DNA from: an uncultured delta proteobacterium
GTDB lineage: Bacteria; Myxococcota; UBA727; VGSZ01
Direction of reading: 5' to 3'
Length of the DNA: 64,000 nt
NCBI GenBank assembly: GCA_963775425.1
Contig: CAVZJB010000009.1
Coordinates: forward strand, 16,616 to 80,615
Shown here: positions 1 through 64,000 of the stretch, piece after piece
Layout: every line of letters begins with the position of its first letter
Position numbering within the stretch: position 1 is the stretch's first letter
Made by a program: the position numbers and the translations under genes
The notes under the pieces: model-generated
Told to the model about the DNA's origin: nothing
The model's input: the letters and a program-made list of their open reading frames with translations, nothing else
Database searches by the model: none

Positions 1-51
1 TTCCGCGACTTCATGCGGTGTGTGCGGAGCCGCCTCGAGAAGCGCGACTAG
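1..51 (+). CDS. 3' end of an upstream ORF (…FRDFMRCVRSRLEKRD*), truncated by the window edge; possible partner (E2/Ubl-like?) of the JAB-E1 gene
   Basis: In-frame reading to TAG at 49-51; immediately upstream of the JAB-E1 gene with a Shine-Dalgarno (AAGGAGG) in between; identity not determinable from 16 aa. Confidence 0.25.
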   Translation, partial: FRDFMRCVRSRLEKRD

Positions 52-83
52 GCCGACGAACAACAACAAAGAAGGAGGTGTGT

Positions 84-1385
84 ATGCGACTCAAGGTGAG
101 CGAAGCGGCGTGGAACGCGTTCAGTGATCACCTGCTCGAGCGGACCGACGTCGAGAGCGCGGGCATTGTGCTCGCCCGCGCTCTCGACGCGGCCGACGGG
201 CCTCTGCTGGTCGCGGACGAGCTGCTCGTCGTCCCCGACGATGGGTATCTCATCCGGCGGTTCGATCAGATTCGGATCGACCCGATCGCGATGAACGGGA
301 TGACGCAGCGGGCGCGTGACGAGGGCTTGTCGATCTTTACGGTTCACACGCATCCGATGGCCAACGAGGCTTGGTTCTCGTGGGCCGACGACAACGGCGA
401 CAAGCGCTTGATGCCGAGCCTGCACGCGCAGGCGCCAGGTCCGCACGGCTCGATCGTGATCGTGCCCGGCGGCGGCGTGTTGGCGCGTGCGTTCAACGAG
501 GAGGGGGTGGCGACGTCGGTCGACTTCGACGTCGTCGGGCGCCGTCTGGTTCGTCACCGGCAAGCGCGCGAGCGCGTCGAGGACGAGCGCTTCGCGCGGC
601 AGGAGCTGGCGCTTGGGCCCGCGGGGCAAACGCGCCTGCGCAGTTTGCGGGTCGGTGTGATTGGGCTGGGCGGCGTCGGCTCGATCGTCGCTGCACAGCT
701 CGTGCACCTCGGCGTCGGCGAGCTCGTCTACGTCGACGGCGATGTGGTGTCCGAGTCGAACCTGTCGCGCGTATATGGCGCGCGGAGGGGCGACGTCGGC
801 GCGAAGAAGGTGGTGGTGGCGGCGCGTTACGCGACGGAGAGCGGGCTACCGGTGGAGGTCGTGACGGTTGACGACCCGCTCGGCTCGCAGCACGCGGCGT
901 TGCTGCGCTCGTGCGACGTGGTGTTCTCGTGCGTGGACACGCACACGCCGCGGTCGTTGTTGAACGCGCTCGCGTACGAGGCGTTGGTGCCCGTGATCGA
1001 TATGGGGACCGCGTTTCGCATCGATGGTGCGAGCGGCGTTATCACGAGCAGCGGCGGTCGCGTCGTGGTGGTGGGGCCGGGTCGCCCGTGCCTGGGTTGT
1101 TGGGGTCACCTGAACGCCGACCGGCTCCGCGAGGAGGCGCTGTCGAGCGCCGAGCGCGCGGAGCTCGGGCGGCAGGGCTACCTCAGCGGCGCGGACGTGG
1201 CGCAGCCGAGCGTCGTGGCATTCAACACGTACGTTGCCGGGGCGGCGGTGATCGAGCTGTTGCGGTTGGTGACCGGGTTCGCCGGCGCCGACGACCCGCC
1301 GAACCGCCTCGGGTTCATGTTTGAGGACGGCAGCGTGACGCGCAACGAGGTGAACGCGCGGGCGTCGTGTCGATGCACGCGATGA
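84..1385 (+). CDS. Fusion protein: N-terminal JAB/MPN (JAMM metalloprotease, deubiquitinase-like) + C-terminal E1-like ThiF/MoeB adenylyltransferase
   Basis: JAMM motif HTHPMANEAWFSWADD (HxHx7-8SxxD) with upstream Glu; Rossmann GLGGVGS, CxxC zinc motif (PCLGCWGH); ATG at 84 preceded by AAGGAGG; the ORF track starts earlier at a GTG (18). Confidence 0.8.
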   Translation: MRLKVSEAAWNAFSDHLLERTDVESAGIVLARALDAADGPLLVADELLVVPDDGYLIRRFDQIRIDPIAMNGMTQRARDEGLSIFTVHTHPMANEAWFSWADDNGDKRLMPSLHAQAPGPHGSIVIVPGGGVLARAFNEEGVATSVDFDVVGRRLVRHRQARERVEDERFARQELALGPAGQTRLRSLRVGVIGLGGVGSIVAAQLVHLGVGELVYVDGDVVSESNLSRVYGARRGDVGAKKVVVAARYATESGLPVEVVTVDDPLGSQHAALLRSCDVVFSCVDTHTPRSLLNALAYEALVPVIDMGTAFRIDGASGVITSSGGRVVVVGPGRPCLGCWGHLNADRLREEALSSAERAELGRQGYLSGADVAQPSVVAFNTYVAGAAVIELLRLVTGFAGADDPPNRLGFMFEDGSVTRNEVNARASCRCTR

Positions 1386-1388
1386 CGG

Positions 1389-2507
1389 TCAGCCCTTGGC
1401 GTTCTTGCCGAGCTTCACCATGAGCTCGGCACCGAAGCCGGGGCTGACCATCTTTTCTCTGCGCAGGCGACCGACAACGACGCAAGGATCGACGCCGACG
1501 CTGCGCGCGAAGCGAACGACGTCGTCGATCGTCGGAGCCGTGCGTGCGAGAAACATGCGGAGCGCCTTCGGGTCGATCAGCGTGTCCGTGGCATAGCGGT
1601 CGGCTTCGGCTTCTTCGACAGCGACGTCCGGAGCAATATCTTGATCTTCGTCTTCGATGAAGATCGCGCGCTTCGCATGAAAGAGGATGTGAGCAGCTTC
1701 ATGGAAGAAGTTGAACCAGAAGATGTCGAGACGGTCCCACAGGAATGTGTTTTGGATGAGCGCCTTGTCCTGTGAGAGCCAACGGGCCGCAGCCTTGATG
1801 CCCGCACCTGGGAATTCCTCGACCATCACGACGACGACGCCGGCCTCGGCGCAGAGACGCTGGATCTCCGGCATGATGTCGGCGAGCTTCTTCTTCGTGA
1901 GCAACGTCTCGCGGATGGTCTTCACTGCGGCGACAAAGCGGTCGCGGTCGTATGGAGCTGGCGCCACTTTCTGCGCCTCAAGCTCACCGCTGCGTAGCCA
2001 CGCGGCGATTTTCCCGTGCTTCTCAGAGACGCTTGGCGTGCGGCGCCACTTCGACTGGTGGTCGATGTACAGCGCCTTCCAATTCTCGGGGGTCGCCATC
2101 CCGAAGAACGACAAGACCTCACGAGCGCGTTCGGCGCGTGTGTGCGTGGGCCTCAGCCACTTTCGCTTGACCATCTCGTTGAGCGGCAAGCTCCACTTGG
2201 CGATTTCGGCGTCGTAGTCGAGGAGGCGCTTGTCTTCCTCTTGGCGCGCAAGCGACTCGCGGTAATTCTGTTCGCGGCTGAGCCAGAAGCCCGCAGAGGG
2301 CTCGCCGAGCACGCGTTCGAGCTCGAGCGCGGTGTCCGGCGTGATCGCTGTCTTGCCCTTGACGATCTCGTTGATGGTTTTCTTGGGCCGACCCATGCGC
2401 TGGGCGAGTTCCGACTGCGTCATGCCGCGTTGATCGAGCAACTCGACGAGCGTCTCGCCGGGGAGCGACACGACGGGCGGCTGGTATTTGTTCTTCGTCT
2501 CAGTCAT
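1389..2507 (-). CDS. HTH-XRE DNA-binding domain fused to ImmA/IrrE-family (COG2856) zinc metallopeptidase; antitoxin-like partner of upstream HigB-like gene
   Basis: N-terminal HTH (GMTQSELAQRMGRPKKTINEIVKGK), C-terminal HEAAHILFH (HExxH); ATG at 2507 overlaps the upstream gene's stop by 8 nt (ATGACTGA); track ORF starts at TTG 2525. Confidence 0.75.
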   Translation of the reverse strand: MTETKNKYQPPVVSLPGETLVELLDQRGMTQSELAQRMGRPKKTINEIVKGKTAITPDTALELERVLGEPSAGFWLSREQNYRESLARQEEDKRLLDYDAEIAKWSLPLNEMVKRKWLRPTHTRAERAREVLSFFGMATPENWKALYIDHQSKWRRTPSVSEKHGKIAAWLRSGELEAQKVAPAPYDRDRFVAAVKTIRETLLTKKKLADIMPEIQRLCAEAGVVVVMVEEFPGAGIKAAARWLSQDKALIQNTFLWDRLDIFWFNFFHEAAHILFHAKRAIFIEDEDQDIAPDVAVEEAEADRYATDTLIDPKALRMFLARTAPTIDDVVRFARSVGVDPCVVVGRLRREKMVSPGFGAELMVKLGKNAKG

Positions 2508-2835
2508 CTGCGGTCCCGATTCCAAGCACGCGAACGGTGGTCACCTGGGTCCAGTCGGCGTTGCCGTGAGTCGCGGCCCGGTCGTCGACGGGCTCGAGGA
2601 TGAGGCCGTGCGGTGGCTGAACAGCGATGTGGAGACGACCGAGCTTCTCAGCATCACCGGTCAGCGCGCCCGGAATGCCCCGAACGTCGCGCAGCGTCGG
2701 CGCGGCGCGTAGGTCGTCGAGCCGCCTGCGGATGCATCGGGCCATGTCTTGGCCCCACTTCTTCTTGAGTGCCACGTCGTCGTGGAAGAGCTGCTCGACT
2801 TTGTCCGTCTTGAAGGTGATATCCACGGACATCAT
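2500..2835 (-). CDS. higB: HigB-like (COG3549 'plasmid maintenance system killer') RelE-superfamily toxin
   Basis: ~111 aa: ITFKTDKVEQLFHDDVALKKKWGQDMARCIRRRLDDLRAAPTLRDVRGIPG matches the HigB pattern; translationally coupled to the HTH gene downstream; start chosen at MMSVDI (track ORF extends to 2934). Confidence 0.6.
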   Translation of the reverse strand: MMSVDITFKTDKVEQLFHDDVALKKKWGQDMARCIRRRLDDLRAAPTLRDVRGIPGALTGDAEKLGRLHIAVQPPHGLILEPVDDRAATHGNADWTQVTTVRVLGIGTADD

Positions 2836-2952
2836 CCGTGTCCACTCTGGTTCACGGAAAAGGTGAACAAGAGGATCGGCTGACGGCATGGTGGCATAGG
2901 GTGACTGATAGCGCACCCATGACCACGCGTCCAATCGCCTGCTGAAGAGCGA

Positions 2953-4869
2953 CTAGACCGCCTCCTCGAAGTGCAACTGCACGTCGCGATCGAGCCGCGA
3001 GCAGTGACGGAGGATCTGCAGCGAGTGCTTCAGCAACTCCGTGTCGCGAGCGACCTCGCTGATCGGTCCGTCCGCAAACTTGCCGCCGTGGAAGAGGTTG
3101 TTCCGCACGCGCCGCACCGCGAGCAGCACGGATACCGAGTCGCCGTCGATACCTCCATCCTTCCACCCGAGCGTGCCGTCGTCCTTTCTGATTTGCTTCT
3201 TCGGCGGGTGATCTCGGAGGTACCGCGCCGCTTCGCCAACGCGCGGGTCGACCGCCGTCGCCGTCGCAAAGTCGGCCTTGATCGCCTTCGCGAACGCATC
3301 CCAATTCGGAGACGCATCGGCAGTATCGTTCAGGTACGTCGCGCTCCTCTTCAGCGCGTACTCGAAGCGTGCAAACGTCGCGAGAAACTCCAGGACCAGC
3401 GCCGGCTCAGCGGTGAAGACGGAGACCACACTCGAAGCCATCGCAGTTCCTGCGACAGCTGCCCCGGTCGTCGGCACCGCGGGAGGCGCGACCGAGACCG
3501 TCGCCGTCACCGCGCCTTCAGTCCGCGTTGTGGCGTTGCCTGTCCCTTCGGCGGTGGTGTTCGGCTGCAGGCGTACGCGCGCGTCAATCCCGGGCGACGC
3601 CGCGTCGGCGGCGAACGGAGCGCCGTCCTCATCGCAGAGCGCGTAGCCCGCGGCATCGATGAGCAACCGCAGCTCGTGGAACCGGTCCGTCCTCAGCCGG
3701 CTGAACTCGCCGAGACCGGCCTTCTTGAGCAACGAACGAATCTCGATCGAGCGCCGGCCGGTGTACTGCGCGAGCTTGTCTTTGAGGACCGCGACGGGGT
3801 CATCCGCCGGATCGGCGGCAGCGGCTTCTTCGCCGCCTCCGTCAGCCGCGCATGCCGTCAGCATGCTCGTGTCCATTCGGCACCACGCCGCCGTCGCCGT
3901 CGCGCGGAGCTCGTCCGACGACTTCGCCTTCGCGTCCGGCAATCGCCACCAGCCATCGCCGATCGGGAAACCCTCGGTCGAGCCCAACACATGCGTGAGG
4001 TCAGCTTGTCGCAGGTCAGCGATGAGAGCGGCACTGTCGCCGCGGTACGCGTCCGCGAGCTGCTCCTCCATTGCCGCCTTGCTCTTACGCCGCGCGAGAC
4101 CACGCGCGTCGCAGAGGGCGACGAGTGAGTCGCGCCCTCCGTCGATCCCAATCCATTCGAGCAAGTCCGAGACGAGCGGCGCATCGTTGGGCAGACCATG
4201 CCGACGTTTCGCTGGGTAGCGAGACACGTCCCCGTTCTCGTCGACGAAGTACAGGTAGCCGGCCTCGCGCCTCGCGCCGGCGTCCGCGACGAACTCAGCC
4301 GGTGCGTCGGCATCGTCGACGGGCGCACGCATGACCTTCCCGTCGTCGAAGTAGTAGATGAACCCATCTTCGCGCTTCACGCCAAGTGCGCTGACGACCT
4401 CAAGCTTTTCGTGATCAACATCCCAGTCTTGAAAGTCGAGGTCGTCGCCCGCTCCTCCGTTGTCGACCAGCTCCGTTGCCTCGTCGGCTGGGTCATCCGC
4501 GAAGTCCTCATCGACCGCGCCACCGAGTGCATCGACCCAAGCCGCAAGACGCTGGCGCGTGGAGAGACCGGCCGCCTCCAACAGAGCTCTTCGCTCCGTG
4601 TCCTCGAGCGCCACTGCGACTGTGTTTAGCTTCCGGCGAAAGCTCTCGGCGAACTTTCCGCGCGCTGCCTCTTCGCCGTCCGGCAGCGCAACCTCGCCAA
4701 GCACCGCAACAAGCCGCCGGAGGGAGCTCACCGGAAGAACGCGCGCGATCTCGTCGATAGGAACCACACGATCGAACAGGTTCTCGACGTCAAACGGGCG
4801 TTCGTCACGACGGTGCTCTTGGCCAACCGCGCCCGGCGCCGGCGGCCACGGGATCTCGAAGAGCCCAAG
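2953..4869 (-). pseudogene. C-terminal ~639 codons of an IS66-disrupted ASCH…HEPN gene (central repeat-containing region plus C-terminal HEPN-like domain with RRVRNNLFHGG)
   Basis: Reading frame continues from the ASCH fragment at 7508-7829 once the IS66 and one flanking repeat copy are removed (…KGTLG|LFEIPW…); HEPN Rx4H motif near the C-terminus; the track ORF 2953..5634 runs on into the IS antisense. Confidence 0.6.
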
Positions 4870-4938
4870 GTATCCGGCCGGCGAACTGCGTCGTGACACC
4901 GGGCCTCGCCGCGCGTACCGCGCGCGCGGAGGTGATGC

Positions 4939-5265
4939 ATGGCCAGGGAGTCGAGGGTGGTGTGGGCGCGGCGGGTGGCGCGGTGGGCGAAGAGCGGCCT
5001 GTCGCGCGAGGAGTTCGCGGCGCGTGAGGGCGTGAAGGCGACGACGCTGTCGTGGTGGCGCTGGTACCTGGGCCGCGACGGTGCGGCGCCAGCGCGGATG
5101 CTCGCGCGGCCCGAGCCAGCCTTCGTCGAGGTCGAGCCGGTCGTGGTCGAGGCCGTGAGCGAGCGCATCGAAGTGGCGCTCACCAACGGCCGCGTGGTGC
5201 GCGTACCGATGACGTTCCGCGACGACGCTCTCGTGCGCGTGCTTGCCGCCGCGGAGTCCCGATGA
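4939..5265 (+). CDS. tnpA: IS66 OrfA (TnpA, HTH accessory protein)
   Basis: MARESRVVWARRVARWAKSGLSREEFAAREGVKATTLSWWRW… typical IS66 OrfA; stop overlaps tnpB start (ATGA). Confidence 0.8.
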   Translation: MARESRVVWARRVARWAKSGLSREEFAAREGVKATTLSWWRWYLGRDGAAPARMLARPEPAFVEVEPVVVEAVSERIEVALTNGRVVRVPMTFRDDALVRVLAAAESR

Positions 5266-5654
5266 TCCCGGCCGGCCTGCGCATCGTCGTCGCGCTCGCG
5301 CCGATGGACATGCGGCGCTCGATAGACGGCCTTGTCGCCGCCGTCGCCGACCGGCTCCACCAGGACGCCGCAGTCGCGCGCGTGGTCTACGCCTTCGCCA
5401 ACACGCGCAGGGATCGCGCAAAGCTGATCTGGCGCACCGAGCATCAATGGTGCCTGCTGTACACGCGGCTCGACGCCGGCTACCGCGTGACGCTGCCCGT
5501 CGCGCAGGATGGCGTGGCGAGCGTATCGGTCGATGCTCGCCAACTGGCGGCGATCCTCGACGGCGCGAAGAAGCGCGCGACGACGCGCGAGACCGTTCGC
5601 GAGGCGCGCGCGAAGGTGTCGATTTCTTCGCCAAGCTCGTCGACGAGGCGATAG
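5262..5654 (+). CDS. tnpB: IS66 OrfB (TnpB accessory protein)
   Basis: MIPAGLRIVVALAPMDMRRSIDGLVAAV…LIWRTEHQWCLLYTRLDAGY is the conserved IS66 Orf2 family. Confidence 0.8.
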   Translation: MIPAGLRIVVALAPMDMRRSIDGLVAAVADRLHQDAAVARVVYAFANTRRDRAKLIWRTEHQWCLLYTRLDAGYRVTLPVAQDGVASVSVDARQLAAILDGAKKRATTRETVREARAKVSISSPSSSTRR

Positions 5655-5662
5655 ATCATGGC

Positions 5663-7402
5663 GTGAACGAGGAGCTCACCGACGTCAACGTGCTGCGCGC
5701 GCGCCACCTCGAGACGGTGGCGATGCTCGAAGCGCTGAAGAAGGCGTACGACAAGCTCCTCTTCGAGCACGAGCTGCTGAAGCGGCAAGTGCTCGGTCCC
5801 AAGGCCGAGCGCGTCAAGAACGCGCAGGCGCAGGCTGAGCTGCCGCTCTTGGAGTTCGTCGCGGCGATCGGCAGGCTTCAGGCCGGTGACGAGAGCGCTC
5901 TCGACGACGCCCAGAGGGCCCTCGACGAGGCGACAGCGGCGCTCGGGGGCGGCGGCGACGACGCGCTAGAGAAGCCGTCGAGGCCTGGCGGCCATGGTCG
6001 CCGCAAGCTCCAGCTCGAGGATCTGCCGCTTCACCGCATCGTGCTGTTGCCGCCCGAGCGACTCGCTCCTGGCGGCGAGAAGCTGGTGAAGATTGGCGAG
6101 GAGGTGACGCAGCTTGTCGAGCGGCAGCCGGCCTCGATCGTGCGCATCGAGGTCGTGCGCGAGAAGTTCGCAGCGCCAGCGGACGCGGAGGCTACGTCTC
6201 CGCCGGCGAGCGCGCCGCCCGTAGCGCCGGAGAGCTCGACGATCGCCGGCGCGCCCCCGCTCGGGCGCGCGCCGCGCGCCGTCTTCATCGCCGACATGCC
6301 GGAGCGCGTGATCCCGAAGGCGATGGTCGAGCCGGGGTTCCTCGCGCACGTGTTGGTGTCGAAGCACTGCGACCACATCCCGCTGAACCGCCAGGAGGGC
6401 ATCTTCAAGCGGGAGGGGTTCAAGGTGTCGAGCTCGACTCTCGGCGATTGGGTGGAGGCGTCGACGAACCTGCTTGCCCATGTCGTCGACGCGATGTGGA
6501 AGGACGCGAAGGAGAATGCGTCGTACTGCATCGTCGACGCGACCGGCGTCTTGGTGCAGGCGAAGGGCGAGTGCCAGCGCGCGCACTTCTACGTCGCTGT
6601 CGTACCGCAAGAGCACGTGCTGTTCCGCTTCACTCGGAAGAACGACGGGCCGACCGTCGCGGCGCTGTTCGAAGGCTTCAAGGGCCACGTCCACGCCGAC
6701 GCGGCGACCGTCTACCACGAGCTCTACCGGCGCGAGCTTCAGCACCTCACCGAAGTCGGATGTTGGGCCCACACGCGGCGGAAGTTCTTCGATGCGCTGT
6801 CGCGCGATCGGGAGCGCGCGCTCGTCGGCATCGGGTACATCAGCCACCTCTATGACGCCCACCGCGCAACGCTCGACAGCGACGGGGTCGCCGACACGAA
6901 GAGGCGCGCCGAGCTCGCTCGCCCCATCCTCGCGAAGCTCTTGTGGTGGGCGCGCCGCGAATTCCGCGCGGTCGCGCAAGGCACGCCGATCCATCTCGCC
7001 CTCGGCTACCTTGTCCGCCAAAGGCGCGCGTTGCTTCGCTTCCTCGACGACGGGCGCATACGCCTCGACACGAACCCCGCCGAGCTTGCGCTACGGCGCG
7101 AAGCCGTGGGACGGAAAAACTGGATCTTCGTCGGCAGCGACAACGGCGCGAAGTGGAACACGATCGCCGTGTCGCTCATCGCGAGCTGTCAGATGCATGG
7201 CATCGAGCCGTGGGCGTACCTGCGCGATGTCCTCACGCTGCTGCCCTCGTGGCCCCACCAGCGTGTGCTTGAGCTCGCACCGAAGAGCTGGCGGACGACG
7301 CTCGCGACGTCCGAGGTGCAGGAACGGCTCGCCACGCTCCGGCTGATCGACCGCGCCACGCCAGTGCGGCCGACTGACGCCATCGCCGCCGTCGACCTAT
7401 AG
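5663..7402 (+). CDS. tnpC: IS66-family transposase (TnpC, DDE); start uncertain (GTG guess)
   Basis: N-terminal leucine-zipper-like LTDVNVLRARHLETVAMLEALKK, core …HIPLNRQEG…, DDE-type catalytic region; track ORF 5243..7402 begins inside tnpB. Confidence 0.75.
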   Translation: MNEELTDVNVLRARHLETVAMLEALKKAYDKLLFEHELLKRQVLGPKAERVKNAQAQAELPLLEFVAAIGRLQAGDESALDDAQRALDEATAALGGGGDDALEKPSRPGGHGRRKLQLEDLPLHRIVLLPPERLAPGGEKLVKIGEEVTQLVERQPASIVRIEVVREKFAAPADAEATSPPASAPPVAPESSTIAGAPPLGRAPRAVFIADMPERVIPKAMVEPGFLAHVLVSKHCDHIPLNRQEGIFKREGFKVSSSTLGDWVEASTNLLAHVVDAMWKDAKENASYCIVDATGVLVQAKGECQRAHFYVAVVPQEHVLFRFTRKNDGPTVAALFEGFKGHVHADAATVYHELYRRELQHLTEVGCWAHTRRKFFDALSRDRERALVGIGYISHLYDAHRATLDSDGVADTKRRAELARPILAKLLWWARREFRAVAQGTPIHLALGYLVRQRRALLRFLDDGRIRLDTNPAELALRREAVGRKNWIFVGSDNGAKWNTIAVSLIASCQMHGIEPWAYLRDVLTLLPSWPHQRVLELAPKSWRTTLATSEVQERLATLRLIDRATPVRPTDAIAAVDL

Positions 7403-7507
7403 AGCCGTGCCGTGGCCGCCGGCGACCGCGGGGAGCCGGAGCCGCCCCCCGCCCATTGCTGGCGCTTTCTACGGCGCCCGTCACCACGTGGTTCGCCGGC
7501 CGCATAC

Positions 7508-7829
7508 GCCCAAGCGTCCCCTTCCACGGAACGAAGGGAACCCGCCGCGGGTTCGCGACCACCCAGTGCCACACATCGTCGCCCTCGCCTGCCCAAGGGC
7601 TCCGGTAGCGCTGAACACAGTCGACGAGGTCGACGATGCCAACGACGCCGCCGAGCTCCCACTCGTGGTTCGGCCCGTAGGCTTTCCTCAGGAAGGGCCC
7701 ATGCCGCAGCGTCACGCCTGCGTGGATGAGAAGGGGGCCGCGGTACTTGGTCGACCACGAGCGGTTCTCCACGTCCTTCCCGCGCATGATGAAGTCCGCC
7801 CACGGCTGCTGAACAGAGAGTGCTTTCAT
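7508..7829 (-). pseudogene. N-terminal ASCH (PUA-like RNA-binding) domain fragment of the IS66-disrupted ASCH…HEPN gene
   Basis: MKALSVQQPWADFIMRGKDVENRSWSTKYRGPLLIHAG… is the canonical ASCH N-terminus; ORF runs into the IS66 right end at 7507. Confidence 0.6.
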
Positions 7830-8046
7830 CCGATCCCCCAATAGTCACGAGTACCGCAGAAGTGCCGCTTCGTGCGCCGCCCGCACAGCAGCCCGGAGCG
7901 ACTTAGGCTTGACGACCTCGACGTTCGCCCCGAAGCCGAGAATCCATGCTCGTAGAACCTGCGTCTCGGGCACGCGCGCCTTTGAGCGTGCTCTCGTTTT
8001 CTGAGGGGCCGCCGATCACGTTTTGAGCGGGGCGCGCCGCGTCACG

Positions 8047-8310
8047 TCAGAACGGGTCGCCCCACCCGATGGCGGTGGCGCGGTAGCGGCGGAGGAGCGC
8101 TTGGAGGGCCTCGGTCTGCCTGAGGATGGCCTCAGCGAGGATCTCGCGCCGGTCGAGGCTGTTCCTGAATTCGGCGTCGGCGGCCGCGGGGTTTGCGGCG
8201 AGGAGCGCGAAGGCGGCGGTGTGGAGGGCGTGGTCGAGCACGGAGAGGGCGGCGCACTCCGGTGCGCGAGCGATCTCCGGCGGGGTGGGCGCAGGATTGG
8301 GGCAGGTCAT
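8047..8310 (-). CDS. Small hypothetical protein (88 aa) immediately downstream of tniB
   Basis: ATG 3 nt after the tniB stop (TGATCATG); no recognisable domain; could be an accessory ORF or a GC-frame artefact. Confidence 0.3.
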   Translation of the reverse strand: MTCPNPAPTPPEIARAPECAALSVLDHALHTAAFALLAANPAAADAEFRNSLDRREILAEAILRQTEALQALLRRYRATAIGWGDPF

Positions 8311-8312
8311 GA

Positions 8313-9152
8313 TCACTTCCTCTTGTTGGCTGCGGTCTTCTTGGCGACGGGCTTCTCGAAGGCCTCGAGGAAGAGCTTCTCGTCGAGCCGCTGGGCGCCG
8401 GTGTCGGCGCCGATGGCCAGGAGCTCGTCGGCGAGGTTCATGAGGATGCGGTAGTTGCCGGCGGCGTGGTCGGCGAGGGTGGCCTTGAGCTCGGTGGTCA
8501 TGAGCGTGGGGTTGCCCGCGGTCTCGAGGAGGTGGTCGAGGCAGGCGAGGAGCTCGTCTCGGGGTGCGTATTCGAGGACGAGGCGCCGGCGGATGCGGCT
8601 TCCAAGCGGGAGCAGCTCCGGGGAGCGGAAGCGCTCCGGCAGCCGCTGGTCGCCGGCGAAGACGACGCAGAGGAGCTGGCGGGAGTCGAGGTCCTTGCTG
8701 GCGAGGACGCGCAGCTCGTTGAAGACGGTGGTGAGGGTCTCCTGGGCCTCGTCGATGACGAGGACGGGACGCATGAGCGTGGTGGTGATGTGCTCGTGCC
8801 AGCGCGCGCGCAGCGCCTTGAAGCCCGCCCATCGGTTGTGGGACTGGAGCGGCACGCCGAAGAGGTCTCCAACTTCGCGGTAGAAGTCCATGGTCCGGGA
8901 CTGCGGGTGCTCGACGATGCCGACGACGACGTCGCGGATCTCCTCGAGCCGCTTCTTCAACAGCCGCAGGGCGACGCTCTTCCCGGTCCCGGGCTCGCCG
9001 GTGATCATCACGTAGCCGCCGTCGGCGATGCCGAGCTCGACGCGTCGCAAGAACGCGTCGACGGCAGGCGTCGTGTAGAGCGCCTCGATGGGCACGTCGG
9101 GTCGAAAGGGGTGGAACTTCAGCCCGTAGGTCTGCAGGAGCTTGTTCTTCAT
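8313..9152 (-). CDS. tniB: TniB-like AAA+ ATPase (transposition helper, ExeA/TniB family)
   Basis: Walker A GEPGTGKS, Walker B VLVIDEAQ; start overlaps the tniA stop. Confidence 0.8.
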   Translation of the reverse strand: MKNKLLQTYGLKFHPFRPDVPIEALYTTPAVDAFLRRVELGIADGGYVMITGEPGTGKSVALRLLKKRLEEIRDVVVGIVEHPQSRTMDFYREVGDLFGVPLQSHNRWAGFKALRARWHEHITTTLMRPVLVIDEAQETLTTVFNELRVLASKDLDSRQLLCVVFAGDQRLPERFRSPELLPLGSRIRRRLVLEYAPRDELLACLDHLLETAGNPTLMTTELKATLADHAAGNYRILMNLADELLAIGADTGAQRLDEKLFLEAFEKPVAKKTAANKRK

Positions 9153-10621
9153 TCGTGGTCCTCGTCGTTGTCGTCGTCGCTATCTTTGGGGATGTAGGCG
9201 GGCGGCAAACCGGTGGCGGCGTAGTCCGCCATGAGCCTCTTCAAGAGCGGCGCGATCCCGGCCGGCGCCGGCGGGAGCGATGGCGGATCGGCCGAGAGCG
9301 CCCGGCGCCCACCGGCAGCGTTCTTGTGTTTGTCGAGCGGCAGGAGTGTGGTGAGGTGCTTGCCGGTGCGGTGGTCGACGAGGTCGATGCTCGACAGGTC
9401 CCACCGAGCGACGCGCACGCTGGGGCGCAGCAGGGTGCGGTAGGTGGAGGGGATCTCGAAGCGGACGCCCTCCACGGTGATGGTGCCGTCGCTTCTGCGC
9501 TGCGTGCGCCGCACCTCCATGCGGAAGGCGCGGCGGAGCTCGTCACTCGAGGGGCACGGCCGCCCGAGGTCAGGGCCCCGCAAGAACCGCTCGAGCGGCG
9601 TCTCGCCGATCTCGTCGTGCCTCTTCCGGTTGTACTCGCCCTCGACCCACGCCTGGGTGGCGCGGTTGAGGAGCTCGAGGGTGAGCTCCTTTTCGCCCTC
9701 GAGCATCGCCATGAGGCGGGCCTCGACCTGGCCCCAGAAGGACTCCTGCTTGCCGTTCTGCTCCGGCGTCTCGGGCAGCGTCGTGTGGTGCGTGATCGAG
9801 AGGCGCTCGAGCCCCTGCGCGCTCTCGGCGGCGAGGAACGCCTTGCCGTTGTCCGAGAGCAGCGCCCGCGGCAGCCCGCGCTTCATGAGCGCCTGGCTGA
9901 AGCCGTGTACGAAGGACTCAGCCTTCTCCTCGCCGAGGTACCACTGCAGGTGGCAGCACAGCCGGGAGTGATCGTCGAGGACGCCGAACGCCACCGGCTT
10001 CTGCCACTCGCCGCTCGGCAAGAGCACCTTGCGCTTGCACTCGTGGAAGTCCGTGTGCCACAGCGCGTTCGTGTGCTCCACCTCGAACGAGCGGCGCTCC
10101 CTGGGAACGAAGGAGGGATCAGCCTCGTGTCGACGAGCCCGGCGGGCCTTCTGGAGGCCGTTGCGCTTCATGTACCGGCAGACGCTCGCGTAGCCCGGCA
10201 GGGGCACGAGCGTCGCGTCCTCCGCCGCGAGCGCCTTCAGGTTGTCGAAGACGAGCTGGAACGTCCAGCGTGGGTGCTGCTTGCGGAGGAGCCTGATCTT
10301 CGCGGCGACGGCCACGGAGATACTCGGCTGCGTACCCGCGTGCCTGGGCACCCTGCGCTCGAGCGCCTTGATCGGGTCCGGCTCGTCCTTGGCGGTGTAG
10401 TACCAGCGCTCGATCGTCTTCGGGCTGAAGCGGATGGTTTCGCCGGTCGTCGGGTGACGCCAAGGCTTGTTGGCGAGAGCCTCGATGCGTGCCCAGAGCT
10501 CGCCGGCCTCCGCGGGCGCGCTCAGGAGCGGCCCGATGATCGCAAAGCGCAAGCGTGCCCAGCGCACGCGCGGCGGCGTGTCGTTGTCGTTGGCCATGGG
10601 GATCTCCGTCGGGCGCGACAT
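9149..10621 (-). CDS. tniA: TniA/TnsB-like DDE transposase (N-terminal HTH, rve integrase core, Mu-transposase C-terminal domain)
   Basis: …HTDFHECK…DNGKAF…E… catalytic region, C-terminal TVEGVRFEIPSTYRTLLRPSVRVARWDLSSIDLV barrel; alternative start at 10597 (MANDND). Confidence 0.8.
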   Translation of the reverse strand: MSRPTEIPMANDNDTPPRVRWARLRFAIIGPLLSAPAEAGELWARIEALANKPWRHPTTGETIRFSPKTIERWYYTAKDEPDPIKALERRVPRHAGTQPSISVAVAAKIRLLRKQHPRWTFQLVFDNLKALAAEDATLVPLPGYASVCRYMKRNGLQKARRARRHEADPSFVPRERRSFEVEHTNALWHTDFHECKRKVLLPSGEWQKPVAFGVLDDHSRLCCHLQWYLGEEKAESFVHGFSQALMKRGLPRALLSDNGKAFLAAESAQGLERLSITHHTTLPETPEQNGKQESFWGQVEARLMAMLEGEKELTLELLNRATQAWVEGEYNRKRHDEIGETPLERFLRGPDLGRPCPSSDELRRAFRMEVRRTQRRSDGTITVEGVRFEIPSTYRTLLRPSVRVARWDLSSIDLVDHRTGKHLTTLLPLDKHKNAAGGRRALSADPPSLPPAPAGIAPLLKRLMADYAATGLPPAYIPKDSDDDNDEDHE

Positions 10622-10668
10622 CTACCCGACCGAGCACGCTCTCGAGAAATGCCAACTTCTGCGCGAGC

Positions 10669-11253
10669 TCAGCCGGCCCGCAGGAAACGTGGCGCATCGG
10701 GGCACGACTGCGTCGTCACCGGCGCCAGGAGCTGCGCCGCCGTCACCATCACCCGCTCGACGTCGAGAGGGCCCAGCGCCTGCGCGAGACGTTCGAGGAG
10801 CGACTTCGGCAGCTCAGCCCCGGCAGGCGGTGGCGGCGCGAACCGAGCCCGCAGCTCCGTCCACGTTGGCAGCGCCGGGAAGATCACCTGCCACCAGCCG
10901 AGCCACCGCCGCACCGTCCGCACGGGCACCCCTGCCGCCGTCACGCTGCCGCAGAGCGCCCACAGGCTGGCCAGGAGCACCACGGCACCAAGGTAGACCC
11001 GCCGCCCCAGGAACCTCACCGACGGCGGCTGAGTACGTCGACGGCACGCACCGCAGCAGAGGCTGAACCGCACGTTGAACGCCTCGCCCGCGGCCGCCAC
11101 CAGCGCACCCCGCGGCTTCCTCGGGTAGTCCCCCCGGTGCAGCGGCCCCTCGCACCGCCGGCATCCTGCTGCCGCAACGGCCTGGGTGATCTGTCTGTCC
11201 ATCTCCACGAGCAAGGCGAAGAACTCGGCGCCGAACATCGCTCCGTGCCACAC
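10669..11253 (-). CDS. Hypothetical Cys-rich (CxxC…CCGxC) protein with a hydrophobic segment, upstream of and co-oriented with tniA
   Basis: ORF with non-junk composition (MFGAEFFALLVEMDRQITQAV…CRRCEGPLHRGDYPRKPRG…CCGACRRR…VYLGAVVLLASLWALCG). Confidence 0.4.
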   Translation of the reverse strand: MWHGAMFGAEFFALLVEMDRQITQAVAAAGCRRCEGPLHRGDYPRKPRGALVAAAGEAFNVRFSLCCGACRRRTQPPSVRFLGRRVYLGAVVLLASLWALCGSVTAAGVPVRTVRRWLGWWQVIFPALPTWTELRARFAPPPPAGAELPKSLLERLAQALGPLDVERVMVTAAQLLAPVTTQSCPDAPRFLRAG

Positions 11254-11543
11254 TGACCACCTCCGCTTCTCAGCAATTCGGAGATGGGCCCCCGCAGGAG
11301 CTTTCTCAAGTTTTCTGCGGGGGCTTCTTGCTCTCCCCTCAAGAAACTTGATCAGGAAGGGGCATGCGGCCCGCGATCTTCGTGGTCGTGCTCAACCGTG
11401 CGACGGATCCTGTCGCGCAGACTATCCCTCAGGTCTACTCGGTGCTGCGACCGTTCTTGACGCACCCCTGCGACATGATCCCCCGATGAGCGCTCGAATC
11501 CCAGGTTCAAGCGACGTCGGTCGACGTCGAAAGCGAGGGCGAG

Positions 11544-12509
11544 ATGAGTGACGTTCCCGGCACCGCGGTCGCAGTCTGGCACCCGTCAACCCGACCCGTG
11601 GGCGACCTCGCGCTCGACACGGCTGCTGACTGGCCGTGGCACGCCCAGAGTCTTTGCGAGGCGCGTCGCGCTCGGCTCCACGCCCGCGCCTTCGCGGTCG
11701 TCGTCGCTGCGCGCAGCACGGGTCGCGTGCGGCTTGAGTCGCGGCTCTGCTTCGCCGAGCGCACCGGGCCACCGGGAGCGATCGTCCTGGGTTCGCACCC
11801 CGCTTGTGACGTCACGAACCTGCACGGCACCTGCCTGCGGCACGCGCTCGTTCTGGGGTGGCCCGATGCTCGCATCGACGTCCTCGATCTGCGGACAGGC
11901 GTCGGTATCGGCGTCGATGACGCACGGTGCGCGCGCGTGTTCGGGAGCAAGGCGGTCCGGTTCAGCGTTGGTGACGCGGAAGTCTTCGTCGCCGAGGCCG
12001 CGCCGGGCGAAGAGCTTCGCCTCTCGTGGGGGGAGCTTGAGCGTCGGGTGAATGGCGCTCGCCCGACGTGGGCGCCCCGCGCCCACGTCGCTCGCCAAAG
12101 ATCGCACGAAGCGACGAGCGCGTTGCGGGAGTCCACGGCGACGCGCTACGGGCTCACGATCGCGCTTCGGGAGCAGCAGCGCGCCGTCCGCAGCGACGAG
12201 GGCGGCCGGCGAATCGTCGTCACGTCGACGATCGAGGAGCTCGAGCGCGGGGTTGTGATCGGGCGCTACGACCGCTGCGATGTCCAGGGGCCGCTTGCCG
12301 GGGACAACAACGTCTCGCGGGTCCACGCTGTCGTCGTCCTCAGGGACAACAAGCTCTTCATCGTCGATGCCGCCTCCACAAACGGCACTCAGGTGCGCGG
12401 GGCTGGCCTCCGAGAGGCCGCCGACCTCTTCGGCGCCGAGCGGGCCCATGAGCTCCGGGCCGAGGAGACCATCCACGTCTGCGGTCACCGGGTCGAGATT
12501 GTCGTGTGA
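11544..12509 (+). CDS. Tandem FHA-domain protein (phosphothreonine-binding)
   Basis: C-terminal FHA: VVIGRYDRCDV…VSRVHAVVVLRDNKLFIVDAASTNGTQV; N-terminal FHA-like region; precedes the AddB-like gene. Confidence 0.7.
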   Translation: MSDVPGTAVAVWHPSTRPVGDLALDTAADWPWHAQSLCEARRARLHARAFAVVVAARSTGRVRLESRLCFAERTGPPGAIVLGSHPACDVTNLHGTCLRHALVLGWPDARIDVLDLRTGVGIGVDDARCARVFGSKAVRFSVGDAEVFVAEAAPGEELRLSWGELERRVNGARPTWAPRAHVARQRSHEATSALRESTATRYGLTIALREQQRAVRSDEGGRRIVVTSTIEELERGVVIGRYDRCDVQGPLAGDNNVSRVHAVVVLRDNKLFIVDAASTNGTQVRGAGLREAADLFGAERAHELRAEETIHVCGHRVEIVV

Positions 12510-12775
12510 ACGGAGATGACCATCACCAGTTCGAGGAGGCCTGGGCGGGCGGCGTTTCGCGCCGGGGAACACCCCAACAAGATCGAACTGCTCGCAGAGG
12601 GAGCCCGCACGGGCGTTCAGGCGGCGTTTTTGTGCAACTCCCTCCTAGACCCACGAGATTTCAAGGAGTTACATCGTGACGCACGGACGTTCCCGGGTTG
12701 TCCCCAACAGGCTTTGCGGGCGACCTTCTTCCTGCGGTGTTTGCCGGCACCGCCCGGTGAAGCGGCACAAGATCC

Positions 12776-15364
12776 ATGCACGTCGTCTTTGATCTCGACT
12801 TTGATGAAGGCAGCTGGCCGGGGCCATCCGATCAGGGGGCGACCGTTGGCGAAGCTTGGCTTGGTCCGAACGGCTTGGTGTCCAGGCTCGAGCTCTCGCT
12901 CGGGCTCAACGGGATCTTCCCGACCAAAGCTCAGCGTGTAGCTTGTCTTGTTTCGCGTTTGGGGAAGCCCGGGTTTTGGTCCGGATCGGCGTTGGTCGAT
13001 CCGATCGGCACCGCAGTCCGTCTGCTCGACTGGCGCGACGACCTCTGGAGCCATGGCTGGCGAGGGCAAAAGACGGGCGCCCAACGTCTCGATGCGATCG
13101 CTGAGCTAGCCGGCGATATCAACGGAGGAGCACCGGACCGACTCTCGTCGATCACGAACACGCTCGATCGACGCAGGACGGACGTCACGAAGATCGAGCT
13201 CGGAACCCCTCGGGAACATCTTCCTGCGATCTGGCGAGAAGTCCTGACGAAGCTCGCCGACCGTCGCGTCATGGTCCGCGATGCTGCGTTCCGGCCCGCG
13301 TCATCGACGGGCAACCTTGCAAACGCGCGTCGCGACGGCTTTCAACCGTCCTTCTCCGACCCAAGCCTTCAACTCCTTCGGCCGCCGGGTCCTCTCGCCG
13401 CCGCCGAGCTCGTCGCGGCCTACCTTGCCAGCGTCAACGACGCGTCGACCACGGTGGTCGTCGGTGGCGACCCGATTCTCGACGAGGCCATGCGACGGTT
13501 TGCCCGACCCACGGCGGGCGCCTGCTACCCGGCCCAAGAGAACGCTCTGACGCAGCTCCTCGGCAACGTGTTGGAACTGGCGTGGTCGCCCGTGCACCCC
13601 GATCGGGCCTTCGAGCTTCTTTCACATCCCGATGGACCGATCCCGGCGGTCTGTGCGCGGCCCCTTCGTCGCGCCCTTCAAGAGTGGCCGTCAACGACAG
13701 CGTCGACGTGGATGCAGGGCCTCGAGGACGCATTGGCCGCAATCGACGACCTGAAGCGCCGAGCCGATATCCGCCAACGCATTGAGACCTTCTTCACGCC
13801 GGCGAGCTCGGCGGAGGTGGGCCTCAACCAACTCGAGCCGCGCGTGGTGGCGCTTCAACATTGGCTTCGGGCGCGTGCCGCCACGTCGACGACACCCGAC
13901 GACTACCTGGCTGCCGCAGCGCAATCGACTTCCTTCCTTGAGCTCGTTCGCGCGAGCGGCCTTGCTGTCCTCACCAAGACACAGGCGCGACAGATGGTGG
14001 CGCTCGCATCGCCGTCTAAGGGGACGAGTCGCTTTCCCGCTGAGGCTCATCTCCACTCTGTGGGACAGCCAGGCGGCGTCGCCGCACCGGCTGACAGAAT
14101 TGTCTGGTGGAACTTCACGGAGGTGGCCGGCGCTCGCCTGCCGACCGCGTCTCTCACAAACACAGAACGCGCCAGCCTCAAGAGCATCGGCGTGAGCGTG
14201 CAGACGAGAGGTGATGCAGCGCAACGCGCCGCACATCGCTATAAGCGGCCGCTTTGGCGCGCGAACCGCACGCTCCTCCTCGTGTGCCCCGAGGTTGGGG
14301 TTGACGGGGAGCAGGTCCATCCGCATCCGCTCTGGGATGAAATCACGGCGCGGCTCGTGCGCAGCGACGACCGACGAGCGCTGCTCAGAACCGCTCCGGT
14401 TTTGGAGTCTGAGCTTTCTCAGTCGGCACGCCCGCGAGCAGCGGTGGTCGCCCCGCGACGAGCGTGGTCGGTGCCGGCAGGCACGGTTGGAGCGCGGCCC
14501 AAGGAGTCCCCGTCGAGCATCGGCACGCTTGTGGGGTGTCCCCTCCGTTGGGCGCTCACCTACCACGCGCGGCTGAGCAACGCTCCGGCGGCAGCTGCGA
14601 GAGTCGACGGACGGCTCTACGGCCTCATCGCGCACGAACTCCTTGCAGAGCTAGGGCGCAGCGGATCGTTCTCGTTGGCGAACATCACTGACGTCGCACG
14701 GCAGCTTTTCGATAAACGCGTCGGCGACCTTGCGTCGGCGCTCTTCCTCCCAGGCGCACACCATGAACGAGCGCAACTGCGAGAGGTGATCGCTGCAGCA
14801 GCAACGCGGGTCGGCGCCCTCGTCCAGAAGCACGGATTCACCGTCGTCGAGGTCGAGACGGAGAGAAGCCGCACCATCGCGTCCATTCCTCTTACCGGCA
14901 CGCCTGATCTGGTGCTCCGCGCTCCAGGCGGAACTTCCGTCGTCGTCGACTTCAAGTGGGGTGGGGAGAGCGTCCATCGCGAAGCGCTGAAGAACGGTGC
15001 CGCTCACCAATTGGCCGCGTACGTCGAGCTCGTCGCCGACGGCGGTGGCCCACGACCAGCGGCGGCCTACTACGTGCTCCGTGCGCAGCGCATCATCGCG
15101 GACACGATCGGTTTGTTGCCCGACGCCGAAGAGCTCGCGTTCGTCAGCAGCGCTGATTGCTGGGACGCGACGGTGAAGGCGTACGACGAGGCGATAGCTG
15201 GATTCTCAACCGGCGTCTGCGCGTCTGGGGTTGCAGACGAAGCGCACCAAGACCTCCCCGAACGCGGCGAGATCGTGGATGGGCGGCTGAGCCTGCCCGC
15301 GCCGTGCGGTTTCTGCGATTTCCATCATCTCTGCGGACACGCCCAGCAGCAGGGGCAACGCTGA
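12776..15364 (+). CDS. AddB-like PD-(D/E)xK nuclease with C-terminal Fe-S cysteine cluster (no Walker A seen)
   Basis: …VVVDFKWGGESVHREALKNGAAHQLAAYVEL… (RecB-type nuclease motif) and C-terminal CGFCDFHHLC; 1-nt spacer to the downstream helicase. Confidence 0.65.
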   Translation: MHVVFDLDFDEGSWPGPSDQGATVGEAWLGPNGLVSRLELSLGLNGIFPTKAQRVACLVSRLGKPGFWSGSALVDPIGTAVRLLDWRDDLWSHGWRGQKTGAQRLDAIAELAGDINGGAPDRLSSITNTLDRRRTDVTKIELGTPREHLPAIWREVLTKLADRRVMVRDAAFRPASSTGNLANARRDGFQPSFSDPSLQLLRPPGPLAAAELVAAYLASVNDASTTVVVGGDPILDEAMRRFARPTAGACYPAQENALTQLLGNVLELAWSPVHPDRAFELLSHPDGPIPAVCARPLRRALQEWPSTTASTWMQGLEDALAAIDDLKRRADIRQRIETFFTPASSAEVGLNQLEPRVVALQHWLRARAATSTTPDDYLAAAAQSTSFLELVRASGLAVLTKTQARQMVALASPSKGTSRFPAEAHLHSVGQPGGVAAPADRIVWWNFTEVAGARLPTASLTNTERASLKSIGVSVQTRGDAAQRAAHRYKRPLWRANRTLLLVCPEVGVDGEQVHPHPLWDEITARLVRSDDRRALLRTAPVLESELSQSARPRAAVVAPRRAWSVPAGTVGARPKESPSSIGTLVGCPLRWALTYHARLSNAPAAAARVDGRLYGLIAHELLAELGRSGSFSLANITDVARQLFDKRVGDLASALFLPGAHHERAQLREVIAAAATRVGALVQKHGFTVVEVETERSRTIASIPLTGTPDLVLRAPGGTSVVVDFKWGGESVHREALKNGAAHQLAAYVELVADGGGPRPAAAYYVLRAQRIIADTIGLLPDAEELAFVSSADCWDATVKAYDEAIAGFSTGVCASGVADEAHQDLPERGEIVDGRLSLPAPCGFCDFHHLCGHAQQQGQR

Positions 15365-15365
15365 G

Positions 15366-18300
15366 ATGAAGAACATCCAGATCATCTCGGCGTCGGCCGG
15401 CAGCGGAAAGACGACGAGGCTCGCCCGCGAGCTTGAGAACGCCGTGTCCGTGGGAGGTGTTAGCCCCGATTCGATCCTTGCCACGACGTTCACTCGCAAA
15501 GCTGCATCAGAGCTCTTGGAACGCGGCCGAACGGTGCTGCTTGCTGCCGGCCGCGTCGATGAAGCAGAGCGCTTCGGTGCGGCGCGAATCGGCACGGTCA
15601 ACGCGGTCTGCGGCCGGTTGGTCGCCGACTTTGCCTTTGAGCTCGGCGTGTCACCGGACCTCGAGGTGCTCGACGAGAAGAGAGCTGGCGAGTCGTTCAA
15701 GCGCTGCCTCAGCGACGTCGTCACAAAGCAGGAGCTTGCGCGCCTTACGGAAATCGGAACGCGCTTTTACGAGTTCGATTGGCAGCACGCCGTGCAACGG
15801 CTCGTGGAGCTGGCGCGAACGAATGGGATCGCTGTCGAGGAGGTTCCTGTCTCGAAGGCGAGCTCGACTTCTCGGCTACCAAGCGCTGCTCGGTACAGCG
15901 GAGCCGGACGGCATCGCCATCGACGCAGCCCTTGTCGAGGCGCTTGAGGGCTTCATTGCGGGCGTGGAAGCGAACCAGGTATCCGGCGTCGACGCTACCA
16001 GCGGGACCGCCGAGGCTTTGGCGGAAGCCCGGCGCTCCCTGAACGACATGCGAGCCCTGGGCTGCCAGGAATGGCGCCGATGGGTGAAGCTCGCGAAGCT
16101 GCAGACGCGCAAAAAGTCGGAGCATCTCTTGCCCCCGCTGCACGAGGCTGCGCTGCGGGTGCACTCGCATCCGGCGCTGCATGCAGACGCGCGGGACGCC
16201 ATCGAGATCGTGTTCGACGTCGCTGCGCGAAGTCTGGCTGCGTACAGCGCGTACAAGAACGAGCGACGCGCGATGGACTTCGTTGACCAGGAAGCGCTCG
16301 CTCTTCGCCTTCTGCGATTGCCTCCAGTCGCAGAGCAGTTGCGCGAGGAGATCTCGCTCGTCTTGGTGGATGAGTTTCAGGACACGAGCCCCATTCAGCT
16401 CGCGATCTTTCTCGAGCTCGCCGGCATCGCGAAGAAGAACATCTGGGTCGGCGATCAGAAGCAAGCCATCTACGGATTTCGCGGCACCGATCCCGCCTTG
16501 ATGGATGCCGTCGTCATCGAAATCCTCGGCGACGCCGAGCCCATCACGCTGTCGACGTCTTACCGAAGTCGGCCGGCGCTGGTGAAGCTGACCAGCGAGG
16601 TCTTCTCGAAAGCGTTCTCGCTGCAGGGCCTTCCCGAAAGCCGCGTGCGACTCACGCCGGGAAACCCGCAAGAGGCGGCAGGGCTCGGGCCTATCGTTGA
16701 GAGATGGACGCTGGGGAGCAAGAACCAGGAAGCCGATGCGCGCGCCCTTGCCGGCACCCTGCGATCGTTTCTCGCCGATGACGATGTTCGTATCCGCGAC
16801 CGTGGTTCGAACGCAGCCCGCAAGATCCGCCCGCTCGACACCGCCGTTCTCTGTCGGCGGCGAGCGATGTGCGCGCTGGTCGCTGCGGAGCTCGCAGCCG
16901 CTGGCGTTGCTGCGGTGTTGCCGCGGACCGGCTTGCTGCGTACGCCCGAAGGTCGGCTCCTGCTCGATGGCCTTCGCCTCTGGGCAGATCCTGACGATGC
17001 CCTCGCGGCTGCCGAGGTTGCCCGGTTCGTCTCCCTGGTGGACGACGCTGACGGTTGGCTCCTCACCGCATTGCAGAACCCCTACGGCCAGAAGTTCCGG
17101 GAAGCGGAGCCCGTGGCCACGGTACTCGCTGTTCGCGCGGCAAAGCCCCACCTCGGTCCCCTGTCGGCTACGGACGAGGTCATGACTGCGCTCGGGATTC
17201 GCGAGCTGTGCCTTCGCTGGGGGAATGCCGCCCAGCGGTTGGGCAACCTGGATGCCTTTCGTGCACACGTCGTCGCGTTTGCCGCGCGTGCGAGCGAAGA
17301 CGGCATCGCGGCCACAGTCTCGAGTCTGGTGAACGACCTCGCCCGGCTCGAAGAGGAGGACGAGGACTCGCAAGCCGTCGTTGGCTCAGCGGACGCCGTC
17401 ACGGTGACGACGTGGCACGCAGCCAAAGGCCTCGAGTGGCCGGTGACTGTTCTTTTTCAGCTCGAGAAGGATCCGATCGTCGCATCTTTGGGTGTCCACG
17501 CCGACGCAACAACAGCGGCGGTCAACTTCACCGATCCGCTGGCCGGCCGACGTGTCCGATTCTGGCCGAACCCCTTCCATCCAAACCAGACCGACACGCC
17601 GTTTCACGAGCGTCTCTCACAGACCGAGGAGCACCTGCGCGCGGAAGCGCGTGAGCAAAGCCAGGAGCTTCGGCTCTTGTACGTCGGGTGGACGCGAGCG
17701 AGAGACCGCGTGGTGCTGGCCGGCCGCGGGAGCCTGACCGCTGGCATCCTCGGGTTTCTTCGCGACGCGAACGGGCCGTTGCTGGTTGCTCCGAAGCCCA
17801 CAGCAGACATTGGACCCGCGAGTGACGTCGTGTGGGCCGGGGAGGCAGTTGCGCTCCGTGAGCGTATGGCCGCCGTCGACTCTGCAGAGACAGCCGAGCT
17901 CGCGCTCGAAGTCGCGTTCGATGCGCCAGCTCCAAGGCTGTACGCGCCTGCTTTTCTCGCGCCGTCATCGATCGCAACCGAAGGCACGAATTCGCCACCC
18001 ATCGTCATCGGTCAGCCAGTGCCGCTCCCGGGCGACCTCGACATGGCGGCGCTGGGAAATGCGCTCCATGGCTTCTTTGCCGCCGACCTGCCCGGCCTTA
18101 CAGCCGAAGGACGCGTCGAGCTCGCTGCGGAGCTGCTGCGCAACTGGCGCGTCGGTGAAGCACTGGACCCCAACAGCGTCGTCACCATGAGCGATCGCTT
18201 GCGGACGTTCGTGAACGGGCGTTGGCCCAATTGCGCTTGGCATCGAGAGTGGTCGGTCGAACGCGTCCTCGATGGCGGCACCCGACTTCGCGGGGCGGCC

Positions 18301-18525
18301 GATCTGGTTCTTGAAACCACAGATGGCTTCGTCGTCATCGACCACAAGAGCTATCCGAACCCGGGCGGAGCTGAAGAGCACGCACGAGCCTTTGCAGGGC
18401 AACTCCACGCTTACGCCGGTGGCATTGAAGCCGCGCGGAAGCGACCCACCCTCGCCACTCTCGTGCACTTCCCCGTCGCCGGTCTCATGGTGCCGGTCGG
18501 CCTCGCGGCCGTGGTGGCTCCATGA
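15366..18525 (+). CDS. AddA-like UvrD/PcrA superfamily-1 helicase with C-terminal RecB-type nuclease; carries an apparent 1-bp frameshift near 15860
   Basis: Walker A ASAGSGKTT, motif III VLVDEFQDTSPIQ, motif IV GDQKQAIYGFRG, C-terminal FVVIDHKSY; two overlapping track ORFs (15366..15947 and 15433..18525) have to be joined; stop overlaps the brxA ATG (ATGA). Confidence 0.65.
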
Positions 18526-19157
18526 GGACCACTCCATCGACGTCGTCCAAGAAGGGGCCGGTCTACAGCGCCGACATCACCAAAGGCGCGTTGATGATCC
18601 CCGAGAGCCGCGTCGTCGCCAACGTCTTGCTGCAGTCGCCGCAGCTCTCGTCCGCAGAGTGGGAGGCGCAGGTTGTGCGGGAGAACATGTTGCAGAAGCG
18701 AAGCCCGGTGACAGCGCGCAGCCGCGCACGCTACCTGCGCGCCCGACTCTCGGTGGGCCCCGCGACGTTGCTTCCGCTGTTGGCGCGGGGCGATACTGAG
18801 CTCGCTGCACAAGCCGCCATGGCGCTTGCCATCAAACACAGCCGCCTCCTCGGCGACTACCTCGACCAGGTCGTGAGGCTTCAGCGGCTTCGCCAGCAAC
18901 CCTCGCTCGTCGCGAAGGATTGGGCCGCCTTCCTCGACAACGCGGAAGGCTACGCGCCCGAAGTGCATGCATGGAGCACCTCCACCCGGCAGAAGCTGGG
19001 GCAGGTTGTACACCAGGCGATGAGCGAGGCGGGCTATCTCGCCGACACGAAGTCCAAGCGCCTGCAACCCGTTCGAGTGCGCGCCGAGATCAGGCGTGTG
19101 CTCGACGATGCGCGAGAGGAATACGTGCTGCGATGTCTGGGGGTTGCGGAAGCATGA
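18522..19157 (+). CDS. brxA: BREX protein BrxA (DUF1819)
   Basis: ~210 aa, position first in the BREX set, conserved SAEWEAQVVRENMLQKRS…RARYLRARL pattern; stop overlaps the brxB ATG. Confidence 0.75.
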   Translation: MRTTPSTSSKKGPVYSADITKGALMIPESRVVANVLLQSPQLSSAEWEAQVVRENMLQKRSPVTARSRARYLRARLSVGPATLLPLLARGDTELAAQAAMALAIKHSRLLGDYLDQVVRLQRLRQQPSLVAKDWAAFLDNAEGYAPEVHAWSTSTRQKLGQVVHQAMSEAGYLADTKSKRLQPVRVRAEIRRVLDDAREEYVLRCLGVAEA

Positions 19158-19735
19158 CGAACGACGACAACTTTCAGGAGCGACTGGACGCGGTGCTGCC
19201 ACGACTCCGTTCCAAGGACTTTCTCGAGTCCACGGGCCTCGGGAACGAGATCGCGTTCTACGTCTTCGACTACCCGCCAGTTCACGAGCTGAAGGTGCGA
19301 GATGAGATCGCTTCTGTTGTGAAGAAGCTCGCCGGAGACAAGCCGCCCATCAAAGTCCGCCACATCAACTTGTTCGATGTCCTCGTCGATCACCTCAAGG
19401 AGCGTGGTTTCCTCGACAAGGTGTTCGAGATGCAACGCACCAAAGGGGACGACGCGGTGCTGTCGCCCCTCAAGGGCCCGCTCGATGCCAAACGCTTTGC
19501 CGACGTCGTCGTGGCGGCAGCGAAGCCGAGCGAAGTCGACCTTGTGCTCGTGTCAGGAGTTGGCGGGGTTTACCCGCTGATCCGCACGCACCAACTCTTG
19601 AACAACCTTCATCCGCTGGTCCCGCACACGCCAATGGTCTTCTTTTATCCCGGCGACTACGACGGCAAGCACTTCCGGCTCTTCGGGAAGCTTCAAAACG
19701 ACAACTACTACCGTGCCTTCAAGCTCGTGAGCTGA
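19154..19735 (+). CDS. brxB: BREX protein BrxB (DUF1788)
   Basis: MTNDDNFQERLDAVLPRLRSKDFLESTGLGNEIAFYVFDYPP…FRLFGKLQNDNYYRAF; position second in the set. Confidence 0.75.
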   Translation: MTNDDNFQERLDAVLPRLRSKDFLESTGLGNEIAFYVFDYPPVHELKVRDEIASVVKKLAGDKPPIKVRHINLFDVLVDHLKERGFLDKVFEMQRTKGDDAVLSPLKGPLDAKRFADVVVAAAKPSEVDLVLVSGVGGVYPLIRTHQLLNNLHPLVPHTPMVFFYPGDYDGKHFRLFGKLQNDNYYRAFKLVS

Positions 19736-19746
19736 GTGGGGAATTC

Positions 19747-22700
19747 GTGAAAATCCAGGCGCTATTTCTGAAACAACTCGACAGACCCATCAACGGCGTC
19801 GTTAAGGCCGAGCAGGTCGCCAACGAAGTCGTCTGGAACGAGCTCGACGAGTACCACGTCACGAAGGAGCTCGACGGTCACCTGCGGAAGTTCCTCGAGG
19901 CGTACACCGCCTCGATCAACTCCCCGACCGACAACATGGGCGTCTGGATTTCGGGCTTCTTCGGATCCGGCAAGTCGCACTTCCTGAAGATCCTCTCGTA
20001 CTTGCTTGCTCGGCGCTCGGCGACGCATCCGCAGTCAGGCATCGCCAGGGATGCTGTCGAGTTCTTCAACACGAAGATCGGGCCGAAGGCTGGCGCCAAA
20101 GGCGATCCGGCGCTCTTCTCCGATGTGCTCACTGCGACATCCAAGCCGACCGACGTGCTCCTCTTCAACATCGATGCGAAGGCTGATGCGAAGTGGGGTC
20201 GCGACGCTGTGCTCCAGGTCTTCGTGCGTGTCTTGAACGAGCGCCAGGGTTTCTCCAGCGACCATCCGCACATCGCCTACATGGAGCGCTACCTGCAGAA
20301 GCAAGGGAAGCTCGACGCTTTCCACGCCGAGTTTCAAAAGCGCGCCGGTAGCGCATGGGTCGCAGAGCGCGATGCCTGGCACTTCCATGAGGACGCGCTG
20401 CGTGGGGCGCTCGCCCTTGCGCTTGGGAAGGACGAAGCGGCGACCAAGGCGTGGTTCGACAAGGCTGAGCAGGACTCGGTTGTCACGGTGGAGAAGTTGG
20501 CGGCGCAGGTGAAGGAGTACCTGGCGACAAAGGGACCGGATCAGCGCGTCGTCTTCTGCGCCGACGAGGTCGGCCAGTTCATCGGCAACGACACACACCT
20601 GATGCTCAACCTGCAGACGGTCGCCGAGCACCTCGGCACCGCGTGCCAGGGGCGCGCCTGGGTCATCGTGACTTCTCAAGAGGACATTGACGCCGTGCTC
20701 GGGCAGTTCCGGGCGGTCAAAGAGAACGACTTCTCGAAGATCCAGGGCCGCTTCAAGACGCGCCTGTCGCTTTCAAGCTCCAACACCGATGAGGTCATCG
20801 GTGCGCGTCTGCTCGAGAAGACAACCGACGCAGTCAAGGAGCTAACGAAGGTCTTCGCGGAGAAGGGCGACATCCTCAAGAACCAGGTGTCGTTCTCATC
20901 GACGAAGAAGAAGTTCCAGAACTACACCGACCCGCAGAGCTTCATCACCGCGTATCCGTTCGCCCCGTACCACTTCGAGCTGGTGCAGAAGATCTTCGAG
21001 TCGATCCGAAAAGCAGGCGCGACCGGCGTGCACCTCGCTCAGGGCGAGCGCTCGATGCTCGACGCCTTCCAATCCGCGGCGCTGGCCATCAAAGACCGTG
21101 AGGTGGGCGCTCTCGTCGCGATCCACCGCTTCTATCCTGCCATCGAGAGCTTCCTCGACACCACGGTCAAGCGGACCATCGACCAGGCCAAAGAAAACCC
21201 GGCGATCAAGGCGTTCCCCGAAGACGTCGAGCTTCTCCGTGCACTGTTTCTCATTCGCTACGTCGACGTGCTCAAGGGAACGGTCGATAACCTCGTCACG
21301 TTGAGTCTCGAGGAAATCGACCAAGACCGGATCGCCCTGAAGAAGAAGATCGAGGCGAGCCTCGAGCGACTTGAGGGCCAGAACCTCATCTCGCGGAGCG
21401 GTGATACGTACAGCTTCCTTACGAGCGAGGAGCAGGATGTCGGCCGCGAGATCAAGAACCAGGAGATTTCCCCAAGCGACGAACAGAGGAAGCTCGCTGA
21501 GCTCATCTACGCGGACGTCCTCAAGGGGCAGGTCAAGCACACGTTCAAGGACAACAAGGTCGACTATAAGCTCACCCGCTACTGCGACGGCCAGCTCACC
21601 GGAAACAAGAAGGACGAAGACCTTGCTGTTTCCGTCGTGACGCCGCTGCACGACACCTACGAAGCGTTCAACCCGGCGCTCTGTGTCACACAGTCGACCG
21701 AGCATGGGGGACAGCTGCTCGTAAAGCTCAGCGACAACCCCCAGTTGCTTCGCGAGTTGAAGCAGTACTTGAAGACCGACAAATACGTCCGCTTCAAGAC
21801 GGACGAGAGCAACCCGGAAACGCTCAAGCGCATTCTTCGCGACCGGGCCGATGAGAACCGCGAGCGTGACGCGCGTCTGCGCGAGATGGTGGAGGTGTTG
21901 CTATCAACCGCGGACTTCTTCGCCGCCGGCAACTCGCTTAAGCCCAAGAGCACCAACGTCGCCGCACAGTTCGCCGAAGGCTTCGACTACCTGGTCCGCA
22001 ACACGTTCAACAAGATGGTGCTGCTCTCGCACCCAAGCAAGGACGCGAGTGCTGCGCAGGCGGAGACGGCGGCTGTTCTCGCAGCAAGCGACACGCACCA
22101 GCAGGCGCTCGGCCTTGGTCTCGAGGCGCCCAACGGCAAGGCGCTTCAAGACCTGCTGCAGTACGTGAAGCTCAGCTCGAGCAACAACCACAAGGTGATC
22201 CTTGAGGACCTGGTCTCGCGTTACGAGCGTCGTCCGTATGGCTGGCCCACGTACGATGTCGTGCTGCTGCTGGCGCGGCTGTTCGTCGCTGGGGAAATCA
22301 CCCTGCTTCTCGATGGGCAGGCGATGGCCCCGGCAGACGCCAAAGACCCGCTCGCCAAGCGCGCAAACTGGAGCAAGGTCACGGTGCGCAAGCGCGCGAC
22401 CACCACCGGCGATGTGCTCAAGAAAGCCCGCGAGCTCGGCAAGAAGCTCTTCGACACCACGGGTCCCGACGGCGAGCAGGAGCTCTCAACGTTCTTGCAC
22501 GAGCGCTTTGCCGACTGGCGATCGGACCTGCAGAAGATCGCGCCACTCTTCGCTGGCGGAAAGTACCCGGGCGAAACAGTCGTCGTTGACGGCCTGCACC
22601 GCATTGAAGCGTTGGTTCACCTGGTTGAGCCCACAGAGTTCCTTGGCACTCTCGTAGCAGACGGTGCTTCGTGGCTCGCCTTCAACGACAAGCGCCAAGA

Positions 22701-23337
22701 CCTTGAGCAGTTCTTCAAGACCCAGCGCCCCACCTGGGATGACCTGCGCCTTGCCGTCGACAGCACCTACAAAGCCAACCTGCACGCGCTTCTCCACCGC
22801 GCTTCGGCGAAGGCGGCCTTCACTTCCATCGGCGAGCTGCTCGCGCTTGCCGAGCCCTACGGGAAGTTGCACACGGCCGCCGCCCTGCTCGCGACCCTGA
22901 AGACGGAGAACGAGGCGCTGCTCGCGGATGTGCGTCCGTCAGCTGTGGCGGCCATCGAGGGCTACGTCGGTCAGCTGAAGGCTGCCATCGAGCAGGCCGA
23001 GAAGACGCGCGGGACAAGCGCCACGGCCGAGCTGCAGAACGGCTGGCTTCATCCGCTGCAAGGTCACCTGAAGACCGCGCAGACCTCCAAAGAGCTGCCC
23101 ACCATCGCCGATGCGCAGCAGCGTGCTGAGGAGGCGCGCAACGACGCCCTGGATGACATCGAGCAGTGGGCGAATCCAAAGGTCCCGAAGCCGCAGCGAC
23201 CAATCCACACCGTGACGGTGTCTTCGCTCGTCAAGACGCCCTACCTCGAGAATGAGAGGGACGTCGACGCGTTTCTGAGCGCCTTGAAGGATGAGCTTCT
23301 CACCATGGTGGCAACGCACCGCATCCGCATCAAGTGA
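19747..23337 (+). CDS. brxC: BREX ATPase BrxC/PglY (1196 aa, P-loop)
   Basis: Walker A GFFGSGKSHFLK, size and position typical of BrxC; intact ORF with GTG start. Confidence 0.85.
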   Translation: MKIQALFLKQLDRPINGVVKAEQVANEVVWNELDEYHVTKELDGHLRKFLEAYTASINSPTDNMGVWISGFFGSGKSHFLKILSYLLARRSATHPQSGIARDAVEFFNTKIGPKAGAKGDPALFSDVLTATSKPTDVLLFNIDAKADAKWGRDAVLQVFVRVLNERQGFSSDHPHIAYMERYLQKQGKLDAFHAEFQKRAGSAWVAERDAWHFHEDALRGALALALGKDEAATKAWFDKAEQDSVVTVEKLAAQVKEYLATKGPDQRVVFCADEVGQFIGNDTHLMLNLQTVAEHLGTACQGRAWVIVTSQEDIDAVLGQFRAVKENDFSKIQGRFKTRLSLSSSNTDEVIGARLLEKTTDAVKELTKVFAEKGDILKNQVSFSSTKKKFQNYTDPQSFITAYPFAPYHFELVQKIFESIRKAGATGVHLAQGERSMLDAFQSAALAIKDREVGALVAIHRFYPAIESFLDTTVKRTIDQAKENPAIKAFPEDVELLRALFLIRYVDVLKGTVDNLVTLSLEEIDQDRIALKKKIEASLERLEGQNLISRSGDTYSFLTSEEQDVGREIKNQEISPSDEQRKLAELIYADVLKGQVKHTFKDNKVDYKLTRYCDGQLTGNKKDEDLAVSVVTPLHDTYEAFNPALCVTQSTEHGGQLLVKLSDNPQLLRELKQYLKTDKYVRFKTDESNPETLKRILRDRADENRERDARLREMVEVLLSTADFFAAGNSLKPKSTNVAAQFAEGFDYLVRNTFNKMVLLSHPSKDASAAQAETAAVLAASDTHQQALGLGLEAPNGKALQDLLQYVKLSSSNNHKVILEDLVSRYERRPYGWPTYDVVLLLARLFVAGEITLLLDGQAMAPADAKDPLAKRANWSKVTVRKRATTTGDVLKKARELGKKLFDTTGPDGEQELSTFLHERFADWRSDLQKIAPLFAGGKYPGETVVVDGLHRIEALVHLVEPTEFLGTLVADGASWLAFNDKRQDLEQFFKTQRPTWDDLRLAVDSTYKANLHALLHRASAKAAFTSIGELLALAEPYGKLHTAAALLATLKTENEALLADVRPSAVAAIEGYVGQLKAAIEQAEKTRGTSATAELQNGWLHPLQGHLKTAQTSKELPTIADAQQRAEEARNDALDDIEQWANPKVPKPQRPIHTVTVSSLVKTPYLENERDVDAFLSALKDELLTMVATHRIRIK

Positions 23338-23449
23338 ATGCCGCAACTTCAGCGAGTTCTAGGCGGAGCTCATCGACGAAATCTGGACCCACGGAAGGCT
23401 GCATGACCTCAGGCAACACCACCCACGAACCCTGCAATCGAATGGTCGG

Positions 23450-26400
23450 GTGCACGCTGCGCCGACACCACCCTGGAAACTGTCAGGTCGCGGCCGCGAA
23501 TCCGGTCGGGCTACGCTCGGGGGCGGGGGACAGCGTGCGGAGTCCCTGAACAAGGCCAAGCTCAAAGCCTTCGCGCCCAAGGCGCGTCGAGACCTCATCC
23601 GGGCCGTCACCGACCGCGCCCAGAAGCTCGGCATCACGAAGGATGGTGCGTCCGACGTCGTCATCCAAGGCGACTCGGCGATCATCATGGGTCAGCCGTA
23701 CCCACGGAAGACGGGCGAGATGCGCGAGGCGCTCCGCCAGCGCATCGGACAGCAAGGCTTCTCGCAGGTCATCGAGGCGGCTGCATACACGTGGTTCAAT
23801 CGCTTCATGGCGCTGCGCTACATGGAAGTGCACGGCTACCTCGACCACGGCTTCCGCGTGCTGTCGGACCCCGAGTCCACAGACACCGGCGCGCTGCCGC
23901 AGATTTTGGGCGAGGCTGAGAACGTCGAATTGCCTGGGCTCAATCGCGAGCTCGTCGTTGAGCTCAAGCTGGCGGGCAACAAGGACGCGGAGCTGTACCG
24001 GAGGCTGGTGCTCGCGCAGTGCGAGGCGCTGCACGCGGCGATGCCATTCCTTTTTGAGCCCATCGACGACGACACCGAACTGTTGCTGCCCGACAACTTG
24101 TTGCACTCGGATTCGATCGTTCGTGGACTTGTGAACGACATCGACGAGGAGGATTGGCAGGAGGTCGAGGTCGTTGGCTGGCTCTACCAGTTCTACATCG
24201 CGGAGAGGAAAGACGAGGTCATCGGCAGCGTGATCAAGAGCGAGGATATTCCCGCCGCGACGCAGCTCTTCACGCCCAACTGGATCGTCCAGTATCCTCG
24301 TTCAGAACAGCGTGGGTCGGCTTTGGCGGCTGGCGAACCCATCGTCGACTCTGTCGCAACAATGGCCGTACTTCATCGACCTGCGAAGCAGACGCCCGAG
24401 GTGCAGGAGCGACTCGACGCCCTGATTAAGTCGCGCATCGTTCAAGACGGCGAAAGCTTGAACCCAGAATCGATCACCATCCTCGATCCAGCGTGCGGCT
24501 CGGGCCACATACTCGTCGTCGCCTACGACGTCCTCAAGGCCATCTACCTCGAGCGTGGATATCAGCCCCGCGAAATTCCGCGCCTGATCCTCGAGAAGGA
24601 ACCTCTTCGGACTCGACATCGACGACCGCGCCGCGCAACTTTCGTCTTTTGCGCTCTGCATGAAGGGCCGTGCGGATGATCGACAGCTCTTCAGCAAGCC
24701 GCCGATTCTAAATGTCCTGCCGATTGCGGACACCGAAGGGCTACGGCTCGACAACCTGGCAACCGACCTCGTGCCGCTCGGCGTTCCCTTTGCTCACCTG
24801 AGCGCTCTCCTCGAGGTGTTCAAACCCGCAAAGACGCGGGGATCGCTTATTCAGATCCCCGAGGAACTGCGCACCGCGTTGCCGTCGATCGCCGTCACGC
24901 TGGAGGCTGCCGGTGCGGCCATGGCCACCCCCGAGGCCCAACTTCAACGTGCGAAAGTCGCGCTACTTGTTCGGCAAGCAAGCATCCTCTCGATGAAGGT
25001 AGACAACGTCATCGCGAACCCGCCGTACATGAACAGGAAGTACCTGAACAACGATCTCGATGCCTTTCTGAAGACGCAATATACCGCCACGCAAATCGAC
25101 CTGTACGCGGCATTTATCATCCGTTCCACTGTATTTGCAAAGGCGACAGGTTTTGTGTCGATGATTGCAATGGATAGTTGGATGTTCGGGCAGGACTTCA
25201 CGTCGACGCGAGCTTCCGTGAACGAGCGCCTCACCCCAATCACGGTGGCACATCTCGGAGCCAGGGCGTTCGAGGAAGTGCCTGGTGAGGTTGTGCAAAC
25301 CGCGGCGTTCTCGTCATATCGGGGGCCGGTGGGCGACTTCATTGGCACCTACTACCGTCTAACAAAAGCGAGTTCGTCCGAGGAAAAGCGGGAGCTGCTA
25401 CTGGCTCGCTCGAACTGCTATCGATCCCGGCTTACAGACTTTTCTCTCTTTCCGCGATGCGCCATGATCTACTACGCCAGTGAACGCACGAAGGAAGCGT
25501 TTAGAAATGGCATTACGCTCGGTGATTTTGCCGACGTCGCGACTGGACTTCAGACCGGTAACAATCCTCGCTTTATCAAGTACTGGTTCGAGGTGAGCCG
25601 CGAGATGATCCAGCGGGAGGCGAAGTCTTGTGCGCACGCCGAGCAGATCGGCGGACGTTGGTTTCCCTATGTCAAAGGGAGTGAATACCGGAAATGGTAT
25701 GGCAGCCAGCTCTGCATTCTCGACTGGCGCGATGACGGACGAGAAATACGACATCACCCATCAAGTGCGGTGCGCAATCCAGACTTCTATTTTCGTCCAG
25801 GGATTGCATACAACAACATCTCAAAGGTCTTTTGTGCGCGTGCGGTCGATGCCGGGGCAATCTTCGATCAGAAGAATTCTATGATTTTTCCTCGGAACGA
25901 CGAGGACCGAGCCGGGATCCTTGGCTTCTTGCATAGTTCCGTCGTGTCCCCCCTCCTTGAGGTGGTCGCGCAAAAGGACTTCAACCCGGGCGCGCTACGG
26001 GAGATCCCTCTCGACGGATCCCTCCTCTCCTCCAAGACGGTGGCCACGGCGGTGAACCGACTCGTTCAACTCGCACGGCAGAACTGGGATGCGTTCGAGC
26101 AGTCGTGGGACTTTTCTGGTCATCCAATAGCTTCGTTTCCGTCGACGCGTCTATCGGAAAGCTGGGCGGCATGGCGCGACGCCAATGCCAATGACGCGGC
26201 GCACGCGAAGCAGACTGGAGGATGAAGTCGATCGCGCCTGCATCGAAGCCTACGGGCTCCAAGCGGAACTCTCTGCTGACGTCCCCGAGGAGCAGATTAC
26301 GCTGGTTCGCGCCGATCGTGAAAGGACTGCCAACGCCTCATCTCCTACGCAGTCGGATGCATGATGGGGCGCTACTGTCTCGATGAGCTAGGGTTGATCT

Positions 26401-27071
26401 ATGCAAATGCTAGCAACATTGGCTTCCAGCCAACCCGCTACAAGACCTTCCCGGCCGATACCGACGGCATCATTCCCATTACCGATGCACTCTGGTTCGA
26501 CGACGACGCCGCAAAACGGGTTCGCGAGTTCTTGCATGCCATCTGGGGCGCTGAAAACCTCGACGAAAACATGAAGTGGCTCGCCGAGAGTCTCGGCACC
26601 AAAGCCACTGAGCTTCCCGAGGAGACGATCCGTCGGTATTTGAGTGACAAGTTTTTCAAGGACCATCTGCAGACCTACAAAAAGCGTCCGATCTACTGGC
26701 TGTTTTCGAGCGGAAAGGAGAAGGCGTTCGAGTGCCTCGTCTACCTGCACCGCTACAACGAATCGACACTCTCCCGAATGCGCGCCGACTACGTCATCCC
26801 GCTGCAGGGAAAGCTCGCGTCCCGCGCCAAACTTCTTGAGACCGAGGAGAAGCAGGCGACGTCGACGGCCCAGAAGCGCAAGCTCCAGAAGGAGCTCGTG
26901 GACGTCGAGAAGAAGGTTGTCGAGATCCGAAAGTTCGACGAGCTGCTCAAGCATCATGCCGACCAACGCATCACGCTCGACCTCGATGCCGGCGTGAACG
27001 TCAACTACGGCAAGTTCGGCGACCTGCTCGCGATGGTCGACAAGGTCTGCGGCGAGAAGGAAGAGGAGTAG
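23450..27071 (+). pseudogene. pglX: BREX adenine-specific DNA methyltransferase PglX (BrxX), split by at least 5 single-base frameshifts
   Basis: Conserved blocks found in three different frames: FTPNWIVQY|LVQNSVGRLW…PYFIDL|…ILDPACGSGH…LILEK|NLFGLDIDDRAAQLS…NPPYMNRK…|IEAYGLQ…|ISYAVGCMMGRYCLD…RPIYWLFSSGK…DAGVNVNYGKFGD; indels sit at CC/GG runs (e.g. cagtatCctcgtt, gagaaGgaacc). Confidence 0.8.
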
Positions 27072-27075
27072 CGGC

Positions 27076-29794
27076 GTGGACACCCAGCAGCTCGTCACCG
27101 GGCTCCGTCAGAAGTTTGAAACCGAGGGCCATCGCATTGTGTTCTGGCACGACGATGCGAAGGCGTTTGAGCTCGAGCTTGCCGAGTTGCCGCTCGCAAG
27201 CCTCGCCGGTGGCGTCACGCTGCTTCGCCTCAGCGACATCGGTGCGCTCGAGGCCAAGGTCCGACTCGAGCGTGCAGAGCCGCAAACGCGCTTCCTCGTC
27301 TACTCCGGGTCCCGCCAGCCCGAGCCCGAACACGACTGGCTGCTCGACATCCGCCTCTACAGCGGCACGTTCAGCGCCAATCGCGCGGCGATGTTGTTGA
27401 GCGAGCTTGGCCTCATCACGCTCTCGCTCAAGGAGCATATCGAGAAGCGCATCGCGTTCTTCGGGAGCCCGCAGCGTGTGGTGGAGCTGAAGAAGCTCGT
27501 CGACCAGAGCGACACCGCAGACTCCCTCGACCTAAAGATGATCGCAGTGCTCGCCCGTGCGCAGAAGGCAGACATCGATCCGATTCTCATCGCGCTGCTC
27601 CATGCTGCCGTGTCCTCCGGCGGCAAGAAGGGCGCGCTCATCTCGAGCGAAGGCGCCGCTTCCGCGTCGGAGCTGGCGTTGGGCGCGGCGCCAGCTGTGG
27701 CCGACCCCGTCGTGGAGCTTGAGAAGCACGGCTTGAGTGCTGCCTTTTGGAGCCGAGTCAAGGCGCACACCGGGTTCGACGATCCATCGCCGTCGCTGAA
27801 GAAGTTGGCGACGCGCATGATGGTGTCTGAGTTCGGGCGCTCGCTGAAGGGCGCGGACCTGCCATCGACGTTGAAGCCGCTGCTCTTGCCCGACGGCAAC
27901 CACACCGCCGCCGTTCGCGTCTGCCTGTCGACGTGGCGTGACAGCGGAGCCTTTCATCAGAGCTACGACATCTGGAGCCGGCGCATCGAGCGCGAGCAGG
28001 AGTTGCCGACCAAGTTGTCTGGGTTCACCCGCCAGCAGCTTGCGACCGCGGGGACCTTCGCCATCAGTGAGAAGCTCACCCTGGCGGCGCTGATGAACGA
28101 GCTCGTCGTGGCCTTCGACCCTGACCAGCCGTTTGACCTGCACGGCTACCAGAAGGCCATCAGCGACCGTCGAACCGGCCATTGGGTGACGGACAAGCTG
28201 CCCGACGCAGAGAAGGTGAAGCGCTCGGCCTTCGCCAATGCCTACCGCGCCCTCGAAGCCGTGGCCGACCTCGTGGGCCTCCGCCGGGCGCACGCAGACG
28301 GGTTCTCGTTCGCGACTGTCGAGGCCATGTGGTCCGCGTACACCACCGACCTCCATCGGTTTGACGGTGGCTACCGACGCTTTCAAGAGGCCGCCGCCGG
28401 CGTGGCGGACACCGGAGCCGATGTTTTGAAGCCGCTAGCGACCAAGGTGGAGGCGCTCTACACGGACTGGTTTCTCCCTGAGCTGGTGAAGGCTTGGATG
28501 CCGTTCGTCGAGGAATCGGCCGGACCTGGTCGCCCGAAGTTGCTCGGGACCTGGCAAATCAAAGACGTCCCAGTGCAGATCGATTTCTATGCGCGCAACG
28601 TCGCCCCGATCCTGCAGGACAAGACCGGACCCAAGCGCGTCTTTGTCATCATCAGCGACGCGCTTCGCTACGAAGTCGCGCAGGAAATCACGAAAGAGCT
28701 GAACGGCACGTACCGGTTCAAAGCTGCGCTGAGCTCTCAGCTCGGGGTTCTCCCCAGCTACACCGACCTCGGCATGGCCGCGCTGCTCCCTCACCAGAAG
28801 CTCGCGTTTGACGAGGGCGGCGACGTGCGGGTCGACGGCAAGCGCCGACAGTCGCTCGAGTTGCAGTCCACCATTCTCGAGACCGTTCACGGCGCGGCTT
28901 TCAACGCCGATGACCTGCTCAAGAAGTCGAAGGAAGATGCGCGCAAGGCCGTGAACGGGTTCCCAGTCGTCTACATCTACGACGGTGGCATCGACGCGGT
29001 CGGTGACAAAGCTGCGACCGAACACCTGACCTGCCTCACGGCACGCGACACCATCAACAAGATCGTGCGGCTGGTGGCCGACATCGTGAACAAGATGAAC
29101 GGTAGCTACATCATCGTCACCGCCGACCACGGCTTTCTATTTCAGGCCGACAAACAAACCGACCTCGACAAGAGCGCGCTCGACGAGAAGTCGGCCGGCG
29201 CGTTCGATCGCGAAGAAGCGCTACGTCATCGGCAGCGACCTCAAGCCTTCAAGCGGGGCCCTCCATGGGAACACCCAGGCGACGGCGGGAATCGAGGGGG
29301 GACCCGAGTTTCTGGTCCCGTACGGCACGCAGCTCTTTCATCTCGCGGGCGGCGCACGCTTCGTCCACGGCGGCTCGATGCTCCAAGAGATCGTCGTTCC
29401 GGTCATCACCGTCAAAGAGCTCGAAGGCAAGAAGGCCAGCGAGGCCAGACCAGAGCCCGTCAAGATCCAGGTGCTCAAGGGACCCCACAGCTTCGTCATG
29501 AACACGCGGAAGTTCGAGCTTCTCCAGATGGAAGCGGTCGCGGGCAAGGTCGTCGCCGCGCGCATCAGCGTCGGCGTGTTCGATGACCAGCAGCTCATCT
29601 CGGACTCCAAGGAGGTGCTCTTCGACAGCACCTCGCAGAGCCAGGAGGAGCGCACCAAAACGGTCGAGCTCACGGTCAAGGGCGACACGTTCGCGAAGAA
29701 GGAATACCGCCTCGTCCTGAAGAACCTCGACACACTCCAGGTGCAGGACTACCCCGTCACCATCAACATCACGTTCTCGAAGATCGACTTCTGA
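27076..29794 (+). CDS. pglZ: BREX alkaline-phosphatase-superfamily protein PglZ (BrxZ); 1-bp frameshift near 29215
   Basis: N-terminal RIVFWHDDAKAFELELAELP…, C-terminal tail …KKRYVIGSDL…FLVPYGTQLFHLAGGARFVHGGSMLQEIVVPVI lies in the ORF 29378..29794 frame; GTG start after a GAAGGAAGAGGAG SD. Confidence 0.8.
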
Positions 29795-29806
29795 GGTGGA
29801 GCGCAC

Positions 29807-31862
29807 ATGACAACCGGCAGCGTTCCCACCACCGCAGACACCGAGCTCGATGCGCTTCTGAAGGAGCACTTCGCAGGCAAGATCGTGCGCAAGGCTCTGA
29901 CCAAGCTCGTGAAGGAGGGCGCAAACGTTCCGATCTACGTGCTCGAGTACCTCCTCGGCATGAACTGCTCGTCGAACGACGAGGCAGTCAACGACCTCGG
30001 GCTGAGCGTCGTCAAGGGCATCCTCTCAGACAACTACGTCCGGCCCGACGAGGCTGAGAAGATCAAGTCCAAGATCCGCGAGAAGGGCTCCTACAAGGTC
30101 ATCGATCGCGTCACCGTCCGCCTCAACGAGAAACGCGACACCTACGAGGCCACGCTCTCGAACCTCGGCATCAAAGGCGTCGAGGTCCCGGCGAGCACGG
30201 TCAAGGAGTTCGAGAAGCTCCTCGCGGGCGGAATCTGGAGCGTCATCTCGCTCCAATACTTCTACGAGGAGGGCCAGAAGGGGTCACCGTTCAGCATCTC
30301 TTCGCTCCGGCCCATCCAGACTGCCGAACATGGACATGGAGGGTCTGTTTGCCGGCCGTGGTCACTTCACGACGGCGCAGTGGATCGACGCCTTGGTGCG
30401 GTCCTCAGGCATGGAGCCCTCCGTGCTCGATGAAAACGTCAAGTGGCACTTGCTCGCCCGCATGGTCCCGTTCGTCGAGAACAACTACAACATGGTGGAG
30501 CTCGGCCCGCGCGGTACCGGCAAGAGCCACATCTACAAAGAGATCTCGCCGAACAGCATTCTCGTCTCGGGTGGCCAGACCACCGTCGCAAACCTGTTCT
30601 ACAACATGGGCACGAGCACCATTGGCCTCGTCGGGCTCTGGGATGTCGTGGCATTCGACGAGGTCGCCGGGATCCACTTCAAGGAGAACGACGGCGTCCA
30701 GATCATGAAGGACTTCATGGCCTCAGGCTCGTTCAGCCGTGGTCGTGCACCCGTCGCCGCGTCGGCGTCGATGGTCTTCGTCGGCAACATCGACGGCAGC
30801 ATCGAAACGCTCGTGAAGACGAGCCATCTGCTCGCCCCCTTCCCCGAGGAGATGATCGACTCAGCCTTCTTCGATCGCATGCACGCCTACCTGCCTGGCT
30901 GGGAAATTCCGAAGATGCGGCCGGAGTTCTTCACGAACCAATACGGTTTCATCGTCGACTACCTCGCCGAATTTATGCGCGAGATGCGCAAGCGCAGTTT
31001 CGCTGACGCGATCGACAAGTACTTCCGCCTCGGCCGCGACTTGAACCAGCGGGACACGATTGCGGTTCGTCGCACTGTGTCGGGCCTGCTCAAGCTGGTG
31101 CATCCCAACGAGAAATACGACAAGGAAGACGTCCGCAAGGCTCTGGAGTACGCGCTGCAAGTCCGGCGTCGCGTCAAAGAGCAGCTCAAGAAGATCGGCG
31201 GGATGGAGTTCTACGACGTCCACTTCAGTTACCTCGACATCGAGAGCGGCGAGGAGCGATTCATCTCGGTGAACGAGCAGGGTGGCGGTTCCCTCATCCC
31301 TGAGAGCCCCGCGAAGCCGGGCGTGCTCTACACGGTCGCACGGGGTTCCGGCGGAATGCTCGGGCTCTACCGACTCGAGCTACAGGTCACAGCGGGGTCG
31401 GGAAAGCTGACGTTGTCCGGCTTCGGCTCGAACACGGCGTCGAAGGAATCAGTCAAGGTCGGCTTCGACTTTTTCAAGGCCAACGCGAGCCGTGTGAGCG
31501 CTTCGATGAAGCCCGGGGATCACGATTTTCACCTCCACATCGTCGAACTGCACAACACCGGTCCAACGACCTCGTTGACGTTGCCCGCGGTGCTCGCGTT
31601 TTCGAGCGCGATGCTTATGAAGCCGATCCTCGGCCAGATGGTTGTGCTCGGCGACATGAGCCTCGGTGGAAGCGTCAAGAAGGCCGAAGACCTTGCGAGC
31701 TCGCTCCAGGTCGCCTTCGATGCTGGCGCGAAGCGGGTCTTGATGCCGATGGCAAGCGTCGGGGACATCCCGACCGTGCCCGGTGAGCTATTCGCGAAGT
31801 TCCAGACGAGCTTCTATGCGGACGCCGTCGATGCGGCGTTCAAGGCTCTTGGCGTCGCGTGA
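29807..31862 (+). CDS. brxL: BREX Lon-like protease BrxL; 1-bp frameshift near 30330
   Basis: N-terminal …GKIVRKALTKLVKEGANVPIYVLEYLLGM…NYVRPDEAEKIKSKIREKGSYKVID… then MDMEGLFAGRGHFTTAQWIDALVRSSGMEPSVLDENVKWHLLARMVPFVENNY…GPRGTGKSH in the next frame. Confidence 0.8.
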
Positions 31863-31926
31863 CCTGGCACTCAGCGTTGTCACGCGCAGTTCGGGCTCAT
31901 CGCGGCCACTACCTGGGGAGCGCACA

Positions 31927-34026
31927 ATGAAAGCGACCGAAGCGAAGCTTCTCGAGTTCCTCAAGAAGTCGCCACAGTTCCTGATCCCGATCTACCAGCG
32001 CACCTACAGCTGGACGGAGAAGGAGTGCCGCCAGCTTTGGGATGACGTCCTGCGCGCGGGGCGGCGTGACGACGTGAACGCGCACTTCGTCGGCTCCATC
32101 GTCTACGTCGAGAAAGGTCTCTACAACGTCTCGAGTCAATCGCCGTTGCTCGTCATCGACGGGCAACAGCGCCTGACCACGATCTCGGTGCTCATCGAGG
32201 CACTTGCGCGAACGCTGGGCAACACCGAACCTCTCGAGGGATTCTCGGCGAAGAAGCTGCGCAACTACTACCTCCTGAACCCGCTCGAGGAGGGCGAGCG
32301 TCGCTACAAGCTCGTGCTCTCCCAGACCGACAGGACCTCACTCATCGCGCTCCTCGATCAGGCGCCCGCGCCGAAAGAGGTGTCGGTCCGCATCGACGCG
32401 AACTTCAAGCTCTTCACCGAGTGGCTGGAAGGAGCAAAGGATGAGCTACCCGCGGTCTGCAAGGGGCTCGCGAAGCTGGTGGTCGTGGACATCAGTCTGA
32501 ACCGGGACCACGACAACCCTCAGCTCATCTTCGAGAGCCTCAACTCCACCGGCAAGGAGCTGAGCCAAGCCGATCTCATCCGCAACTTCATCCTCATGGG
32601 GCTCGAGCCTCAACTCCAGACCCGGCTCTACGAGCAGTACTGGCGGCCGATGGAGGTCGACTTCGGTCAGGAGGGTTACGCGACGCACTTCGACAGCTTC
32701 ATGCGCCACTACTTGACGGTAAAGACCGGCGAGATCCCGAACGTCCGCGAGGTCTACGACGCGTTCAAGAGCTACGCGCGCGCGCCCGGCGCAGCAACAG
32801 TCGAAGCCATCGTCGCCGACATCCGCGCCTTTGCCCGGTACTACTGCGCCATGGCACTCGCGGGCGCGGAGCCCGATGCGGACCTCAAGGAGGTCTTCCA
32901 CGACATCCGCGAGCTGAAGGTCGACGTCGCGTTTCCGTTCCTCCTCGACCTCTACAACGACTATTCGAAGCAGAGCCTCGCGAAGGCTGACTTGGTCAAG
33001 ATCGGGCGCCTCATCGAGAGCTACGTGTTCCGTCGCGCAGTGTGCGCCATCCCGACGAACTCGATGAACAAGACCTTCGCGCAGTTCACGAAGACCGTGA
33101 AGAAGGACCGCTACCTCGAAAGTGTGCAGGCCGCGTTCCTGCTTCTCCCCTCGTACCGGCGGTTCCCGAACGACGATGAGTTCAAGCGGGATCTGCGAGC
33201 GAAGGATCTCTACAACTTCCGCAGCCGCAGCTACTGGCTCCGGCGGCTCGAGAACCACGACCGTAAAGAGCGAGTCCCGGTCGATGAGTACACGATCGAG
33301 CACATCCTTCCGCAGAACCAGAACCTGTCTGACAAGTGGCGCGCCGACCTCGGTGCCGATTGGGCCGCCGTGCAGGAGAAGTACCTGCACACGCTCGGGA
33401 ACCTCACGCTCACCGGCTACAACTCCGAGCTGAGCGACCGGCCTTTCCTCGAGAAACGCGACATGAAGGGCGGCTTCGCCGACAGCCCGCTCCGCGTGAA
33501 CCAAGGACTCGGCAAGCTCGACTTCTGGAACGAAGTCACCATCCAGCAGCGCGCGGAAAAATTGGCCGCGACAGCAGCCACGGTGTGGGCGGCTCCCAAG
33601 CTCGAGGCGGCGGTCCTCGATGGTTACAAGCCAAAGCCCGTCGCCGCTGTCGGCTACACGATCGACGATCACCCGCAGCTGGCGCCTGGTCCGATGCGGA
33701 CCCTCTTCGAGGCGTTCAGCAAGGAAGTGCTCGCACTCGATCCGTGCGTCAGGCTGGAGTTCCTGAAGCTGTACGTCGCGTTCAAGGCCGAGACGAACTT
33801 CGTGGACGTGATCCCGCAAGCGAAGCGGCTGCTCCTCTCGTTGAACGTGAGCATCGGCGACATCAACGACCCGAAGGGCGCTTGCAGGGACGTCTCAGGG
33901 CTCGGACGCTGGGGGAACGGTGACGTCGAGGCGGAGCTCAAGACGCCTGCCGAGTTGCCGTACATCATGGGCCTCGTGCGGCAGGCGCTCGAGAAGCAGC
34001 TTGGCGAGGGGAGCGACGGGGAGTGA
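31927..34026 (+). CDS. GmrSD-family type IV (modification-dependent) restriction endonuclease, BrxU-like (DUF262 ParB-like NTPase + DUF1524 His-Me nuclease)
   Basis: DUF262 motifs IPIYQRTYSW and DGQQRLTTI; DUF1524 motif EHILPQN…W…LGNLTLTGYN; SD GGGGAG before the ATG. Confidence 0.8.
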   Translation: MKATEAKLLEFLKKSPQFLIPIYQRTYSWTEKECRQLWDDVLRAGRRDDVNAHFVGSIVYVEKGLYNVSSQSPLLVIDGQQRLTTISVLIEALARTLGNTEPLEGFSAKKLRNYYLLNPLEEGERRYKLVLSQTDRTSLIALLDQAPAPKEVSVRIDANFKLFTEWLEGAKDELPAVCKGLAKLVVVDISLNRDHDNPQLIFESLNSTGKELSQADLIRNFILMGLEPQLQTRLYEQYWRPMEVDFGQEGYATHFDSFMRHYLTVKTGEIPNVREVYDAFKSYARAPGAATVEAIVADIRAFARYYCAMALAGAEPDADLKEVFHDIRELKVDVAFPFLLDLYNDYSKQSLAKADLVKIGRLIESYVFRRAVCAIPTNSMNKTFAQFTKTVKKDRYLESVQAAFLLLPSYRRFPNDDEFKRDLRAKDLYNFRSRSYWLRRLENHDRKERVPVDEYTIEHILPQNQNLSDKWRADLGADWAAVQEKYLHTLGNLTLTGYNSELSDRPFLEKRDMKGGFADSPLRVNQGLGKLDFWNEVTIQQRAEKLAATAATVWAAPKLEAAVLDGYKPKPVAAVGYTIDDHPQLAPGPMRTLFEAFSKEVLALDPCVRLEFLKLYVAFKAETNFVDVIPQAKRLLLSLNVSIGDINDPKGACRDVSGLGRWGNGDVEAELKTPAELPYIMGLVRQALEKQLGEGSDGE

Positions 34027-34916
34027 CGAACGCCGGCGATTCGCCGAAGCAAGGCCCGCCGGTTGAGGCACTCGGTGCTCGCGGCATGGTCCGCGCCCAC
34101 AACCCCATCACGGTGTTCGCCGCACTGGGGCCCAACCCTGCTCCGCTTGCAGAGCTGATCTGGGGCCTCCACCGCCGTGGCCAGGTTGCCGGGGATCTCT
34201 TCTTGGTCGTGGACCCGCGAGGGCACGACTACTTGCATAGGGAGCTCTTGGGTTCGCATCTCGTCCTCGACGAGCTCCGGCAGTTGCTCAACATCGATCT
34301 TGGTCCGGAGAAGATCCACGAGCGCGTCGTTGAAGGTCCGGCAGGCACGGTCCTCGACGACGAAGACCCCACGCACGCCGAGCTCTACAACGCGGCGACC
34401 TGGGAGGTCGCGAGAGAGGCGACCGCGCACGCCGGGGCGCGCCCCGTCGTGTTCGGGCTCGCTGCTGGTCGCCGGCGCACGATGACGGCGATGTCAACGA
34501 TGGCGTTTCAGCTCCTCGCGCGGGAGCACGACACTTGCGTCGACGTCCGGGTCGACGACAAACGCGCCGAGGGCGGCTCCGGCTTCTACTTCCCTGACCA
34601 GCAACAGCAAACGCTGGTCTCAAAAGCCGGAGTCCCGTTCGTCGCCCGTGAGGTCGGCGTTCACCTTGTGGATGTCCACCTTCCCCGACTTCGATCGCTG
34701 CTACCGGATGAGGCCTTCGCGACGTACTCGTCCGCGCTCACCGCAGGGCAGAAGGCCGTCGACGCGGCCGTGCCGCCGAAGCTCGTCGTGGACCTCCCTC
34801 ACGAAGTTGTGCTCATAGATGGCCTTCCCCTGAAGCTCTCTGCTGCGGAGCTGCATTTGGTACGCCACGCTGGCGCTTGCTCGACGTCGAGGCGATGGAT
34901 GGGTTGCAGGCAATGA
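34023..34916 (+). CDS. CARF-domain protein with C-terminal wHTH-like region (Csa3-like ligand-sensing regulator), start uncertain (GTG overlapping the brxU stop)
   Basis: CARF signatures: β1 loop ITVFAALGPNPAPLAELIWGL and PVVFGLAAGRRRTMTAMSTMAFQLLA (D.TGG.K.MS-like); C-terminal …LSAAELHLVRHAG…; low-complexity tail suggests a possible further frameshift. Confidence 0.35.
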   Translation: MTNAGDSPKQGPPVEALGARGMVRAHNPITVFAALGPNPAPLAELIWGLHRRGQVAGDLFLVVDPRGHDYLHRELLGSHLVLDELRQLLNIDLGPEKIHERVVEGPAGTVLDDEDPTHAELYNAATWEVAREATAHAGARPVVFGLAAGRRRTMTAMSTMAFQLLAREHDTCVDVRVDDKRAEGGSGFYFPDQQQQTLVSKAGVPFVAREVGVHLVDVHLPRLRSLLPDEAFATYSSALTAGQKAVDAAVPPKLVVDLPHEVVLIDGLPLKLSAAELHLVRHAGACSTSRRWMGCRQ

Positions 34917-34920
34917 CATC

Positions 34921-35269
34921 ATGGCGGTGAAGACGGTGGCGGCCGCGTGCGCGAAGGCGTTCGCTTGGCCTGAGCTCGCTGTGAAGAACGCGACCCTTGC
35001 GGCGTACATCAAGGGGACGGAGCCGAAGGGCAAGGGAAAGCACGGAAAGGGAGCGACGTCAGAAAAGGAGATCGCCACAGATTCTCAGCAAGCTCCGCTC
35101 GGACACGGCGAAGCACGTCAGGTCGTGGTGCGCGAAAGGCCACCCCGCCTGGAGCGCTTGGATCGTCCCGCAGGCCACGCGGCGACACGTCGACGGGCCG
35201 CTCGTCCACTTCCAGCGCATTCCGCTCGAGTCGAGCCGCATCGAGGTGCTCGGCCTTCCTGGGCAGTAA
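34921..35269 (+). other. Coding-looking stretch of unclear structure (two overlapping frames: MAVKTVAAACAKAFAWPELAV…KGKGKHGK / …ILSKLRSDTAKHVRSWCAKGHPAWSAWIVPQ…GPLVHFQRIPLESSRIEVLGLPGQ*)
   Basis: Non-junk amino-acid composition in parts of two frames between the CARF gene and the phosphatase-like gene; may be a frameshifted small gene or a continuation of the CARF-wHTH protein. Confidence 0.2.
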
Positions 35270-35339
35270 CCTTACGTTGGCCCTGGGTGCCGCCGCTTCC
35301 TGGTTTGCTGACCATCAACAGCAAACAAAGGAAGAACAG

Positions 35340-35672
35340 ATGACCATCAAGACCTCAGACAGCCACCCGCTCTACGCCACGACCATCGACGACTCCCAGC
35401 CGGGGCACGTGCTCCTCACCATGGCCCCCGGAAAGCAGTGCGCCGGCGCCTATGCCGGCGGCTTCTGGAAGCGCGATGTGCAGAAGGACCTCGACCAGCT
35501 CGTCTCCGCGTACAACGCCGGGATGCTCGTGTGCCTCCTGGAGGACCACGAGCTGAGCTCGCTCAAGATTCCGACGCTCATCGCGGAGGCTAGCAAGCGG
35601 AGTATGCGGCCGGCGAACCACGTCTGGACGCGAGCTGCGGCGACTGCCAGCGTGGGCGGGGGCGGCGTGTGA
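35340..35672 (+). pseudogene. N-terminal ~110 aa of a dual-specificity/KAP-type protein-phosphatase-like gene, truncated by IS21 insertion (no HCxxGxxR catalytic loop left)
   Basis: MTIKTSDSHPLYATTIDDSQPGHVLLTMAPGKQ…WKRDVQKDLDQL…MLVCLLEDHEL; ORF stops inside the IS21 terminal repeat (gtgTGAacg); SD AAGGAAG. Confidence 0.45.
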
Positions 35673-35798
35673 ACGGCGTCAACTACCTGTGCCGGGTGGC
35701 GACAACTACCTGTGCCGGTCGTTGCCAGGGTAAACGGCCTCCGCGGCGACCGCGCGGCAGCCAAGGTGAGCGCCTTCAGAACCGGTCGCGCGCCCATA

Positions 35799-36618
35799 TC
35801 AACCTCCGTCCGTAGCGCCGCCGGAGTTCTCGTCGCCAGCGCTCTTGCCCTTAGCTGCTGCCTTTCGTCGCTCGGCCACCTCGCCGCGGTACGTCTTGAC
35901 CTCCGCGAACTCCAAGATCACCGAGTGGTGCACGACGCGGTCGATGGCTGCTGCCGTGGTCATCGGGTCCTTGAAGATCCTGTTCCACTCCGAGAACACC
36001 AAATTCGAGGTGATCAGCATCGAGCGCCGCTCGTACCTCTCGGCCATCAACGTGAAGAGCACGTCGACCTCGTCGGGGCTCTGCTGGACGTAGCCGATGT
36101 CGTCGAGGATAAGGAGCTCGAAGACGTCGAGCGCCCGGAGAGCCCTGCTGAGCTTCAGGTCCCGCTTGGCGGCGAGGAGCTCCTGCACCAACTTGAACGT
36201 CGGCGTGAAGAGCACCGAGTGGCCCTGGCTGACGAGCGCGTGCCCGAGTGCCGCAGCGGCATGACTCTTCCCGACGCCGGGCAGGCCGAAGCAGAGCGCG
36301 TTGTCACAGCGCTCGAGGAAGGCGCCCTTGGCGAGCTCTTTCACCTTGGCCGCGAGCTGCTTCGGGAACCGCGACAGATTCGAGCGTGTCGAGCGTCTTG
36401 CCCGGCGGCAGGCGCGACGCCCGTCGCAACCGGTCGACGCGCCGCTCACGCCGATCGCCGGCCTCAAGCTCGAACAGCTCAAGCACGAGGCCGAGAACGT
36501 CGCCGTGACCCGCGTCGACGAAGCGGGGCCCGAGCTGCTCCGCGAGCGTCGGGAGCTTGAAGGTGATGCAGAGCTCGGCCAGGCGTTCGAGCACGTCGGT
36601 GGGCTTCTTCGTCGTCAT
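35799..36618 (-). CDS. istB: IS21 helper ATPase IstB (apparent 1-bp frameshift near 36360)
   Basis: N-terminal MTTKKPTDVLERLAELCITFKLPTLAEQLG…RRERRVDRLRRASRLPPGKTLDTLE in one frame, then …LSRFPKQLAAKVKELAKGAFLERCDNALCFGLPGVGKSHAAAALGHAL… in the next (extra C in gttCCCgaag). Confidence 0.75.
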
Positions 36619-38111
36619 GCCGCACCTCCCGCCAGGAGCGCGTCGTACACGGCGAGGTCCGGCTTGAGCGGCGCCATCTCGGGAATCGACGGCGTCTCCG
36701 GTTTCACGCGCGCCTTGACGGCGGCGTAGTCGAAGCGCTTGCCCTCCGCGAGCAACTCCACGAGGGCCGCCTCGACCGTGCACTCCATCGTGCTCGCCGC
36801 CAAGTGCAGCACGCGCACGTACTCGATGTCGGCGCGTTCGCCATGCGTCGACGTGAGCGCGTCGTAGGTGCGGCGGAACACCAACGTCGGGAAGAGCTCC
36901 TCGCGATAGCGGTAGCGGGCGAACGCGCCGGGTTTCTTCACCAGCGACCAGATGACGTGGCGGTAGTCGATGCGGGCGGTCTTGTCTCCGCGCAGCCGCG
37001 GCATCGTCTGCACGAGCCGCCCCCGGTAATAGACCTCGACGACGTCGGCGTACTGCCGCGCTTCTACTTGGTGGCCGATCATCCTCGAAGGCACCGAGTA
37101 GATGCGTTTGTTGACGCTGATGGTGCTCCAGCAGCGAACCGCCGGCGTCCACGTCGTGTAGTCCGGCACCCTGGTCGACGGCAGCGGCAGGAGGTGCTCA
37201 CGCTCCATCGCGAGCCGATCGGCGATCTTGTCGTTGTGCGTCTCGTCGACGACGCTGCGGGCGAACGACAGGTATGCGGCCGCGCTCTCGAAGTCGCGGC
37301 TTCCTCGCAACACAAGGGCCTGGGCGAGCGCCGACTTGGTGCGGTTGTGGCGCTGCTCGACGCCGCCGTTCTCGTTCGAGTTGCCGGGCGTGATGCGCGT
37401 CGATGTCATGCCCCAGTGGTCGAGGACCGCCTTCCAGCGCTCCGTCAGCTTGCGCCCTCCGCCCTTCAGCTCATGCGTCGCCGCTGACAAGTTGTCCGAG
37501 CGCGCGATCGCCGGCCGCGCCCCCAGCGCGCACAGCGCGTCCTGGAAGCCCTTCACCAGCGCCTCGAACGTCTCGCTGAACGCGAGCCCGATCGCCGTCC
37601 ACGTCGAGAACGACAGCACGAGCTCGAACAGCAGGTGCGGGAACGGCTCCCCCTGGATCGTGACGCCGAGCTCGTTGCAGTTGGTGAAGTCGAGCGCCGC
37701 CTCGCGCCCCGGCGGGTGCTCCTGCTGGAAGAACACCTCCTGCTCGGGCCCATAGAGCGCCCGCCACTCCCGGATGCGGCGCTGCAGCGTGCGCACCTGG
37801 CCGTCGTCGAACTTCGCCTCGCCTTCCTTTCGCTCCTTGTTGAGCGCGTCGAGGAGCATTGTCGCCTCCAGCACGCGCTCCTTGTCGTCGACGAGGAGCG
37901 GCACGACCTTCGACTCCCACACCCCCTCGAATGGATCCTTCCGCGTCCGCCAAGCTCGGGGTCTCTTGCCCTCGGACGGCAACGGGCCCTCTTGCCAGTT
38001 GCGCGCCGAGCGCTCGCTCATCGCCGCCGCTGCCGCGGCCGCTTCCTGCGTCTTGCCTTCCATCAGTTTCCGCCTCAACAACCTGACCTGCTCGTCCGTG
38101 ATGGGCTTCAT
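36615..38111 (-). CDS. istA: IS21 transposase IstA
   Basis: 498 aa, N-terminal HTH, DDE core, typical IstA C-terminus; stop overlaps the istB start. Confidence 0.85.
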   Translation of the reverse strand: MKPITDEQVRLLRRKLMEGKTQEAAAAAAAMSERSARNWQEGPLPSEGKRPRAWRTRKDPFEGVWESKVVPLLVDDKERVLEATMLLDALNKERKEGEAKFDDGQVRTLQRRIREWRALYGPEQEVFFQQEHPPGREAALDFTNCNELGVTIQGEPFPHLLFELVLSFSTWTAIGLAFSETFEALVKGFQDALCALGARPAIARSDNLSAATHELKGGGRKLTERWKAVLDHWGMTSTRITPGNSNENGGVEQRHNRTKSALAQALVLRGSRDFESAAAYLSFARSVVDETHNDKIADRLAMEREHLLPLPSTRVPDYTTWTPAVRCWSTISVNKRIYSVPSRMIGHQVEARQYADVVEVYYRGRLVQTMPRLRGDKTARIDYRHVIWSLVKKPGAFARYRYREELFPTLVFRRTYDALTSTHGERADIEYVRVLHLAASTMECTVEAALVELLAEGKRFDYAAVKARVKPETPSIPEMAPLKPDLAVYDALLAGGAA

Positions 38112-38147
38112 GGGGCCGCCTCCGCGGCTCCTCAGCAGATCACGGGC

Positions 38148-39900
38148 TCACGCCGTCAGGGCGGCAAAACCGGCACCGGTAATTGTCGTCGAGCGGCACT
38201 GGTAGTTGTCGTTCATCAAGCGGTCCTTGTCCTTCGTCTTCTTGTCTGTGAGCGCGCTCCGCGCGTGCGCGAAGAGCGCCGCGTTCGGCGCGTCGAGGTA
38301 GAGGTTGCGGTTCTGCTTGCCCGCGGCGAGCCCGAGCTCTCTCCGAATGATGTCGGCCTCGTGGTAGTGGACGCCGTAGCGGCACACCATCAGCGTCATC
38401 GCGAGGACCAGCTCGCCGACGTCCAGACGCGCCGCCGCCACGAGGGCCGCTTCTCGCACGGCGCGCGCTTCGTAGATGCGCTGGTCACGCCGCTCCTGTT
38501 CCCGCTTCCACGCGCCGTCGTCGTTCTGGGCTCGACTGTGGGCGGGAGATCCGGGCAGTGGCGCCTCGCGCAGTGGACGCATCACCTTGTGTGCATCCTT
38601 GTGGCCGAGGTCCCACAGCGCAGTCGCGAGGTCCGCTTGGGTGATCAGCCGGCGGGCGTGACCGTCCCTGTCGAGCGTGACGCGAATGGAGGGGTGCCCG
38701 ATGCCGATGACGTCGGCCCATGTCTTGGTCGGCTCTTCGGGTTCTGCTTCGAAGTCGTCCGGGAGCTCAGCGAGCTCGTGGTCTTCGAGGTATGCGCCGG
38801 CGCGGAGGTTCCACTGATCGAGCGCCGCCTTGTGCGCGGCCCGCTCGGGGAACACGGCGTCGATGGCGTGCTCGCGCTCAGCGGTCGTCGCGTGGTGCTG
38901 CCGCTTGATCGCCCACTCGAGGTGGTGCTCGACGTCGATCCACCCGTCGACGGGTTCGCCGCCGAAGCTCCAGAGCGTCTTCGCCTCTTTCGGGTCGATG
39001 ACGTCCTGTCCCTTCTCGAAGGCGGCGGCGAGATTCTCTGTCGGCTTGCACGGTAACCTTGCCTTCCCAGCAGCCGGCGTCGAGGCACGCGTCATGCGAG
39101 TCGGTGTCGCCGATCTGGAACAGCTGCGCCTGCGCATGCGTGCGCTTCCCGCAGGAGAGGCAAGAGCCCGCTGACGAGACCAGGTCGGCGTCATCGAGCA
39201 CCCACCGCGCGTGCATCAGCTTCCTCGATCCGAGCAGGATGAAGTGATCGACCTCGCGGTGGCTCAGCACGGCTCCCTCCTCGATGAGGAACTCGTAGCG
39301 GGTTCGGATCGCCTTCAGCGCTTGATGCTGCGCCTTCTCGTCGACGCGGGCGAAGAGCAGGGCCGACCGGATCTGGAGGTTGCCGCGGCGTAGGAACTCC
39401 TGGACGTCGGCGATGAGCTCGGTGAGCTTGAGGCGCTGGTAGACGTGCGCTTCGGAGCGCCCGACGTCGCCGGCGATCTGGGCAGCGGAGAGGCCGTGCT
39501 CGTCGCGCAGCTGCCGGTAGCTCTCGGCCTCCTCCAGCGGCGGGACGTCCGCGCGCTGGCCGTTCTCGACGAGCATGACCTTGAGCGCCGTGGCGTCGTC
39601 CATCTCCTTCACCACGACCCGGAACGTGGACACCCCGGCGTTCGTGCACGCGCGGAAGCGCCGGTGCCCCGCGACGAGCTCCAGCGCTCCGGGCTCCGTC
39701 GGGTGCGGGCGCGCGAGGCCGGGCACGATCTGTCCCATCTGGGCAATCGACGCCGCGAGTTCTTCGAGCCCATCGAAGGTCTTGCGCGGGTTCCGCGGGT
39801 TCTCGCGCAGCACGGCGAGCGGAACGACGCGGTAGTCGGCCTGCGCATCATCTTTGCGCGGCTTGTGCTTGGTCCTCTTCTCGGCTCCGACGCTCGACAT
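38148..39900 (-). CDS. ParB/sulfiredoxin-like nuclease-domain protein with zinc-ribbon, probably fused (via a frameshift near 39060) to a ~300-aa C-terminal region of unknown function
   Basis: ParB N-terminal domain ELVAGHRRFRA; CLSCGK…CLDAGCW; two overlapping track ORFs (38878..39903 and 38148..39194) whose good-looking parts abut near 39060; ATG 39900 with AAGGAGG. Confidence 0.5.
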
Positions 39901-39985
39901 CACGGCCTCCTTCGGTTCATGTGCGGAGGGATTCGGGTCCTCCGCTTCAACGGCTGAAGCGGGGACCCGATGAAACGGGCCAGGG

Positions 39986-40411
39986 TCACGGCCACTCGAC
40001 GCCGCGGATGCAGCAGCGCAGGACGACGTCTCGCGCGGCGTCGGTGTCGTCGCGGACGGTGCGGCAGGTGTCGCAGCGCTCGATGTTGAAGCTGCCGTCG
40101 CTCTCCTCGTTCATCCACAACCAGCCTGGGCAGAAGCACTCCCGCTCGCCCGTCGCCTTCCAGTGCGCCTCGATTGCGCCGTAGTCGTGCGCCCACGACG
40201 CGCGGATCTCATGCGCGGCGTCGCAATCGGAGCAGATGGCGTAGGTACGGTCGTTGTCGACGGCGCGCTTGCACAGGAAGCACTTGGCGCGCGGCGGCGC
40301 TGTCGAAGTTCGGTCGCGCTCCGATGGCGGGTTCGCCGTCGGGAGACCGAACACCGTTCCGAAGAACTTGCCTCCGCGTGCAGGGCGAAGCCGAGTCTCA
40401 CGTTTCACCAT
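39986..40411 (-). CDS. Cys-rich putative zinc-binding protein (~141 aa)
   Basis: KCFLCKRAV…CSDCDAAHE…CFCPGW…CDTCRTV…CC; upstream ORF part is R/P-rich junk. Confidence 0.45.
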   Translation of the reverse strand: MVKRETRLRPARGGKFFGTVFGLPTANPPSERDRTSTAPPRAKCFLCKRAVDNDRTYAICSDCDAAHEIRASWAHDYGAIEAHWKATGERECFCPGWLWMNEESDGSFNIERCDTCRTVRDDTDAARDVVLRCCIRGVEWP

Positions 40412-40695
40412 GACCTCCGGCGGCTCTGTGCCGCGCTGGCGGAGCAGAGAGCCGCCGGCGGTGGCGTAGGACGCGCGGCGATGACGTCCGCTGCAACGTC
40501 GACGAGCGCGGCCGCGAAGATAACTCCGTCGTCGGAGTAGAGATCGAAGGCGTCGGCGGCGCGTTTCGCGAGCGACACTGCGAAGACGTAACCAGTGAGT
40601 GGGTCCCTCACGTCGGGGAGCACGCGCAGCATAAAGCTCCTCACGAGGGGGCTGCGCGCAAGCTCCTCCACGTCGATGTTGGTCCGGCGTTCCAT
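40405..40695 (-). CDS. Small hypothetical protein (~96 aa)
   Basis: ATG preceded by GGAGGAAGCC; overlaps the downstream gene start by 7 nt. Confidence 0.4.
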   Translation of the reverse strand: MERRTNIDVEELARSPLVRSFMLRVLPDVRDPLTGYVFAVSLAKRAADAFDLYSDDGVIFAAALVDVAADVIAARPTPPPAALCSASAAQSRRRSW

Positions 40696-40796
40696 GGCTT
40701 CCTCCGCTCGCGCCGTCGTGGCGCTCACTTGCGGAGCGCCGACGGCGCGGCGGCGACGCCGCGCGGCCCGAATGGGCCGCGCGCGGCCGACGGGAG

Positions 40797-41048
40797 TCAC
40801 GCGGCAAGCGGCGTGTGGTCGAGCTGATCGTCGAGGAGCTGGGCATGCATGCGGTAGTAGCTGCGCTCCTCCGCCGCCATCTCCTCGAAGAGCGCGACGA
40901 CGTTCGGGAGCGGCATCACCTTGAGCGCGTCGCGCATGTAGCGCGCTGTGTCTTCGGCGCGCCAGCCGAAGAGCTCGAGCTCGTCCTTGATGTTCGCGAG
41001 CTTATACTTGAGCGCAATCGATTCGCTGTTCGTGGTCGAGGTCTTCAT
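40797..41048 (-). CDS. Small hypothetical protein (~83 aa)
   Basis: MKTSTTNSESIALKYKLANIKDELELFGWRAEDTARYMRDALKV…; SD GAGGAGA. Confidence 0.45.
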   Translation of the reverse strand: MKTSTTNSESIALKYKLANIKDELELFGWRAEDTARYMRDALKVMPLPNVVALFEEMAAEERSYYRMHAQLLDDQLDHTPLAA

Positions 41049-41434
41049 GTTCTGTCTCCTCGAGGGGCGTTGTCCGTTGGGCCCCTCTCGAAGACCCGGT
41101 CGAGGGGCCCAGCGGCACAACGAGCGACGACGGCGAGACGGGCGCCGGCGTCGAGGCGACGGGCGTGACGGGCCTCGTCCGCGAGGAGCGCAGCGTCCCG
41201 GCGCGACCGTTGCCGCTGACGACCAGGCCGGCCGTCGGCGGCGTGGCCGTCGATGGAGACCAGAGGAGCGCTAGCGCTTCGGCAGTGGCTTAGACGACGA
41301 TTGAGGGATGGGACGGCGTTCGGACGCGCTCTGGCGCCCTTGACGGAATTTCTGCGACCTCGGGCGTGCTCGGCAGTCGTCGCCCGCGGCGACACTCTCC
41401 GACGCGCCAACAGGGCGCAGAAGGAAGAAGGCAC

Positions 41435-41596
41435 ATGCCCCGCTCGAAGGACGATGACGATCATCGCGCGAACCAACTGAACCCGAACAACGACGCCTAC
41501 TGGCAGTCGCGCGGCGAAGACGAGAAGCCAGACGACTGGGAGGAGCGCGTGGAGAGCCAGGAGAGCATCACCAACAACACGAGCAGCGAGAGCTGA
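41435..41596 (+). CDS. Small acidic hypothetical protein (53 aa)
   Basis: MPRSKDDDDHRANQLNPNNDAYWQSRGEDEKPDDWEERVE…; SD GAAGGAAGAAGG. Confidence 0.3.
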   Translation: MPRSKDDDDHRANQLNPNNDAYWQSRGEDEKPDDWEERVESQESITNNTSSES

Positions 41597-41639
41597 GAGA
41601 AAGGAGGTCCCGCCGGCGGAGACGCCGGCGGGGTCTTCA

Positions 41640-43349
41640 ATGCCGACCACCTTCATTGCCCCAACGAGCGGCGTGCTGCTCGAGTTCATGAGCGACGCGC
41701 TGGACCTCGCCATTCCGCGAAAGGGATGGCGCACGCTGAACAAATTTCTCGATGGCGAGCGCGTGCTCGAGAAGGAGGCCTACGACGTCTTGCGGGTAAT
41801 CGCCGAGGAGCTCGTGAAGGAGACAGAAATCGTCCGCATTCCGGTGAAGCTCAACGCCGAGGCAGTGCATGGGCTCCTCATCGAGAACTCGCGTTTCTGG
41901 GACAGGTTTGTCGGCCAGTCGGACAAGGAGCTGTTGCGACTGCTCGAGAAGCACCCGTACGTGCGTCGTGCGTTTGCGCGGCTGCTGATGGTCGATGTCG
42001 CGCTACGCGTCGCGGGCTTTCGGTTCGCAGCCGGGCTCCCGACTGTCGAGGATTTCTACTTCGACAAGAAGCGCGGCGACTTGGTGGTCTCGGCCATCAA
42101 GGGCAGAGGCACGCGTGATCAGGTCGCCGGGGCGATCGACGTTCACCCGACGACCCTTGACGAGTGGTGCAGTGACGGGCTGCCGGACAAGGAGAGCATC
42201 AAGAAGCTCGCGCGGTTCCTCGCGAGGGAAGAGGAGGCAGGAGAGACGCCGAAGCAGCTCGAGTGGCGGGGGCGACTTCTGCGCCACCGGGCAGCTTGGC
42301 GACTCTACGACCTCGTGCGGGACGTGTTCTCATCGTGCGAGGAGGACCAGCGGTTCTTCCAAGACCTCCCCCAGAACGTCGTGTACCTCGTGAACTGCTT
42401 CACCAAGTGGTTCGAGGCGACCGCGAACGTCGACGTCCCCGGGGAGGCGAAAGACCCGGAGCGCTTCAAGTGGTTCGTTCTCGGCTACGGGCTCGAAGGA
42501 CGCAACAAGCCGATGCTCGACGAGCCGCATGGCGAACATGCGACGGTCACGAGGCGAGGCGTCGCCAAGTACCTCGACGATGAGCATCTCCGCGAGGCGT
42601 TGATGGCGGATGACATTGTGTACACGCAGAGCCACGCGGAGGCGCTTGCTGGCACTCTGGAGATGTTGCGGATGCACCGAGCCGTTGGCTTTCCAATCGC
42701 TCTGCTCGAGGTGATGTTCGGCTTTCATCAGGAGGCGGTCTGGGACGGGACCGGTGGCCTCGTTCCGGTCGGGACGCCGCCGGGAGAGCCGCGCCTCGCG
42801 ATGTTGCTCGCCGACGCCCACGGGAAGAGAACGAACGGCGACGTCGAGGGTGCGCGCGCGCTGTACGAGTCGGCAGCGAAGGAGTTCCCTGAAAGCGGAG
42901 TCGCTCGCTTGCGGCTCGCAGCGCACCTTGGCGAGACTGGCCACATCGATGAGGCGCTGCGGCAGTGCAGCGAAGCCGTGGCGCTCGTGCCCGGGTACGT
43001 CGTCGCGCGCGAAGAGCTCGGGGCGCTTCTGTTACAAGCGGAGCGTCCACTTGAAGCGCGGGCGGTCCTCCTGGCGGCGCTCGACCTCGTTGGCGGCGAA
43101 GCGACCGCGTCGGCGGAGCACCTCTATCAGCTTGGCGTGGCGCACTTGATGATTGACGAAGACGCGAATGCGAAGGAGGCGGATCGTGTTCTCTCGCTCG
43201 CGGTGGAGCGCGCCCCGCGCGACAGCATGTTGCTCGCGGCGGCGGCGACCGCCGCCGCTCTCGCTGGCGATCGATGGCGAGGAATCGATAGCCAGCGAGA
43301 GGCCACGTTTCGTGGACTGAAGATCGAGCTGCCAAGGCGAAAGCGCTGA
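41640..43349 (+). CDS. Hypothetical 569-aa protein with C-terminal TPR-like helical repeats
   Basis: Long ORF of protein-like composition; C-terminal …ALYESAAKEFPESGVARLRLAAHLGETGHIDEALRQCSEAVALVPG… (TPR-like). Confidence 0.5.
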   Translation: MPTTFIAPTSGVLLEFMSDALDLAIPRKGWRTLNKFLDGERVLEKEAYDVLRVIAEELVKETEIVRIPVKLNAEAVHGLLIENSRFWDRFVGQSDKELLRLLEKHPYVRRAFARLLMVDVALRVAGFRFAAGLPTVEDFYFDKKRGDLVVSAIKGRGTRDQVAGAIDVHPTTLDEWCSDGLPDKESIKKLARFLAREEEAGETPKQLEWRGRLLRHRAAWRLYDLVRDVFSSCEEDQRFFQDLPQNVVYLVNCFTKWFEATANVDVPGEAKDPERFKWFVLGYGLEGRNKPMLDEPHGEHATVTRRGVAKYLDDEHLREALMADDIVYTQSHAEALAGTLEMLRMHRAVGFPIALLEVMFGFHQEAVWDGTGGLVPVGTPPGEPRLAMLLADAHGKRTNGDVEGARALYESAAKEFPESGVARLRLAAHLGETGHIDEALRQCSEAVALVPGYVVAREELGALLLQAERPLEARAVLLAALDLVGGEATASAEHLYQLGVAHLMIDEDANAKEADRVLSLAVERAPRDSMLLAAAATAAALAGDRWRGIDSQREATFRGLKIELPRRKR

Positions 43350-43396
43350 TGGACGTGATCCCACAGCGGTTTCGCTGGCGACCCATTCCACGCTGT

Positions 43397-43900
43397 TCAG
43401 GCGGCAGCGTTGCGCTTGCGGACCACGGTGCGCGCGGTCGCGGCCGGTGCAGAGGCCGGGTTGTCCGCGGGCGACGGGTCGGTACGGGGCGGGGCATCGC
43501 GTCGGGGGCGCATCTGGAATCGCGCCTTCGGCCCCTCTCGCACGCCGTCATCGACGATGAGGCTCAGCGAGGCGTCCTTGTTCGTGAAGCCGACGCCGAC
43601 CCGCTTCCACTCGTTCGGCGCGCCGTTGACCTCCGCAACCAGGAAGAGCTCGTGCGTGGGGAACCTCTTCGGGTCGGCGCCCTCGTTCAGCGGGCGCTTG
43701 TCGCGGTCGATGCGGCGGAGCTGGAGCCGCTTCGGCTCGGGGAGCCCAGGTTGGTAGAGCAGCACCGAGTGGCTGCCGTCGCGGTTCTCGAACGCGGCAC
43801 CCACCCGGTTCCAGAACGCCTTCTGTCCCTCACGTTGCTGCACATCGAACAGCTCGTGCGTAGGCAGCTTCTTGATCGTCATCGCTGTGGTCGTCGTCAT
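43397..43900 (-). CDS. DUF736-like protein with two tandem copies of a ~45-aa module (PTHELF…W.RVG..F.N.D.S.S)
   Basis: Internal duplication KKLPTHELFDVQQREGQKAFWNRVGAAFENRDGSHSVLLY / KRFPTHELFLVAEVNGAPNEWKRVGVGFTNKDASLSLIVD; SD AGGAGAA. Confidence 0.5.
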   Translation of the reverse strand: MTTTTAMTIKKLPTHELFDVQQREGQKAFWNRVGAAFENRDGSHSVLLYQPGLPEPKRLQLRRIDRDKRPLNEGADPKRFPTHELFLVAEVNGAPNEWKRVGVGFTNKDASLSLIVDDGVREGPKARFQMRPRRDAPPRTDPSPADNPASAPAATARTVVRKRNAAA

Positions 43901-44010
43901 CGGCTTCTCCTGCGGGACGTGTCTCGTCGTCCCTTCGCCGCAGAGAGGGGCGACGAGAACACGCTCACAGGTGCCGAAGGCGAGGTCGTAGGGAGCAGGT
44001 GCAGTGGCGG

Positions 44011-44637
44011 TCACCGGGCGGCTACTTGCGGCGTGCCTTCCACTTTCGCACCGCAAGGTTCGTCCGCCCGAAGCGCTCGAGTGCGTTCTTGGCCATGTCG
44101 GGCCTGAACCTGGACGACGCGGAGAGGTGCACTCCGTTCCGGAGTTTCCTGAGAATCGGTCAGCTCACGCGTCAGCGCACCGCTGAGGAGTTTTTCCTCC
44201 GACGCGACCGCGATCAACCACGCGAATGAGATTCGGTTCTTGACGAAGTCGTCGCGGGGCTTGGCGGACCACGCGATCTTCCTTTGAAGTCTCTTGTAGT
44301 CTGCAAACTGCCACATCTGACCGGTGAGATGCCCGTTGGCGATTCCCCAGGAGATCGCCTCGCCGAGCAGCCCCTCGGTCGCTGCCGCGTAGTCGATGAC
44401 TTGGGTCCGAATGTGGGCGGCGCGTTCTTGGGGTTCCGCAAGCGCCGCGAGGCCGAGCTTGTACATCCATCGTGCACCATAGACGCACTCCGCGAGGACC
44501 CGCCGAAACTCGATGTCTATGATGTGGTCGAGGTCCTTCATCGTCTCATCGACGCTCGCGATGTCCTTGCGCGCAAACGCGCGGAGTCCGTCGACGAAGA
44601 TCTGGCCAAACTGTTCCTGGATCATGCGGTCCGACAT
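44011..44637 (-). CDS. Hypothetical protein (~208 aa)
   Basis: MSDRMIQEQFGQIFVDGLRAFARKDIASVDETMKDLDHIIDIEFRRVLAEC…; SD AGGGGG. Confidence 0.4.
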   Translation of the reverse strand: MSDRMIQEQFGQIFVDGLRAFARKDIASVDETMKDLDHIIDIEFRRVLAECVYGARWMYKLGLAALAEPQERAAHIRTQVIDYAAATEGLLGEAISWGIANGHLTGQMWQFADYKRLQRKIAWSAKPRDDFVKNRISFAWLIAVASEEKLLSGALTRELTDSQETPERSAPLRVVQVQARHGQERTRALRADEPCGAKVEGTPQVAAR

Positions 44638-44899
44638 TGCGCCCCCTGGATTCATCGCAGCTGCGACCTTCGGATGCTGTGGTCGAATCTTGATGATCGT
44701 TCTTGTTCTTGCAGGATAGCCAGCGACCTCCGGCCGCCCGTCGCGAAGCGACACACGGCTCTGCCGTGTGCGGCCGGCGATGGCGAGGACGCTGTTGCGG
44801 ACTTGCCTCGCGTGCCGGCCCGTCGCGTCAGCGACACCCGAAGGGTGCCGGCAGACGAAACCCCTTGTTGGGGGTGAGTCTGGAGGTCGCTGGCACCAC

Positions 44900-45000
44900 G
44901 TCAGTACGTGTCACATGCTTTGGATGCGGTGGTTTAGCTCCTCGGAAAGTGTCGCATGTGCCTCCCCATTGTTCTGACAGCAATTGACACCAATTGACGG
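44900..45000 (+). promoter_or_regulatory. Cluster of short direct repeats (2x GTGTC[A/G]CATG; CAATTGACA/CAATTGACGG iterons) - candidate ParB/partition or operator site
   Basis: ttctgacagCAATTGACAcCAATTGACgg and gtGTGTCACATGc…gtGTGTCGCATGtgc between parB (stop 45112) and the next gene. Confidence 0.3.
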
Positions 45001-45045
45001 GACGCTGGCGTCCGCCTCGATCGCCGTCGTCGATGGCCGGAAACG

Positions 45046-45080
45046 AGAAAAGGCGGCGCCCGATGGGTGCGCCGCCTCTT
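45046..45080 (-). terminator. Rho-independent-terminator-like hairpin downstream of parB (minus strand)
   Basis: aaggcggcgc-N9-gcgccgcctt perfect 10-bp stem; on the minus strand followed by TTTTCTCGTTT. Confidence 0.4.
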
Positions 45081-45111
45081 CTTCCGCGTTCACGATGCAG
45101 CGGAGCGCTCG

Positions 45112-46122
45112 CTACGGAGCGATCAGCAGGGTCTTGAACCCGAAGCCGGCGAGCGCGCGGGTGAGCTGCGCGGCGAGCTCGCCGCGCCCGGCGGTGGACA
45201 GCCTGCCGGCCTGGCGGAGGTCGACGACGCACCTGTCGGCGGTGACGACGACGGGTGGTTGCTCGCTTCGCGCCTCGTCGTTGCCGATGCTGCCGCGCGG
45301 GCGCGGGTCCTTCGCGCGGGCGATCTCCTCGCGGAGCCGGCGCTTGCTCCACCCCTCGGCCGCGCACGCGAAGGCGAGGCGCTTCGTCGTCTTCTCGGCC
45401 TGCGGCTTGAACTGCTCGCCGCCGAGCTCCTCGAGCTGGAGCGCGTCGCTCTCCCGCATCACGTTGTAGAGCGCGAGCAGCTCCGTGAGGTCGGTGAACT
45501 GGAGGCCGGGGTACTTGTGCACCTCGATCACGGGCTTCTTCGTCTTCGCATCGAGGACGACCTCTCCGGCGTCGTCAACCTTCTTGCGCGGCACCTTCAC
45601 CTCCCTCGCGTAGTCGCGGAACCACTCCGGAGAATTGGCGAGCTGGAGGTAGCGGTTGAGGTTGCGCTTGGTCCAGCCGAGGCTCTCCGCGAGCTGCGCC
45701 GCCTTCACGCCCGAGGAAACCGCGCGCGCCACCGCATCGGCGATCTCGGCCGCGCTCAGGTCGCTGCGGTTGAGGTTCTCGGCGAGCTGGAGCACGGGGA
45801 CGGCCGCGTCGTCGACGTCCACCGCGACAGCAGCGACGCGCGCGAAGCGTTTGTCCTTGGGGTGCTCCTGCGCGAGCTCGCTGAGCGCCTGGAAGCGGCG
45901 ATGCCCGCCGATAATCTCGTAGACGTCGCCGCGCGGGCGCACGACAATCGGCTGCAAGAGACCGTTCGCCAGGATGCTCTTCTTGAGCTCGTCGAAGGGC
46001 TCCCTCTCGAGGTTCAGCCGCGGGTTCGTCTCCGAGGGTGCGACCTGCTCGAAGGGAAGGTGCAAGAGCTCACGGGGCAGCTCGGGGATGGTCGTCTTGC
46101 TCGTCGTCTGCTCTTCAATCAT
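45112..46122 (-). CDS. parB: ParB-family partition/nuclease-domain protein
   Basis: ParB box LQPIVVRPRGDVYEIIGGHRRFQA; 336 aa. Confidence 0.8.
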   Translation of the reverse strand: MIEEQTTSKTTIPELPRELLHLPFEQVAPSETNPRLNLEREPFDELKKSILANGLLQPIVVRPRGDVYEIIGGHRRFQALSELAQEHPKDKRFARVAAVAVDVDDAAVPVLQLAENLNRSDLSAAEIADAVARAVSSGVKAAQLAESLGWTKRNLNRYLQLANSPEWFRDYAREVKVPRKKVDDAGEVVLDAKTKKPVIEVHKYPGLQFTDLTELLALYNVMRESDALQLEELGGEQFKPQAEKTTKRLAFACAAEGWSKRRLREEIARAKDPRPRGSIGNDEARSEQPPVVVTADRCVVDLRQAGRLSTAGRGELAAQLTRALAGFGFKTLLIAP

Positions 46123-47116
46123 GCATTGCCTCCAGGTTCTTCAGGAACGCGAGGTGTTCACGCCTCGCGAGGGGACCGAGCACCAGCTTCGGCATCGGGA
46201 GCACGGCCAAGGGATCGACGGGGATGCCGGCGAGGTGGAGCTCGTAGTGGAGATGAGGGCCGGTCGACCGGCCCGTGTTGCCGCTGTCGGCGATGTGCTG
46301 ACCCTGCTCGACGATGCTCCCGACGTGAAGCGCTTCGTCGCTGCGGTCGAGGTGGAGATAGAACGACTCGTAGCCGTCGGCGTGCGCGAGCTTGATGAAG
46401 TTGCCCGACTCCTTCGAGGAGCCGATGGCGGCGACGCGTCCGCGACCGACGGCGACAACGGACGTTCCGCGCGGCACGCCGTAGTCGATGCCGTGGTGGG
46501 TGTCGGCCTTGCCGTTGAACGCGTCGAAGCGGTCGCCGAAGCGTGAGGTGATGCGGCGCAAGCGCACTGGACGCGCGAGGAGGGTGCCGGTCATGAGCCG
46601 CCCATCGGCATCGTAGAAGCCGCGCGGTGCGCGTGTTCCGGCGTAGAGCGCGGCGAAGATCGACCGGTCCGCACCGAGCTCGAGCTTCGCGGCGACGAGC
46701 GTCTCATCGCGTATCCAGAGCGAGAGCCGCCGCCCGACTCGCGCATGGGCGAAGAGGTCGATGCGCCCCACGAAGGCGTCGTCGATTGCGTCGGCGAGCG
46801 TCGTCGACTCGACGCCAGCACGGCGGAGCGCACCGTCGATGCCGTCGCCCGCGAGGACGAAGTCGCGGCGTGAGACGCCGGCGTCCCGCGAGTCGCGGCG
46901 CGAGACGCCGGCGTCCCGCACCTCCTCCGCCTGGTGCAACACGCCGGGCACCCACGCCACGAGAGGGTCGGGGGCGTGCGGCACGGAGTGCTCAGGAAGG
47001 TGCGCGCTCGCCGCACGCACATCGTCACGACACGCCGCGAGGAGGACGGCGGTCGCGATGGCGAGGAGGTTCTTCCTCGCCTTCGACGTGCGGCGGCGAG
47101 CGCGCGGAGCGTTCAC
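46115..47116 (-). CDS. M23-family (LytM/lysostaphin-like) metallopeptidase lipoprotein; GTG start overlapping the upstream stop
   Basis: Signal/lipobox …KNLLAIATAVLLAAC; M23 motifs HHGIDYGVP…GNFIKLAHADGYESFYLHL…TGPHLHYELH; track ORF 46115..48274 N-terminus is junk. Confidence 0.7.
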   Translation of the reverse strand: MNAPRARRRTSKARKNLLAIATAVLLAACRDDVRAASAHLPEHSVPHAPDPLVAWVPGVLHQAEEVRDAGVSRRDSRDAGVSRRDFVLAGDGIDGALRRAGVESTTLADAIDDAFVGRIDLFAHARVGRRLSLWIRDETLVAAKLELGADRSIFAALYAGTRAPRGFYDADGRLMTGTLLARPVRLRRITSRFGDRFDAFNGKADTHHGIDYGVPRGTSVVAVGRGRVAAIGSSKESGNFIKLAHADGYESFYLHLDRSDEALHVGSIVEQGQHIADSGNTGRSTGPHLHYELHLAGIPVDPLAVLPMPKLVLGPLARREHLAFLKNLEAMHD

Positions 47117-48201
47117 GCCAGATCTCGCGCGAGCTCGTCGGAGACGTTCTGCCACTGCGCGCGCTTCGGATCGGCGAGGCACTCGAGCTCCTCGCGCGCG
47201 TGCGCCAGCACGAGCGCCTCGCGCTGGTTCGGCGCGGACGGCGCCACCGCCACGCGCACGCTCGCCTCGATGGCGTCCTTGCGCAGGTCGGCGAGGCCCG
47301 TCTCGAGCGGCGGGTAGCGTTCGAGGCGGGAGCGGCCCTCGGCCTCGATCTCCTTCATCTGCTCGCGCGGCATGTCCCAGAGATCGCGCAGCAACGCACG
47401 ATGCTCGGGCGCCTTCGCGATGACGGCGAGCGTGAGCATGTGGACGGTGTTGCGCTCGCTCTTGTCCGTCTGAAACTCGCGCACGGCGGTAGGGAGCGCC
47501 TCCCGCGCCGAGCGCTGCGAGTGGTGGCCTTCGACGAGGAGCTCGCGCGCGGAGCCCTCGATCGCTCCGCGGAGCGGCGACGACAGGCCCCGCACCGTCG
47601 CGAGGGTGGTGTCCATCTGCTGCTCGATGGTCGGGCGCTCGCGTTCGAGCAAGCTCTGCTGCCGCGGCTGCTGCTGGGCAGCCGGATCGTTCTTCATCAC
47701 CTCCTTCCTGCTCTCCCCGGCGCGCTCGGCGCCGTGGGGAGGATGCTTGGCGCTGAAGACGTCGATGCGCTGCTTGAGCTCGCCGATGCTCTGCACCGGC
47801 TGCTTGTCCCGAAGCGCAGAGAAGACGACGGCGTACGCGATGTGGGTACGCTCGCGCTCGGCGTGGTTGCCGCGGCTCGCCTTGAACTCCTCGATGTCCT
47901 TCTTGGTGAAGCGCTCCCACGAGCCCATCACGTGCTGCGCGTCGAGCGGGTAGCGCTTGATCTTGTCGGCCATCGCGAGCGCGCCCACGCGCAGGTCGCC
48001 GTTCACGCCCTTCTCCTCGACCTCCTTGATGAAGCGGTACTGGATCTTCCCGACGCGGGCGCGCCCGGTGGGCTGCTCCCGCCCGGTCGGCCGCTCGCGC
48101 TTGCCGCTCCCTTCGCGGGCCTGGGCTCGCGGGGGCTGGCTGCGCTCGCGCTGCTGCTGCTGTTCTGTTTCTCGGGCGTCGGCTCGGCTTCGGTTTCGCA
48201 T
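47113..48201 (-). CDS. Hypothetical 362-aa protein (first gene of the peptidase/ParB operon)
   Basis: Protein-like composition (IQYRFIKEVEEKGVNGDLRV…), SD AGGAGG 6 nt before the ATG. Confidence 0.5.
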   Translation of the reverse strand: MRNRSRADARETEQQQQRERSQPPRAQAREGSGKRERPTGREQPTGRARVGKIQYRFIKEVEEKGVNGDLRVGALAMADKIKRYPLDAQHVMGSWERFTKKDIEEFKASRGNHAERERTHIAYAVVFSALRDKQPVQSIGELKQRIDVFSAKHPPHGAERAGESRKEVMKNDPAAQQQPRQQSLLERERPTIEQQMDTTLATVRGLSSPLRGAIEGSARELLVEGHHSQRSAREALPTAVREFQTDKSERNTVHMLTLAVIAKAPEHRALLRDLWDMPREQMKEIEAEGRSRLERYPPLETGLADLRKDAIEASVRVAVAPSAPNQREALVLAHAREELECLADPKRAQWQNVSDELARDLA

Positions 48202-48317
48202 GGTGCGACCTCCTGACGGGACAAGTCGCGGCGGGCGCGGATCGCGCTCGCGGTTTCGTCGTGCGCGAATTCACAGGGATCGCGAGCGCCGGCTACCGCG
48301 GCTGCGACTCGTCCGAG

Positions 48318-48837
48318 ATGCACGACTCCGACGGCACCCCCGACCCGTCCCACGCCTCGCGTCTCCTCAGCGGCGAACTGCCGTCAGGGAACGTCACGCG
48401 CCTTCTCCGCGTGTTCGCGCGCGCCTCGCTCGATCCCGCGTCGCTGGTGACGCGCAACGAGGCGATCGCCGCGCTGCCGTTCCGCACCGGCGGGGACGTC
48501 TGGCTCGACGAGCACGTGAAGCCGGCGGTGAAGGTCGGCGACGAGGCGCTCTACCGGTGGGGCGACGTCACGGCCGCGCTCGCGCCGAAGGCGAGGGTCG
48601 CGCAGCTCCCGATCGATGGGCGCTTCATGACCTGCGACGAAGCGGCCGCCTACCTCGGCTACCGCTCCACCAACGCGCTGCGCATGGCGGTGTCGCGCAA
48701 ACAGATCACGCCCACAGCTCGTCGAGGAAGGACGCTGCTTTTCACGCGCGCCGATCTTGACCGACAGCTTCTCGTCGGTACGATCGATGTGCTGCGGCCT
48801 CGTCCTTCATCGTTGCTCGACGACAAGGAGAGCGACG
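48318..48837 (+). CDS. Excisionase/AlpA-like HTH protein upstream of the integrase (3' end undefined; the frame has no stop until well into int)
   Basis: RFMTCDEAAAYLGYRSTNALRMAVSRKQITPTARRGRTLLFTRADLDRQL resembles AlpA/MerR-type excisionase HTH. Confidence 0.3.
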
Positions 48838-50139
48838 ATGAGACGCGGAAACAAAGGGATCCATCCGGGAATTCGCCCGGATGGGAAGAACGGGTTCGTA
48901 GTGCGGATCACGCTCCGCAACGAGGAGAACGTCCAGAAGGAGAGAGAGACGAGGGTGATCGGCACCCTGACGGAAGCGATTCGCGTGCGGGAGGATCTCC
49001 GGGAGGAGCTGCTGCGCGAGTTCGCGGACGAGGCCAAGCTGAGGGAGCTGGGTCTCGAGAGAGCCAACGCGAGGAAAGAGATCCTTACGGCCTACGCGAA
49101 GCGGTGGCTCGAACACGTAGAGAAGAGCGGCAGGAACCGGAAACATGTCGTCGACCAGCACGCAGACATGCTCGAACGCTTCATCCTCCCGAGACTCGGG
49201 CGGATGGAGGTCGGCCAGATCACGAGGAGAGACATCGTGATGTGGATGGAGGGCCTCGGCGATCTGAAGAGCAGGAGCGGTGAGCAGTACGCGAAGCAGA
49301 CCCTCGCGGGTGTGTGGGCGACGCTGCGGTGCATGCTCAAAGACGCGCTCGTCCTGTGCAACTTGAAGCAGGACGTGACGGCGGGTGTTCGGTTCCGCGT
49401 GCGAGGGAAGGAAGCGACGGAGAAGGATGTGCTGACGCGAGACGAGCTCGGTCGCCTCCTCGACGAGACCCATGCAGAGGCCCCGGACATGCGCGCCATG
49501 ATCTGGGTCGGGTTCACGACGGGGATGCGGTTTGGCGAGCTGAGCGCGCTTCAGTGGAGCGACATCGACTTCGAGGGTGGGCTCATCCACGTTCGCAAGT
49601 CGCAGGTGAAGGGGAACGTCGGTCCGACCAAGACGCGTTCCCGCCGCACCGTGCCGCTCCATCCCGTCGTCGCGGAGATCCTGCACGCGCACGCGAGCTG
49701 GCAGCAGGAGAAGAGGATCCTCGGACGCGAGTCCGGGTTTCTGTTCCTGCCGACGAGGACGCGGACCACCGGTGACGACGACGGCGTCGTCTCCGATGCT
49801 GTGCGGCTTCGGTACTCGAACGTGTTGTCAAAGCCGCTCGCGCGCTGCGCTGAACGGGCGAAGGTGAACAAGCACGTCACGCCGCACACGATGCGGCGGA
49901 CGTTCAACAACCTCGCGCGCCAGGCAGCCGGAGAGATCGTGGCGAGGTCGATGACGGGCCACACGACGACGGCGATGACCGAGCACTACTCGCACGTGAC
50001 GCTGGAAGAGAAGAACCGTGCGCTGACGGTTGCGCTCGGTTTGTTGGGGACAAACCCTGTGGTGACGACGTCTGCTGGGGTGCACCCCAGCAAAATGGTG
50101 CAATTCACCCCAGCAAGACGAAAAAGACGAGGCTTGTAA
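48838..50139 (+). CDS. int: Tyrosine-type site-specific integrase (P4-like), adjacent to tRNA-Pro
   Basis: N-terminal arm-binding-like region, C-terminal catalytic domain (…HTMRRTFNN…HTTTAMTEHYSHV… with R…HxxR…Y); SD AAGGAGAG. Confidence 0.85.
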   Translation: MRRGNKGIHPGIRPDGKNGFVVRITLRNEENVQKERETRVIGTLTEAIRVREDLREELLREFADEAKLRELGLERANARKEILTAYAKRWLEHVEKSGRNRKHVVDQHADMLERFILPRLGRMEVGQITRRDIVMWMEGLGDLKSRSGEQYAKQTLAGVWATLRCMLKDALVLCNLKQDVTAGVRFRVRGKEATEKDVLTRDELGRLLDETHAEAPDMRAMIWVGFTTGMRFGELSALQWSDIDFEGGLIHVRKSQVKGNVGPTKTRSRRTVPLHPVVAEILHAHASWQQEKRILGRESGFLFLPTRTRTTGDDDGVVSDAVRLRYSNVLSKPLARCAERAKVNKHVTPHTMRRTFNNLARQAAGEIVARSMTGHTTTAMTEHYSHVTLEEKNRALTVALGLLGTNPVVTTSAGVHPSKMVQFTPARRKRRGL

Positions 50140-50155
50140 GTAGGCGAAAGTTAAG

Positions 50156-50232
50156 TGGTCGGGGCGACACGATTCGAACGTGCGACTTCCAGTTCCCAAA
50201 ACTGGCGCTCTACCAAGCTGAGCTACGCCCCG
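50156..50232 (-). tRNA. tRNA-Pro (anticodon UGG), 77 nt with encoded CCA
   Basis: Manual fold: acceptor CGGGGCG/CGCCCCG, D-arm GCTC-AGCTTGGTA-GAGC, anticodon arm CCAGT-TTTGGGA-ACTGG (U33, G37), T-arm GCACG-TTCGAAT-CGTGT, ACCA. Confidence 0.85.
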
Positions 50233-50876
50233 GCGTCTTCGTTGTCCCATGTGGCGCTGCCGTCGACAAGTCGCTCAACCGGGTTCATCTGGGATGTCGT
50301 CGCCGCGCTCGGCGTGACCGAGCGACCCGTCGAGTCGGGGCCGGTGTCCTTGGGGGGTCGAGGTCGTCCCCGTCGTCGGCTTCGTGCGCCCACGTCGTCG
50401 GTCGGTGCGGCCCTCACGCCGGGAGCGCACCCCTGAGGCCGCCCGCGGCGCGCGTGCGGTCGCGCCGACCACGGGACCCACCCCGGCGGCCGGGGACCCG
50501 TGTGTCGTCCGGGAGCGCGCGCCGCAGGACGGCGGTGGACGCTCCCGGAGGCGCCACCCGCACGGGCGGCGGTCGGGGCTTACCCGGAGCGCCTCAAGTG
50601 CGGGTGGCGCGGAGGGAGCGGGAGCCGCCGGACAAGGCGGGCGCGGACCGTTCAGGCGAGGGCGACGTCGAGCCCGCGGGTGTTTGGTGGAGGAGCGCTG
50701 CCGGCCGGGACGGCGGCGAGGGCTCCCCGCCGGGGCCCCTTCCGCAGGCGCCCGCGCGGCTGTGCTCGATGCGAAAAGGGGAGCGCCGAGGACCGGGGCC
50801 CCAAGGGGAGCCCCTCGTCGCCGGCCCAGGCGGCGCGGTCCATCCCATTCGGGTACCCGTGCTAGAAGCCAGGGTC

Positions 50877-51425
50877 ATGACGGGCGAGCTCTCGCCAAGC
50901 CCGGCCCGCCTGGCCAGACGGGCCCACATCCTCGAGGCCGCGCGGGCGCTGGTGGGCGCGCGCGCGCCCGAGGGCTTCGACCCCGTGCGCTCTCCGCTGT
51001 GCGCCATCGACGTCGTCATGGTCGCCGGCAGCCCCTGGCTCAAGGACGGGCTCGAGCGCGACTTCACCAAGGACGAGTCGGGCTACCGAAAGATAGGCGG
51101 CGGCGCGAACACCCCCGCCCAGGCCTACTTCTTTCGCTCGTCGTCGAACCTCGTGCACTACCTCAAGCGAGCCGGCTTCTACGTGCCGCGAGGCAGCCGG
51201 CCGGAGCCCGCCCCCGGCATGGCCTGCTTCCTCGACTGGGACGACCGCGGCAGGTTCAACTTCACGCCGGACCGCGCCGGCATCGTCATCGACGTCAAGG
51301 ACGGCCACGTCACGCGCATCGTGGTCCCCCGCGCCGACGACGGCGGCCTCGTCGTCAAGTCCATCGACGTCCACCGCGGCGACCCGCAGGACCGCGCGCT
51401 CATCGGCTACAGCGACCTGCCGTGA
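50877..51425 (+). CDS. Hypothetical protein (~182 aa)
   Basis: MTGELSPSPARLARRAHILEAARALVGAR…FTKDESGYRKIGGGANTPAQAYFFRSSSNLVHYLKRAGFYVP…; embedded in a longer junk ORF. Confidence 0.45.
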   Translation: MTGELSPSPARLARRAHILEAARALVGARAPEGFDPVRSPLCAIDVVMVAGSPWLKDGLERDFTKDESGYRKIGGGANTPAQAYFFRSSSNLVHYLKRAGFYVPRGSRPEPAPGMACFLDWDDRGRFNFTPDRAGIVIDVKDGHVTRIVVPRADDGGLVVKSIDVHRGDPQDRALIGYSDLP

Positions 51426-51480
51426 GCCCCCGCCCTACGAAGCGGGCCCCGCCGTACGAAGCGGGGGACGAGCCCCCGCC

Positions 51481-51780
51481 CTACTTGCACTTGGACTTGA
51501 GGAAGCTGAGCAGGCGCTGCTCGAGCTCCTCGGGCACCTGCTTCAAGAGCATGCGGCGCGCGGCCTCGGGGGCGAACTTGTACTGGCGCAGGAATGCGAT
51601 GCAGGGCGCGCACTGCGACATGTGCGATTCCACCGCGACCTTGAGCGAAGAAGGCAACTGCTCGTCGACGTAGTCCCCGAGGAGGTCCGCCACGCGGCGG
51701 CAGTCGACGTGGCCGGCGTGCTCCGCCGCCGCGGGCGAACCGCATTCCGGCTGGGCGTCGTCGTCGTCGCGCTGCGTCAT
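51481..51780 (-). CDS. Zinc-binding anti-sigma factor (ChrR/RsrA-like HxxxCxxC)
   Basis: …VESHMSQCAPCIAFLRQYK…; directly downstream of the ECF sigma gene. Confidence 0.65.
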   Translation of the reverse strand: MTQRDDDDAQPECGSPAAAEHAGHVDCRRVADLLGDYVDEQLPSSLKVAVESHMSQCAPCIAFLRQYKFAPEAARRMLLKQVPEELEQRLLSFLKSKCK

Positions 51781-51783
51781 CCG

Positions 51784-52440
51784 TCAAACCTCAGCCGGCG
51801 GCTTGCCGCGCAGCTTCTCGTCGAGGAGCTGGCGGAGCTGCAAGCGGATCCGGTGCAGGCGGCTCTTCACCGCAGGCACCGTGGTGTGGAACAGATGCGC
51901 GAGATCGTCGTGCGATGCATTGTCGATCGCTCGCATCAGCAGAAGGGCCCGATCTTCGTCCGGCAGCAGATCCAGGGACTCCTCGAGGGCGTTTTGCACC
52001 TCGCGGTCCTGCAGCGCTTCGTCCGGACGGCGGGCCCAGAGCGAAAGGGCGTCGAAAGGGGAGGTGCCGTCGGTCTCCATCTTGGGCTCGAGCTCGAGGA
52101 TGCCACCTTGCGGCTCCGGCTTCTTCTTTCGGAGCTTCATCAGCGCATGGTTGGAGGCGACACGGAAGATCCACGTCGAGAACTTGGCGTCACCGCGGAA
52201 GCCGTCGAGGTGCTGGAAGGCGGACAGGAAGGTGTCCTGCACCACCTCCTCGGCCTCGGCGGAGTTCTTGGTGAGGCCCAACGCGAGCGCGTAGACCTTG
52301 CCCTGATGCTTCTTCACCAACGCTTCGAAGGAGGCGTAGTCACCTTCACGCGCCTTGGCCACGAGCACGTCGTCGGAGGGGAGCTCGGCCGCCACGGCGC
52401 CCGACATACCTTGAACCGACGGCGTTGTCCCAGGAATCAT
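51784..52440 (-). CDS. ECF (RpoE-like) sigma-70 family RNA polymerase sigma factor
   Basis: Region 2 …VQDTFLSAFQHLDGFRGDAKFSTWIFRVASN…, region 4 …DLAHLFHTTVPAVKSRLHRIRLQL…; ATG overlaps the upstream stop (ATGA). Confidence 0.85.
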   Translation of the reverse strand: MIPGTTPSVQGMSGAVAAELPSDDVLVAKAREGDYASFEALVKKHQGKVYALALGLTKNSAEAEEVVQDTFLSAFQHLDGFRGDAKFSTWIFRVASNHALMKLRKKKPEPQGGILELEPKMETDGTSPFDALSLWARRPDEALQDREVQNALEESLDLLPDEDRALLLMRAIDNASHDDLAHLFHTTVPAVKSRLHRIRLQLRQLLDEKLRGKPPAEV

Positions 52441-53517
52441 CACTGCACGAAGAAGATCACCGCCACGCCGACAGCGAGGCCGATGACGGCGAGGATGGCC
52501 AGCACGATCAGCAGGATCTCGGCGGCGCCCAACGACCGCGGCGGGGCCTCGTCGTAGTCGTCGTCGAACGCCTCGGGCTCGGGGCCCTCGTCGTCGTCGT
52601 CGTACGCGACCGTCCCCATCGCACGACCGCCGGTGCCGGGGGCCGTGGCCGCCGAGGGCCCCGGTCCAATCTCGCGCGGCTCCTCCTGCTCCTCCGGCTC
52701 CACGTCGCCGTCGCCGGAGGCTTCGGCCTCTTCGCCGTCCTCCTCGGGGTTGCCCTCGGGCAAAGACGTCGACTCCGCCGACGTCGGCTGATCCTGGAAC
52801 GCCGGGATGTCGTCGAGCTTGCCGAGGAACTTGGCCGAGGGATCGATGAAGGTGAGCTTCATGGCCCCAAGCATGATCTCGTCGGCGTCGCGCAGCGCGA
52901 CCGGCTTGGTGATCCTGCGGTCGTTCACGACCACGCCGTTCTTGCTGCCGGCGTCCTCGACGGTGATCTCGTTCCAGTCGCGCCGGATGATGGCGTGGCG
53001 GCGGGAGACGTTGGCGTCGTTGATCTGGAAGTCGCAGTCGGTGCCGCGCCCGACCGTGGCCTCGGCGACGTCGGGGCCTATGGAGAGCTTCTTGCCCTCC
53101 TCGGGCCCGTTCATCACCCGCAAGTAGGGCATCTGGCTCGCGTCGTTGCCGATCTGGGCGAGCACCTCCTCGACCATCTTGCGCGCCAACGCCTCGGTCT
53201 TCTCGACGGAGTAGTCCTGGCTGCGCTGCTTCTCCGCGTGGAACGTGATCTTGAAGTGCACGAGCTCGATGACGTCGCCGTCGCGCATGAGCTTCTTGCC
53301 GCCCTGGCCGAGCACCTTGCCGTTGTGCTTGGTGCCGTGCGTGGACTTCGAGATCCTCGAGGTACCACTCGCGGTTGTCGCTCATCAAAATGCAGTGGGC
53401 GCGGCTCACCGTCGACAGCGGCACCTGGATGTCGTTTTGCGCGTCGCGGCCGACCGAGATGCGGTCCTGGTCGAATTCATATTCGAACTCCCTGGGGTCC
53501 TTCCCAGGGATGGACAT
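52440..53517 (-). CDS. Double-FHA-domain protein with acidic linker and C-terminal transmembrane helix; apparent 1-bp frameshift near 53330
   Basis: FHA1 split across two frames (…VSRAHCILMSDNREWYLEDL | …TKHNGKVLGQGGKKLMRDGDVIELVHFKITF), FHA2 …ATVGRGTDCDFQINDANVSRRHAIIRRD…GSKNGVVVND…; C-terminal LLIVLAILAVIGLAVGVAVIFFV. Confidence 0.6.
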
Positions 53518-53661
53518 CACCACCTGCAGCTTCACCGGCGGCATACGACGATCGGACCTCGAGAAACGGGATAGCCTATCGGGACCCGTTTGAGGAAGCC
53601 GTGACGCTGGTCGCTCCGTCCGTCGGACGCACGAGGCCCTCGGCCCGGGGGCCGGCGGCGC

Positions 53662-54804
53662 CTACTGCACCTCGAGCGCCTGCACGATGGCCTTGCAGTC
53701 GGCCACCTCGCTCTGGTCCTTGGTCTCGCCGGCGCACTCGATGAGGCCGCGGCAATTCTGCAGCGCCAGGTCCTTGTTGAGCACGCTCTTGTAGTGCTTG
53801 GCGAGCTGGTAGTGGGCCAGGCAGATGGTGTCGTCGAGCTTGAGCGCGTTTTCGCACTCGGTCACCGCCTGATCGACGAGCCCCTTGTCGAACAGCGCCA
53901 GGCAGAACCCGTAGTGGCCCTGGCCGTAGCCGGGGTTTTCGACGAGCTGGTCCATGTACTTCTTGAGCGCCTCCGACTTCATGGCGCTGCCGGCGTAGGC
54001 GCGCGGGAGCTCGCTCGAGCAGATGGGGTTGTTCTTGTTGGCGGCGAGGCACTGCACGAACTGGAAGAGGGCCTCGTCGTAGCGCCCGACCGCGAGCAGC
54101 AAGTGCGCGAGGTTGGCGCGGCAGTCGTCGCGGGAGCCGTCGAGGTCGAGGCCGCGGACGTAATACTTCTCGGCGTCGTCGATGAAGGCGCGCCGATCGT
54201 TCTCCGTCTTGGCCACCTTCTCCGCGCGGTAGCTCATGATGACGCCCATGTCGCAGTACGACTTGGCGTGGTTGGGGAACAGCTCGAACATCTTGCGGTA
54301 CTCGGTCTCCGCCTGCTTGTACGGCTCGGTGGGATCCTTGCCGTCGGCGACGTCCTGCTGCCCGACGCGCAGGTAGCTGAGCGCGAGGTTGTAACGGCCG
54401 TCCTGGAAGCGCGGATCGATCTCCACCGCGCCGGCGAAGTAGCGGGCGGCCTCCGCGTAGTGCCCGGCCTCGAACTCGAGGACGCCCATGTTGTTGCGCG
54501 GCTGCGCGGCGTCGTTGTTCTCGCGGATGGCGCGGATGTAGTACTTCTTCGCGGTCTCGACGTCGTGGCGCGCGTACCAGATGAGCCCGAACGCATTCAG
54601 GCACTCCGAGTTGCGCTCGTTGTACTCGAGGCAGAGCTGGCAGCGCGTCTCCGCCCGGTCGTAGTCCTGCGCTTCGATGTCCTTCACGCAGGCCTGCTCC
54701 TGAAGCACTTCCTGTTGGCTCTTGGCCGCGGTGTCGCCGCAGAGGGCACCGCCGAGGGCGGGGACGACGAGCAGCACCAGCAGCGGGATGTGTCGGACAT
54801 TCAT
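53662..54804 (-). CDS. Secreted TPR-repeat protein
   Basis: N-terminal signal peptide MNVRHIPLLVLLVVPALGGALC; multiple TPR-like repeats, Cys-rich. Confidence 0.8.
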   Translation of the reverse strand: MNVRHIPLLVLLVVPALGGALCGDTAAKSQQEVLQEQACVKDIEAQDYDRAETRCQLCLEYNERNSECLNAFGLIWYARHDVETAKKYYIRAIRENNDAAQPRNNMGVLEFEAGHYAEAARYFAGAVEIDPRFQDGRYNLALSYLRVGQQDVADGKDPTEPYKQAETEYRKMFELFPNHAKSYCDMGVIMSYRAEKVAKTENDRRAFIDDAEKYYVRGLDLDGSRDDCRANLAHLLLAVGRYDEALFQFVQCLAANKNNPICSSELPRAYAGSAMKSEALKKYMDQLVENPGYGQGHYGFCLALFDKGLVDQAVTECENALKLDDTICLAHYQLAKHYKSVLNKDLALQNCRGLIECAGETKDQSEVADCKAIVQALEVQ

Positions 54805-54901
54805 GGCGGCGAAGTTACCCCTGGTGGTCGGCCGTCGTCGACGGCGCCGACCCCCGCAGTATCGGGGTGCCCGCGTCCGCCGTTCCGTCTATCGTCTCCG
54901 C

Positions 54902-55216
54902 ATGCGCACGCTCACCTTCGCCGCCCTCTGCTCCGCCTTCCTCTTCACGTCGGCCGGGTGCAAGCCGGCGGGGCCGGCGTTGCCGGCGGCAGGGCCGAAC
55001 GCCGTGGAGATGGAGGTGACGTCCAAGCCCGAGGGCGCCACCGTCGTCGTCGACGGCTCCGCGCTCGGCAAGACCCCGGTGAAGGTGAAGCTCAACCCCG
55101 GGCCGCACCGCGCGCGCGCCTCGATGAGCGGCTACTACCCGCCGCCGGAGGCGCGCTTCCAGGTCGGCGCGGGCGAGCCGACGACGATCACGATCCCGCT
55201 CATGGCCTCTCATTGA
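54902..55216 (+). CDS. PEGA-domain lipoprotein
   Basis: Lipoprotein signal MRTLTFAALCSAFLFTSAGC; PEGA motif …SKPEGATVVVDGSALGKTP…; stop overlaps the priA start. Confidence 0.65.
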   Translation: MRTLTFAALCSAFLFTSAGCKPAGPALPAAGPNAVEMEVTSKPEGATVVVDGSALGKTPVKVKLNPGPHRARASMSGYYPPPEARFQVGAGEPTTITIPLMASH

Positions 55217-57762
55217 TCGCAGACGTCGCCGTCCCCGTCGCAGGCATCGACGACGCGCTCAGCTACCTCGTCCCCGCCGCGCTCTCCGCTCGCGTCCGCC
55301 GCGGGGCGCGGGTGTTGGTCCCCGTGGGGGCGCGACGCCTCGTGGGCCTCGTCATCGCCGTGCGCGACGTCGCCGCGAGGGCCACCAAGCCGCTCCTCGA
55401 GGTCCTCGACGACGAGCCGGTGGTCGACGCGAAGCAGCTCGCGTTGATGCGCTTCGTGTCGACCTACTACGCCGCCGAGATCGGCCTGTGCGCGCGCCTG
55501 GTGATGCCGCCGGGCACGGAGACCGCCGTCGAGCGGCGCTTTCAGCTCACCGAGCAAGGGGAGCGCGCGCGCGTCCTCTCCGGCGACCTCAACCGCCACG
55601 ACATCGCTTTGCTCGAGGCGTTCGGCGCCGGGGAGCGCAAGCGCGAGCGCGCGTTCACGCGACCGCAGCGCGAGCGCCTGCACAAGCTCGTCGCCCGCGG
55701 TCTCGTCGAGCAGGTCGCCGACGAGAAGGCGGCGAGCGCCGTGCGCTTCGACGAGCGCCTCGTCGCCGTCGACAGAGGCGCCGACGGCGCGCTGCCGAAA
55801 GGGGCGCCCGCGCTCGCCGCCTTCGACGCCTGGCTGCGCGCCGCGGGGCCGTCGACGATGGCGCAGGCGCAGGCGGCGCACGCGAACGCCCGCGGCAAGG
55901 CCAAGCGCCTCGAGGCCCTCGGGCGCCTGCGCATCGAGCGCACCATCGCCGCCGGACAGGCGCACGCCGGCGTCGCCGCCAAGGCGCCGGCGTCCACGCT
56001 CACCGACGCGCAGCGCGTCGCCGTCGCTCGCATCACCGCGGCGCTCGACGACGCGCCGCCGTCGAGGACCGCCGACGACGGGCCCGCCGCGCCGGCGCCC
56101 ACGGGCCCGCCGCCGTCCTTGTCGGCGGCGACGAGAGAGCCTGCGGCGTTCCTCCTCGAGGGCGTCACGGGCTCGGGCAAGACCGAGGTCTACCTCCGCG
56201 CGCTCGGCGCCTGCCTCGCCAAGGGCCGCGGCGCGGTGCTCATCGTCCCCGAGATCGGCCTCACCCCGCAGCTCGTCGGCCGCGTCCAGGCCGCCCTCGA
56301 GGGCCCGCCGTCGCTCGTCGTGTTGCACTCCGGGGTCTCCCTCGCCGAGCGCCGCGACGCCCACGCGCGCCTGCGCGCCGGCACCGCCCGCGTCGTCGTC
56401 GGCGCGCGCTCGGCGCTGTTCGCCCCGGTGCAGGACCTCGGCCTCGTCGTCGTCGACGAGGAGCACGACGCGAGCCTCAAGCAGGACGAGGCGCCGCGCT
56501 ACCACGCCCGCGACGTCGCCCTGTGGCGCGCGAAGAACGAGGGCGCCGTCTGCGTGCTCGGCTCCGCCACGCCTTCGTTGGAGAGCCGTCACAACGCCAT
56601 GCGCAAAAAGCTCGAGCTCCTCGAGCTCCCGGCGCGGGTCGGCGGCGGCGGCGCCCTCCCGGTCGTCGAGGTCGTCGACCTCCGCGCGCGCGCGGGCGTC
56701 GCCGAGGCCAACAAGCGCGACCGCATGAACGCGGACGAGGGGCCCGGCGTCGTCCTGTCGGCGCCGCTCGTCGAGGCCATGGGCGAGGCCCTCGGCGACG
56801 GCGATCAGGTGCTCCTCTTTCTGAACAAGCGCGGCTACGCGTCCGCCGTCCTGTGCGAGATGTGCGGCCACATCGAGACCTGCCCGAACTGCTCGGTGAC
56901 CCTGACGCTGCACCGCCGCAGGAACGTCCTCGTCTGCCACCAGTGCGACCACGAGCACCTCGTGCCCGCCACCTGCACCGACTGCGGCAACGACGCGCTG
57001 CTCCGCCTCGGCCTCGGCACCGAGCGGCTCGAGGGCGAGGTGCGCGCGCGCTTCCCCGACGCCCGCGTCGCCCGCCTCGACCGCGACAGCACCCGCAGGC
57101 GCGGCGCCCTCGAGGAGGTGCTCGCCGCCGTCCATGGCCGCACCGTCGACATCGTCGTCGGCACCCAGATGATCGCCAAGGGCCACGACTTCCCCGGCGT
57201 GCGCCTGGTCGGCGTCGTGCTCGCCGACATCGCCCTCGCCATGCCCGACTTTCGCGCCGCGGAGCGCGCGTTCGCGCTGCTGGCCCAGGTCGCCGGCCGC
57301 GCCGGCCGCGGCGACAAGCGCGGCCGCGTCGTCGTGCAGACCTACAAGCCGGAGGCGCCCGCGGTGGCGTTCGCGGTCACCCACGACGTCAAGGGCTTCG
57401 CCGCGCAGGAGCTCGCCGAGCGCGAGCTGCACCGCTACCCGCCGTTTTCGCGCGCGGTGCTGTTTCGCGTGGAGCACGAGGACGCGTCGGCGACCGCGCG
57501 GCTCGCGTCCGACGTGCAGGCGCGGGTGTCGGCGGCGGCGGCGGCGCTGCCGAAGGGATCGTGGAGCGCCCTGGGGCCCGCGCCCTGCGCGCTCGAGCGC
57601 CTCCAGGGGCGCACCCGCTGGCAGGTCTTCGTGCGCACGCAGAGCGCGGCCCACCGGGCCGGGCTCATCGAGGCCGTCCGGCGCGACGAGGGGCTCGCCC
57701 GCGATCTGAGGCGCCAGCGGGCGCGGCTCGTCATCGACGTGGATCCGGTGCACCTGCTGTAG
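55213..57762 (+). CDS. priA: Primosomal protein N' (PriA replication-restart helicase); TTG start inferred
   Basis: N-terminal …VAVPVAGIDDALSYLVP…RVLVPVGARRLVGLV, Walker A GVTGSGKTEVY, DEEHD, zinc-finger CxxC…CxxC…CxxC…CxxC, GTQM(I)AKGHDFP. Confidence 0.9.
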   Translation: MIADVAVPVAGIDDALSYLVPAALSARVRRGARVLVPVGARRLVGLVIAVRDVAARATKPLLEVLDDEPVVDAKQLALMRFVSTYYAAEIGLCARLVMPPGTETAVERRFQLTEQGERARVLSGDLNRHDIALLEAFGAGERKRERAFTRPQRERLHKLVARGLVEQVADEKAASAVRFDERLVAVDRGADGALPKGAPALAAFDAWLRAAGPSTMAQAQAAHANARGKAKRLEALGRLRIERTIAAGQAHAGVAAKAPASTLTDAQRVAVARITAALDDAPPSRTADDGPAAPAPTGPPPSLSAATREPAAFLLEGVTGSGKTEVYLRALGACLAKGRGAVLIVPEIGLTPQLVGRVQAALEGPPSLVVLHSGVSLAERRDAHARLRAGTARVVVGARSALFAPVQDLGLVVVDEEHDASLKQDEAPRYHARDVALWRAKNEGAVCVLGSATPSLESRHNAMRKKLELLELPARVGGGGALPVVEVVDLRARAGVAEANKRDRMNADEGPGVVLSAPLVEAMGEALGDGDQVLLFLNKRGYASAVLCEMCGHIETCPNCSVTLTLHRRRNVLVCHQCDHEHLVPATCTDCGNDALLRLGLGTERLEGEVRARFPDARVARLDRDSTRRRGALEEVLAAVHGRTVDIVVGTQMIAKGHDFPGVRLVGVVLADIALAMPDFRAAERAFALLAQVAGRAGRGDKRGRVVVQTYKPEAPAVAFAVTHDVKGFAAQELAERELHRYPPFSRAVLFRVEHEDASATARLASDVQARVSAAAAALPKGSWSALGPAPCALERLQGRTRWQVFVRTQSAAHRAGLIEAVRRDEGLARDLRRQRARLVIDVDPVHLL

Positions 57763-57858
57763 GCCGGTCTCCGGAAAAGGCAAGCGCGACCCAGGCGGCG
57801 TCGCCCGCGGTGGAGAATTTGCTCCGGCCGGTGGGGCGCGGAATCCTCCCCGCGAACC

Positions 57859-60800
57859 ATGGCAACCCGCGTCCTCGTCGTGACGACCCGCACGGCCTTT
57901 GCCGAGGCCTTGTCCGTCGCGTTGCGCGCGAGCGACCTCGACTACGTCGGCGCCCGCGGCGGCGATGACGCCGTCGCCTCCTTGCGCGACGACGGCGTGC
58001 CGAGCGCCGTGGTGGTCGACCTCGTCACCACGCCCGAAGAGGCTTCGGGCCTGTGCGACGCCGTGCGCGCCTACGACGAGGGCGCGCAAGTGCCGGTGAT
58101 CTTCTGCGGCACCGGCGCGCAGGACATCAAGTCCACCACCGACGCGCTGATCGTCGGCGGCGACGGCTACTTCCAGATGCCCATCGAGGCCGCCAAGGTC
58201 GTGGCCAAGATCGCGACCTACGTGGGCTGCCCGGTGCCCGAGCTGCCGTCGACGCTCATGCTCAGCGGCGACGACGAGGAGCGCACCGTGGTGCAGCAGG
58301 CCGGGGCGCCGCGCGCGGTGTCCCTGGACGACGACGAGGGCGTGCAGCCGAACCTCGACGACATCACCGACGCCATGGCCGCGCGGGCCGTCGCCGACGC
58401 CATCGAGACCGCGCGCAGCGGCGAGGGCCGCACGCTCTCCGACCAGGCGCCGGCGACGGGCGCCGAGGCCCCCGACGACATGCCGCGCCGCCCGACGCTG
58501 CGCGTGGACCTGACGCCGGCGGCGCAGGCGGAGGCGCGGCGCGCGCAAGAGGAGCAGCGGCGCCTCGAGGAGGAGGGGCTGCGGGAGGCGGAGGAGGAGG
58601 CGCGCGAGGAGGCCGAGGCCGAGGCGGCGCGCGAGCAGGCCGAGGAGGCGCGCAAGGAGGCGGAGGAGGAGGCGCGCAAGGAGGCCGAGGCCGAGGAGGC
58701 GCGCGAGGAGGCCGAGGCCGAGGAGGCGCGCAAGGAGGCCGAGGCCGAGGAGGCCAGGGCGATCGAGGAGGCCCAGCGCGTCGCCGAGCAGGAGGCGCTC
58801 GAGGCCGCCGAGGCAGAGGCGCACCGCGAGGCGGAGGAACAGGCCCGCCGCGCCGCCGAGGAAGAGGCGCGCCAGGCGCTCGAGGAGGCGGCGCGCCAGG
58901 CGGAGACCGCCCGGGCCAAGGCCGAGGAGGAGCGCGGGCGCCTGGAGGAGCTCGCCAGGAAGCGCGAGGCCGCGGAGCGCGAAGCCGAGCGCGCCGTCGA
59001 AGAGGCGCAGCGGCGCGGCGCCGAGGAGCAGGCGCGCCTGCTCGCGCTCGAGATGCAGCGCGCGCAGGCCGAGCTCGAAGCCGAGCGCGCCGCCGCCGCG
59101 GTCGCCGCGCGCGCCGAGGAGGAGCGCCGGCGGCTCGAGGAGCTCGAGGACAAGCGGCGCGAGGCCGAGGAGGCCGCGGCGCGCGCCAAGGAGGGCGCGG
59201 CGGCGCAGGAGCAGGCGGAGATGGCCCGGCTCGAGGAGCTCGAGCAGCGCCGTCGCGAGGCCGAGGAGGCCGCGGCGCGCGCGGCGGCCGCCATGGCGGA
59301 GCGCGAGCGCGAGGAGCACGAGCGCCTCGAGGAGCTCGAGCAGCGCCGCCGCGCGGCCGAGGAGGCCGCGGCGCGCGCCCACGAGGAGGCGGCGGCGCGC
59401 GCGGAGGCGGAGCGCTCGCGGCTCGAGGAGCTCGAAGACAAAAGGCGCGAGGCCGAGGAGGCCGCGGCGCGCGCGGTGGAGCAGGCGGCGCACCGGGAGA
59501 ACGAGGAGAAGGCGCGGCTCGAGGAGCTGGAGCGCGCGCGCCGCGAGGCCGAGGAGGCGTCGCAGCGCGTGCTCGCCGACGCCGCCCGCCGCGAGCAAGA
59601 GGAGAAGGAGCGGCTGGTGGCGCTGATGCGCCGGCGCGAGGCCGCCGAGGAGGAGGCCCAGGCGGCGCTCGCGCAGATGGCCGAGCGGGAGGTGGCTGCG
59701 CGCGCCGCCCTCGAGGAGACCGCGCACCGCGCCGCCGACGAGCGCGCGCGCCTCGACGAGCTCGAGCAGTTGCGGAAGGACGCCGAGGACGAGGCCGAGC
59801 GCGCGCTCGGCGAGACCGAGGCGCGCGCCCAGCTCGCGCGCGCGTCGCTCGAGGAGGCCGAGCGGCGCGAGGCCGAGGTGCGCGCGCGCCTCGCCGACAT
59901 CGAAGCGCGCCGCGCCGAGACGGAAGACGAGGCGCGCCGCGCTGCCGAGGAGGCGAGCGAGAAGGAAGCGAAGACGCGCGCGCGGCTCACGGAGCTCGAG
60001 GCCGAGCGCGTGCGCTCCACCGAGGAGGCCGCGCGCGTCGCGGAGCAGGCGCGCGCGTTCGAGGAGAAGGAGCGCGCGCGCATCGCCGAGCTCGAGAAGG
60101 AGCGGGCCCGCGTCGAGGAAGAGGCGCGGCGCGAGCGGGCCGCCGCCGAGGCGCGCGCCGACGAGGAGCGCAGCCGTCTGGCCGCCGCCGAAGAGGAGCG
60201 CGAGCGCATCGAGCGCGAGATGCGCGCGGCCATCGAGGAGAAGGAGCGCGCGCTCGCCATCGAGGAGGAGCGCCTGGTCGCGCTCCAGCGCGCGCGCAGC
60301 GAGGCCGAAAACGCCGCCGTGCGCGAAGCCGAGGACCGCGCCCGCCGCGAGGCCGACGCCGAGGAGCGGCTGCAGGAGGCGCGCCGCCTGCGCGCGCAGA
60401 TCGAGGAGGAGGCCGCCGTCGAGATGGAGCGGCTGGCCCGTATGCGCGCCGAGGAGGAGCTCGCGCGCCGAGAGCTCGAGGAGCGCCGCACGCGCGCGCG
60501 GCTGAGCTTCCAGACCGGGCGGCTCGACGCCGTCCCCACGGGGCTCCCCACGGGCGCCTCCGACGTCGGCGCGGAGCGCCGGCCTTCGAGCGACGACGAG
60601 GGGATGGTCGCGGGCGGCGGCCTGTTGCCGTTTGTCCCCGTCGACGCCGAGCCGCCGCCGCCGCCGCCGTTCGTGCCGCTGGAGCCGGCGCAGGGGCGCT
60701 TCGTCGAGGGAGAGCTGCCGGCGCTTCTGTGGGCCTGCCATCACCTGAAGGTCACCGGCGTCGTCGACGTCGGCCTCGACGACGGCCGCACGCGCTCGCT

Positions 60801-61740
60801 CTTCCTCGAGGAGGGCGAACCGGTGTTGGTGGTGTCGGCGCTGCCGGCGGATCGGGCCGAGGAGGGCCTGCTGCGCGCCGGCCTCATCACCGCGAGCCGC
60901 TACAACGAGATGCGCGCGGGGCCGCTGCGCTCGCCGCGGCGGGCTGCGGCGGTGTTGGTGGCGGAGCACGAGCTGAAGACGGAGGAGCTGTTCCCTGCGG
61001 TGCGCGGCGTGCTCACCGAGCAGGTGCTCTCGCTCCTCGAGCACGACGCGGGCACGTTCAACTACCGTGAAGAGCACGCCCACGCCGCCGATCGGGTGCG
61101 CCTCGAGCACTCGCTCGACGCGCTCCTCGCGGAGGGCGTGCGGCGCAAGTTCGACGAGCGCCGCCTGTGGTTCGTCCTCGGCGGGCCCGCGTCGCTCATC
61201 GCGCCGGACGCGCGAGTGAGCGCGCTGCCGCCGCTGTCGCCCGAGGAGAAGCTGGCGCTCGCGCGCCTCGACGGCACGCGCTCCCTCGAGGACGTCATCC
61301 TCGAGACCGGCATCGCGTCGCCGGTGGTGCTGCGCACGGCGCTCATCGCGCTTTCGTGCGGCGGCGCGCGCATGCTGGCGCGCGGCATCCCGGCGGATCC
61401 GGCGGAGCGGGCGGCGGCGCGCGATCGCTCGGTGGCCATCGACCGCGCGCGCATCCTCGACCGCCTGCGGGCGGCGCGGCAGGGCGACTACTTCACCTTC
61501 CTCGGCGTCGACCTGCACGCGTCGCCCTTCGAGGTGCAGCGCGCGGCTGAGCGCATCCGCCAGCGCTACGACCCGCAGCGCTTCATGGACCCCGCGTTTT
61601 CGGACCTCCACGCCGCGCTGAAGGAGATCGGCGAGGTGACGTTCGACGCGGAGGCGGTCCTCGGCGACGACGCCCTCGCCGACGGTTACCGCAAGAACCT
61701 CCTCGGCCAGCTCACGCCTCGCGCCAAGCGCCGCGCCTGA
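57859..61740 (+). CDS. 1293-aa multidomain protein: N-terminal receiver-like domain, ~650-aa E/A/R-rich coiled coil, DUF4388-like domain, C-terminal degenerate J-domain-like region
   Basis: Receiver-like MATRVLVVTTRTAFAEAL…; repeats RLEELE(Q/D)(R/K)RREAEEAAARA; DUF4388-like GELPALLWACHHLKVTGVVDV…; J-like DYFTFLGVDLHASPFEVQRAAERIRQRYDP. Confidence 0.8.
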   Translation: MATRVLVVTTRTAFAEALSVALRASDLDYVGARGGDDAVASLRDDGVPSAVVVDLVTTPEEASGLCDAVRAYDEGAQVPVIFCGTGAQDIKSTTDALIVGGDGYFQMPIEAAKVVAKIATYVGCPVPELPSTLMLSGDDEERTVVQQAGAPRAVSLDDDEGVQPNLDDITDAMAARAVADAIETARSGEGRTLSDQAPATGAEAPDDMPRRPTLRVDLTPAAQAEARRAQEEQRRLEEEGLREAEEEAREEAEAEAAREQAEEARKEAEEEARKEAEAEEAREEAEAEEARKEAEAEEARAIEEAQRVAEQEALEAAEAEAHREAEEQARRAAEEEARQALEEAARQAETARAKAEEERGRLEELARKREAAEREAERAVEEAQRRGAEEQARLLALEMQRAQAELEAERAAAAVAARAEEERRRLEELEDKRREAEEAAARAKEGAAAQEQAEMARLEELEQRRREAEEAAARAAAAMAEREREEHERLEELEQRRRAAEEAAARAHEEAAARAEAERSRLEELEDKRREAEEAAARAVEQAAHRENEEKARLEELERARREAEEASQRVLADAARREQEEKERLVALMRRREAAEEEAQAALAQMAEREVAARAALEETAHRAADERARLDELEQLRKDAEDEAERALGETEARAQLARASLEEAERREAEVRARLADIEARRAETEDEARRAAEEASEKEAKTRARLTELEAERVRSTEEAARVAEQARAFEEKERARIAELEKERARVEEEARRERAAAEARADEERSRLAAAEEERERIEREMRAAIEEKERALAIEEERLVALQRARSEAENAAVREAEDRARREADAEERLQEARRLRAQIEEEAAVEMERLARMRAEEELARRELEERRTRARLSFQTGRLDAVPTGLPTGASDVGAERRPSSDDEGMVAGGGLLPFVPVDAEPPPPPPFVPLEPAQGRFVEGELPALLWACHHLKVTGVVDVGLDDGRTRSLFLEEGEPVLVVSALPADRAEEGLLRAGLITASRYNEMRAGPLRSPRRAAAVLVAEHELKTEELFPAVRGVLTEQVLSLLEHDAGTFNYREEHAHAADRVRLEHSLDALLAEGVRRKFDERRLWFVLGGPASLIAPDARVSALPPLSPEEKLALARLDGTRSLEDVILETGIASPVVLRTALIALSCGGARMLARGIPADPAERAAARDRSVAIDRARILDRLRAARQGDYFTFLGVDLHASPFEVQRAAERIRQRYDPQRFMDPAFSDLHAALKEIGEVTFDAEAVLGDDALADGYRKNLLGQLTPRAKRRA
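58550..60480 (+). repeat. In-frame tandem nucleotide repeats (~90-bp units, GAG/GCC/CGC-rich) encoding the E/A/R coiled coil
   Basis: Recurrent cggctcgaggagctcga[gc]…cgcgaggccgaggaggccgcggcgcgcgc blocks at ~59120, 59225, 59320, 59415, 59510. Confidence 0.6.
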
Positions 61741-62568
61741 AAGGCTGACGAAAAACAAGGCTCGTAGCAGCACTCGGCGAAGCCGCCCACAAGGTGGCTC
61801 GCCGCGCAGAGTACGTGGCGAGGCACGTCGGCGCGCAAGAACCGCTGCAGGTTGTGAGGAAACGGCGGGTCCGAGCGGTGTTGTGATCCCGCTAGCAGCG
61901 CACGTGGCTGGGTACTCCGCTGGCCGGAGCTGACGATCGCTCATCAGCCCGCGAACGTCGTACAGGGTTCGTGCGGGATCGCCGGCCCCGCGCGGCCGAG
62001 GTGGCGGGATCTCCCGGGCGCTCCCGATCCCTTGGCCTATCGCGTACAGCGTCAGGAGCATCCGCGGGCTCGTAATCGCCAAACTGCACGGCCTTGGCGC
62101 TCGCTGTGAACCCGTCGAATTCGAGCCCCACCGAGCACACGGTCGATCAGGCGAGCCGGGTGCTCGGGGCCGATGAGGTCGTCCACGGCCTGGGTCTTCA
62201 GCTCAACCTGTCGCCGTCAGGTTCCTGGATTCGCGCGCGGCGCTTGAGCTTCACCATGCAAGGTGGATCAGCTCGAGCCGCACTTTTGGCGCGCGAATCT
62301 CGGTGAGTTGCGAGTGCTTGGGCGCTCGGAATCAGCGAAGGCTAGACAACGTCGCCACCGCCGGAGCTCCTTTCCGCTCCGCCGTGTGGCCATAGCACCG
62401 TCCCCTTCCGGGTGGCTCGGATCAACGGTCCATCGGGCCAGCTCGCGGCGCTCTACGCGTCAGCCTCAGAGCTGAGCGGCGTGACGACATTCACGGTGGC
62501 CTTTCTCGCGTCGGGGCGACGGCCAGGCCGTCCCGCGCGCGTTTCCGATGGATCAGCCCCGGTGCCTG

Positions 62569-63789
62569 CTACACCGACGCCACCAGCCGGCGCGCCGCCG
62601 CCGTGGCGCCGTCGCCGGCATCGCGGAGCTGCTGTGCGTGCTTGCGCGCGCGCGGCGCGACGGCGGGCGCGAGCGCCTCCCGCAGCGCCGCCGCCAGCGC
62701 CGCCGTCGTGAGCGCGCCGTCGACGGCCGCGCCGATGCCCACCGCGCGGACGCGGCTCGCCCAGAAGAACTGGTCGCTGAACATCGGCACCACCACCTGC
62801 GGCACCCCCGCGCGCGCGGCGGCGGCGGTGGTGCCCGCGCCGCCGTGGTGCACCGCCGCCGCCAGGCGCGGAAACAGCGCCTGCTGGTTGACGTCGCCGA
62901 CTGCGATGCAGTCGGGCGCGTCGTCGATGACGTCGAGCTCCGCCCACCCCTTGGACACGATCGCCCGGCGCCCCACCGCGCGTGCGGCGTCGACGAGGAC
63001 GCGGCTCGCCCCTACGGGCGCCGGCATGCTGCCGAAGCCGAGGTAGACCGGCGCGTCCCCGGCCTCGAGAAACGCCGTGACCTCGGAGGGAAGGGGCGCG
63101 CTGTCCTCGAGGATCCACGCGCCCGTCTCGAAGACCGTCATGCCCGGCGTCGACGGCACCGGCGCGAGCGCGGCGTCGGTGGCGAGCCAGGGGCTCCCGG
63201 TGATGTTGAAGCGGAGCACGTCGTCGATGGGCGTCAGGCCGAGCCGCGCGCGGTTGTGGTTGACGCGCTCGAGGGCGCGGGCGTTCCAGGCCTGCACGTT
63301 CGCCGCCCAGCGCTCGAGGTTGTGCGCCGGATCTCCGCCGGGCTCCCACGCCTGGCCCGGCGCCGGCGGCGGCGCGTGATCGGGGGACGGGATCGCCACC
63401 GGCGCGTAGAGGGCGTTGACGTACCGGACGCCGCGAAGCTCGGCGATCGAGCGCGCGGCGTACTGGTGCGCGTTTGCGCCGAGGATGACGTCGCAGCCCT
63501 CGGCGGCCGCGCCGACTTTGTCGAATTGGTCGGTAATCAGGTCCGGCATCGATTCGCGCATCAATCGAATCTGCTCAGGCGTGAGCGGCGCCGCCGAAGC
63601 GCCGCGGGCGGGCGCGCGCATGGCCACGCCGACGGGAGCCGCCTCGAGCTCGAGCCCCGTGGCCCACTCGACGAAGTTCGGCGGGACGCAAAGCCGGACG
63701 TCGTGACCGAGCTCCCGCAGCCGCAGGGCCAGCGCCACCACGGGCTGCACGTCTCCACGAGTTCCAACCGCCGACAACAAAGCGCGCAT
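62569..63789 (-). CDS. GT1-family glycosyltransferase (MGT/UDP-glycosyltransferase type)
   Basis: MRALLSAVGTRGDVQPVVALALRLRELGHDV…, C-terminal …HHGGAGTTAAAARAGVPQVVVPMFSDQFFWA…; SD GGAGGAA. Confidence 0.8.
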   Translation of the reverse strand: MRALLSAVGTRGDVQPVVALALRLRELGHDVRLCVPPNFVEWATGLELEAAPVGVAMRAPARGASAAPLTPEQIRLMRESMPDLITDQFDKVGAAAEGCDVILGANAHQYAARSIAELRGVRYVNALYAPVAIPSPDHAPPPAPGQAWEPGGDPAHNLERWAANVQAWNARALERVNHNRARLGLTPIDDVLRFNITGSPWLATDAALAPVPSTPGMTVFETGAWILEDSAPLPSEVTAFLEAGDAPVYLGFGSMPAPVGASRVLVDAARAVGRRAIVSKGWAELDVIDDAPDCIAVGDVNQQALFPRLAAAVHHGGAGTTAAAARAGVPQVVVPMFSDQFFWASRVRAVGIGAAVDGALTTAALAAALREALAPAVAPRARKHAQQLRDAGDGATAAARRLVASV

Positions 63790-64000
63790 GGGTTCCTCCG
63801 CTCGGGTGAGCGGGAGAGAATATGCATTGTCGACGAGAATCACCACGAATCGCTCGAGCGCGATTCATTGAATCCACGAGGATTGTCGCACGCCGCGGAC
63901 CGCGTGGTCAAGCGCGCGCATCAGCGCACGCGCGAGAACGGGTTGAACGGCGCGGGCGCCGGCGCGCCGCGGGCGGCGCGGGCGCGGGCGTCGAGGACGG

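What the first reader, a model, noticed from the sequence alone, without database searches (positions are those of the whole stretch)
1..1385. Fused JAB(JAMM)-E1 enzyme of a prokaryotic ubiquitin-like conjugation system at the island edge
One polypeptide combines an intact JAMM deubiquitinase-type metalloprotease motif (HTHPMANEAWFSWADD) with an E1/ThiF adenylation domain (GLGGVGS, CxxC). Such fusions belong to the operonic Ubl/E2/E1/JAB systems that have been linked to antiphage defence. The partner genes (Ubl, E2) would lie upstream and are cut off by the window. The context is defence-rich (TA pair, HEPN gene, BREX).
Basis: partly seen in the sequence, partly recalled or inferred. Interest (0 to 1): 0.6.

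Follow-up and report, generated by a model that had tools for sequence, protein, structure and literature searches.

The report
Ubiquitin-like tagging operon, new third partner
The gene is a real protease–activating-enzyme fusion of a bacterial ubiquitin-like protein-tagging system (the recently described "Bub" type, which works without catalytic cysteines). It belongs to an apparently undescribed three-gene version in which a large predicted DNA-binding protein takes the place of the usual small protease partner.

Summary
Window 84-1385 (+) is a complete 433-aa gene: an N-terminal JAB/JAMM peptidase (E24, H88xH90, S99, D102) fused to a ThiF/E1 adenylation domain (G194-S200, R229). Its best solved relative is Citrobacter BubCD (9ea4, E 7e-34, collinear over residues 11-395). 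Window 1-51 is the tail of the upstream gene. A near-identical contig (L001) shows that gene to be a 211-aa Ubl–E2 fusion (BubAB-like).

All residues of the published Bub oxyester mechanism are conserved: crossover-loop Tyr366, E2 Asp/Ser-x-His, and Gly88 at the Ubl/E2 junction. This looks like a structural zinc site of the MoeB/ThiF kind, not a catalytic cysteine.

The system is not a canonical Type I Bub operon. No DUF6527/BubE gene is present. Instead a ~665-aa protein, "X", with no Pfam, NCBIfam or PADLOC match, sits next to the pair. X was present in 20 of 20 related loci that have enough flank on both sides, and in 32 of 43 overall. Its model (pLDDT 90) shows an RdgC-like DNA-binding fold and a C-terminal OmpR-type winged helix.

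The role of X and any antiphage function are untested.

The parts
1..51 (+). 3' end (last 16 codons + TAG) of the upstream Ubl-E2 fusion gene (BubAB-like, 211 aa in full); the rest lies outside the window
   Evidence: Contig L001 encodes the identical BubCD-like protein; its gene 2056-2691 ends ..FRDFMRCVRSRLEKRD* as window 1-51 does. Pfam: Prok-E2_E E 8.6e-17, Multi_ubiq 23.5 bits. PDB: Citrobacter BubB E 2e-5.
71..78 (+). Shine-Dalgarno-like GAAGGAGG, 5 nt before the ATG at 84
   Evidence: Read directly from the sequence. Homologues all begin at the equivalent Met.
84..1385 (+). Complete gene for the 433-aa JAB peptidase-E1 fusion (BubCD-like)
   Evidence: PDB best hit is Citrobacter BubCD 9ea4, E 7e-34, aa 11-395 collinear with chain 17-401.
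102..467 (+). JAB/JAMM metallopeptidase domain (aa 7-128). Catalytic Glu24 (nt 153-155), His88/His90 (345-353), Ser99 (378-380), Asp102 (387-389)
   Evidence: Pfam Prok-JAB. Residues align to Citrobacter E28, H91, H93, D104 and are invariant in 11 clade members.
594..1322 (+). ThiF/E1 adenylation domain (aa 171-413). Nucleotide loop G194-S200 (nt 663-683); Arg229 (768-770), aligned to Citrobacter R227
   Evidence: Pfam ThiF E 2.9e-37; alignment to BubCD; invariance.
1089..1100 (+). Cys336-x-x-Cys339 at the start of the crossover loop. With Cys429-x-Cys431 (nt 1368-1376) it is a probable structural Zn site
   Evidence: All four Cys are invariant in the clade. Citrobacter BubCD has no Cys at these positions. 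The position corresponds to the MoeB/ThiF tetracysteine site (own knowledge, inference).
1179..1181 (+). Tyr366, crossover-loop tyrosine, aligned to Citrobacter BubCD Y370 (the proposed Ubl~Tyr oxyester site)
   Evidence: Alignment GYlsG / GYitG; invariant in the clade; role taken from paper 10.1101/2024.11.21.623953.

Best explanation
Window 84-1385 encodes the last gene of a three-gene operon, X - Ubl-E2 - JAB-E1. It is a Bub-like (6E-like) ubiquitin-like conjugation module.

Proposed sequence of events:
1. The JAB domain cuts the 211-aa Ubl-E2 precursor after Gly88 (..PPADYG|N). This frees an ~88-aa beta-grasp Ubl with a C-terminal glycine, and a ~120-aa E2.
2. The E1 domain adenylates that glycine with ATP (Gly loop, Arg229).
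3. The Ubl passes as an oxyester to Tyr366 in the crossover loop, then to the E2 serine of the F-S-W-H motif (helped by His and the Asp of FPDAxPDMF), and finally to a lysine on a target.
4. The CxxC...CxC cysteines hold a structural zinc.

Steps 1-3 are inferred by residue-for-residue homology to Citrobacter BubAB/BubCD, where they were shown biochemically. None was tested here.

What differs from published Bub operons is that the DUF6527 serine protease BubE is absent. An obligate partner X (~665 aa) is present instead. X has an N-terminal helical region, an RdgC-like DNA-binding fold and a C-terminal OmpR/PhoB-type winged helix. My inference is that X ties the conjugation machinery to DNA. 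It would act either as the substrate-selecting adaptor or sensor, or as the conjugation target itself. The JAB domain would then serve for both precursor processing and deconjugation. A role in defence against mobile DNA is suggested only by genomic context.
For: Identity of the gene:
- Pfam ThiF E 2.9e-37 and Prok-JAB above its cut-off.
- Best solved relative is Citrobacter BubCD, E 7e-34, collinear.
- E24, H88, H90, S99, D102, R229 and Y366 align to the published catalytic residues and are invariant in 9-11 clade members.

Partner gene:
- L001 encodes the identical protein preceded by a Multi_ubiq + Prok-E2_E fusion.
- The E2 part aligns to Citrobacter BubB, with Asp and Ser-x-His matched to D299/S333/H335. 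Both are invariant in the clade.
- The Ubl profile hits the solved E. coli ZDHYS365 multi-ubiquitin domain protein 9cd2 (E 5.5e-6) and BilA.
- The junction motif (P)ADYG or PQYG is kept in 34 distinct sequences.

X as an obligate partner:
- X is adjacent on the same strand in 32 of 43 clade loci, and in 20 of 20 loci with at least 2.3 kb on both sides. The 11 loci without X are all cut within 1.4 kb of the pair.
- X lies either upstream (19 loci) or downstream (13 loci). In the downstream order the stop-to-stop ORFs abut or overlap (L038, L044, L048).
- In the reverse direction, three further X homologues (E 2e-33 to 8e-11) all sit beside Prok-E2_E and ThiF genes.
- Clustering all ORFs of 36 loci finds only these three conserved families.

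No BubE:
- A Pfam scan of 146 neighbouring ORFs shows no recurrent DUF6527. The same method does find DUF6527 (E 2e-10) next to more distant JAB-E1 genes.

Fold of X:
- AF2 model: pLDDT 90.1, pTM 0.72.
- Phage RdgC models: E 1e-4 to 5e-3.
- The X profile hits an OmpR-family domain by sequence, E 7e-6.

Mechanism: taken from paper 10.1101/2024.11.21.623953.
Against: - Nothing biochemical was tested for this clade.
- Identity to Citrobacter BubCD is modest, and to BubB weak (E 2e-5).
- Two invariant cysteines lie at the start of the crossover loop. A thioester route is therefore not formally excluded.
- X carries few conserved polar residues (E138, R205, D210, R213, Y214, Y234, R437, D443, K628) and no recognisable catalytic motif, so its role is guesswork.
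- A winged helix could simply mean X is the operon's transcription factor.
- More distant X homologues (E about 1e-7 to 1e-8) occur away from any Bub genes.
- No Bub operon has yet been shown to protect against phage.
- In the window itself only the JAB-E1 gene and 51 nt of the E2 gene are visible. X and the Ubl come from L001, which encodes the identical JAB-E1 protein over the overlap, and from P0002.
- DUF6527 genes elsewhere in these genomes were not searched for.
Confidence: 0.72

Rival explanations
1. X is only the transcriptional regulator of a minimal two-gene Bub-like module (Ubl-E2 + JAB-E1). It would play the part that CapW, CapH+CapP or CapK+CapS play for published Bub operons. It would not take part in conjugation.
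For: X ends in an OmpR/PhoB-type winged helix. Published Bub operons are often paired with DNA-damage-responsive regulators. X is upstream of the pair in 19 loci.
Against: X is ~665-760 aa with a large RdgC-like domain, far bigger than known regulators (CapS is 184 aa). It is co-directional. In 13 loci it is the last gene, with ORFs that abut or overlap the JAB-E1 gene. Co-occurrence is 20/20, whereas known Bub regulators are interchangeable (8% CapW, 31% CapH+CapP). X appears exactly where BubE is missing.
Confidence: 0.18
2. It is an ordinary Type I Bub (6E.1) operon whose bubE (DUF6527) gene is simply encoded elsewhere or was missed. X would then be an unrelated neighbour.
For: All catalytic hallmarks of BubAB/BubCD are present. 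Only about +/-4.5 kb around each related locus was scanned.
Against: No DUF6527 among recurrent families in 146 neighbouring ORFs, although the method detects it near more distant JAB-E1 genes. Only three families are conserved across 36 loci. X is adjacent in 20/20 informative loci across several phyla, in both gene orders. An unrelated neighbour would not behave like this.
Confidence: 0.05
3. The enzyme is a sulfur-carrier or cofactor-pathway adenylyltransferase of the MoeB/ThiF or CysO-Mec+ type, with a JAB domain that trims a ThiS/MoaD-like carrier.
For: NCBIfam ThiF/MoeB models give partial hits (E 1e-23 to 1e-19). The MoeB/ThiF-like CxxC...CxC site is retained.
Against: All those hits are far below the curated cut-offs (83 bits against 275, and so on). 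There is no rhodanese domain. The adjacent gene is an E2-fold protein fused to the Ubl. No sulfur or cofactor genes are conserved nearby. There is no Cys at the ThiF/MoeB catalytic position 12 residues after the CxxC (own knowledge of ThiF C184).
Confidence: 0.02
4. The module uses a conventional thioester. Cys336 or Cys339 in the crossover loop would be the E1 catalytic cysteine, rather than Tyr366.
For: Two invariant cysteines lie at the beginning of the crossover loop. Published BubCD proteins generally lack them.
Against: They form a CxxC that co-varies with an invariant C-terminal CxC/CxxC, the classical Zn-binding arrangement of MoeB/ThiF/UBA5-type E1s. Tyr366 and the E2 Ser-x-His are invariant. 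The E2 has no cysteine at the active-site position.
Confidence: 0.05

Closest known systems
Type I Bub (6E.1 / DUF6527) operon: BubAB, BubCD, BubE (Ye, Gong, Chambers & Corbett, bioRxiv 10.1101/2024.11.21.623953; Iyer et al. 2006, Table 1 row 6e)
   Same: The fusions are the same: Ubl-E2 and JAB-E1. The best solved relatives are Citrobacter BubCD and BubB. These features are conserved: JAB E/HxH/S/D, adenylation Arg, crossover-loop Tyr, E2 Asp + Ser-x-His in place of Cys, and Gly at the Ubl/E2 junction. There are 1-3 beta-grasp repeats in different members. The module sits in mobile or defence-type neighbourhoods.
   Different: There is no DUF6527/BubE gene. An obligate ~665-aa partner with an RdgC-like fold and an OmpR-type winged helix is present instead. 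The E1 keeps a CxxC...CxC zinc-type site that Citrobacter BubCD lacks. The published catalogue was assembled from DUF6527-containing operons (PMC11601603 methods), so it would not have picked up this clade.
Type II Bub (6E.2): BubA, BubBD (E2-E1 fusion), BubE
   Same: Related Ubl (profile hit to the E. coli ZDHYS365 multi-ubiquitin domain protein, 9cd2). Same oxyester logic with a crossover-loop Tyr and an E2 Ser.
   Different: In Type II the E2 is fused to the E1, there is no JAB domain, the E2 uses Ser with Lys/His, and BubE is present.
Bil (BilABCD) and Type II CBASS Cap2/Cap3
   Same: Operonic E1, E2 and JAB enzymes that conjugate a protein through its C-terminus. The E1 Rossmann region gives weak PADLOC hits to Cap2 and BilD (E 1e-14 to 1e-7).
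   Different: Those systems use catalytic cysteines. Bil has separate genes and a multidomain E1. Cap2 is an E2-E1 fusion that conjugates a CD-NTase. Only the nucleotide-binding part matches here.
RdgC (recombination-associated DNA-binding protein) and OmpR/PhoB effector domains, as relatives of partner X
   Different: There is no sequence-level match to RdgC families (no Pfam hit). X combines both modules with an extra N-terminal helical region and an intervening alpha/beta segment. No receiver domain was identified. X is never annotated.

Membership tests
Type I Bub (6E.1) operon | JAB/JAMM peptidase fused N-terminally to a ThiF-type E1 (BubCD), homologous to Citrobacter BubCD | tested here: met
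   Pfam Prok-JAB + ThiF. 9ea4 E 7e-34, collinear over aa 11-395.
Type I Bub (6E.1) operon | Intact JAB active site (Glu, HxH, Asp; Citrobacter E28/H91/H93/D104) | tested here: met
   E24, H88, H90, D102 (plus S99) align and are invariant.
Type I Bub (6E.1) operon | Invariant crossover-loop tyrosine (Y370) and adenylation arginine (R227) | tested here: met
   Y366 and R229 align and are invariant.
Type I Bub (6E.1) operon | No catalytic cysteine in the E1 crossover loop | tested here: inconclusive
   C336xxC339 lie at the start of the loop. They are paired with the invariant C429xC431, so are probably a Zn site. There is no Cys further along the loop. Chemistry not testable here.
Type I Bub (6E.1) operon | Ubl-E2 fusion (BubAB) with a conserved Gly at the junction, cleaved by the JAB domain | tested here: met
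   L001 2056-2691: Multi_ubiq + Prok-E2_E. (P)ADYG or PQYG is kept in 34 sequences. Cleavage itself is not testable. Only the last 51 nt lie in the window.
Type I Bub (6E.1) operon | E2 with Ser-x-His plus Asp instead of a catalytic Cys | tested here: met
   F-S-W-H and PDMF align to S333/H335/D299 of BubB and are invariant.
Type I Bub (6E.1) operon | DUF6527/PF20137 serine protease BubE in the operon ('all Bub operons possess bubE') | tested here: not met
   No Pfam hit in X. No recurrent DUF6527 in 146 neighbouring ORFs. Only three conserved families in 36 loci. The positive control found DUF6527 near more distant loci. Remote genomic sites were not searched.
Bil (BilABCD) | Separate Ubl, E2, JAB and multidomain E1 (IAD-AAD-CYS) with catalytic cysteines | tested here: not met
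   The genes here are fused. The E1 is a single adenylation domain. The BilD PADLOC hit is only E 2.6e-7. The E2 lacks an active-site Cys.
Type II CBASS Cap2/Cap3 | E2-E1 fusion with an adjacent CD-NTase and a separate JAB (Cap3) | tested here: not met
   PADLOC E1-E2 hits cover only aa ~180-320 (Rossmann part). No CD-NTase family was conserved among neighbours.
MoeB/ThiF/CysO-type sulfur-carrier activation | Scores above the curated ThiF/MoeB model cut-offs; sulfur or cofactor genes or rhodanese nearby; no E2 | tested here: not met
   All NCBIfam hits are far below cut-off. An E2 partner is present. No such neighbours.

The most novel reading that the evidence does not exclude
The X - Ubl-E2 - JAB-E1 module is a third, undescribed type of Bub system. 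In it a DNA-binding protein (RdgC-like fold plus OmpR-type winged helix) replaces the BubE protease and couples cysteine-free ubiquitin-like conjugation to DNA. X could sense or bind invading or damaged DNA and direct Ubl attachment to proteins on it. Alternatively X could itself be switched by Ubl attachment. Either way it would give the first handle on what Bub-type pathways act upon.
Probability: 0.35. Interest if true: 0.8.

Novelty: new variant of a known kind. Interest (0 to 1): 0.6.

Why it matters
Bub pathways are the only known ubiquitin-like conjugation systems that run on tyrosine and serine oxyesters instead of cysteine thioesters. Their targets and biological role are still unknown, and no phage protection has been shown (10.1101/2024.11.21.623953; PMC13373217).

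This clade keeps the whole catalytic core but swaps the deconjugating protease for an obligate, large, predicted DNA-binding partner. That makes a concrete, testable suggestion about where the pathway acts: on or near DNA. It also offers a natural partner protein to probe as adaptor or substrate.

It further shows that catalogues anchored on DUF6527 miss part of the family. X itself is a family of about 320 sequence clusters with no annotation in Pfam, NCBIfam or PADLOC.

Tried and rejected
- The word-indexed homologue search for X returned only 4 close relatives, both with a single sequence and with a 9-sequence alignment. The exhaustive representative search was needed.
- Looking up P0002 (X of the window's own strain) for its contig failed. 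The window's own upstream DNA was therefore not recovered. L001 (identical JAB-E1 protein over the overlap) and L002/L003 stand in for it.
I scanned with the BubCD alignment instead, and tested the X-to-Bub direction with contig look-ups.
- The afdb50 fold library was unavailable.
- The viral-contig scan for this BubCD clade found nothing.
- The first X model, built from 4 sequences, was poor in its N-terminal half (pLDDT 64). It was replaced by the 69-sequence model.
- I considered and rejected X being CapW, CapH/CapP or CapK/CapS. The architectures and sizes differ and there are no PADLOC hits.
- I considered the downstream HTH + M78 gene as a CapH-CapP-like regulator of the operon. It is convergent (3 nt from the stop). 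It passes the HigA model cut-off. It is preceded by a small gene that looks HigB-like by eye only, with no family hit. It is conserved only in the two closest relatives. I treat it as a separate toxin-antitoxin-like pair.
Full report
**1. What is in the window**

The six-frame listing and the raw sequence show one long + strand ORF at the window's start. The mechanical ORF begins at a GTG at 18. However, an ATG at 84 is preceded by GAAGGAGG (71-78), and every homologue begins at the equivalent Met-x-Leu-Arg/Lys. The gene is therefore 84-1385, 433 aa, and is complete.

Bases 1-51, in another frame, read ..FRDFMRCVRSRLEKRD followed by TAG. This is the end of an upstream gene.

- Pfam finds ThiF (aa 171-413, E 2.9e-37) and Prok-JAB (aa 7-128, 26.9 bits, cut-off 25).
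- PADLOC gives only partial hits of the Rossmann region to Cap2 (E1-E2) and BilD models.
- NCBIfam ThiF/MoeB models hit far below their cut-offs.

**2. The partner genes**

An exact-protein look-up returned a 7.5-kb contig (L001) that encodes the identical 433-aa protein and extends 2.7 kb upstream.

Immediately upstream (L001 2056-2691) is a 211-aa protein with a Multi_ubiq beta-grasp domain (aa 23-76, 23.5 bits, just under the 24.5 cut-off) and a Prok-E2_E domain (aa 110-209, E 8.6e-17). Its last 16 codons are window 1-51. The predicted Ubl and E2 therefore exist, as one fused precursor.

A profile of the Ubl part from 18 clade members hits solved bacterial Ubls: the E. coli ZDHYS365 multi-ubiquitin domain protein 9cd2 (E 5.5e-6) and BilA 8u38 (E 1.2e-4).

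**3. Which known system this resembles**

The architecture Ubl-E2 plus JAB-E1 is that of Type I Bub operons. These were earlier called '6E.1' or 'DUF6527' operons, and correspond to row 6e of Iyer et al. 2006 (PMC1779556). They are described in bioRxiv 10.1101/2024.11.21.623953. That work showed the following for Citrobacter:
- The JAB domain of BubCD (E28, H91, H93, D104) cuts BubAB after G229.
- The E1 lacks a catalytic cysteine and uses crossover-loop Y370.
- The E2 uses S333/H335 with D299.
- BubE (DUF6527) is a Ser-His protease that removes conjugates.

The best solved relative of the window protein is Citrobacter BubCD itself (9ea4, E 7e-34, aa 11-395 against chain 17-401). In that alignment E24, H88/H90, S99/D102, R229 and Y366 fall on the published residues. 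The D104A variant chain fixes which Asp is meant.

The E2 part of the L001 protein aligns to Citrobacter BubB (9eae_C, E 2e-5). PDMF and F-S-W-H fall on D299 and S333-x-H335.

Across 11 BubCD-like and 11 BubAB-like sequences from genomes these residues are invariant. The junction motif (P)ADYG or PQYG is kept in 34 distinct sequences. Members have one, two (L004) or three (L005) beta-grasp repeats, as in published Bub Ubls.

**4. The CxxC**

C336-L-G-C339 sits at the start of the crossover loop. It is invariant, as is a C-terminal C429-x-C431 (CxxC in other members). Citrobacter BubCD has no cysteines at these positions.

From my own knowledge of MoeB, ThiF and UBA5, this pairing and position is the structural tetracysteine zinc site of minimal E1s. 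The ThiF/MoeB catalytic cysteine lies about 12 residues after the CxxC. Here that stretch (WGHLNADRLREEAL) has none.

I therefore read the CxxC as structural, and the Tyr/Ser route as the likely chemistry. This is inference.

**5. What is different: no BubE, and a new obligate partner**

Upstream of the Ubl-E2 gene, L001 has a long co-directional ORF (X), cut by the contig end. It has no Pfam or PADLOC match. Its full-length form in the window's strain is P0002 (665 aa, 632/633 identical to the L001 fragment).

A genome scan with the window protein gave 20 loci. A metagenome scan with a clade alignment gave 70 more. HMMs for BubCD, BubAB and X were run on all six-frame ORFs, with these results:
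- 43 loci fall in the close BubCD clade (above 500 bits; 44-87% identity).
- X is adjacent on the same strand in 32 of them.
- All 20 loci with at least 2.3 kb on both sides of the pair have X.
- The 11 loci without X are all truncated within 1.4 kb of the pair.
- X is upstream in 19 loci and downstream in 13. In the downstream order the stop-to-stop ORFs abut or overlap (for example L038, L044, L048).

Hosts include Myxococcota (among them Minicystis rosea), Acidobacteriota, and a gammaproteobacterial MAG in which the operon's GC3 (0.61-0.71) stands out from its flanks (0.33-0.47).

In the reverse direction, three further X homologues (E 2e-33, 3e-15, 8e-11) each sit next to Prok-E2_E and ThiF genes. 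Two remote homologues (E about 1e-8 and 1e-7) do not.

All-against-all clustering of ORFs in 36 loci finds only three conserved families. The remaining clusters are shadow frames of these genes.

A Pfam scan of 146 ORFs within about 4.5 kb of the operon in ten loci shows no recurrent family except HTH domains, and no DUF6527 among the 25 of 47 matched families that were displayed. As a positive control, the same procedure was run on ORFs beside more distant JAB-E1 genes. It recovered DUF6527 (E 2e-10), Multi_ubiq, Prok-E2_E and HTH_3 + Peptidase_M78 pairs.

The published Bub catalogue was drawn from DUF6527-containing operons (PMC11601603, methods). The paper states that all Bub operons possess bubE. 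Text searches for BubCD/BubAB, DUF6527 and RdgC together with ubiquitin-like terms found no description of an X-type partner.

**6. What X looks like**

An exhaustive profile search finds 323 clusters (50% identity level) at E <= 1e-3 and 123 at E <= 1e-10. Most are 680-715 aa.

With 69 of them as the alignment, AlphaFold2 gives a confident model of P0002 (pLDDT 90.1, pTM 0.72). Comparisons give:
- Foldseek against viral models: phage RdgC or 'exonuclease' proteins over 300-370 columns (E 1e-4 to 5e-3).
- The X profile matches an OmpR-family effector domain by sequence alone (8uvx, E 7e-6, profile positions 587-688).

Conserved positions in X are mostly structural (Trp, Gly, Leu, Pro). There are a few polar ones (E138, R205, D210, R213, Y214, Y234, R437, D443, K628) and no obvious catalytic set.

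**7. How it most likely works**

Steps shown elsewhere and inferred here by conserved residues:
- JAB cleavage of the precursor after Gly88.
- Transfer to Tyr366.
- Transfer to the E2 serine.
- Attachment to lysines.

Steps that are my inference:
- X links this chemistry to DNA, as adaptor or sensor, or as the modified target.
- In the absence of BubE, the JAB domain also provides deconjugation.

The main rival is that X is merely the operon's transcription factor. The winged helix fits this. Four things argue against it:
- X's size.
- Its RdgC-like module.
- Its position as the last gene in 13 loci.
- Its strict, non-interchangeable co-occurrence.

**8. Context and function**

The window continues with:
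- a convergent HigA-like HTH + M78 peptidase gene (1389-2525, minus strand; HigA model 53.9 bits against cut-off 47.7; PD-Lambda-2_B E 2.9e-32) and a small gene I read as HigB-like (2500-2934, minus strand; resemblance by eye only, no family hit);
- a gene with an RxxxxH HEPN-like motif;
- insertion-sequence genes;
- a UvrD/GajB-like helicase;
- a type 1 BREX cluster and a GmrSD-like gene.

Related loci sit beside a relaxase, Fic, kinases, integrases and transposases. No copy was found on viral contigs.

This supports a mobile, defence-island setting. It is not evidence of function. As of 2026, Bub operons had not been shown to protect against phage.

**9. Verdict**

The gene is a BubCD-like enzyme. 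However, the operon fails one defining feature of the published Bub family (BubE) and has a conserved new partner. I file it as a new variant of a known kind.

Noticed in passing
window 23450-27071 (+): The BREX methyltransferase PglX appears split into three consecutive ORFs (23450-24679, 24660-26225, 26361-27071). They match PglX profile positions 1-350, 371-897 and 948-1170. This could be a frameshifted or inactivated pglX, or assembly errors. BrxL (30330-31862) starts at profile position 170, so its 5' part may also be disrupted.
   Followed up: partly
window 1389-2934 (-); L002 11304-13104; L003 11305-12949: A HigA-like HTH fused to an M78 (ImmA/IrrE) peptidase, preceded by a small gene that looks HigB-like by eye only (no family hit). 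The pair lies tail-to-tail, 3 nt from the JAB-E1 stop. It is kept in the same position in the two closest relatives, but not in other X-type loci. It also matches PD-Lambda-2_B (E 2.9e-32), and weakly capH/capP.
   Followed up: partly
L002 and L003 (contigs JACOUT010000014 and JACOUT010000003, same MAG): One groundwater 'Deltaproteobacteria' MAG carries two diverged copies of the whole block: a small upstream 119-124 aa ORF, X, Ubl-E2, JAB-E1, HigA-M78 and the small HigB-like (by eye) gene. The JAB-E1 proteins are 87% and 83% identical to the window protein. This suggests the block moves or duplicates as a unit.
   Followed up: no
L009 3116-5376; L054 3834-6190; L093 830-3098: In a subclade (BubCD about 45% identical to the window protein) X is encoded as two overlapping ORFs: roughly the RdgC-like half and the winged-helix half. 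This is seen in independent contigs, so it may be a genuine split rather than a sequencing frameshift.
   Followed up: no
L010 11347-12156; L012, L057, L061, L062, L064: More distant JAB-E1 + E2 pairs (31-37% identity) lack X. In L010 the downstream gene has a weak TIR-like match (Pfam E 0.005; PADLOC Aga_TIR E 1.4e-4). This hints at further partner swaps in this enzyme family.
   Followed up: no
window 4939-7402 (+) and 8313-10621 (-): IS66-type genes (small accessory ORFs, then a transposase) and a Mu/Tn7-like transposase + AAA ATPase pair lie just downstream of the HEPN-motif gene. Contig L001 ends exactly where the IS66 copy begins (window ~4898), consistent with an assembly break at a repeat. 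These identities were read from the translations only.
   Followed up: no
L096 5001-7109; L097 2256-4451; L098 669-2864: Remote homologues of X (E about 1e-8 to 1e-7) occur without any Bub genes. One lies beside a sigma-70 region-2 protein. One lies after an Mfd/TRCF-like helicase, followed by an unannotated 218-aa gene. The X fold therefore has a wider, uncharacterised distribution.
   Followed up: no

What the first reader, a model, noticed from the sequence alone, without database searches (positions are those of the whole stretch)
11544..19157. FHA protein + AddB-like nuclease + AddA-like helicase-nuclease lie directly upstream of, and are translationally coupled to, a type-1 BREX operon
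The addB-like stop and addA-like ATG are 1 nt apart, and the addA-like stop overlaps the brxA ATG (ccATGAgg). The whole block 12776→34916 is a single plus-strand array: addB-like, addA-like, brxA, brxB, brxC, pglX, pglZ, brxL, brxU-like, CARF. Known BREX accessory helicases (BrxHI/BrxHII) are not AddAB-type. A RecBCD/AddAB-like end-processing machine embedded in a BREX operon, preceded by a tandem-FHA (phospho-Thr binding) protein, suggests either a new BREX-associated effector/licensing module or a dedicated anti-phage nuclease (Hna/Gabija-like logic). The AddB-like subunit lacks a Walker A, as in alphaproteobacterial AddB.
Basis: partly seen in the sequence, partly recalled or inferred. Interest (0 to 1): 0.7.

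Follow-up and report, generated by a model that had tools for sequence, protein, structure and literature searches.

The report
Mobile AddAB-like nuclease beside BREX
Two genes just upstream of a BREX phage-defence operon encode a compact relative of the AddAB DNA-end-chewing machine; this pair is an unnamed, self-contained cassette that travels on plasmids and defence islands in many bacterial phyla, so it is probably an accessory anti-invader or repair nuclease, not a built-in BREX part.

Summary

Three things were missed. The AddA-like gene is split by a 1-nt insertion near 15864. pglX, pglZ and brxL also carry frame breaks. Only one FHA domain is detectable, and the FHA protein is an orphan.

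A 99-100% identical pglX segment from another assembly carries different private indels. The breaks in pglX are therefore most likely long-read assembly errors; the others are inferred to be.

The AddB-like/AddA-like pair is a strictly conserved two-gene cassette. It comprises about 1,700 clusters at 50% identity, is spread patchily over many phyla, and sits on 26 plasmids. It fails every AddA/AddB/RecB equivalog model.

Its neighbours vary and are often defence genes: WYL/BrxR regulators, Azaca-like trios, McrBC-like genes, CBASS, SIR2 and E1/ubiquitin-like modules. BREX is adjacent in only 3 of about 64 loci; in two of these the pair lies upstream on the BREX strand.

Best reading: an autonomous, mobile AddAB-type end-dependent exonuclease carried in defence islands. 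It is not an obligate BREX component. A defence role is inferred, not shown.

The parts
11544..12509 (+). FHA-domain protein (321 aa). It is a neighbour and probably not part of the module.
   Evidence: One Pfam FHA domain at aa 237-291. No FHA hit in the N-terminal half. No homologue other than itself in the 5.8-billion-protein search. A 266-nt gap separates it from the next gene. No FHA gene is directly adjacent to the pair elsewhere; the only hits are weak and 2.7-4.8 kb upstream in L031 and L023.
12776..15364 (+). AddB-like subunit (862 aa): degenerate helicase-like scaffold without a Walker A, plus a C-terminal PD-(D/E)XK nuclease with a four-cysteine Fe-S 'staple'.
15366..15863 (+). AddA-like subunit, N-terminal part (Walker A GSGKT, helicase motifs I and Ia). 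It starts 1 nt after the AddB-like stop.
   Evidence: UvrD-helicase N-terminal domain, E 5e-19. tblastn with intact homologues covers 15372-15830 in this frame.
15864..15864 (+). Approximate site of a 1-nt insertion that splits the AddA-like gene. Probably an assembly error.
   Evidence: Homologues align up to 15830 in frame 0 and from 15874 in frame +1. The gap length fits one extra base. Removing nt 15864 gives a 1052-aa protein colinear with the 1038-1060-aa homologues. Relatives are intact in one frame, so this is not a conserved programmed frameshift.
15865..18525 (+). AddA-like subunit, remainder: SF1A helicase motifs II-VI and a C-terminal RecB-type nuclease. Its stop overlaps the brxA ATG.
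   Evidence: UvrD-helicase, UvrD_C and PDDEXK_1. Invariant residues are DExQD 335-339, motif III 362-372, motif VI 772-780, and nuclease D979, D992-H-K994, Q1012, Y1016. Best solved relatives are AdnB 2.7e-24, PcrA, UvrD, AddA 3.4e-13 and RecB 5.7e-9.
18522..19157 (+). brxA
   Evidence: Pfam BrxA, E 1e-43. ATGA overlap with the AddA-like stop.
19154..19735 (+). brxB
   Evidence: Pfam BrxB, E 2e-39. ATGA overlap with the brxA stop.
19747..23337 (+). brxC
   Evidence: BrxC domain families PF25796, PF25792 and PF25791. 46% identical to L076 BrxC over its full length.
23450..27071 (+). pglX methyltransferase, with at least 3 frame disruptions as assembled.
   Evidence: MmeI_Mtase and Eco57I hits on separate ORFs. 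tblastn with L076 proteins maps 23771-24478 in one frame and 24594-27032 in another. An extra A at 26214 and a missing base near 26325 relative to L075.
27076..29796 (+). pglZ, with one frame disruption at about 29130-29200.
   Evidence: Pfam PglZ, E 1.5e-54. tblastn with L076 PglZ switches frame at 29132-29202 and runs to 29791.
29807..31862 (+). brxL, with one frame disruption at about 30312-30319.
   Evidence: BrxL_N on ORF 29807-30433; BrxL_ATPase and Lon_C on ORF 30330-31862. tblastn with the intact 682-aa L076 BrxL.
31783..34026 (+). GmrSD-family (BrxU-like) type IV restriction enzyme with a C-terminal DUF5655. The true start is probably downstream of 31862.
   Evidence: GmrSD_N, GmrSD_C and DUF5655. 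PADLOC Orf5, E 9e-195, aligned from aa 58.
34023..34916 (+). CARF-domain protein (Cas_NE0113/Csx1-like).
   Evidence: Pfam Cas_NE0113. PADLOC CARF5, E 1e-19. TIGR02584, 42.7 bits, below its cut-off.

Best explanation
Genes 12776-18525 encode a compact AddAB-type helicase-nuclease. AddA-like supplies one SF1A (UvrD-like) 3'-5' motor and a RecB-type nuclease. AddB-like supplies an inactivated helicase-like scaffold and a second nuclease that carries an Fe-S cluster. The pair belongs to a distinct, unnamed family that moves horizontally as a two-gene cassette, always in the order AddB-like then AddA-like and usually with abutting or overlapping stop and start codons. It is found on conjugative plasmids and in chromosomal defence or mobile islands across many phyla, often next to a WYL/BrxR-type regulator. 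In this window the cassette sits directly upstream of a type 1 BREX operon, inside an island bounded by transposase, ParB and integrase genes.

Inferred mechanism, by analogy with AddAB and RecBCD: the heterodimer loads on free double-stranded DNA ends, unwinds them with ATP and degrades both strands. It would therefore destroy linear invading DNA, or turn a single cut made by a neighbouring system (GmrSD, McrBC-like, type IIG, possibly BREX) into complete degradation. It might also serve as a divergent copy that phage inhibitors of the host RecBCD/AddAB do not recognise.

It is an autonomous accessory module and not an integral BREX component. The FHA gene is an unrelated neighbour. Shown here: architecture, fold, conserved catalytic residues, cassette conservation, mobility and neighbourhoods. 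Inferred: complex formation, end-dependent exonuclease activity and the anti-invader role.
For: Architecture:
- Pfam domains.
- Invariant nuclease and four-cysteine residues in AddB-like.
- Invariant helicase and nuclease motifs in AddA-like across 13 MAG and plasmid members.

Cassette:
- In the 73 loci held (69 distinct, all MAG or metagenome contigs), AddA-like follows AddB-like on the same strand wherever downstream DNA exists.
- Stop and start abut or overlap in the called and annotated loci.

Not housekeeping:
- Far below the AddA/RecB equivalog cut-offs, with no AddB model hit.
- RefSeq names the plasmid copies only 'PD-(D/E)XK nuclease family protein' and 'UvrD-helicase domain-containing protein'.
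- About 1,720 clusters at 50% identity at E<=1e-30.
- 66 loci scattered over Myxococcota, Acidobacteriota, Planctomycetota, Bacteroidota, Spirochaetes, Kiritimatiellia, Binatia and others.
- 26 plasmids, 17 of them conjugative, in Rhizobium, Sinorhizobium, Agrobacterium, Bradyrhizobium, Methylocystis, Variovorax and Bosea.
- An IS481 element is inserted in the AddB-like gene of L061.

Defence context:
- WYL-WCX regulators lie within 7 kb in 9 MAG loci.
- BrxR-like regulators are adjacent in L006 and on the Variovorax, S. mexicanum and S. meliloti plasmids.
- Azaca-like trios in L010, L011, L047 and Methylocystis pMpar-1.
- McrBC x3, REase_MTES_1575 x2, Cas1 and Cas6 among the immediate neighbours.
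- Hhe x2, ZacC x2 and PDC-S37 x2, all at E=0.
- CBASS in L006 and SIR2 in Methylocystis MJC1.
- BREX in the window, L033 and L061.

The window's flanks are mobile-element genes.
Against: - No experiment exists; the defence role rests only on guilt by association.
- One subclade (L012, L020, L036, L046, L054, L059) lies in a conserved, non-defence chromosomal context of flavin monooxygenase, DUF6600, MAPEG, SBP56 and OmpA genes. That looks vertically inherited and fits a repair role.
- Many loci have unremarkable neighbours.
- Per-locus defence counts could not be obtained, because the batch scans return only per-family totals.
- In this window the AddA-like gene is frameshifted as assembled, so activity in this genome is unproven.
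- Two independent loci (window, L033) place the pair upstream of BREX on the same strand. This leaves room for a real functional link with BREX.
Confidence: 0.55

Rival explanations
1. The pair is an accessory recombinational-repair enzyme, not an immune effector. It would be a spare AddAB-type resection machine carried by plasmids and islands. It would repair double-strand breaks of the element or host, including breaks caused by neighbouring restriction-like systems, or support element recombination and replication restart. WYL regulators would switch it on after DNA damage.
For: The architecture is that of a resection enzyme. WYL-family regulators such as DriD sense ssDNA and control damage responses (PMC9186387 and PMC10853764, listed). 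One subclade has a conserved non-defence chromosomal context. Hudaiberdiev et al. 2017 suggested partly redundant repair-like roles for UvrD-Cas4 fusions.
Against: The phyletic pattern is patchy. The pair sits repeatedly beside bona fide defence genes, including BrxR-type regulators typical of defence operons. The plasmid copies occur in Rhizobiales, which from my own knowledge already have chromosomal addAB; this was not tested here.
Confidence: 0.27
2. The pair is a genuine BREX accessory or effector module. It would supply the nuclease or end-processing step that core BREX lacks, co-transcribed and translationally coupled with brxA.
For: There is an ATGA overlap with brxA, and no consensus terminator lies at the junction in the window. 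A second, deeply diverged locus, L033 (33% AddB-like and 26% BrxC identity), has the order pair, 191-aa ORF, BrxA-like, BrxB, BrxC on one strand. L061 has BREX divergently upstream. Three of about 64 loci is far more than random placement would give. My rough estimate of the chance of lying within 10 kb of a BREX locus is below 0.1%.
Against: About 95% of the cassette's loci have no BREX. A close BREX relative, L076, has no such pair. The coupling to brxA is not conserved in L033. The same enrichment is seen for several other defence systems, so it can be explained by defence-island clustering. GC3 of the pair (0.73-0.77) is lower than that of most BREX genes (five of nine BREX gene segments are 0.80-0.88; range 0.66-0.88), which hints at separate histories.
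Confidence: 0.08
3. The pair is simply this organism's housekeeping AddAB, and it happens to lie next to BREX.
For: The domain architecture and fold are AddAB-like. The rest of the genome could not be inspected.
Against: It fails the AddA/AddB/RecB equivalog models by a wide margin. It sits in a 50-kb island of IS66, rve/AAA_22, Mu-like transposase, ParB and integrase genes. Its nearest relatives are only 50-53% identical and scattered. Family members are plasmid-borne. GC3 is atypically low for the region.
Confidence: 0.05
4. The locus is a decaying, non-functional remnant. The frameshifts in the AddA-like gene, pglX, pglZ and brxL are real mutations.
For: Six frame disruptions lie between 15.8 and 30.4 kb, while brxC, the AddB-like gene and the GmrSD gene are intact. 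pglX alone has three.
Against: An independent assembly, L075, is 98-100% identical over window 24.6-26.3 kb. It lacks the window's indels and carries private indels of its own where the window is intact. There are almost no substitutions. The related metagenome BREX locus L076 also has a split pglX and pglZ at 6x coverage. This pattern is typical of long-read assembly error.
Confidence: 0.2

Closest known systems
AddAB helicase-nuclease (Bacillus subtilis AddAB, PDB 3U44/4CEH; also RexAB)
   Same: Two-gene addB-then-addA order. One active SF1A UvrD-like motor plus a RecB-type nuclease in AddA. The second subunit is a degenerate helicase-like scaffold with a C-terminal PD-(D/E)XK nuclease held by a four-cysteine Fe-S cluster. 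AddB is the best structural match.
   Different: There is no sequence-level match of AddB-like to any PDB chain or NCBIfam AddB model. AddA-like scores 97-108 bits against cut-offs of 708-861. AddB-like is much shorter (862 aa against about 1,150 resolved residues in the AddB chains) and has no Walker A. The distribution is patchy and plasmid- or island-borne, not that of a core gene. Chi recognition is unknown.
UvrD-Cas4-like (pfam12705) helicase-nuclease fusions in defence contexts (Hudaiberdiev et al. 2017, PMC5704561)
   Same: A UvrD-type SF1 helicase fused to a Cas4/AddB-type nuclease, found next to restriction-modification genes and WYL/HTH regulators. The authors proposed an ancillary defence role.
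   Different: That description concerns a single fusion protein linked to type III R-M or Dcm/Vsr genes. Here the unit is an obligate pair with an AddB-like second subunit. Whether AddA-like falls inside their monophyletic clade was not tested.
AdnAB (Mycobacterium) and RecBCD
   Same: End-resection helicase-nucleases of the same superfamily. AdnB is the best sequence match of AddA-like in the PDB (2.7e-24). AdnA and RecC are structural matches of AddB-like.
   Different: From my own knowledge, both AdnAB subunits carry a Walker A-containing UvrD-like motor domain; AddB-like has no Walker A. RecBCD needs a RecD motor and a nuclease-less RecC. No recD-like gene accompanies the pair.
Gabija (GajA/GajB) and the BREX accessory helicases BrxHI/BrxHII
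   Same: Defence systems that use a UvrD-like (GajB) or other helicase. The PADLOC GajB models hit the helicase core of AddA-like.
   Different: The hits are generic to the UvrD core (E 1e-21 at best, partial). No OLD/TOPRIM GajA partner is present. BrxHI/BrxHII models do not match either protein.

Membership tests
AddAB (AddA subunit) | SF1A UvrD-like helicase motifs with an intact Walker A, plus a C-terminal RecB-family nuclease motif | tested here: met
   Pfam UvrD-helicase, UvrD_C and PDDEXK_1. Invariant GxGKT, DExQD, motifs III and VI, and D..DxK..Q..Y in 13 members.
AddAB (AddA subunit) | Reaches the curated AddA equivalog score (TIGR02784 or TIGR02785) | tested here: not met
   108.5 bits against 860.75, and 96.9 against 707.65. 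RecB TIGR00609 gives 115 against 696 (C-terminal 887 aa; the N-terminal fragment adds about 40 bits).
AddAB (AddB subunit) | C-terminal PD-(D/E)XK nuclease stapled by a four-cysteine Fe-S cluster (one Cys before the domain, CxxCx5C after it) | tested here: met
   C588, C844, C847 and C853, together with D711, D725 and K727, are invariant in 9 homologues. Actual iron-sulfur binding is inferred from the motif.
AddAB (AddB subunit) | N-terminal inactivated helicase-like fold resembling AddB | tested here: met
AddAB (AddB subunit) | Sequence membership in curated AddB families | tested here: not met
   No NCBIfam hit at E<=0.01. No PDB sequence hit at E<=1 with a 9-sequence profile.
AddAB | Chi-sequence recognition that switches degradation to recombinogenic resection; complementation of DSB-repair defects | not testable with these tools
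   Needs biochemistry and genetics.
AdnAB | Both subunits carry a Walker A-containing UvrD-like motor domain as well as a nuclease (feature recalled from my own knowledge) | tested here: not met
   AddB-like has no Walker A (sequence; no such invariant column).
RecBCD | Three subunits, including a RecD SF1B motor and a nuclease-less RecC | tested here: not met
   No third conserved gene was found in any of about 64 neighbourhoods. AddB-like keeps an intact nuclease site.
Type 1 BREX | brxA, brxB, brxC, pglX, pglZ and brxL in one array | tested here: met
   All six were found by Pfam in canonical order. As assembled, pglX, pglZ and brxL carry frame breaks.
BREX accessory helicases BrxHI/BrxHII | Match to the BrxHI/BrxHII models | tested here: not met
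   The PADLOC scan of both proteins returned only GajB and RTasHel (UvrD-core) hits, plus a marginal Cas4-like nuclease hit.
Gabija | A GajA OLD-family ATPase/TOPRIM nuclease paired with a GajB UvrD helicase | tested here: not met
   No GajA hit was found. The partner is an AddB-like PD-(D/E)XK protein.
Obligate BREX-linked module | Consistent co-occurrence with BREX genes across the family | tested here: not met
   BREX genes were detected near the pair only in the window, L033 and L061, out of about 64 loci with flanks.
UvrD-Cas4 fusion clade of Hudaiberdiev et al. 2017 | Monophyly with the described UvrD-Cas4 fusion helicases | not tested
   The domain architecture of AddA-like is the same. 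No phylogeny against their set was possible.

The most novel reading that the evidence does not exclude
The cassette is a previously unrecognised stand-alone anti-phage or anti-plasmid system: an 'immune AddAB'. It would be licensed by WYL/BrxR-type sensors or by ends that neighbouring systems create. It would degrade invading DNA from its ends while being insensitive to phage inhibitors of the host RecBCD/AddAB. In the BREX-linked loci (window, L033) it would provide the missing DNA-destroying step for BREX. As far as I know, no nuclease effector has been identified for core BREX.
Probability: 0.3. Interest if true: 0.8.

Novelty: new variant of a known kind. Interest (0 to 1): 0.55.

Why it matters
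AddAB and RecBCD are usually treated as core repair enzymes that also happen to restrict phage. This is a separate, mobile lineage of the same machine, with about 1,700 clusters at 50% identity. It behaves like defence-island cargo, is annotated only generically, and matches no named system in PADLOC v2.

If it is an immune effector, it would be a simple two-gene candidate system. It has cultured, tractable hosts on Rhizobium, Sinorhizobium and Methylocystis plasmids. It would also give a way to ask how end-dependent exonucleases are kept off self DNA.

Its repeated placement next to BREX, Azaca-like, McrBC-like and type IIG genes makes synergy directly testable: one system cuts and the other degrades from the cut end. 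The practical lesson for this window is that several apparent pseudogenes are probably assembly indels.

Tried and rejected
- **Exact-sequence look-up of the AddB-like protein and of P0001:** not on record. The source organism could not be named; the cluster look-up gave no accession.
- **Word-indexed homologue search:** it found only 10 relatives and understated the family. The exhaustive HMM search found 1,720 at E<=1e-30.
- **First genome scan with the 9-sequence alignment:** It was repeated with 4 sequences.
- **GC3-based gene caller:** mis-called the AddB-like region, which has weak GC3 bias. I replaced it with six-frame ORF clustering.
- **Tandem FHA:** tested by BLASTP, lenient Pfam and single-sequence AlphaFold. 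None supports it.
- **A conserved third gene** (a small ORF upstream or a ~200-aa ORF downstream): the small neighbours in L006, L074, L077, L079, L080 and L085 are unrelated to each other.
- **Programmed frameshift in the AddA-like gene:** rejected, because homologues are intact in one frame.
- **Housekeeping genes as an internal control for assembly error:** none could be identified; every flank gene that got a family assignment is a mobile-element or accessory gene, and the ORFs beyond about 51.7 kb were not scanned.
- **Literature:** searches for an AddAB-like defence system or BREX accessory found nothing specific. One query was malformed.
- **The single 'phage' hit:** MT835507.1 is an unverified, unannotated faecal scaffold. 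I did not rely on it.
Full report
**1. What is in the sequence**

- The FHA-domain ORF is at 11544-12509 and the AddB-like ORF at 12776-15364.
- An ATG lies one base after the AddB-like stop (cgcTGAgATG).
- The end of the AddA-like reading frame overlaps the brxA start in ATGA at 18522-18525.
- brxA, brxB, brxC, pglX, pglZ and brxL are all recognised by Pfam in the canonical type 1 BREX order. They are followed by a GmrSD-family (BrxU-like) enzyme and a CARF protein.

- The ORF that begins at 15366 ends after 193 codons at 15947. The remaining ~890 residues of the helicase-nuclease are in the +1 frame.
- tblastn with four intact homologues covers 15372-15830 in one frame and 15874 onwards in the next. 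The missing stretch fits one extra base near 15864. Deleting that base gives a 1052-aa protein colinear with the 1038-1060-aa homologues.
- pglX has at least three breaks, pglZ one (about 29130-29200, true end 29796) and brxL one (about 30312-30319).

**2. Are the frameshifts real?**

A 4-kb contig from another ENA assembly (L075) matches window 23534-27500.
- Over 24.6-26.3 kb the two are 98-100% identical, with almost no substitutions. Yet they differ by single-base indels.
- The window has an extra A at 26214 and lacks a base near 26325. This pair of indels, about 110 nt apart, shifts the frame and then restores it.
- L075 is intact at those positions. It carries its own indels where the window's ORF is open, for example an extra C at window 25924 and a missing G near 25188.
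- Private indels in otherwise identical DNA are the signature of long-read assembly error. The 'contig_N' and 'ctg..._6x' record names fit this, and a related BREX locus from another low-coverage assembly (L076) is split in the same way.

I therefore treat the AddA-like frameshift as probably artefactual, about 0.8. Only the reads can settle it. Every flank gene that got a family assignment is a mobile-element or accessory gene, so no housekeeping gene was available as an internal control.

**3. What the two proteins are**

*AddA-like*
- It has the UvrD N- and C-terminal helicase domains and a C-terminal PD-(D/E)XK domain.
- In an alignment of 13 members from metagenomes and plasmids the following are invariant: Walker A (G12, G14, K15, T16), DExQD (335-339), motif III (362-372), motif VI (772-780) and the nuclease residues (D979, D992-H-K994, Q1012, Y1016).
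- Its best solved relatives by sequence are AdnB (2.7e-24), PcrA, UvrD, AddA (3.4e-13) and RecB (5.7e-9).

*AddB-like*
- It has only a PDDEXK_1 hit by sequence. It gives no NCBIfam hit and no PDB hit even with a profile.
- Its nuclease residues and a C...CxxCx5C set are invariant. This is the Fe-S 'staple' arrangement known from AddB, Cas4 and Dna2 (established knowledge).
- It has no Walker A.

The 'AddAB-like' label is therefore justified as architecture and fold: one motor and two nucleases. Family membership in the curated sense fails. AddA-like reaches 97-115 bits against cut-offs of 696-861 for AddA and RecB.

**4. The family and its habits**

- The exhaustive profile search finds 1,720 clusters at 50% identity at E<=1e-30, and at least 150 full-length members at E<1e-189.
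- A scan of one genome per species returned 66 loci, all MAGs. They come from Myxococcota (the most), Acidobacteriota, Planctomycetota, Bacteroidota, Spirochaetes, Kiritimatiellia, Binatia, Thermodesulfobacteriota and others.
- In the 73 loci held, AddA-like follows AddB-like on the same strand wherever downstream DNA is available. Stop and start usually abut or overlap.
- No third gene is conserved.
- Full-length relatives at 26-31% identity also lie on 26 plasmids, 17 of them conjugative. The hosts are Rhizobium, Sinorhizobium, Agrobacterium, Bradyrhizobium, Methylocystis, Variovorax, Bosea and Lysinibacillus.
- RefSeq labels those copies only generically. This means they fail NCBI's AddA/AddB equivalog models.
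- From my own knowledge, Rhizobiales have a chromosomal addAB, so the plasmid copies would be extra. This was not tested here.
- One member is interrupted by an IS481 element (L061).

**5. Neighbourhoods**

The commonest recurrent neighbour is a WYL regulator.
- WYL-WCX regulators lie within 7 kb in 9 MAG loci.
- A BrxR-type WYL regulator lies directly upstream in L006 and on the Variovorax SRS16, S. mexicanum and S. meliloti plasmids. These are 38-58% identical to one another.

Other neighbours:
- Azaca-like DUF6361/PLD/helicase trios in L010, L011, L047 and Methylocystis pMpar-1.
- McrBC x3, REase_MTES_1575 x2, Cas1 and Cas6 among the immediate neighbours.
- Hhe, ZacC and PDC-S37, all at E=0.
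- CBASS in L006.
- SIR2 plus an ATPase in Methylocystis MJC1.
- An N6-methylase with an AAA ATPase and a restriction endonuclease on the Sinorhizobium plasmids.
- An RtcR-like CARF/sigma-54 activator in L001.
- ThiF/multiubiquitin modules in R. etli, Bosea and B. barranii.

One subclade (L012, L020, L036, L046, L054, L059) sits instead in a conserved metabolic context.

BREX is adjacent in three loci.
- The window.
- L033, where the order on one strand is pair, 191-aa ORF, BrxA-like, BrxB, BrxC.
- L061, where BREX is divergent upstream.

This is far above random expectation. It is no more striking than the links to other defence systems, and the ATGA coupling to brxA is unique to the window.

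**6. The FHA gene**

- Only one FHA domain is detectable.
- The protein has no homologue in the large database.
- Elsewhere no FHA gene is directly adjacent to the pair. The only hits are two weak FHA-domain matches, about 2.7 and 4.8 kb upstream in L031 and L023.
- Curiously, the closest relative of the pair (L074, 53% identity) has a Cys-based protein phosphatase (HCIGGLGRTG) ending 4 nt before its AddB-like gene.
- A truncated homologue of that phosphatase lies at window 35331-35588, beyond the CARF gene.

A phospho-signalling link in this sub-branch is possible, but it rests on two loci.

**7. Setting in the window**

The array lies in a mobile island. Its genes are:
- ThiF-JAB and an HTH-M78 protein at 18-2525.
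- IS66 at 5052-7402.
- rve/AAA_22 transposition genes at 8313-10621.
- A Mu-like transposase at 36615-38111.
- ParB at 38878-39903.
- A tyrosine integrase at 48757-50139.

GC3 of the pair (0.73-0.77) is lower than that of most BREX genes (five of nine segments 0.80-0.88; range 0.66-0.88) and of the transposases (0.92-0.94). This suggests separate histories.

**8. Interpretation**

- The best-supported reading is an autonomous, mobile AddAB-type, end-dependent helicase-nuclease that travels as defence-island and plasmid cargo. A BrxR/WYL-type sensor would control it in many loci (inferred from adjacency). Its biochemical activity and anti-invader role are inferred (confidence 0.55).
- The main rival is an accessory repair enzyme (0.27).
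- A BREX-specific effector role is not excluded for the same-strand loci, but it is not the general rule (0.08).
- A housekeeping AddAB is unlikely (0.05).
- I found no paper describing this pair as a defence system.
- I rate it a new variant of a known kind, with interest 0.55.

Noticed in passing
window 23534-27500 vs L075 (ENA ERZ25039495 contig_20113): The two BREX loci are mosaic. The central pglX segment (window about 24.6-26.3 kb) is 98-100% identical, while both flanks are only 77-88% identical. This suggests a recent exchange of the pglX methyltransferase/specificity region between related BREX loci.
   Followed up: partly
window 18-2525; L077 6570-8816; L078 3437-5648; L085 14093-16527: A ThiF(E1)-JAB fusion and a divergent HTH-M78 protein (PD-Lambda-2_B-like, E 3e-32) lie about 10 kb upstream of the pair. 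On three plasmids (R. etli, B. barranii, Bosea) ThiF with multiubiquitin, JAB or DUF6527 modules lie next to the same AddAB-like cassette. This could be a recurrent co-location or just defence-island clustering.
   Followed up: partly
window 35331-35588 (+); L074 579-1196: A truncated protein-phosphatase homologue lies here (36% identity over 81 aa, E 9e-9; the catalytic CX5R part is missing). The intact phosphatase sits 4 nt upstream of the AddB-like gene in the closest relative, L074. Together with the FHA gene this hints at a phospho-signalling link in this sub-branch.
   Followed up: partly
L061 11223-12257 (-): An IS481-family transposase is inserted inside the AddB-like gene of a Myxococcota MAG that also has BREX genes divergently upstream.
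   Followed up: no
L001 8457-9965 (-): An RtcR-like CARF/sigma-54/HTH activator (PADLOC RtcR_PspF2, E 5e-119) is divergently transcribed from the AddAB-like pair, in place of the usual WYL regulator.
   Followed up: no
window 58517-60202: This stretch has very high GC (0.78), strong A-over-T skew and imperfect tandem repeats with periods of 24, 96 and 288 nt (GAGGAGGCGCGC-type, coding for Glu/Ala/Arg-rich repeats). It lies inside a long plus-strand ORF, 57859-61740.
   Followed up: no
window 34023-34916: A CARF-only protein of 297 aa (Cas_NE0113/Csx1-like, no recognisable effector domain) overlaps the stop of the GmrSD gene by 4 nt. No CRISPR-Cas or cyclase gene was seen nearby.
   Followed up: no
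window 38148-39903 (-): The ParB-like ORF (38878-39903) and ORF 38148-39194 overlap by about 316 nt on the same strand, and the coding-phase signal switches near 39.03-39.12 kb. This may be another assembly indel splitting one long ParB-like gene.
   Followed up: no
L076 7729-9897 and 12735-13351: In a related type 1 BREX locus, a PD-(D/E)XK_3 gene and a DUF2281/PIN toxin-antitoxin pair are inserted around pglX. That locus has no AddAB-like pair.
   Followed up: no

What the first reader, a model, noticed from the sequence alone, without database searches (positions are those of the whole stretch)
18522..34026. Complete type-1 BREX gene set plus an embedded BrxU/GmrSD-like type IV restriction enzyme
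brxA, brxB, brxC (Walker A GFFGSGKSH), pglX (N6-adenine MTase motifs DPACGSGH / NPPY), pglZ and brxL occur in canonical order. They are followed by a DUF262+DUF1524 GmrSD-family enzyme (DGQQR…EHILPQN) at the position where BrxU sits in some plasmid BREX loci. Together this gives a layered methylation-dependent/-independent barrier.
Basis: partly seen in the sequence, partly recalled or inferred. Interest (0 to 1): 0.5.

Follow-up and report, generated by a model that had tools for sequence, protein, structure and literature searches.

The report
BREX-1 locus with frameshifted genes
This is an ordinary type 1 BREX phage-defence locus followed by a GmrSD-type restriction enzyme, but three of its six genes are broken by single-base indels that are most likely long-read assembly errors.

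Summary

The set is not "complete" as written. pglX carries five ±1-nt frame breaks and has CTG where relatives have the start codon. pglZ and brxL carry one frame break each. brxA, brxB, brxC and the GmrSD gene are intact.

The breaks look like consensus errors of a long-read metagenome assembly:
- All are ±1 nt, and the repaired frames contain no stop codons.
- Similar breaks occur in unrelated genes of the window.
- The window's IS21 copy differs from another copy in assembly ERZ25039495 by one inserted base and no substitution.
- A second pglX contig from that assembly lacks all five window breaks but has its own.
- Two breaks share the context CAG[A]CTG.

Real pseudogenisation remains possible (about 25%).

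The GmrSD gene lies after brxL, not embedded. BrxU of pEFER sits between brxC and pglX. The protein resembles PADLOC "Orf5"/HEC-06 models, not BrxU.

Verdict: a new member of a known kind, of low interest.

The parts
18522..19157 (+). brxA (211 aa), intact. Its ATG overlaps the stop of the upstream AddA-like gene (ATGA).
   Evidence: PADLOC BrxA 1.7e-55 and Pfam PF08849 1e-43. No frame break against the L001 BrxA.
19154..19735 (+). brxB (193 aa), intact. Its ATG overlaps the brxA stop.
   Evidence: PADLOC BrxB 6.7e-69 and Pfam PF08747. Start checked. No frame break.
19747..23337 (+). brxC (1196 aa), intact P-loop ATPase. Walker A GFFGSGKSH at 19954-19980.
   Evidence: PADLOC BrxC 1293 bits over the full length. 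NCBIfam NF033441 1160 bits against a cutoff of 400. No frame break.
23546..27071 (+). pglX (about 1176 codons when repaired), BREX-1 N6-adenine methyltransferase. It has five frame-breaking indels: +1 nt near 24294-24296, -1 nt at 24378/9, +1 nt at 24598/9, +1 A at 26214 (CAG[A]CTG), -1 nt at 26323/4. It has CTG at the position of the relatives' start codon; the nearest in-frame start is GTG at 23450.
   Evidence: Three-frame reading. Ungapped tblastn frames. Frameshift-aware alignment to the L001 PglX: 57% identity, full length, no in-frame stop. Nucleotide alignment to L006 pins each indel. Repaired protein scores 1300 bits on NF033452 against a cutoff of 500.
27076..29794 (+). pglZ (about 905 codons when repaired), BREX-1 PglZ type A. 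One +1-nt frame break near 29209 (GAT[C]GCG).
   Evidence: PADLOC PglZ covers only profile positions 1-662 of 855 in the ORF frame. The rest is in the next frame. Repaired protein scores 722 bits on TIGR02687 against a cutoff of 270.
29807..31862 (+). brxL (about 684 codons when repaired), Lon-like BREX protein. One +1-nt frame break at about 30320 (CAG[A]CTG at 30317-30323).
   Evidence: PADLOC BrxL profile positions 5-169 lie in one ORF and 170-679 in the next. Alignment to the L001 BrxL gives 71% identity. Repaired protein scores 1129 bits on TIGR02653 against a cutoff of 628.
31927..34026 (+). GmrSD-family type IV restriction enzyme candidate (699 aa), intact. Domains are DUF262 (YQRTYSW, DGQQR, FESLNSTG), DUF1524 (EHILPQN ... 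GNLTL) and a C-terminal DUF5655. A GGAG lies 7 nt upstream of the ATG.
   Evidence: Pfam PF03235 2.7e-34, PF07510 1.4e-26, PF18899 8e-10. PADLOC Orf5 9e-195 and HEC-06 2e-65. Motif coordinates.

Best explanation
The region is a horizontally acquired type 1 BREX operon, brxA-brxB-brxC-pglX-pglZ-brxL, with a HEC-06-like GmrSD-family type IV restriction gene appended after brxL. It lies in an integrase/tRNA-Pro-associated, IS-rich island of a high-GC genome. The source is a 394-kb metagenome-derived contig; the closest named relatives of its ParB are 'Deltaproteobacteria bacterium' MAGs.

Expected mode of action (inferred from the families, not shown here). PglX N6-methylates adenine in a non-palindromic 6-bp motif on host DNA. 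BrxA/B/C, PglZ and BrxL block replication of incoming DNA that lacks the mark. The GmrSD-like enzyme uses its DUF262 NTPase (DGQQR) and DUF1524 HNH nuclease (EHILP) to cut phage DNA carrying modified bases. That would cover phages which escape methylation-based discrimination.

The seven single-base indels that break pglX (5), pglZ (1) and brxL (1) are most likely consensus errors of a long-read metagenome assembly. The errors are concentrated in pglX, where a second, about 90% identical allele is present in assembly ERZ25039495. If so, the real locus is probably an intact, ordinary BREX-1 system.
For: Identity of the system:
- PADLOC, Pfam and NCBIfam hits lie far above cutoffs for all six genes and are specific for BREX-1.
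- The repaired PglX aligns end to end with thousands of intact PglX proteins at 50-57% identity.
- The closest locus, L001, has the same order.

Indels as artefacts:
(a) All seven are ±1 nt. The repaired frames contain no stop codon and keep all catalytic motifs.
(b) The same kind of break occurs in unrelated genes of the window: the AddA-like gene near 15873, IS21 istB at 36377, a ParB-like gene near 39032 and an FHA gene near 53345.
(c) The window's IS21 copy (2549 bp) differs from copy L002 in ENA assembly ERZ25039495 by 0 substitutions and 1 inserted base, which is the istB frameshift. Copy L004 has different single-base insertions.
(d) Contig_20113 of that assembly (L006) carries a second pglX allele. 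It lacks all five window breaks and has its own at other sites. In the 1.65-kb stretch where the two are near-identical there are 4 substitutions against 4 indel events.
(e) The 7-mer CAGACTG occurs only twice on the + strand of the window, and both occurrences are frameshift sites (CAGCTG plus an A). Two other breaks are GATC to GAATC. This points to a context-dependent error.
(f) Contig names of the form contig_N suggest a Flye-type long-read assembler. This is my inference.
Against: - The break density is not uniform. There are 5 in 3.5 kb of pglX against 4 in about 19.7 kb of other genes checked with homologues. By my arithmetic the Poisson P is about 1e-3.
- None lie in brxC (3.6 kb) or the GmrSD gene (2.1 kb).
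- pglX is known to be the BREX gene most prone to real inactivation or phase variation (PMC11341690).
- None of the sites is a long homopolymer, which is the commonest context for long-read errors.
- The sequencing platform and read support could not be checked.
- A diverged allele (L006) being intact at the window's sites is also expected if the window's lesions are real.
- The pglX start position reads CTG.
Confidence: 0.65

Rival explanations
1. The frameshifts are real. The BREX module is decaying: pglX was hit first and most, then pglZ and brxL. This host therefore neither methylates a BREX motif nor excludes phage by BREX. The intact brxA, brxB, brxC and the GmrSD-like enzyme persist, and the latter is the only working barrier in the locus.
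For: - Seven frame breaks, plus a CTG at the expected pglX start, are concentrated in the three downstream BREX genes. There are none in brxABC or the GmrSD gene.
- The surrounding island is full of IS elements and other broken genes.
- pglX is the usual target of inactivation in BREX/Pgl systems (PMC11341690).
- Logan contig L005 ends exactly at the istB variant site. This suggests both variants exist among the reads.
Against: - There is no nonsense substitution, no larger deletion and no loss of catalytic motifs in about 2760 repaired codons.
- Indel-only differences separate otherwise identical IS21 copies.
- The indel-to-substitution ratio is about 1:1 in the near-identical pglX segment.
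- The other allele, L006, is riddled with independent ±1 indels as well.
- The insertion context CAG[A]CTG recurs.
Confidence: 0.25
2. The pglX breaks reflect programmed phase variation (an ON/OFF switch of BREX), as described for Streptomyces coelicolor Pgl and other pglX genes.
For: pglX is the hotspot with 5 of the 7 BREX breaks. [quoted passage not shown]
Against: - None of the five sites lies in a homopolymer or short tandem repeat of 4 nt or more (contexts).
- The five breaks have a net shift of +1, so no single slippage event can restore the frame.
- pglZ, brxL and non-BREX genes carry the same kind of lesion.
Confidence: 0.03
3. The pglX segment of the window is a chimeric or collapsed consensus of two co-occurring alleles. 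Neither the window nor contig_20113 would then represent a real haplotype across this gene.
For: L006 and the window are 10-15% diverged in both flanks but near-identical over 24650-26300. Indels cluster in this gene in both contigs.
Against: The repaired window PglX is a coherent full-length protein with 57% identity to an intact homologue over its whole length. The low-GC centre is compatible with a genuine shared target-recognition cassette. This rival overlaps the best explanation rather than excluding it.
Confidence: 0.07

Closest known systems
Type 1 BREX (E. coli HS, Salmonella and Acinetobacter systems; NCBIfam BREX-1 models)
   Same: It has the same six genes in the same order. PglX is a gamma-class N6-adenine methyltransferase with GxG and NPPY motifs. 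BrxC carries a Walker A motif. PglZ is of type A. BrxL is Lon-like. All repaired proteins pass the BREX-1 equivalog or exception cutoffs.
   Different: - pglX, pglZ and brxL are frame-broken in the sequence as given.
- No BrxR/WYL regulator lies upstream, unlike L001. An AddB/AddA-like pair abuts brxA instead.
- The closest PglX is only 57% identical.
pEFER BREX plus BrxU defence island of Escherichia fergusonii (PMC8565348)
   Same: A BREX-1 locus is physically linked, on the same strand, to a single-polypeptide DUF262+DUF1524 GmrSD-family enzyme. The expected complementary targeting is unmodified versus modified phage DNA.
   Different: [quoted passage not shown]
- There is no detectable pairwise sequence similarity to BrxU in the PDB search.
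- The nuclease motif is EHILP rather than DHIYP.
- An extra C-terminal DUF5655 domain is present.
HEC-06 GmrSD-like defence protein (Payne et al., bioRxiv 10.1101/2024.01.29.577857) and the PADLOC 'Orf5' models
   Same: It gives full-length matches to PADLOC HEC-06 (8-559 of 562, 2e-65) and Orf5 (1-542 of 543, 9e-195). It has DGQQR and an E-H nuclease motif (EHILP here, EHICP in HEC-06), both shown to be essential in HEC-06.
   Different: HEC-06 was found embedded in Hma systems, not next to BREX. The window protein has an added DUF5655 tail. I could not determine which defence system the PADLOC name 'Orf5' refers to.
Phase-variable or inactivated pglX genes (Streptomyces coelicolor Pgl; noted in PMC11341690)
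   Same: pglX is the gene with the most frame disruptions.
   Different: There is no repeat tract at the sites. Multiple breaks are also present in other genes, and there is evidence for an assembly-wide indel problem.

Membership tests
BREX type 1 | All six core families are present (BrxA, BrxB, BrxC, PglX, PglZ, BrxL) | tested here: met
   PADLOC, Pfam and NCBIfam on repaired proteins.
BREX type 1 | Canonical order brxA-brxB-brxC-pglX-pglZ-brxL on one strand | tested here: met
   Coordinates. The order is the same as in L001.
BREX type 1 | Type-1-specific PglX, PglZ type A and BrxL (as opposed to types 2-6) | tested here: met
   NF033452 scores 1300 bits against a cutoff of 500, whereas the BREX-5 and BREX-6 models fall below their cutoffs. 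TIGR02687 scores 722 against 270. TIGR02653 scores 1129 against 628.
BREX type 1 | PglX SAM-binding (GxG) and catalytic NPPY motifs; BrxC and BrxL P-loops | tested here: met
   DPACGSGH, NPPY, GFFGSGKSH and GPRGTGKSH were located.
BREX type 1 | Uninterrupted reading frames for all six genes | tested here: not met
   Five breaks in pglX, one in pglZ and one in brxL. The cause, artefact or mutation, is unresolved.
BREX type 1 | Host DNA carries m6A in a non-palindromic 6-bp motif, and unmethylated phage is excluded | not testable with these tools
   This needs the methylome of the source reads and phage assays.
GmrSD family (type IV restriction) | N-terminal DUF262 with the DGQQR NTPase motif | tested here: met
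   PF03235 at 2.7e-34. DGQQR lies at 32158-32172.
GmrSD family (type IV restriction) | C-terminal DUF1524 with the (D/E)H...N HNH-type nuclease motif | tested here: met
   PF07510 at 1.4e-26. EHILPQN lies at 33298-33318 and is followed by GNLTL...N.
GmrSD family (type IV restriction) | NTP-dependent cleavage of DNA with modified bases | not testable with these tools
   This needs biochemistry or phage assays.
BrxU subfamily (PADLOC HEC-05) | Significant sequence similarity to BrxU | tested here: not met
   phmmer against all PDB chains finds only 9jfl and SspE, and no BrxU even at E<=10. The best PADLOC models are Orf5 and HEC-06.
BrxU subfamily (PADLOC HEC-05) | Gene embedded inside the BREX block (between brxC and pglX in pEFER) | tested here: not met
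   Here the gene starts 64 nt after the brxL stop. The pEFER order is taken from PMC8565348.

The most novel reading that the evidence does not exclude
Two pglX alleles co-occur in one microbial community: the window and contig_20113 of ERZ25039495. They are 10-15% diverged in their N- and C-terminal parts but share a near-identical, lower-GC 1.65-kb centre. That centre corresponds to the methyltransferase core after motif I, the whole target-recognition domain and the spacer helices. If this is not an assembly chimera, it records a very recent exchange of a specificity cassette between diverged BREX loci. A related reading is that the window's BREX was truly and selectively inactivated in pglX, pglZ and brxL while brxABC and the GmrSD-like enzyme were kept.
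Probability: 0.2. Interest if true: 0.4.

Novelty: new member of a known kind. Interest (0 to 1): 0.15.

Why it matters
Biologically it adds one more BREX-1 plus GmrSD-like defence island, from a poorly sampled high-GC lineage, to a pairing that has already been characterised.

The practical value is a caution. Motif-level reading called the set complete, while the deposited sequence would yield three pseudogenes or fragmented gene calls. Tools such as PADLOC or DefenseFinder could mis-score the system.

Whether the breaks are artefacts can be decided from the existing reads. The same reads could reveal the BREX methylation motif.

Tried and rejected
- An exact look-up of BrxC and ParB contigs found nothing on record.
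- A genome-contig scan with BrxC gave no confirmed relative.
- Megablast of the whole locus against plasmids found only 71-76% brxL matches.
- My frameshift-aware aligner reported extra 'frameshifts' in the PglZ N-terminus (27688/27776), the BrxL N-terminus (29823) and the AddB-like gene (13814/13894). With the more distant homologue it also reported some in the AddA-like gene. I rejected these as artefacts. They fall in poorly conserved stretches, come in compensating pairs, and the native ORF is continuous there.
- I looked for an intact near-identical copy spanning the pglX junctions. Only the 90% allele L006 was found. No sibling clusters exist for the pglZ and brxL fragments.
- I considered the AddB/AddA-like pair as a BREX accessory. 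I rejected this because its homologues occur as a two-gene module without BREX in four other loci.
- I considered programmed frameshifting or phase variation. I rejected it because there are no repeat tracts and the five breaks have a net shift of +1.
- The promoter scan found nothing, and terminator-like sites were below the shuffled expectation.
- A literature search for the assembly and run accessions found nothing.
- I could not establish what the PADLOC label 'Orf5' stands for.
Full report
**What is at the coordinates.** The window is high-GC (0.65-0.78), with a dip to 0.57-0.64 across 18-34 kb. On the + strand, profile HMMs assign the following genes.
- BrxA, 18522-19157.
- BrxB, 19154-19735.
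- BrxC, 19747-23337.
- Three consecutive ORFs that cover PglX profile positions 1-350, 371-897 and 948-1170.
- An ORF that covers only PglZ profile positions 1-662 of 855.
- Two ORFs that cover BrxL positions 5-169 and 170-679.
- A DUF262+DUF1524+DUF5655 protein, 31927-34026.

These assignments come from PADLOC and Pfam.

**The gene set is not intact as written.**
- Three-frame reading and ungapped tblastn with the closest intact PglX show that pglX changes frame five times.
- I fetched the closest complete BREX-1 locus, L001. It is a Logan contig carrying the protein that NCBI lists from Comamonadaceae bacterium PP-2. Its order is BrxR, BrxA, BrxB, BrxC, PglX, three inserted genes, PglZ, BrxL.
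- I aligned its proteins to the window with a frameshift-aware dynamic programme.
- PglX aligns end to end at 57% identity with five ±1-nt breaks and no in-frame stop.
- PglZ has one break near 29209, and BrxL has one near 30320.
- BrxA, BrxB and BrxC have none.
- Extra 'breaks' reported in poorly conserved N-terminal stretches of PglZ and BrxL come in compensating pairs where the native ORF is continuous. I treat them as alignment artefacts.
- At the conserved start of pglX the window reads CTG. The related allele L006 has TTG preceded by GGAG, and L001 has ATG.
- After repair, the proteins pass the BREX-1-specific NCBIfam models by wide margins: PglX 1300 against 500, PglZ type A 722 against 270, BrxL 1129 against 628, BrxC 1160 against 400.
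- The repaired PglX covers 100% of thousands of intact homologues.

**Are the breaks real?** Several observations point to consensus errors of a long-read metagenome assembly.
- Source. The window's proteins are on record from a single 394,389-bp contig (NCBI/ENA). Its fragmented pglX, pglZ and brxL ORFs are the deposited gene calls.
- The same kind of lesion occurs outside BREX:
  - an AddA-like helicase-nuclease, +1 nt near 15873;
  - istB of an IS21 element;
  - a ParB-like gene, where deleting one T of GATTC at 39032 fuses two overlapping ORFs into a 584-aa frame;
  - an FHA-domain gene near 53345.
- IS21 copies:
  - The window's copy (35670-38218) is present in three further copies in ENA assembly ERZ25039495, on contigs named contig_N.
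  - Against L002 it shows 0 substitutions and one inserted A (GATC to GAATC) in 2549 bp. That insertion is the istB frameshift.
  - Copy L004 carries a different inserted base.
- Second pglX allele:
  - A junction-spanning search found contig_20113 of that assembly (L006, 4000 bp), a second pglX allele.
  - It lacks each of the five window breaks but has its own private ±1 indels where the window is in frame.
  - In the 1.65 kb where the two are near-identical (24650-26300) there are 4 substitutions against 4 indel events. That ratio is far higher than expected for natural divergence.
- Recurrent context. CAGACTG occurs only twice on the + strand of the window (26211 and 30317). Both occurrences are frameshift sites, CAGCTG with an added A, one in pglX and one in brxL. 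Two other breaks are GATC to GAATC. A recurrent context suggests a systematic error. It may arise at methylated palindromes, but that link is speculation.

**Against the artefact reading.** The breaks are unevenly spread. There are five in 3.5 kb of pglX against four in about 19.7 kb of other genes checked with homologues between 12.8 and 38.2 kb, and none in brxC or the GmrSD gene. By my own Poisson arithmetic P is about 1e-3. pglX is known to be the BREX gene most often switched off (PMC11341690). The co-occurrence of a second, about 90% identical allele covering exactly this gene offers a technical reason for a local hotspot, namely mixed reads during polishing. I cannot prove it. I put artefact at about 0.65-0.7, real decay at about 0.25 and phase variation at about 0.03. 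Phase variation is unlikely because there are no repeat tracts at any site and the five breaks have a net shift of +1.

**The GmrSD-like gene.**
- It is an intact 699-aa ORF with a GGAG 7 nt upstream.
- It starts 64 nt after the brxL stop.
- It has the DUF262 motifs YQRTYSW, DGQQR and FESLNSTG, the DUF1524 nuclease motif EHILPQN followed by GNLTL, and a C-terminal DUF5655.
- It is not embedded in the BREX block, and it is not at the BrxU position. In pEFER, brxU lies between brxC and pglX (PMC8565348).
- It is not BrxU-like by sequence. phmmer against all PDB chains returns only a DUF262 protein (9jfl, 2e-10) and SspE, with no BrxU even at E<=10.
- Its best PADLOC models are 'Orf5' (9e-195, full length) and HEC-06 (2e-65, full length).
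- HEC-06 is an experimentally validated GmrSD-like defence protein. It is reported as distinct from BrxU (which is HEC-05) and has essential DGQQR and EHICP motifs (bioRxiv 10.1101/2024.01.29.577857).
- Physical linkage of GmrSD-like genes to BREX, Hma and type I R-M loci is already described there.

**Surroundings.**
- Upstream, an AddB-like PD-(D/E)XK protein (12776-15364) and an AddA-like UvrD/PD-(D/E)XK protein (15366-18525) precede BREX. The stop of the second overlaps the brxA start (ATGA).
- Homologues of this pair occur as a two-gene module in unrelated contexts without BREX. I treat it as an independent neighbour.
- Downstream, a CARF/cas_NE0113-like ORF (34023-34916) overlaps the GmrSD stop. 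It matches PADLOC CARF5 at 1e-19 but falls below the NCBIfam cutoff.
- Next come an IS66 fragment and the IS21 element. The IS21 element is inserted into the 3' end of the ParB-like gene.
- A tyrosine integrase (48757-50139) abuts tRNA-Pro (50156-50232), and GC rises to 0.72-0.78 beyond about 54 kb. The BREX locus therefore sits in an integrative, IS-rich island.
- The closest BREX proteins are betaproteobacterial, which fits horizontal acquisition.

**Mechanism (inferred from the families, not shown here).** PglX marks self DNA by N6-adenine methylation of a non-palindromic hexamer. The other BREX proteins stop replication of unmarked DNA. The GmrSD-like enzyme would cut DNA with modified bases in an NTP-dependent manner. 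Together they would give the complementary coverage demonstrated for pEFER.

**Verdict.** This is a correctly recognised but ordinary BREX-1 plus GmrSD-like island, a new member of a known kind. The useful second-stage result is that three of the six genes are frame-broken in the sequence. The breaks are probably assembly errors, and the 'embedded/BrxU-position' analogy does not hold. Interest is low. The only mildly novel lead is the mosaic pair of pglX alleles that share an identical centre containing the target-recognition domain.

Noticed in passing
window 23534-27500 vs L006 (ena:ERZ25039495:contig_20113): A second pglX allele from metagenome assembly ERZ25039495 is mosaic relative to the window. 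Its flanks are 10-15% diverged, but the low-GC centre (24650-26300) is near-identical. That centre covers the methyltransferase core after motif I, the target-recognition domain and the spacer helices. This could be a recent cassette exchange or an assembly chimera.
   Followed up: partly
window 26211 and 30317; 36377 and 39032: Frameshifting insertions recur in the same contexts. CAGCTG becomes CAG[A]CTG twice, and these are the only two CAGACTG on the + strand. GATC becomes GA[A]TC in istB and probably in the ParB-like gene. Both original sequences are palindromes of the kind methyltransferases typically target, so methylation-linked basecalling errors are possible.
   Followed up: partly
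window 12776-18525 (+): An AddB-like PD-(D/E)XK protein (862 aa, C-terminal Cys cluster) and an AddA-like UvrD plus PD-(D/E)XK protein (about 1050 aa, +1 frameshift near 15873) lie directly upstream of BREX. The stop of the second overlaps the brxA start. Only 10 homologues of the AddB-like protein were found, and they are always paired with the helicase and never with BREX.
   Followed up: yes
window 34023-34916 (+): A CARF/cas_NE0113 (Csm6-type ring nuclease family)-like ORF starts within the GmrSD stop codon (GTGA). It matches PADLOC CARF5 at 1e-19 but is below the NCBIfam cutoff. Its C-terminus looks truncated or frameshifted. No CRISPR array or cas genes were seen nearby.
   Followed up: partly
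window 35670-38218 (-), and 35602-35669: An IS21-family element (istA intact, istB frameshifted) is inserted into the 3' end of a ParB-like gene. At least three further copies are identical apart from indels in ERZ25039495. The 68 bp just outside it match an IS66 transposase gene in L002 at 100%.
   Followed up: partly
window 48757-50232: A tyrosine integrase lies next to tRNA-Pro(TGG) on the opposite strand. An HTH_17 (excisionase-like) ORF lies upstream. GC rises from about 0.66 to 0.72-0.78 to the right of about 54 kb. This is probably the right-hand boundary of the island that carries the BREX locus.
   Followed up: partly
window 3-2540: A JAB plus ThiF/E1-like protein (PADLOC E1-E2 and BilD-like hits) lies next to a divergent HTH plus M78 peptidase protein (PADLOC PD-Lambda-2_B, 3e-32). 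This may be another defence module at the left edge of the window.
   Followed up: no
window 4936-7402 and 8313-10621: There is an IS66-family element (three frames, transposase 5243-7402). There is also a transposon-like pair on the minus strand: an rve integrase (490 aa) and an AAA_22 ATPase.
   Followed up: no
window 52440-53544 (-): A two-FHA-domain gene upstream of an ECF sigma factor gene is split by a +1 frameshift near 53345, next to GATCTCGAAG. This gene has a host-like GC3 of about 0.95, so the indel problem is not confined to the foreign BREX DNA.
   Followed up: partly
window 55200-62100: In this region of 75-78% GC, very long ORFs overlap on both strands (2290 aa on the minus strand; 1322 and 1293 aa on the plus strand). 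The true coding strand was not resolved. The composition HMM favours the + strand.
   Followed up: no
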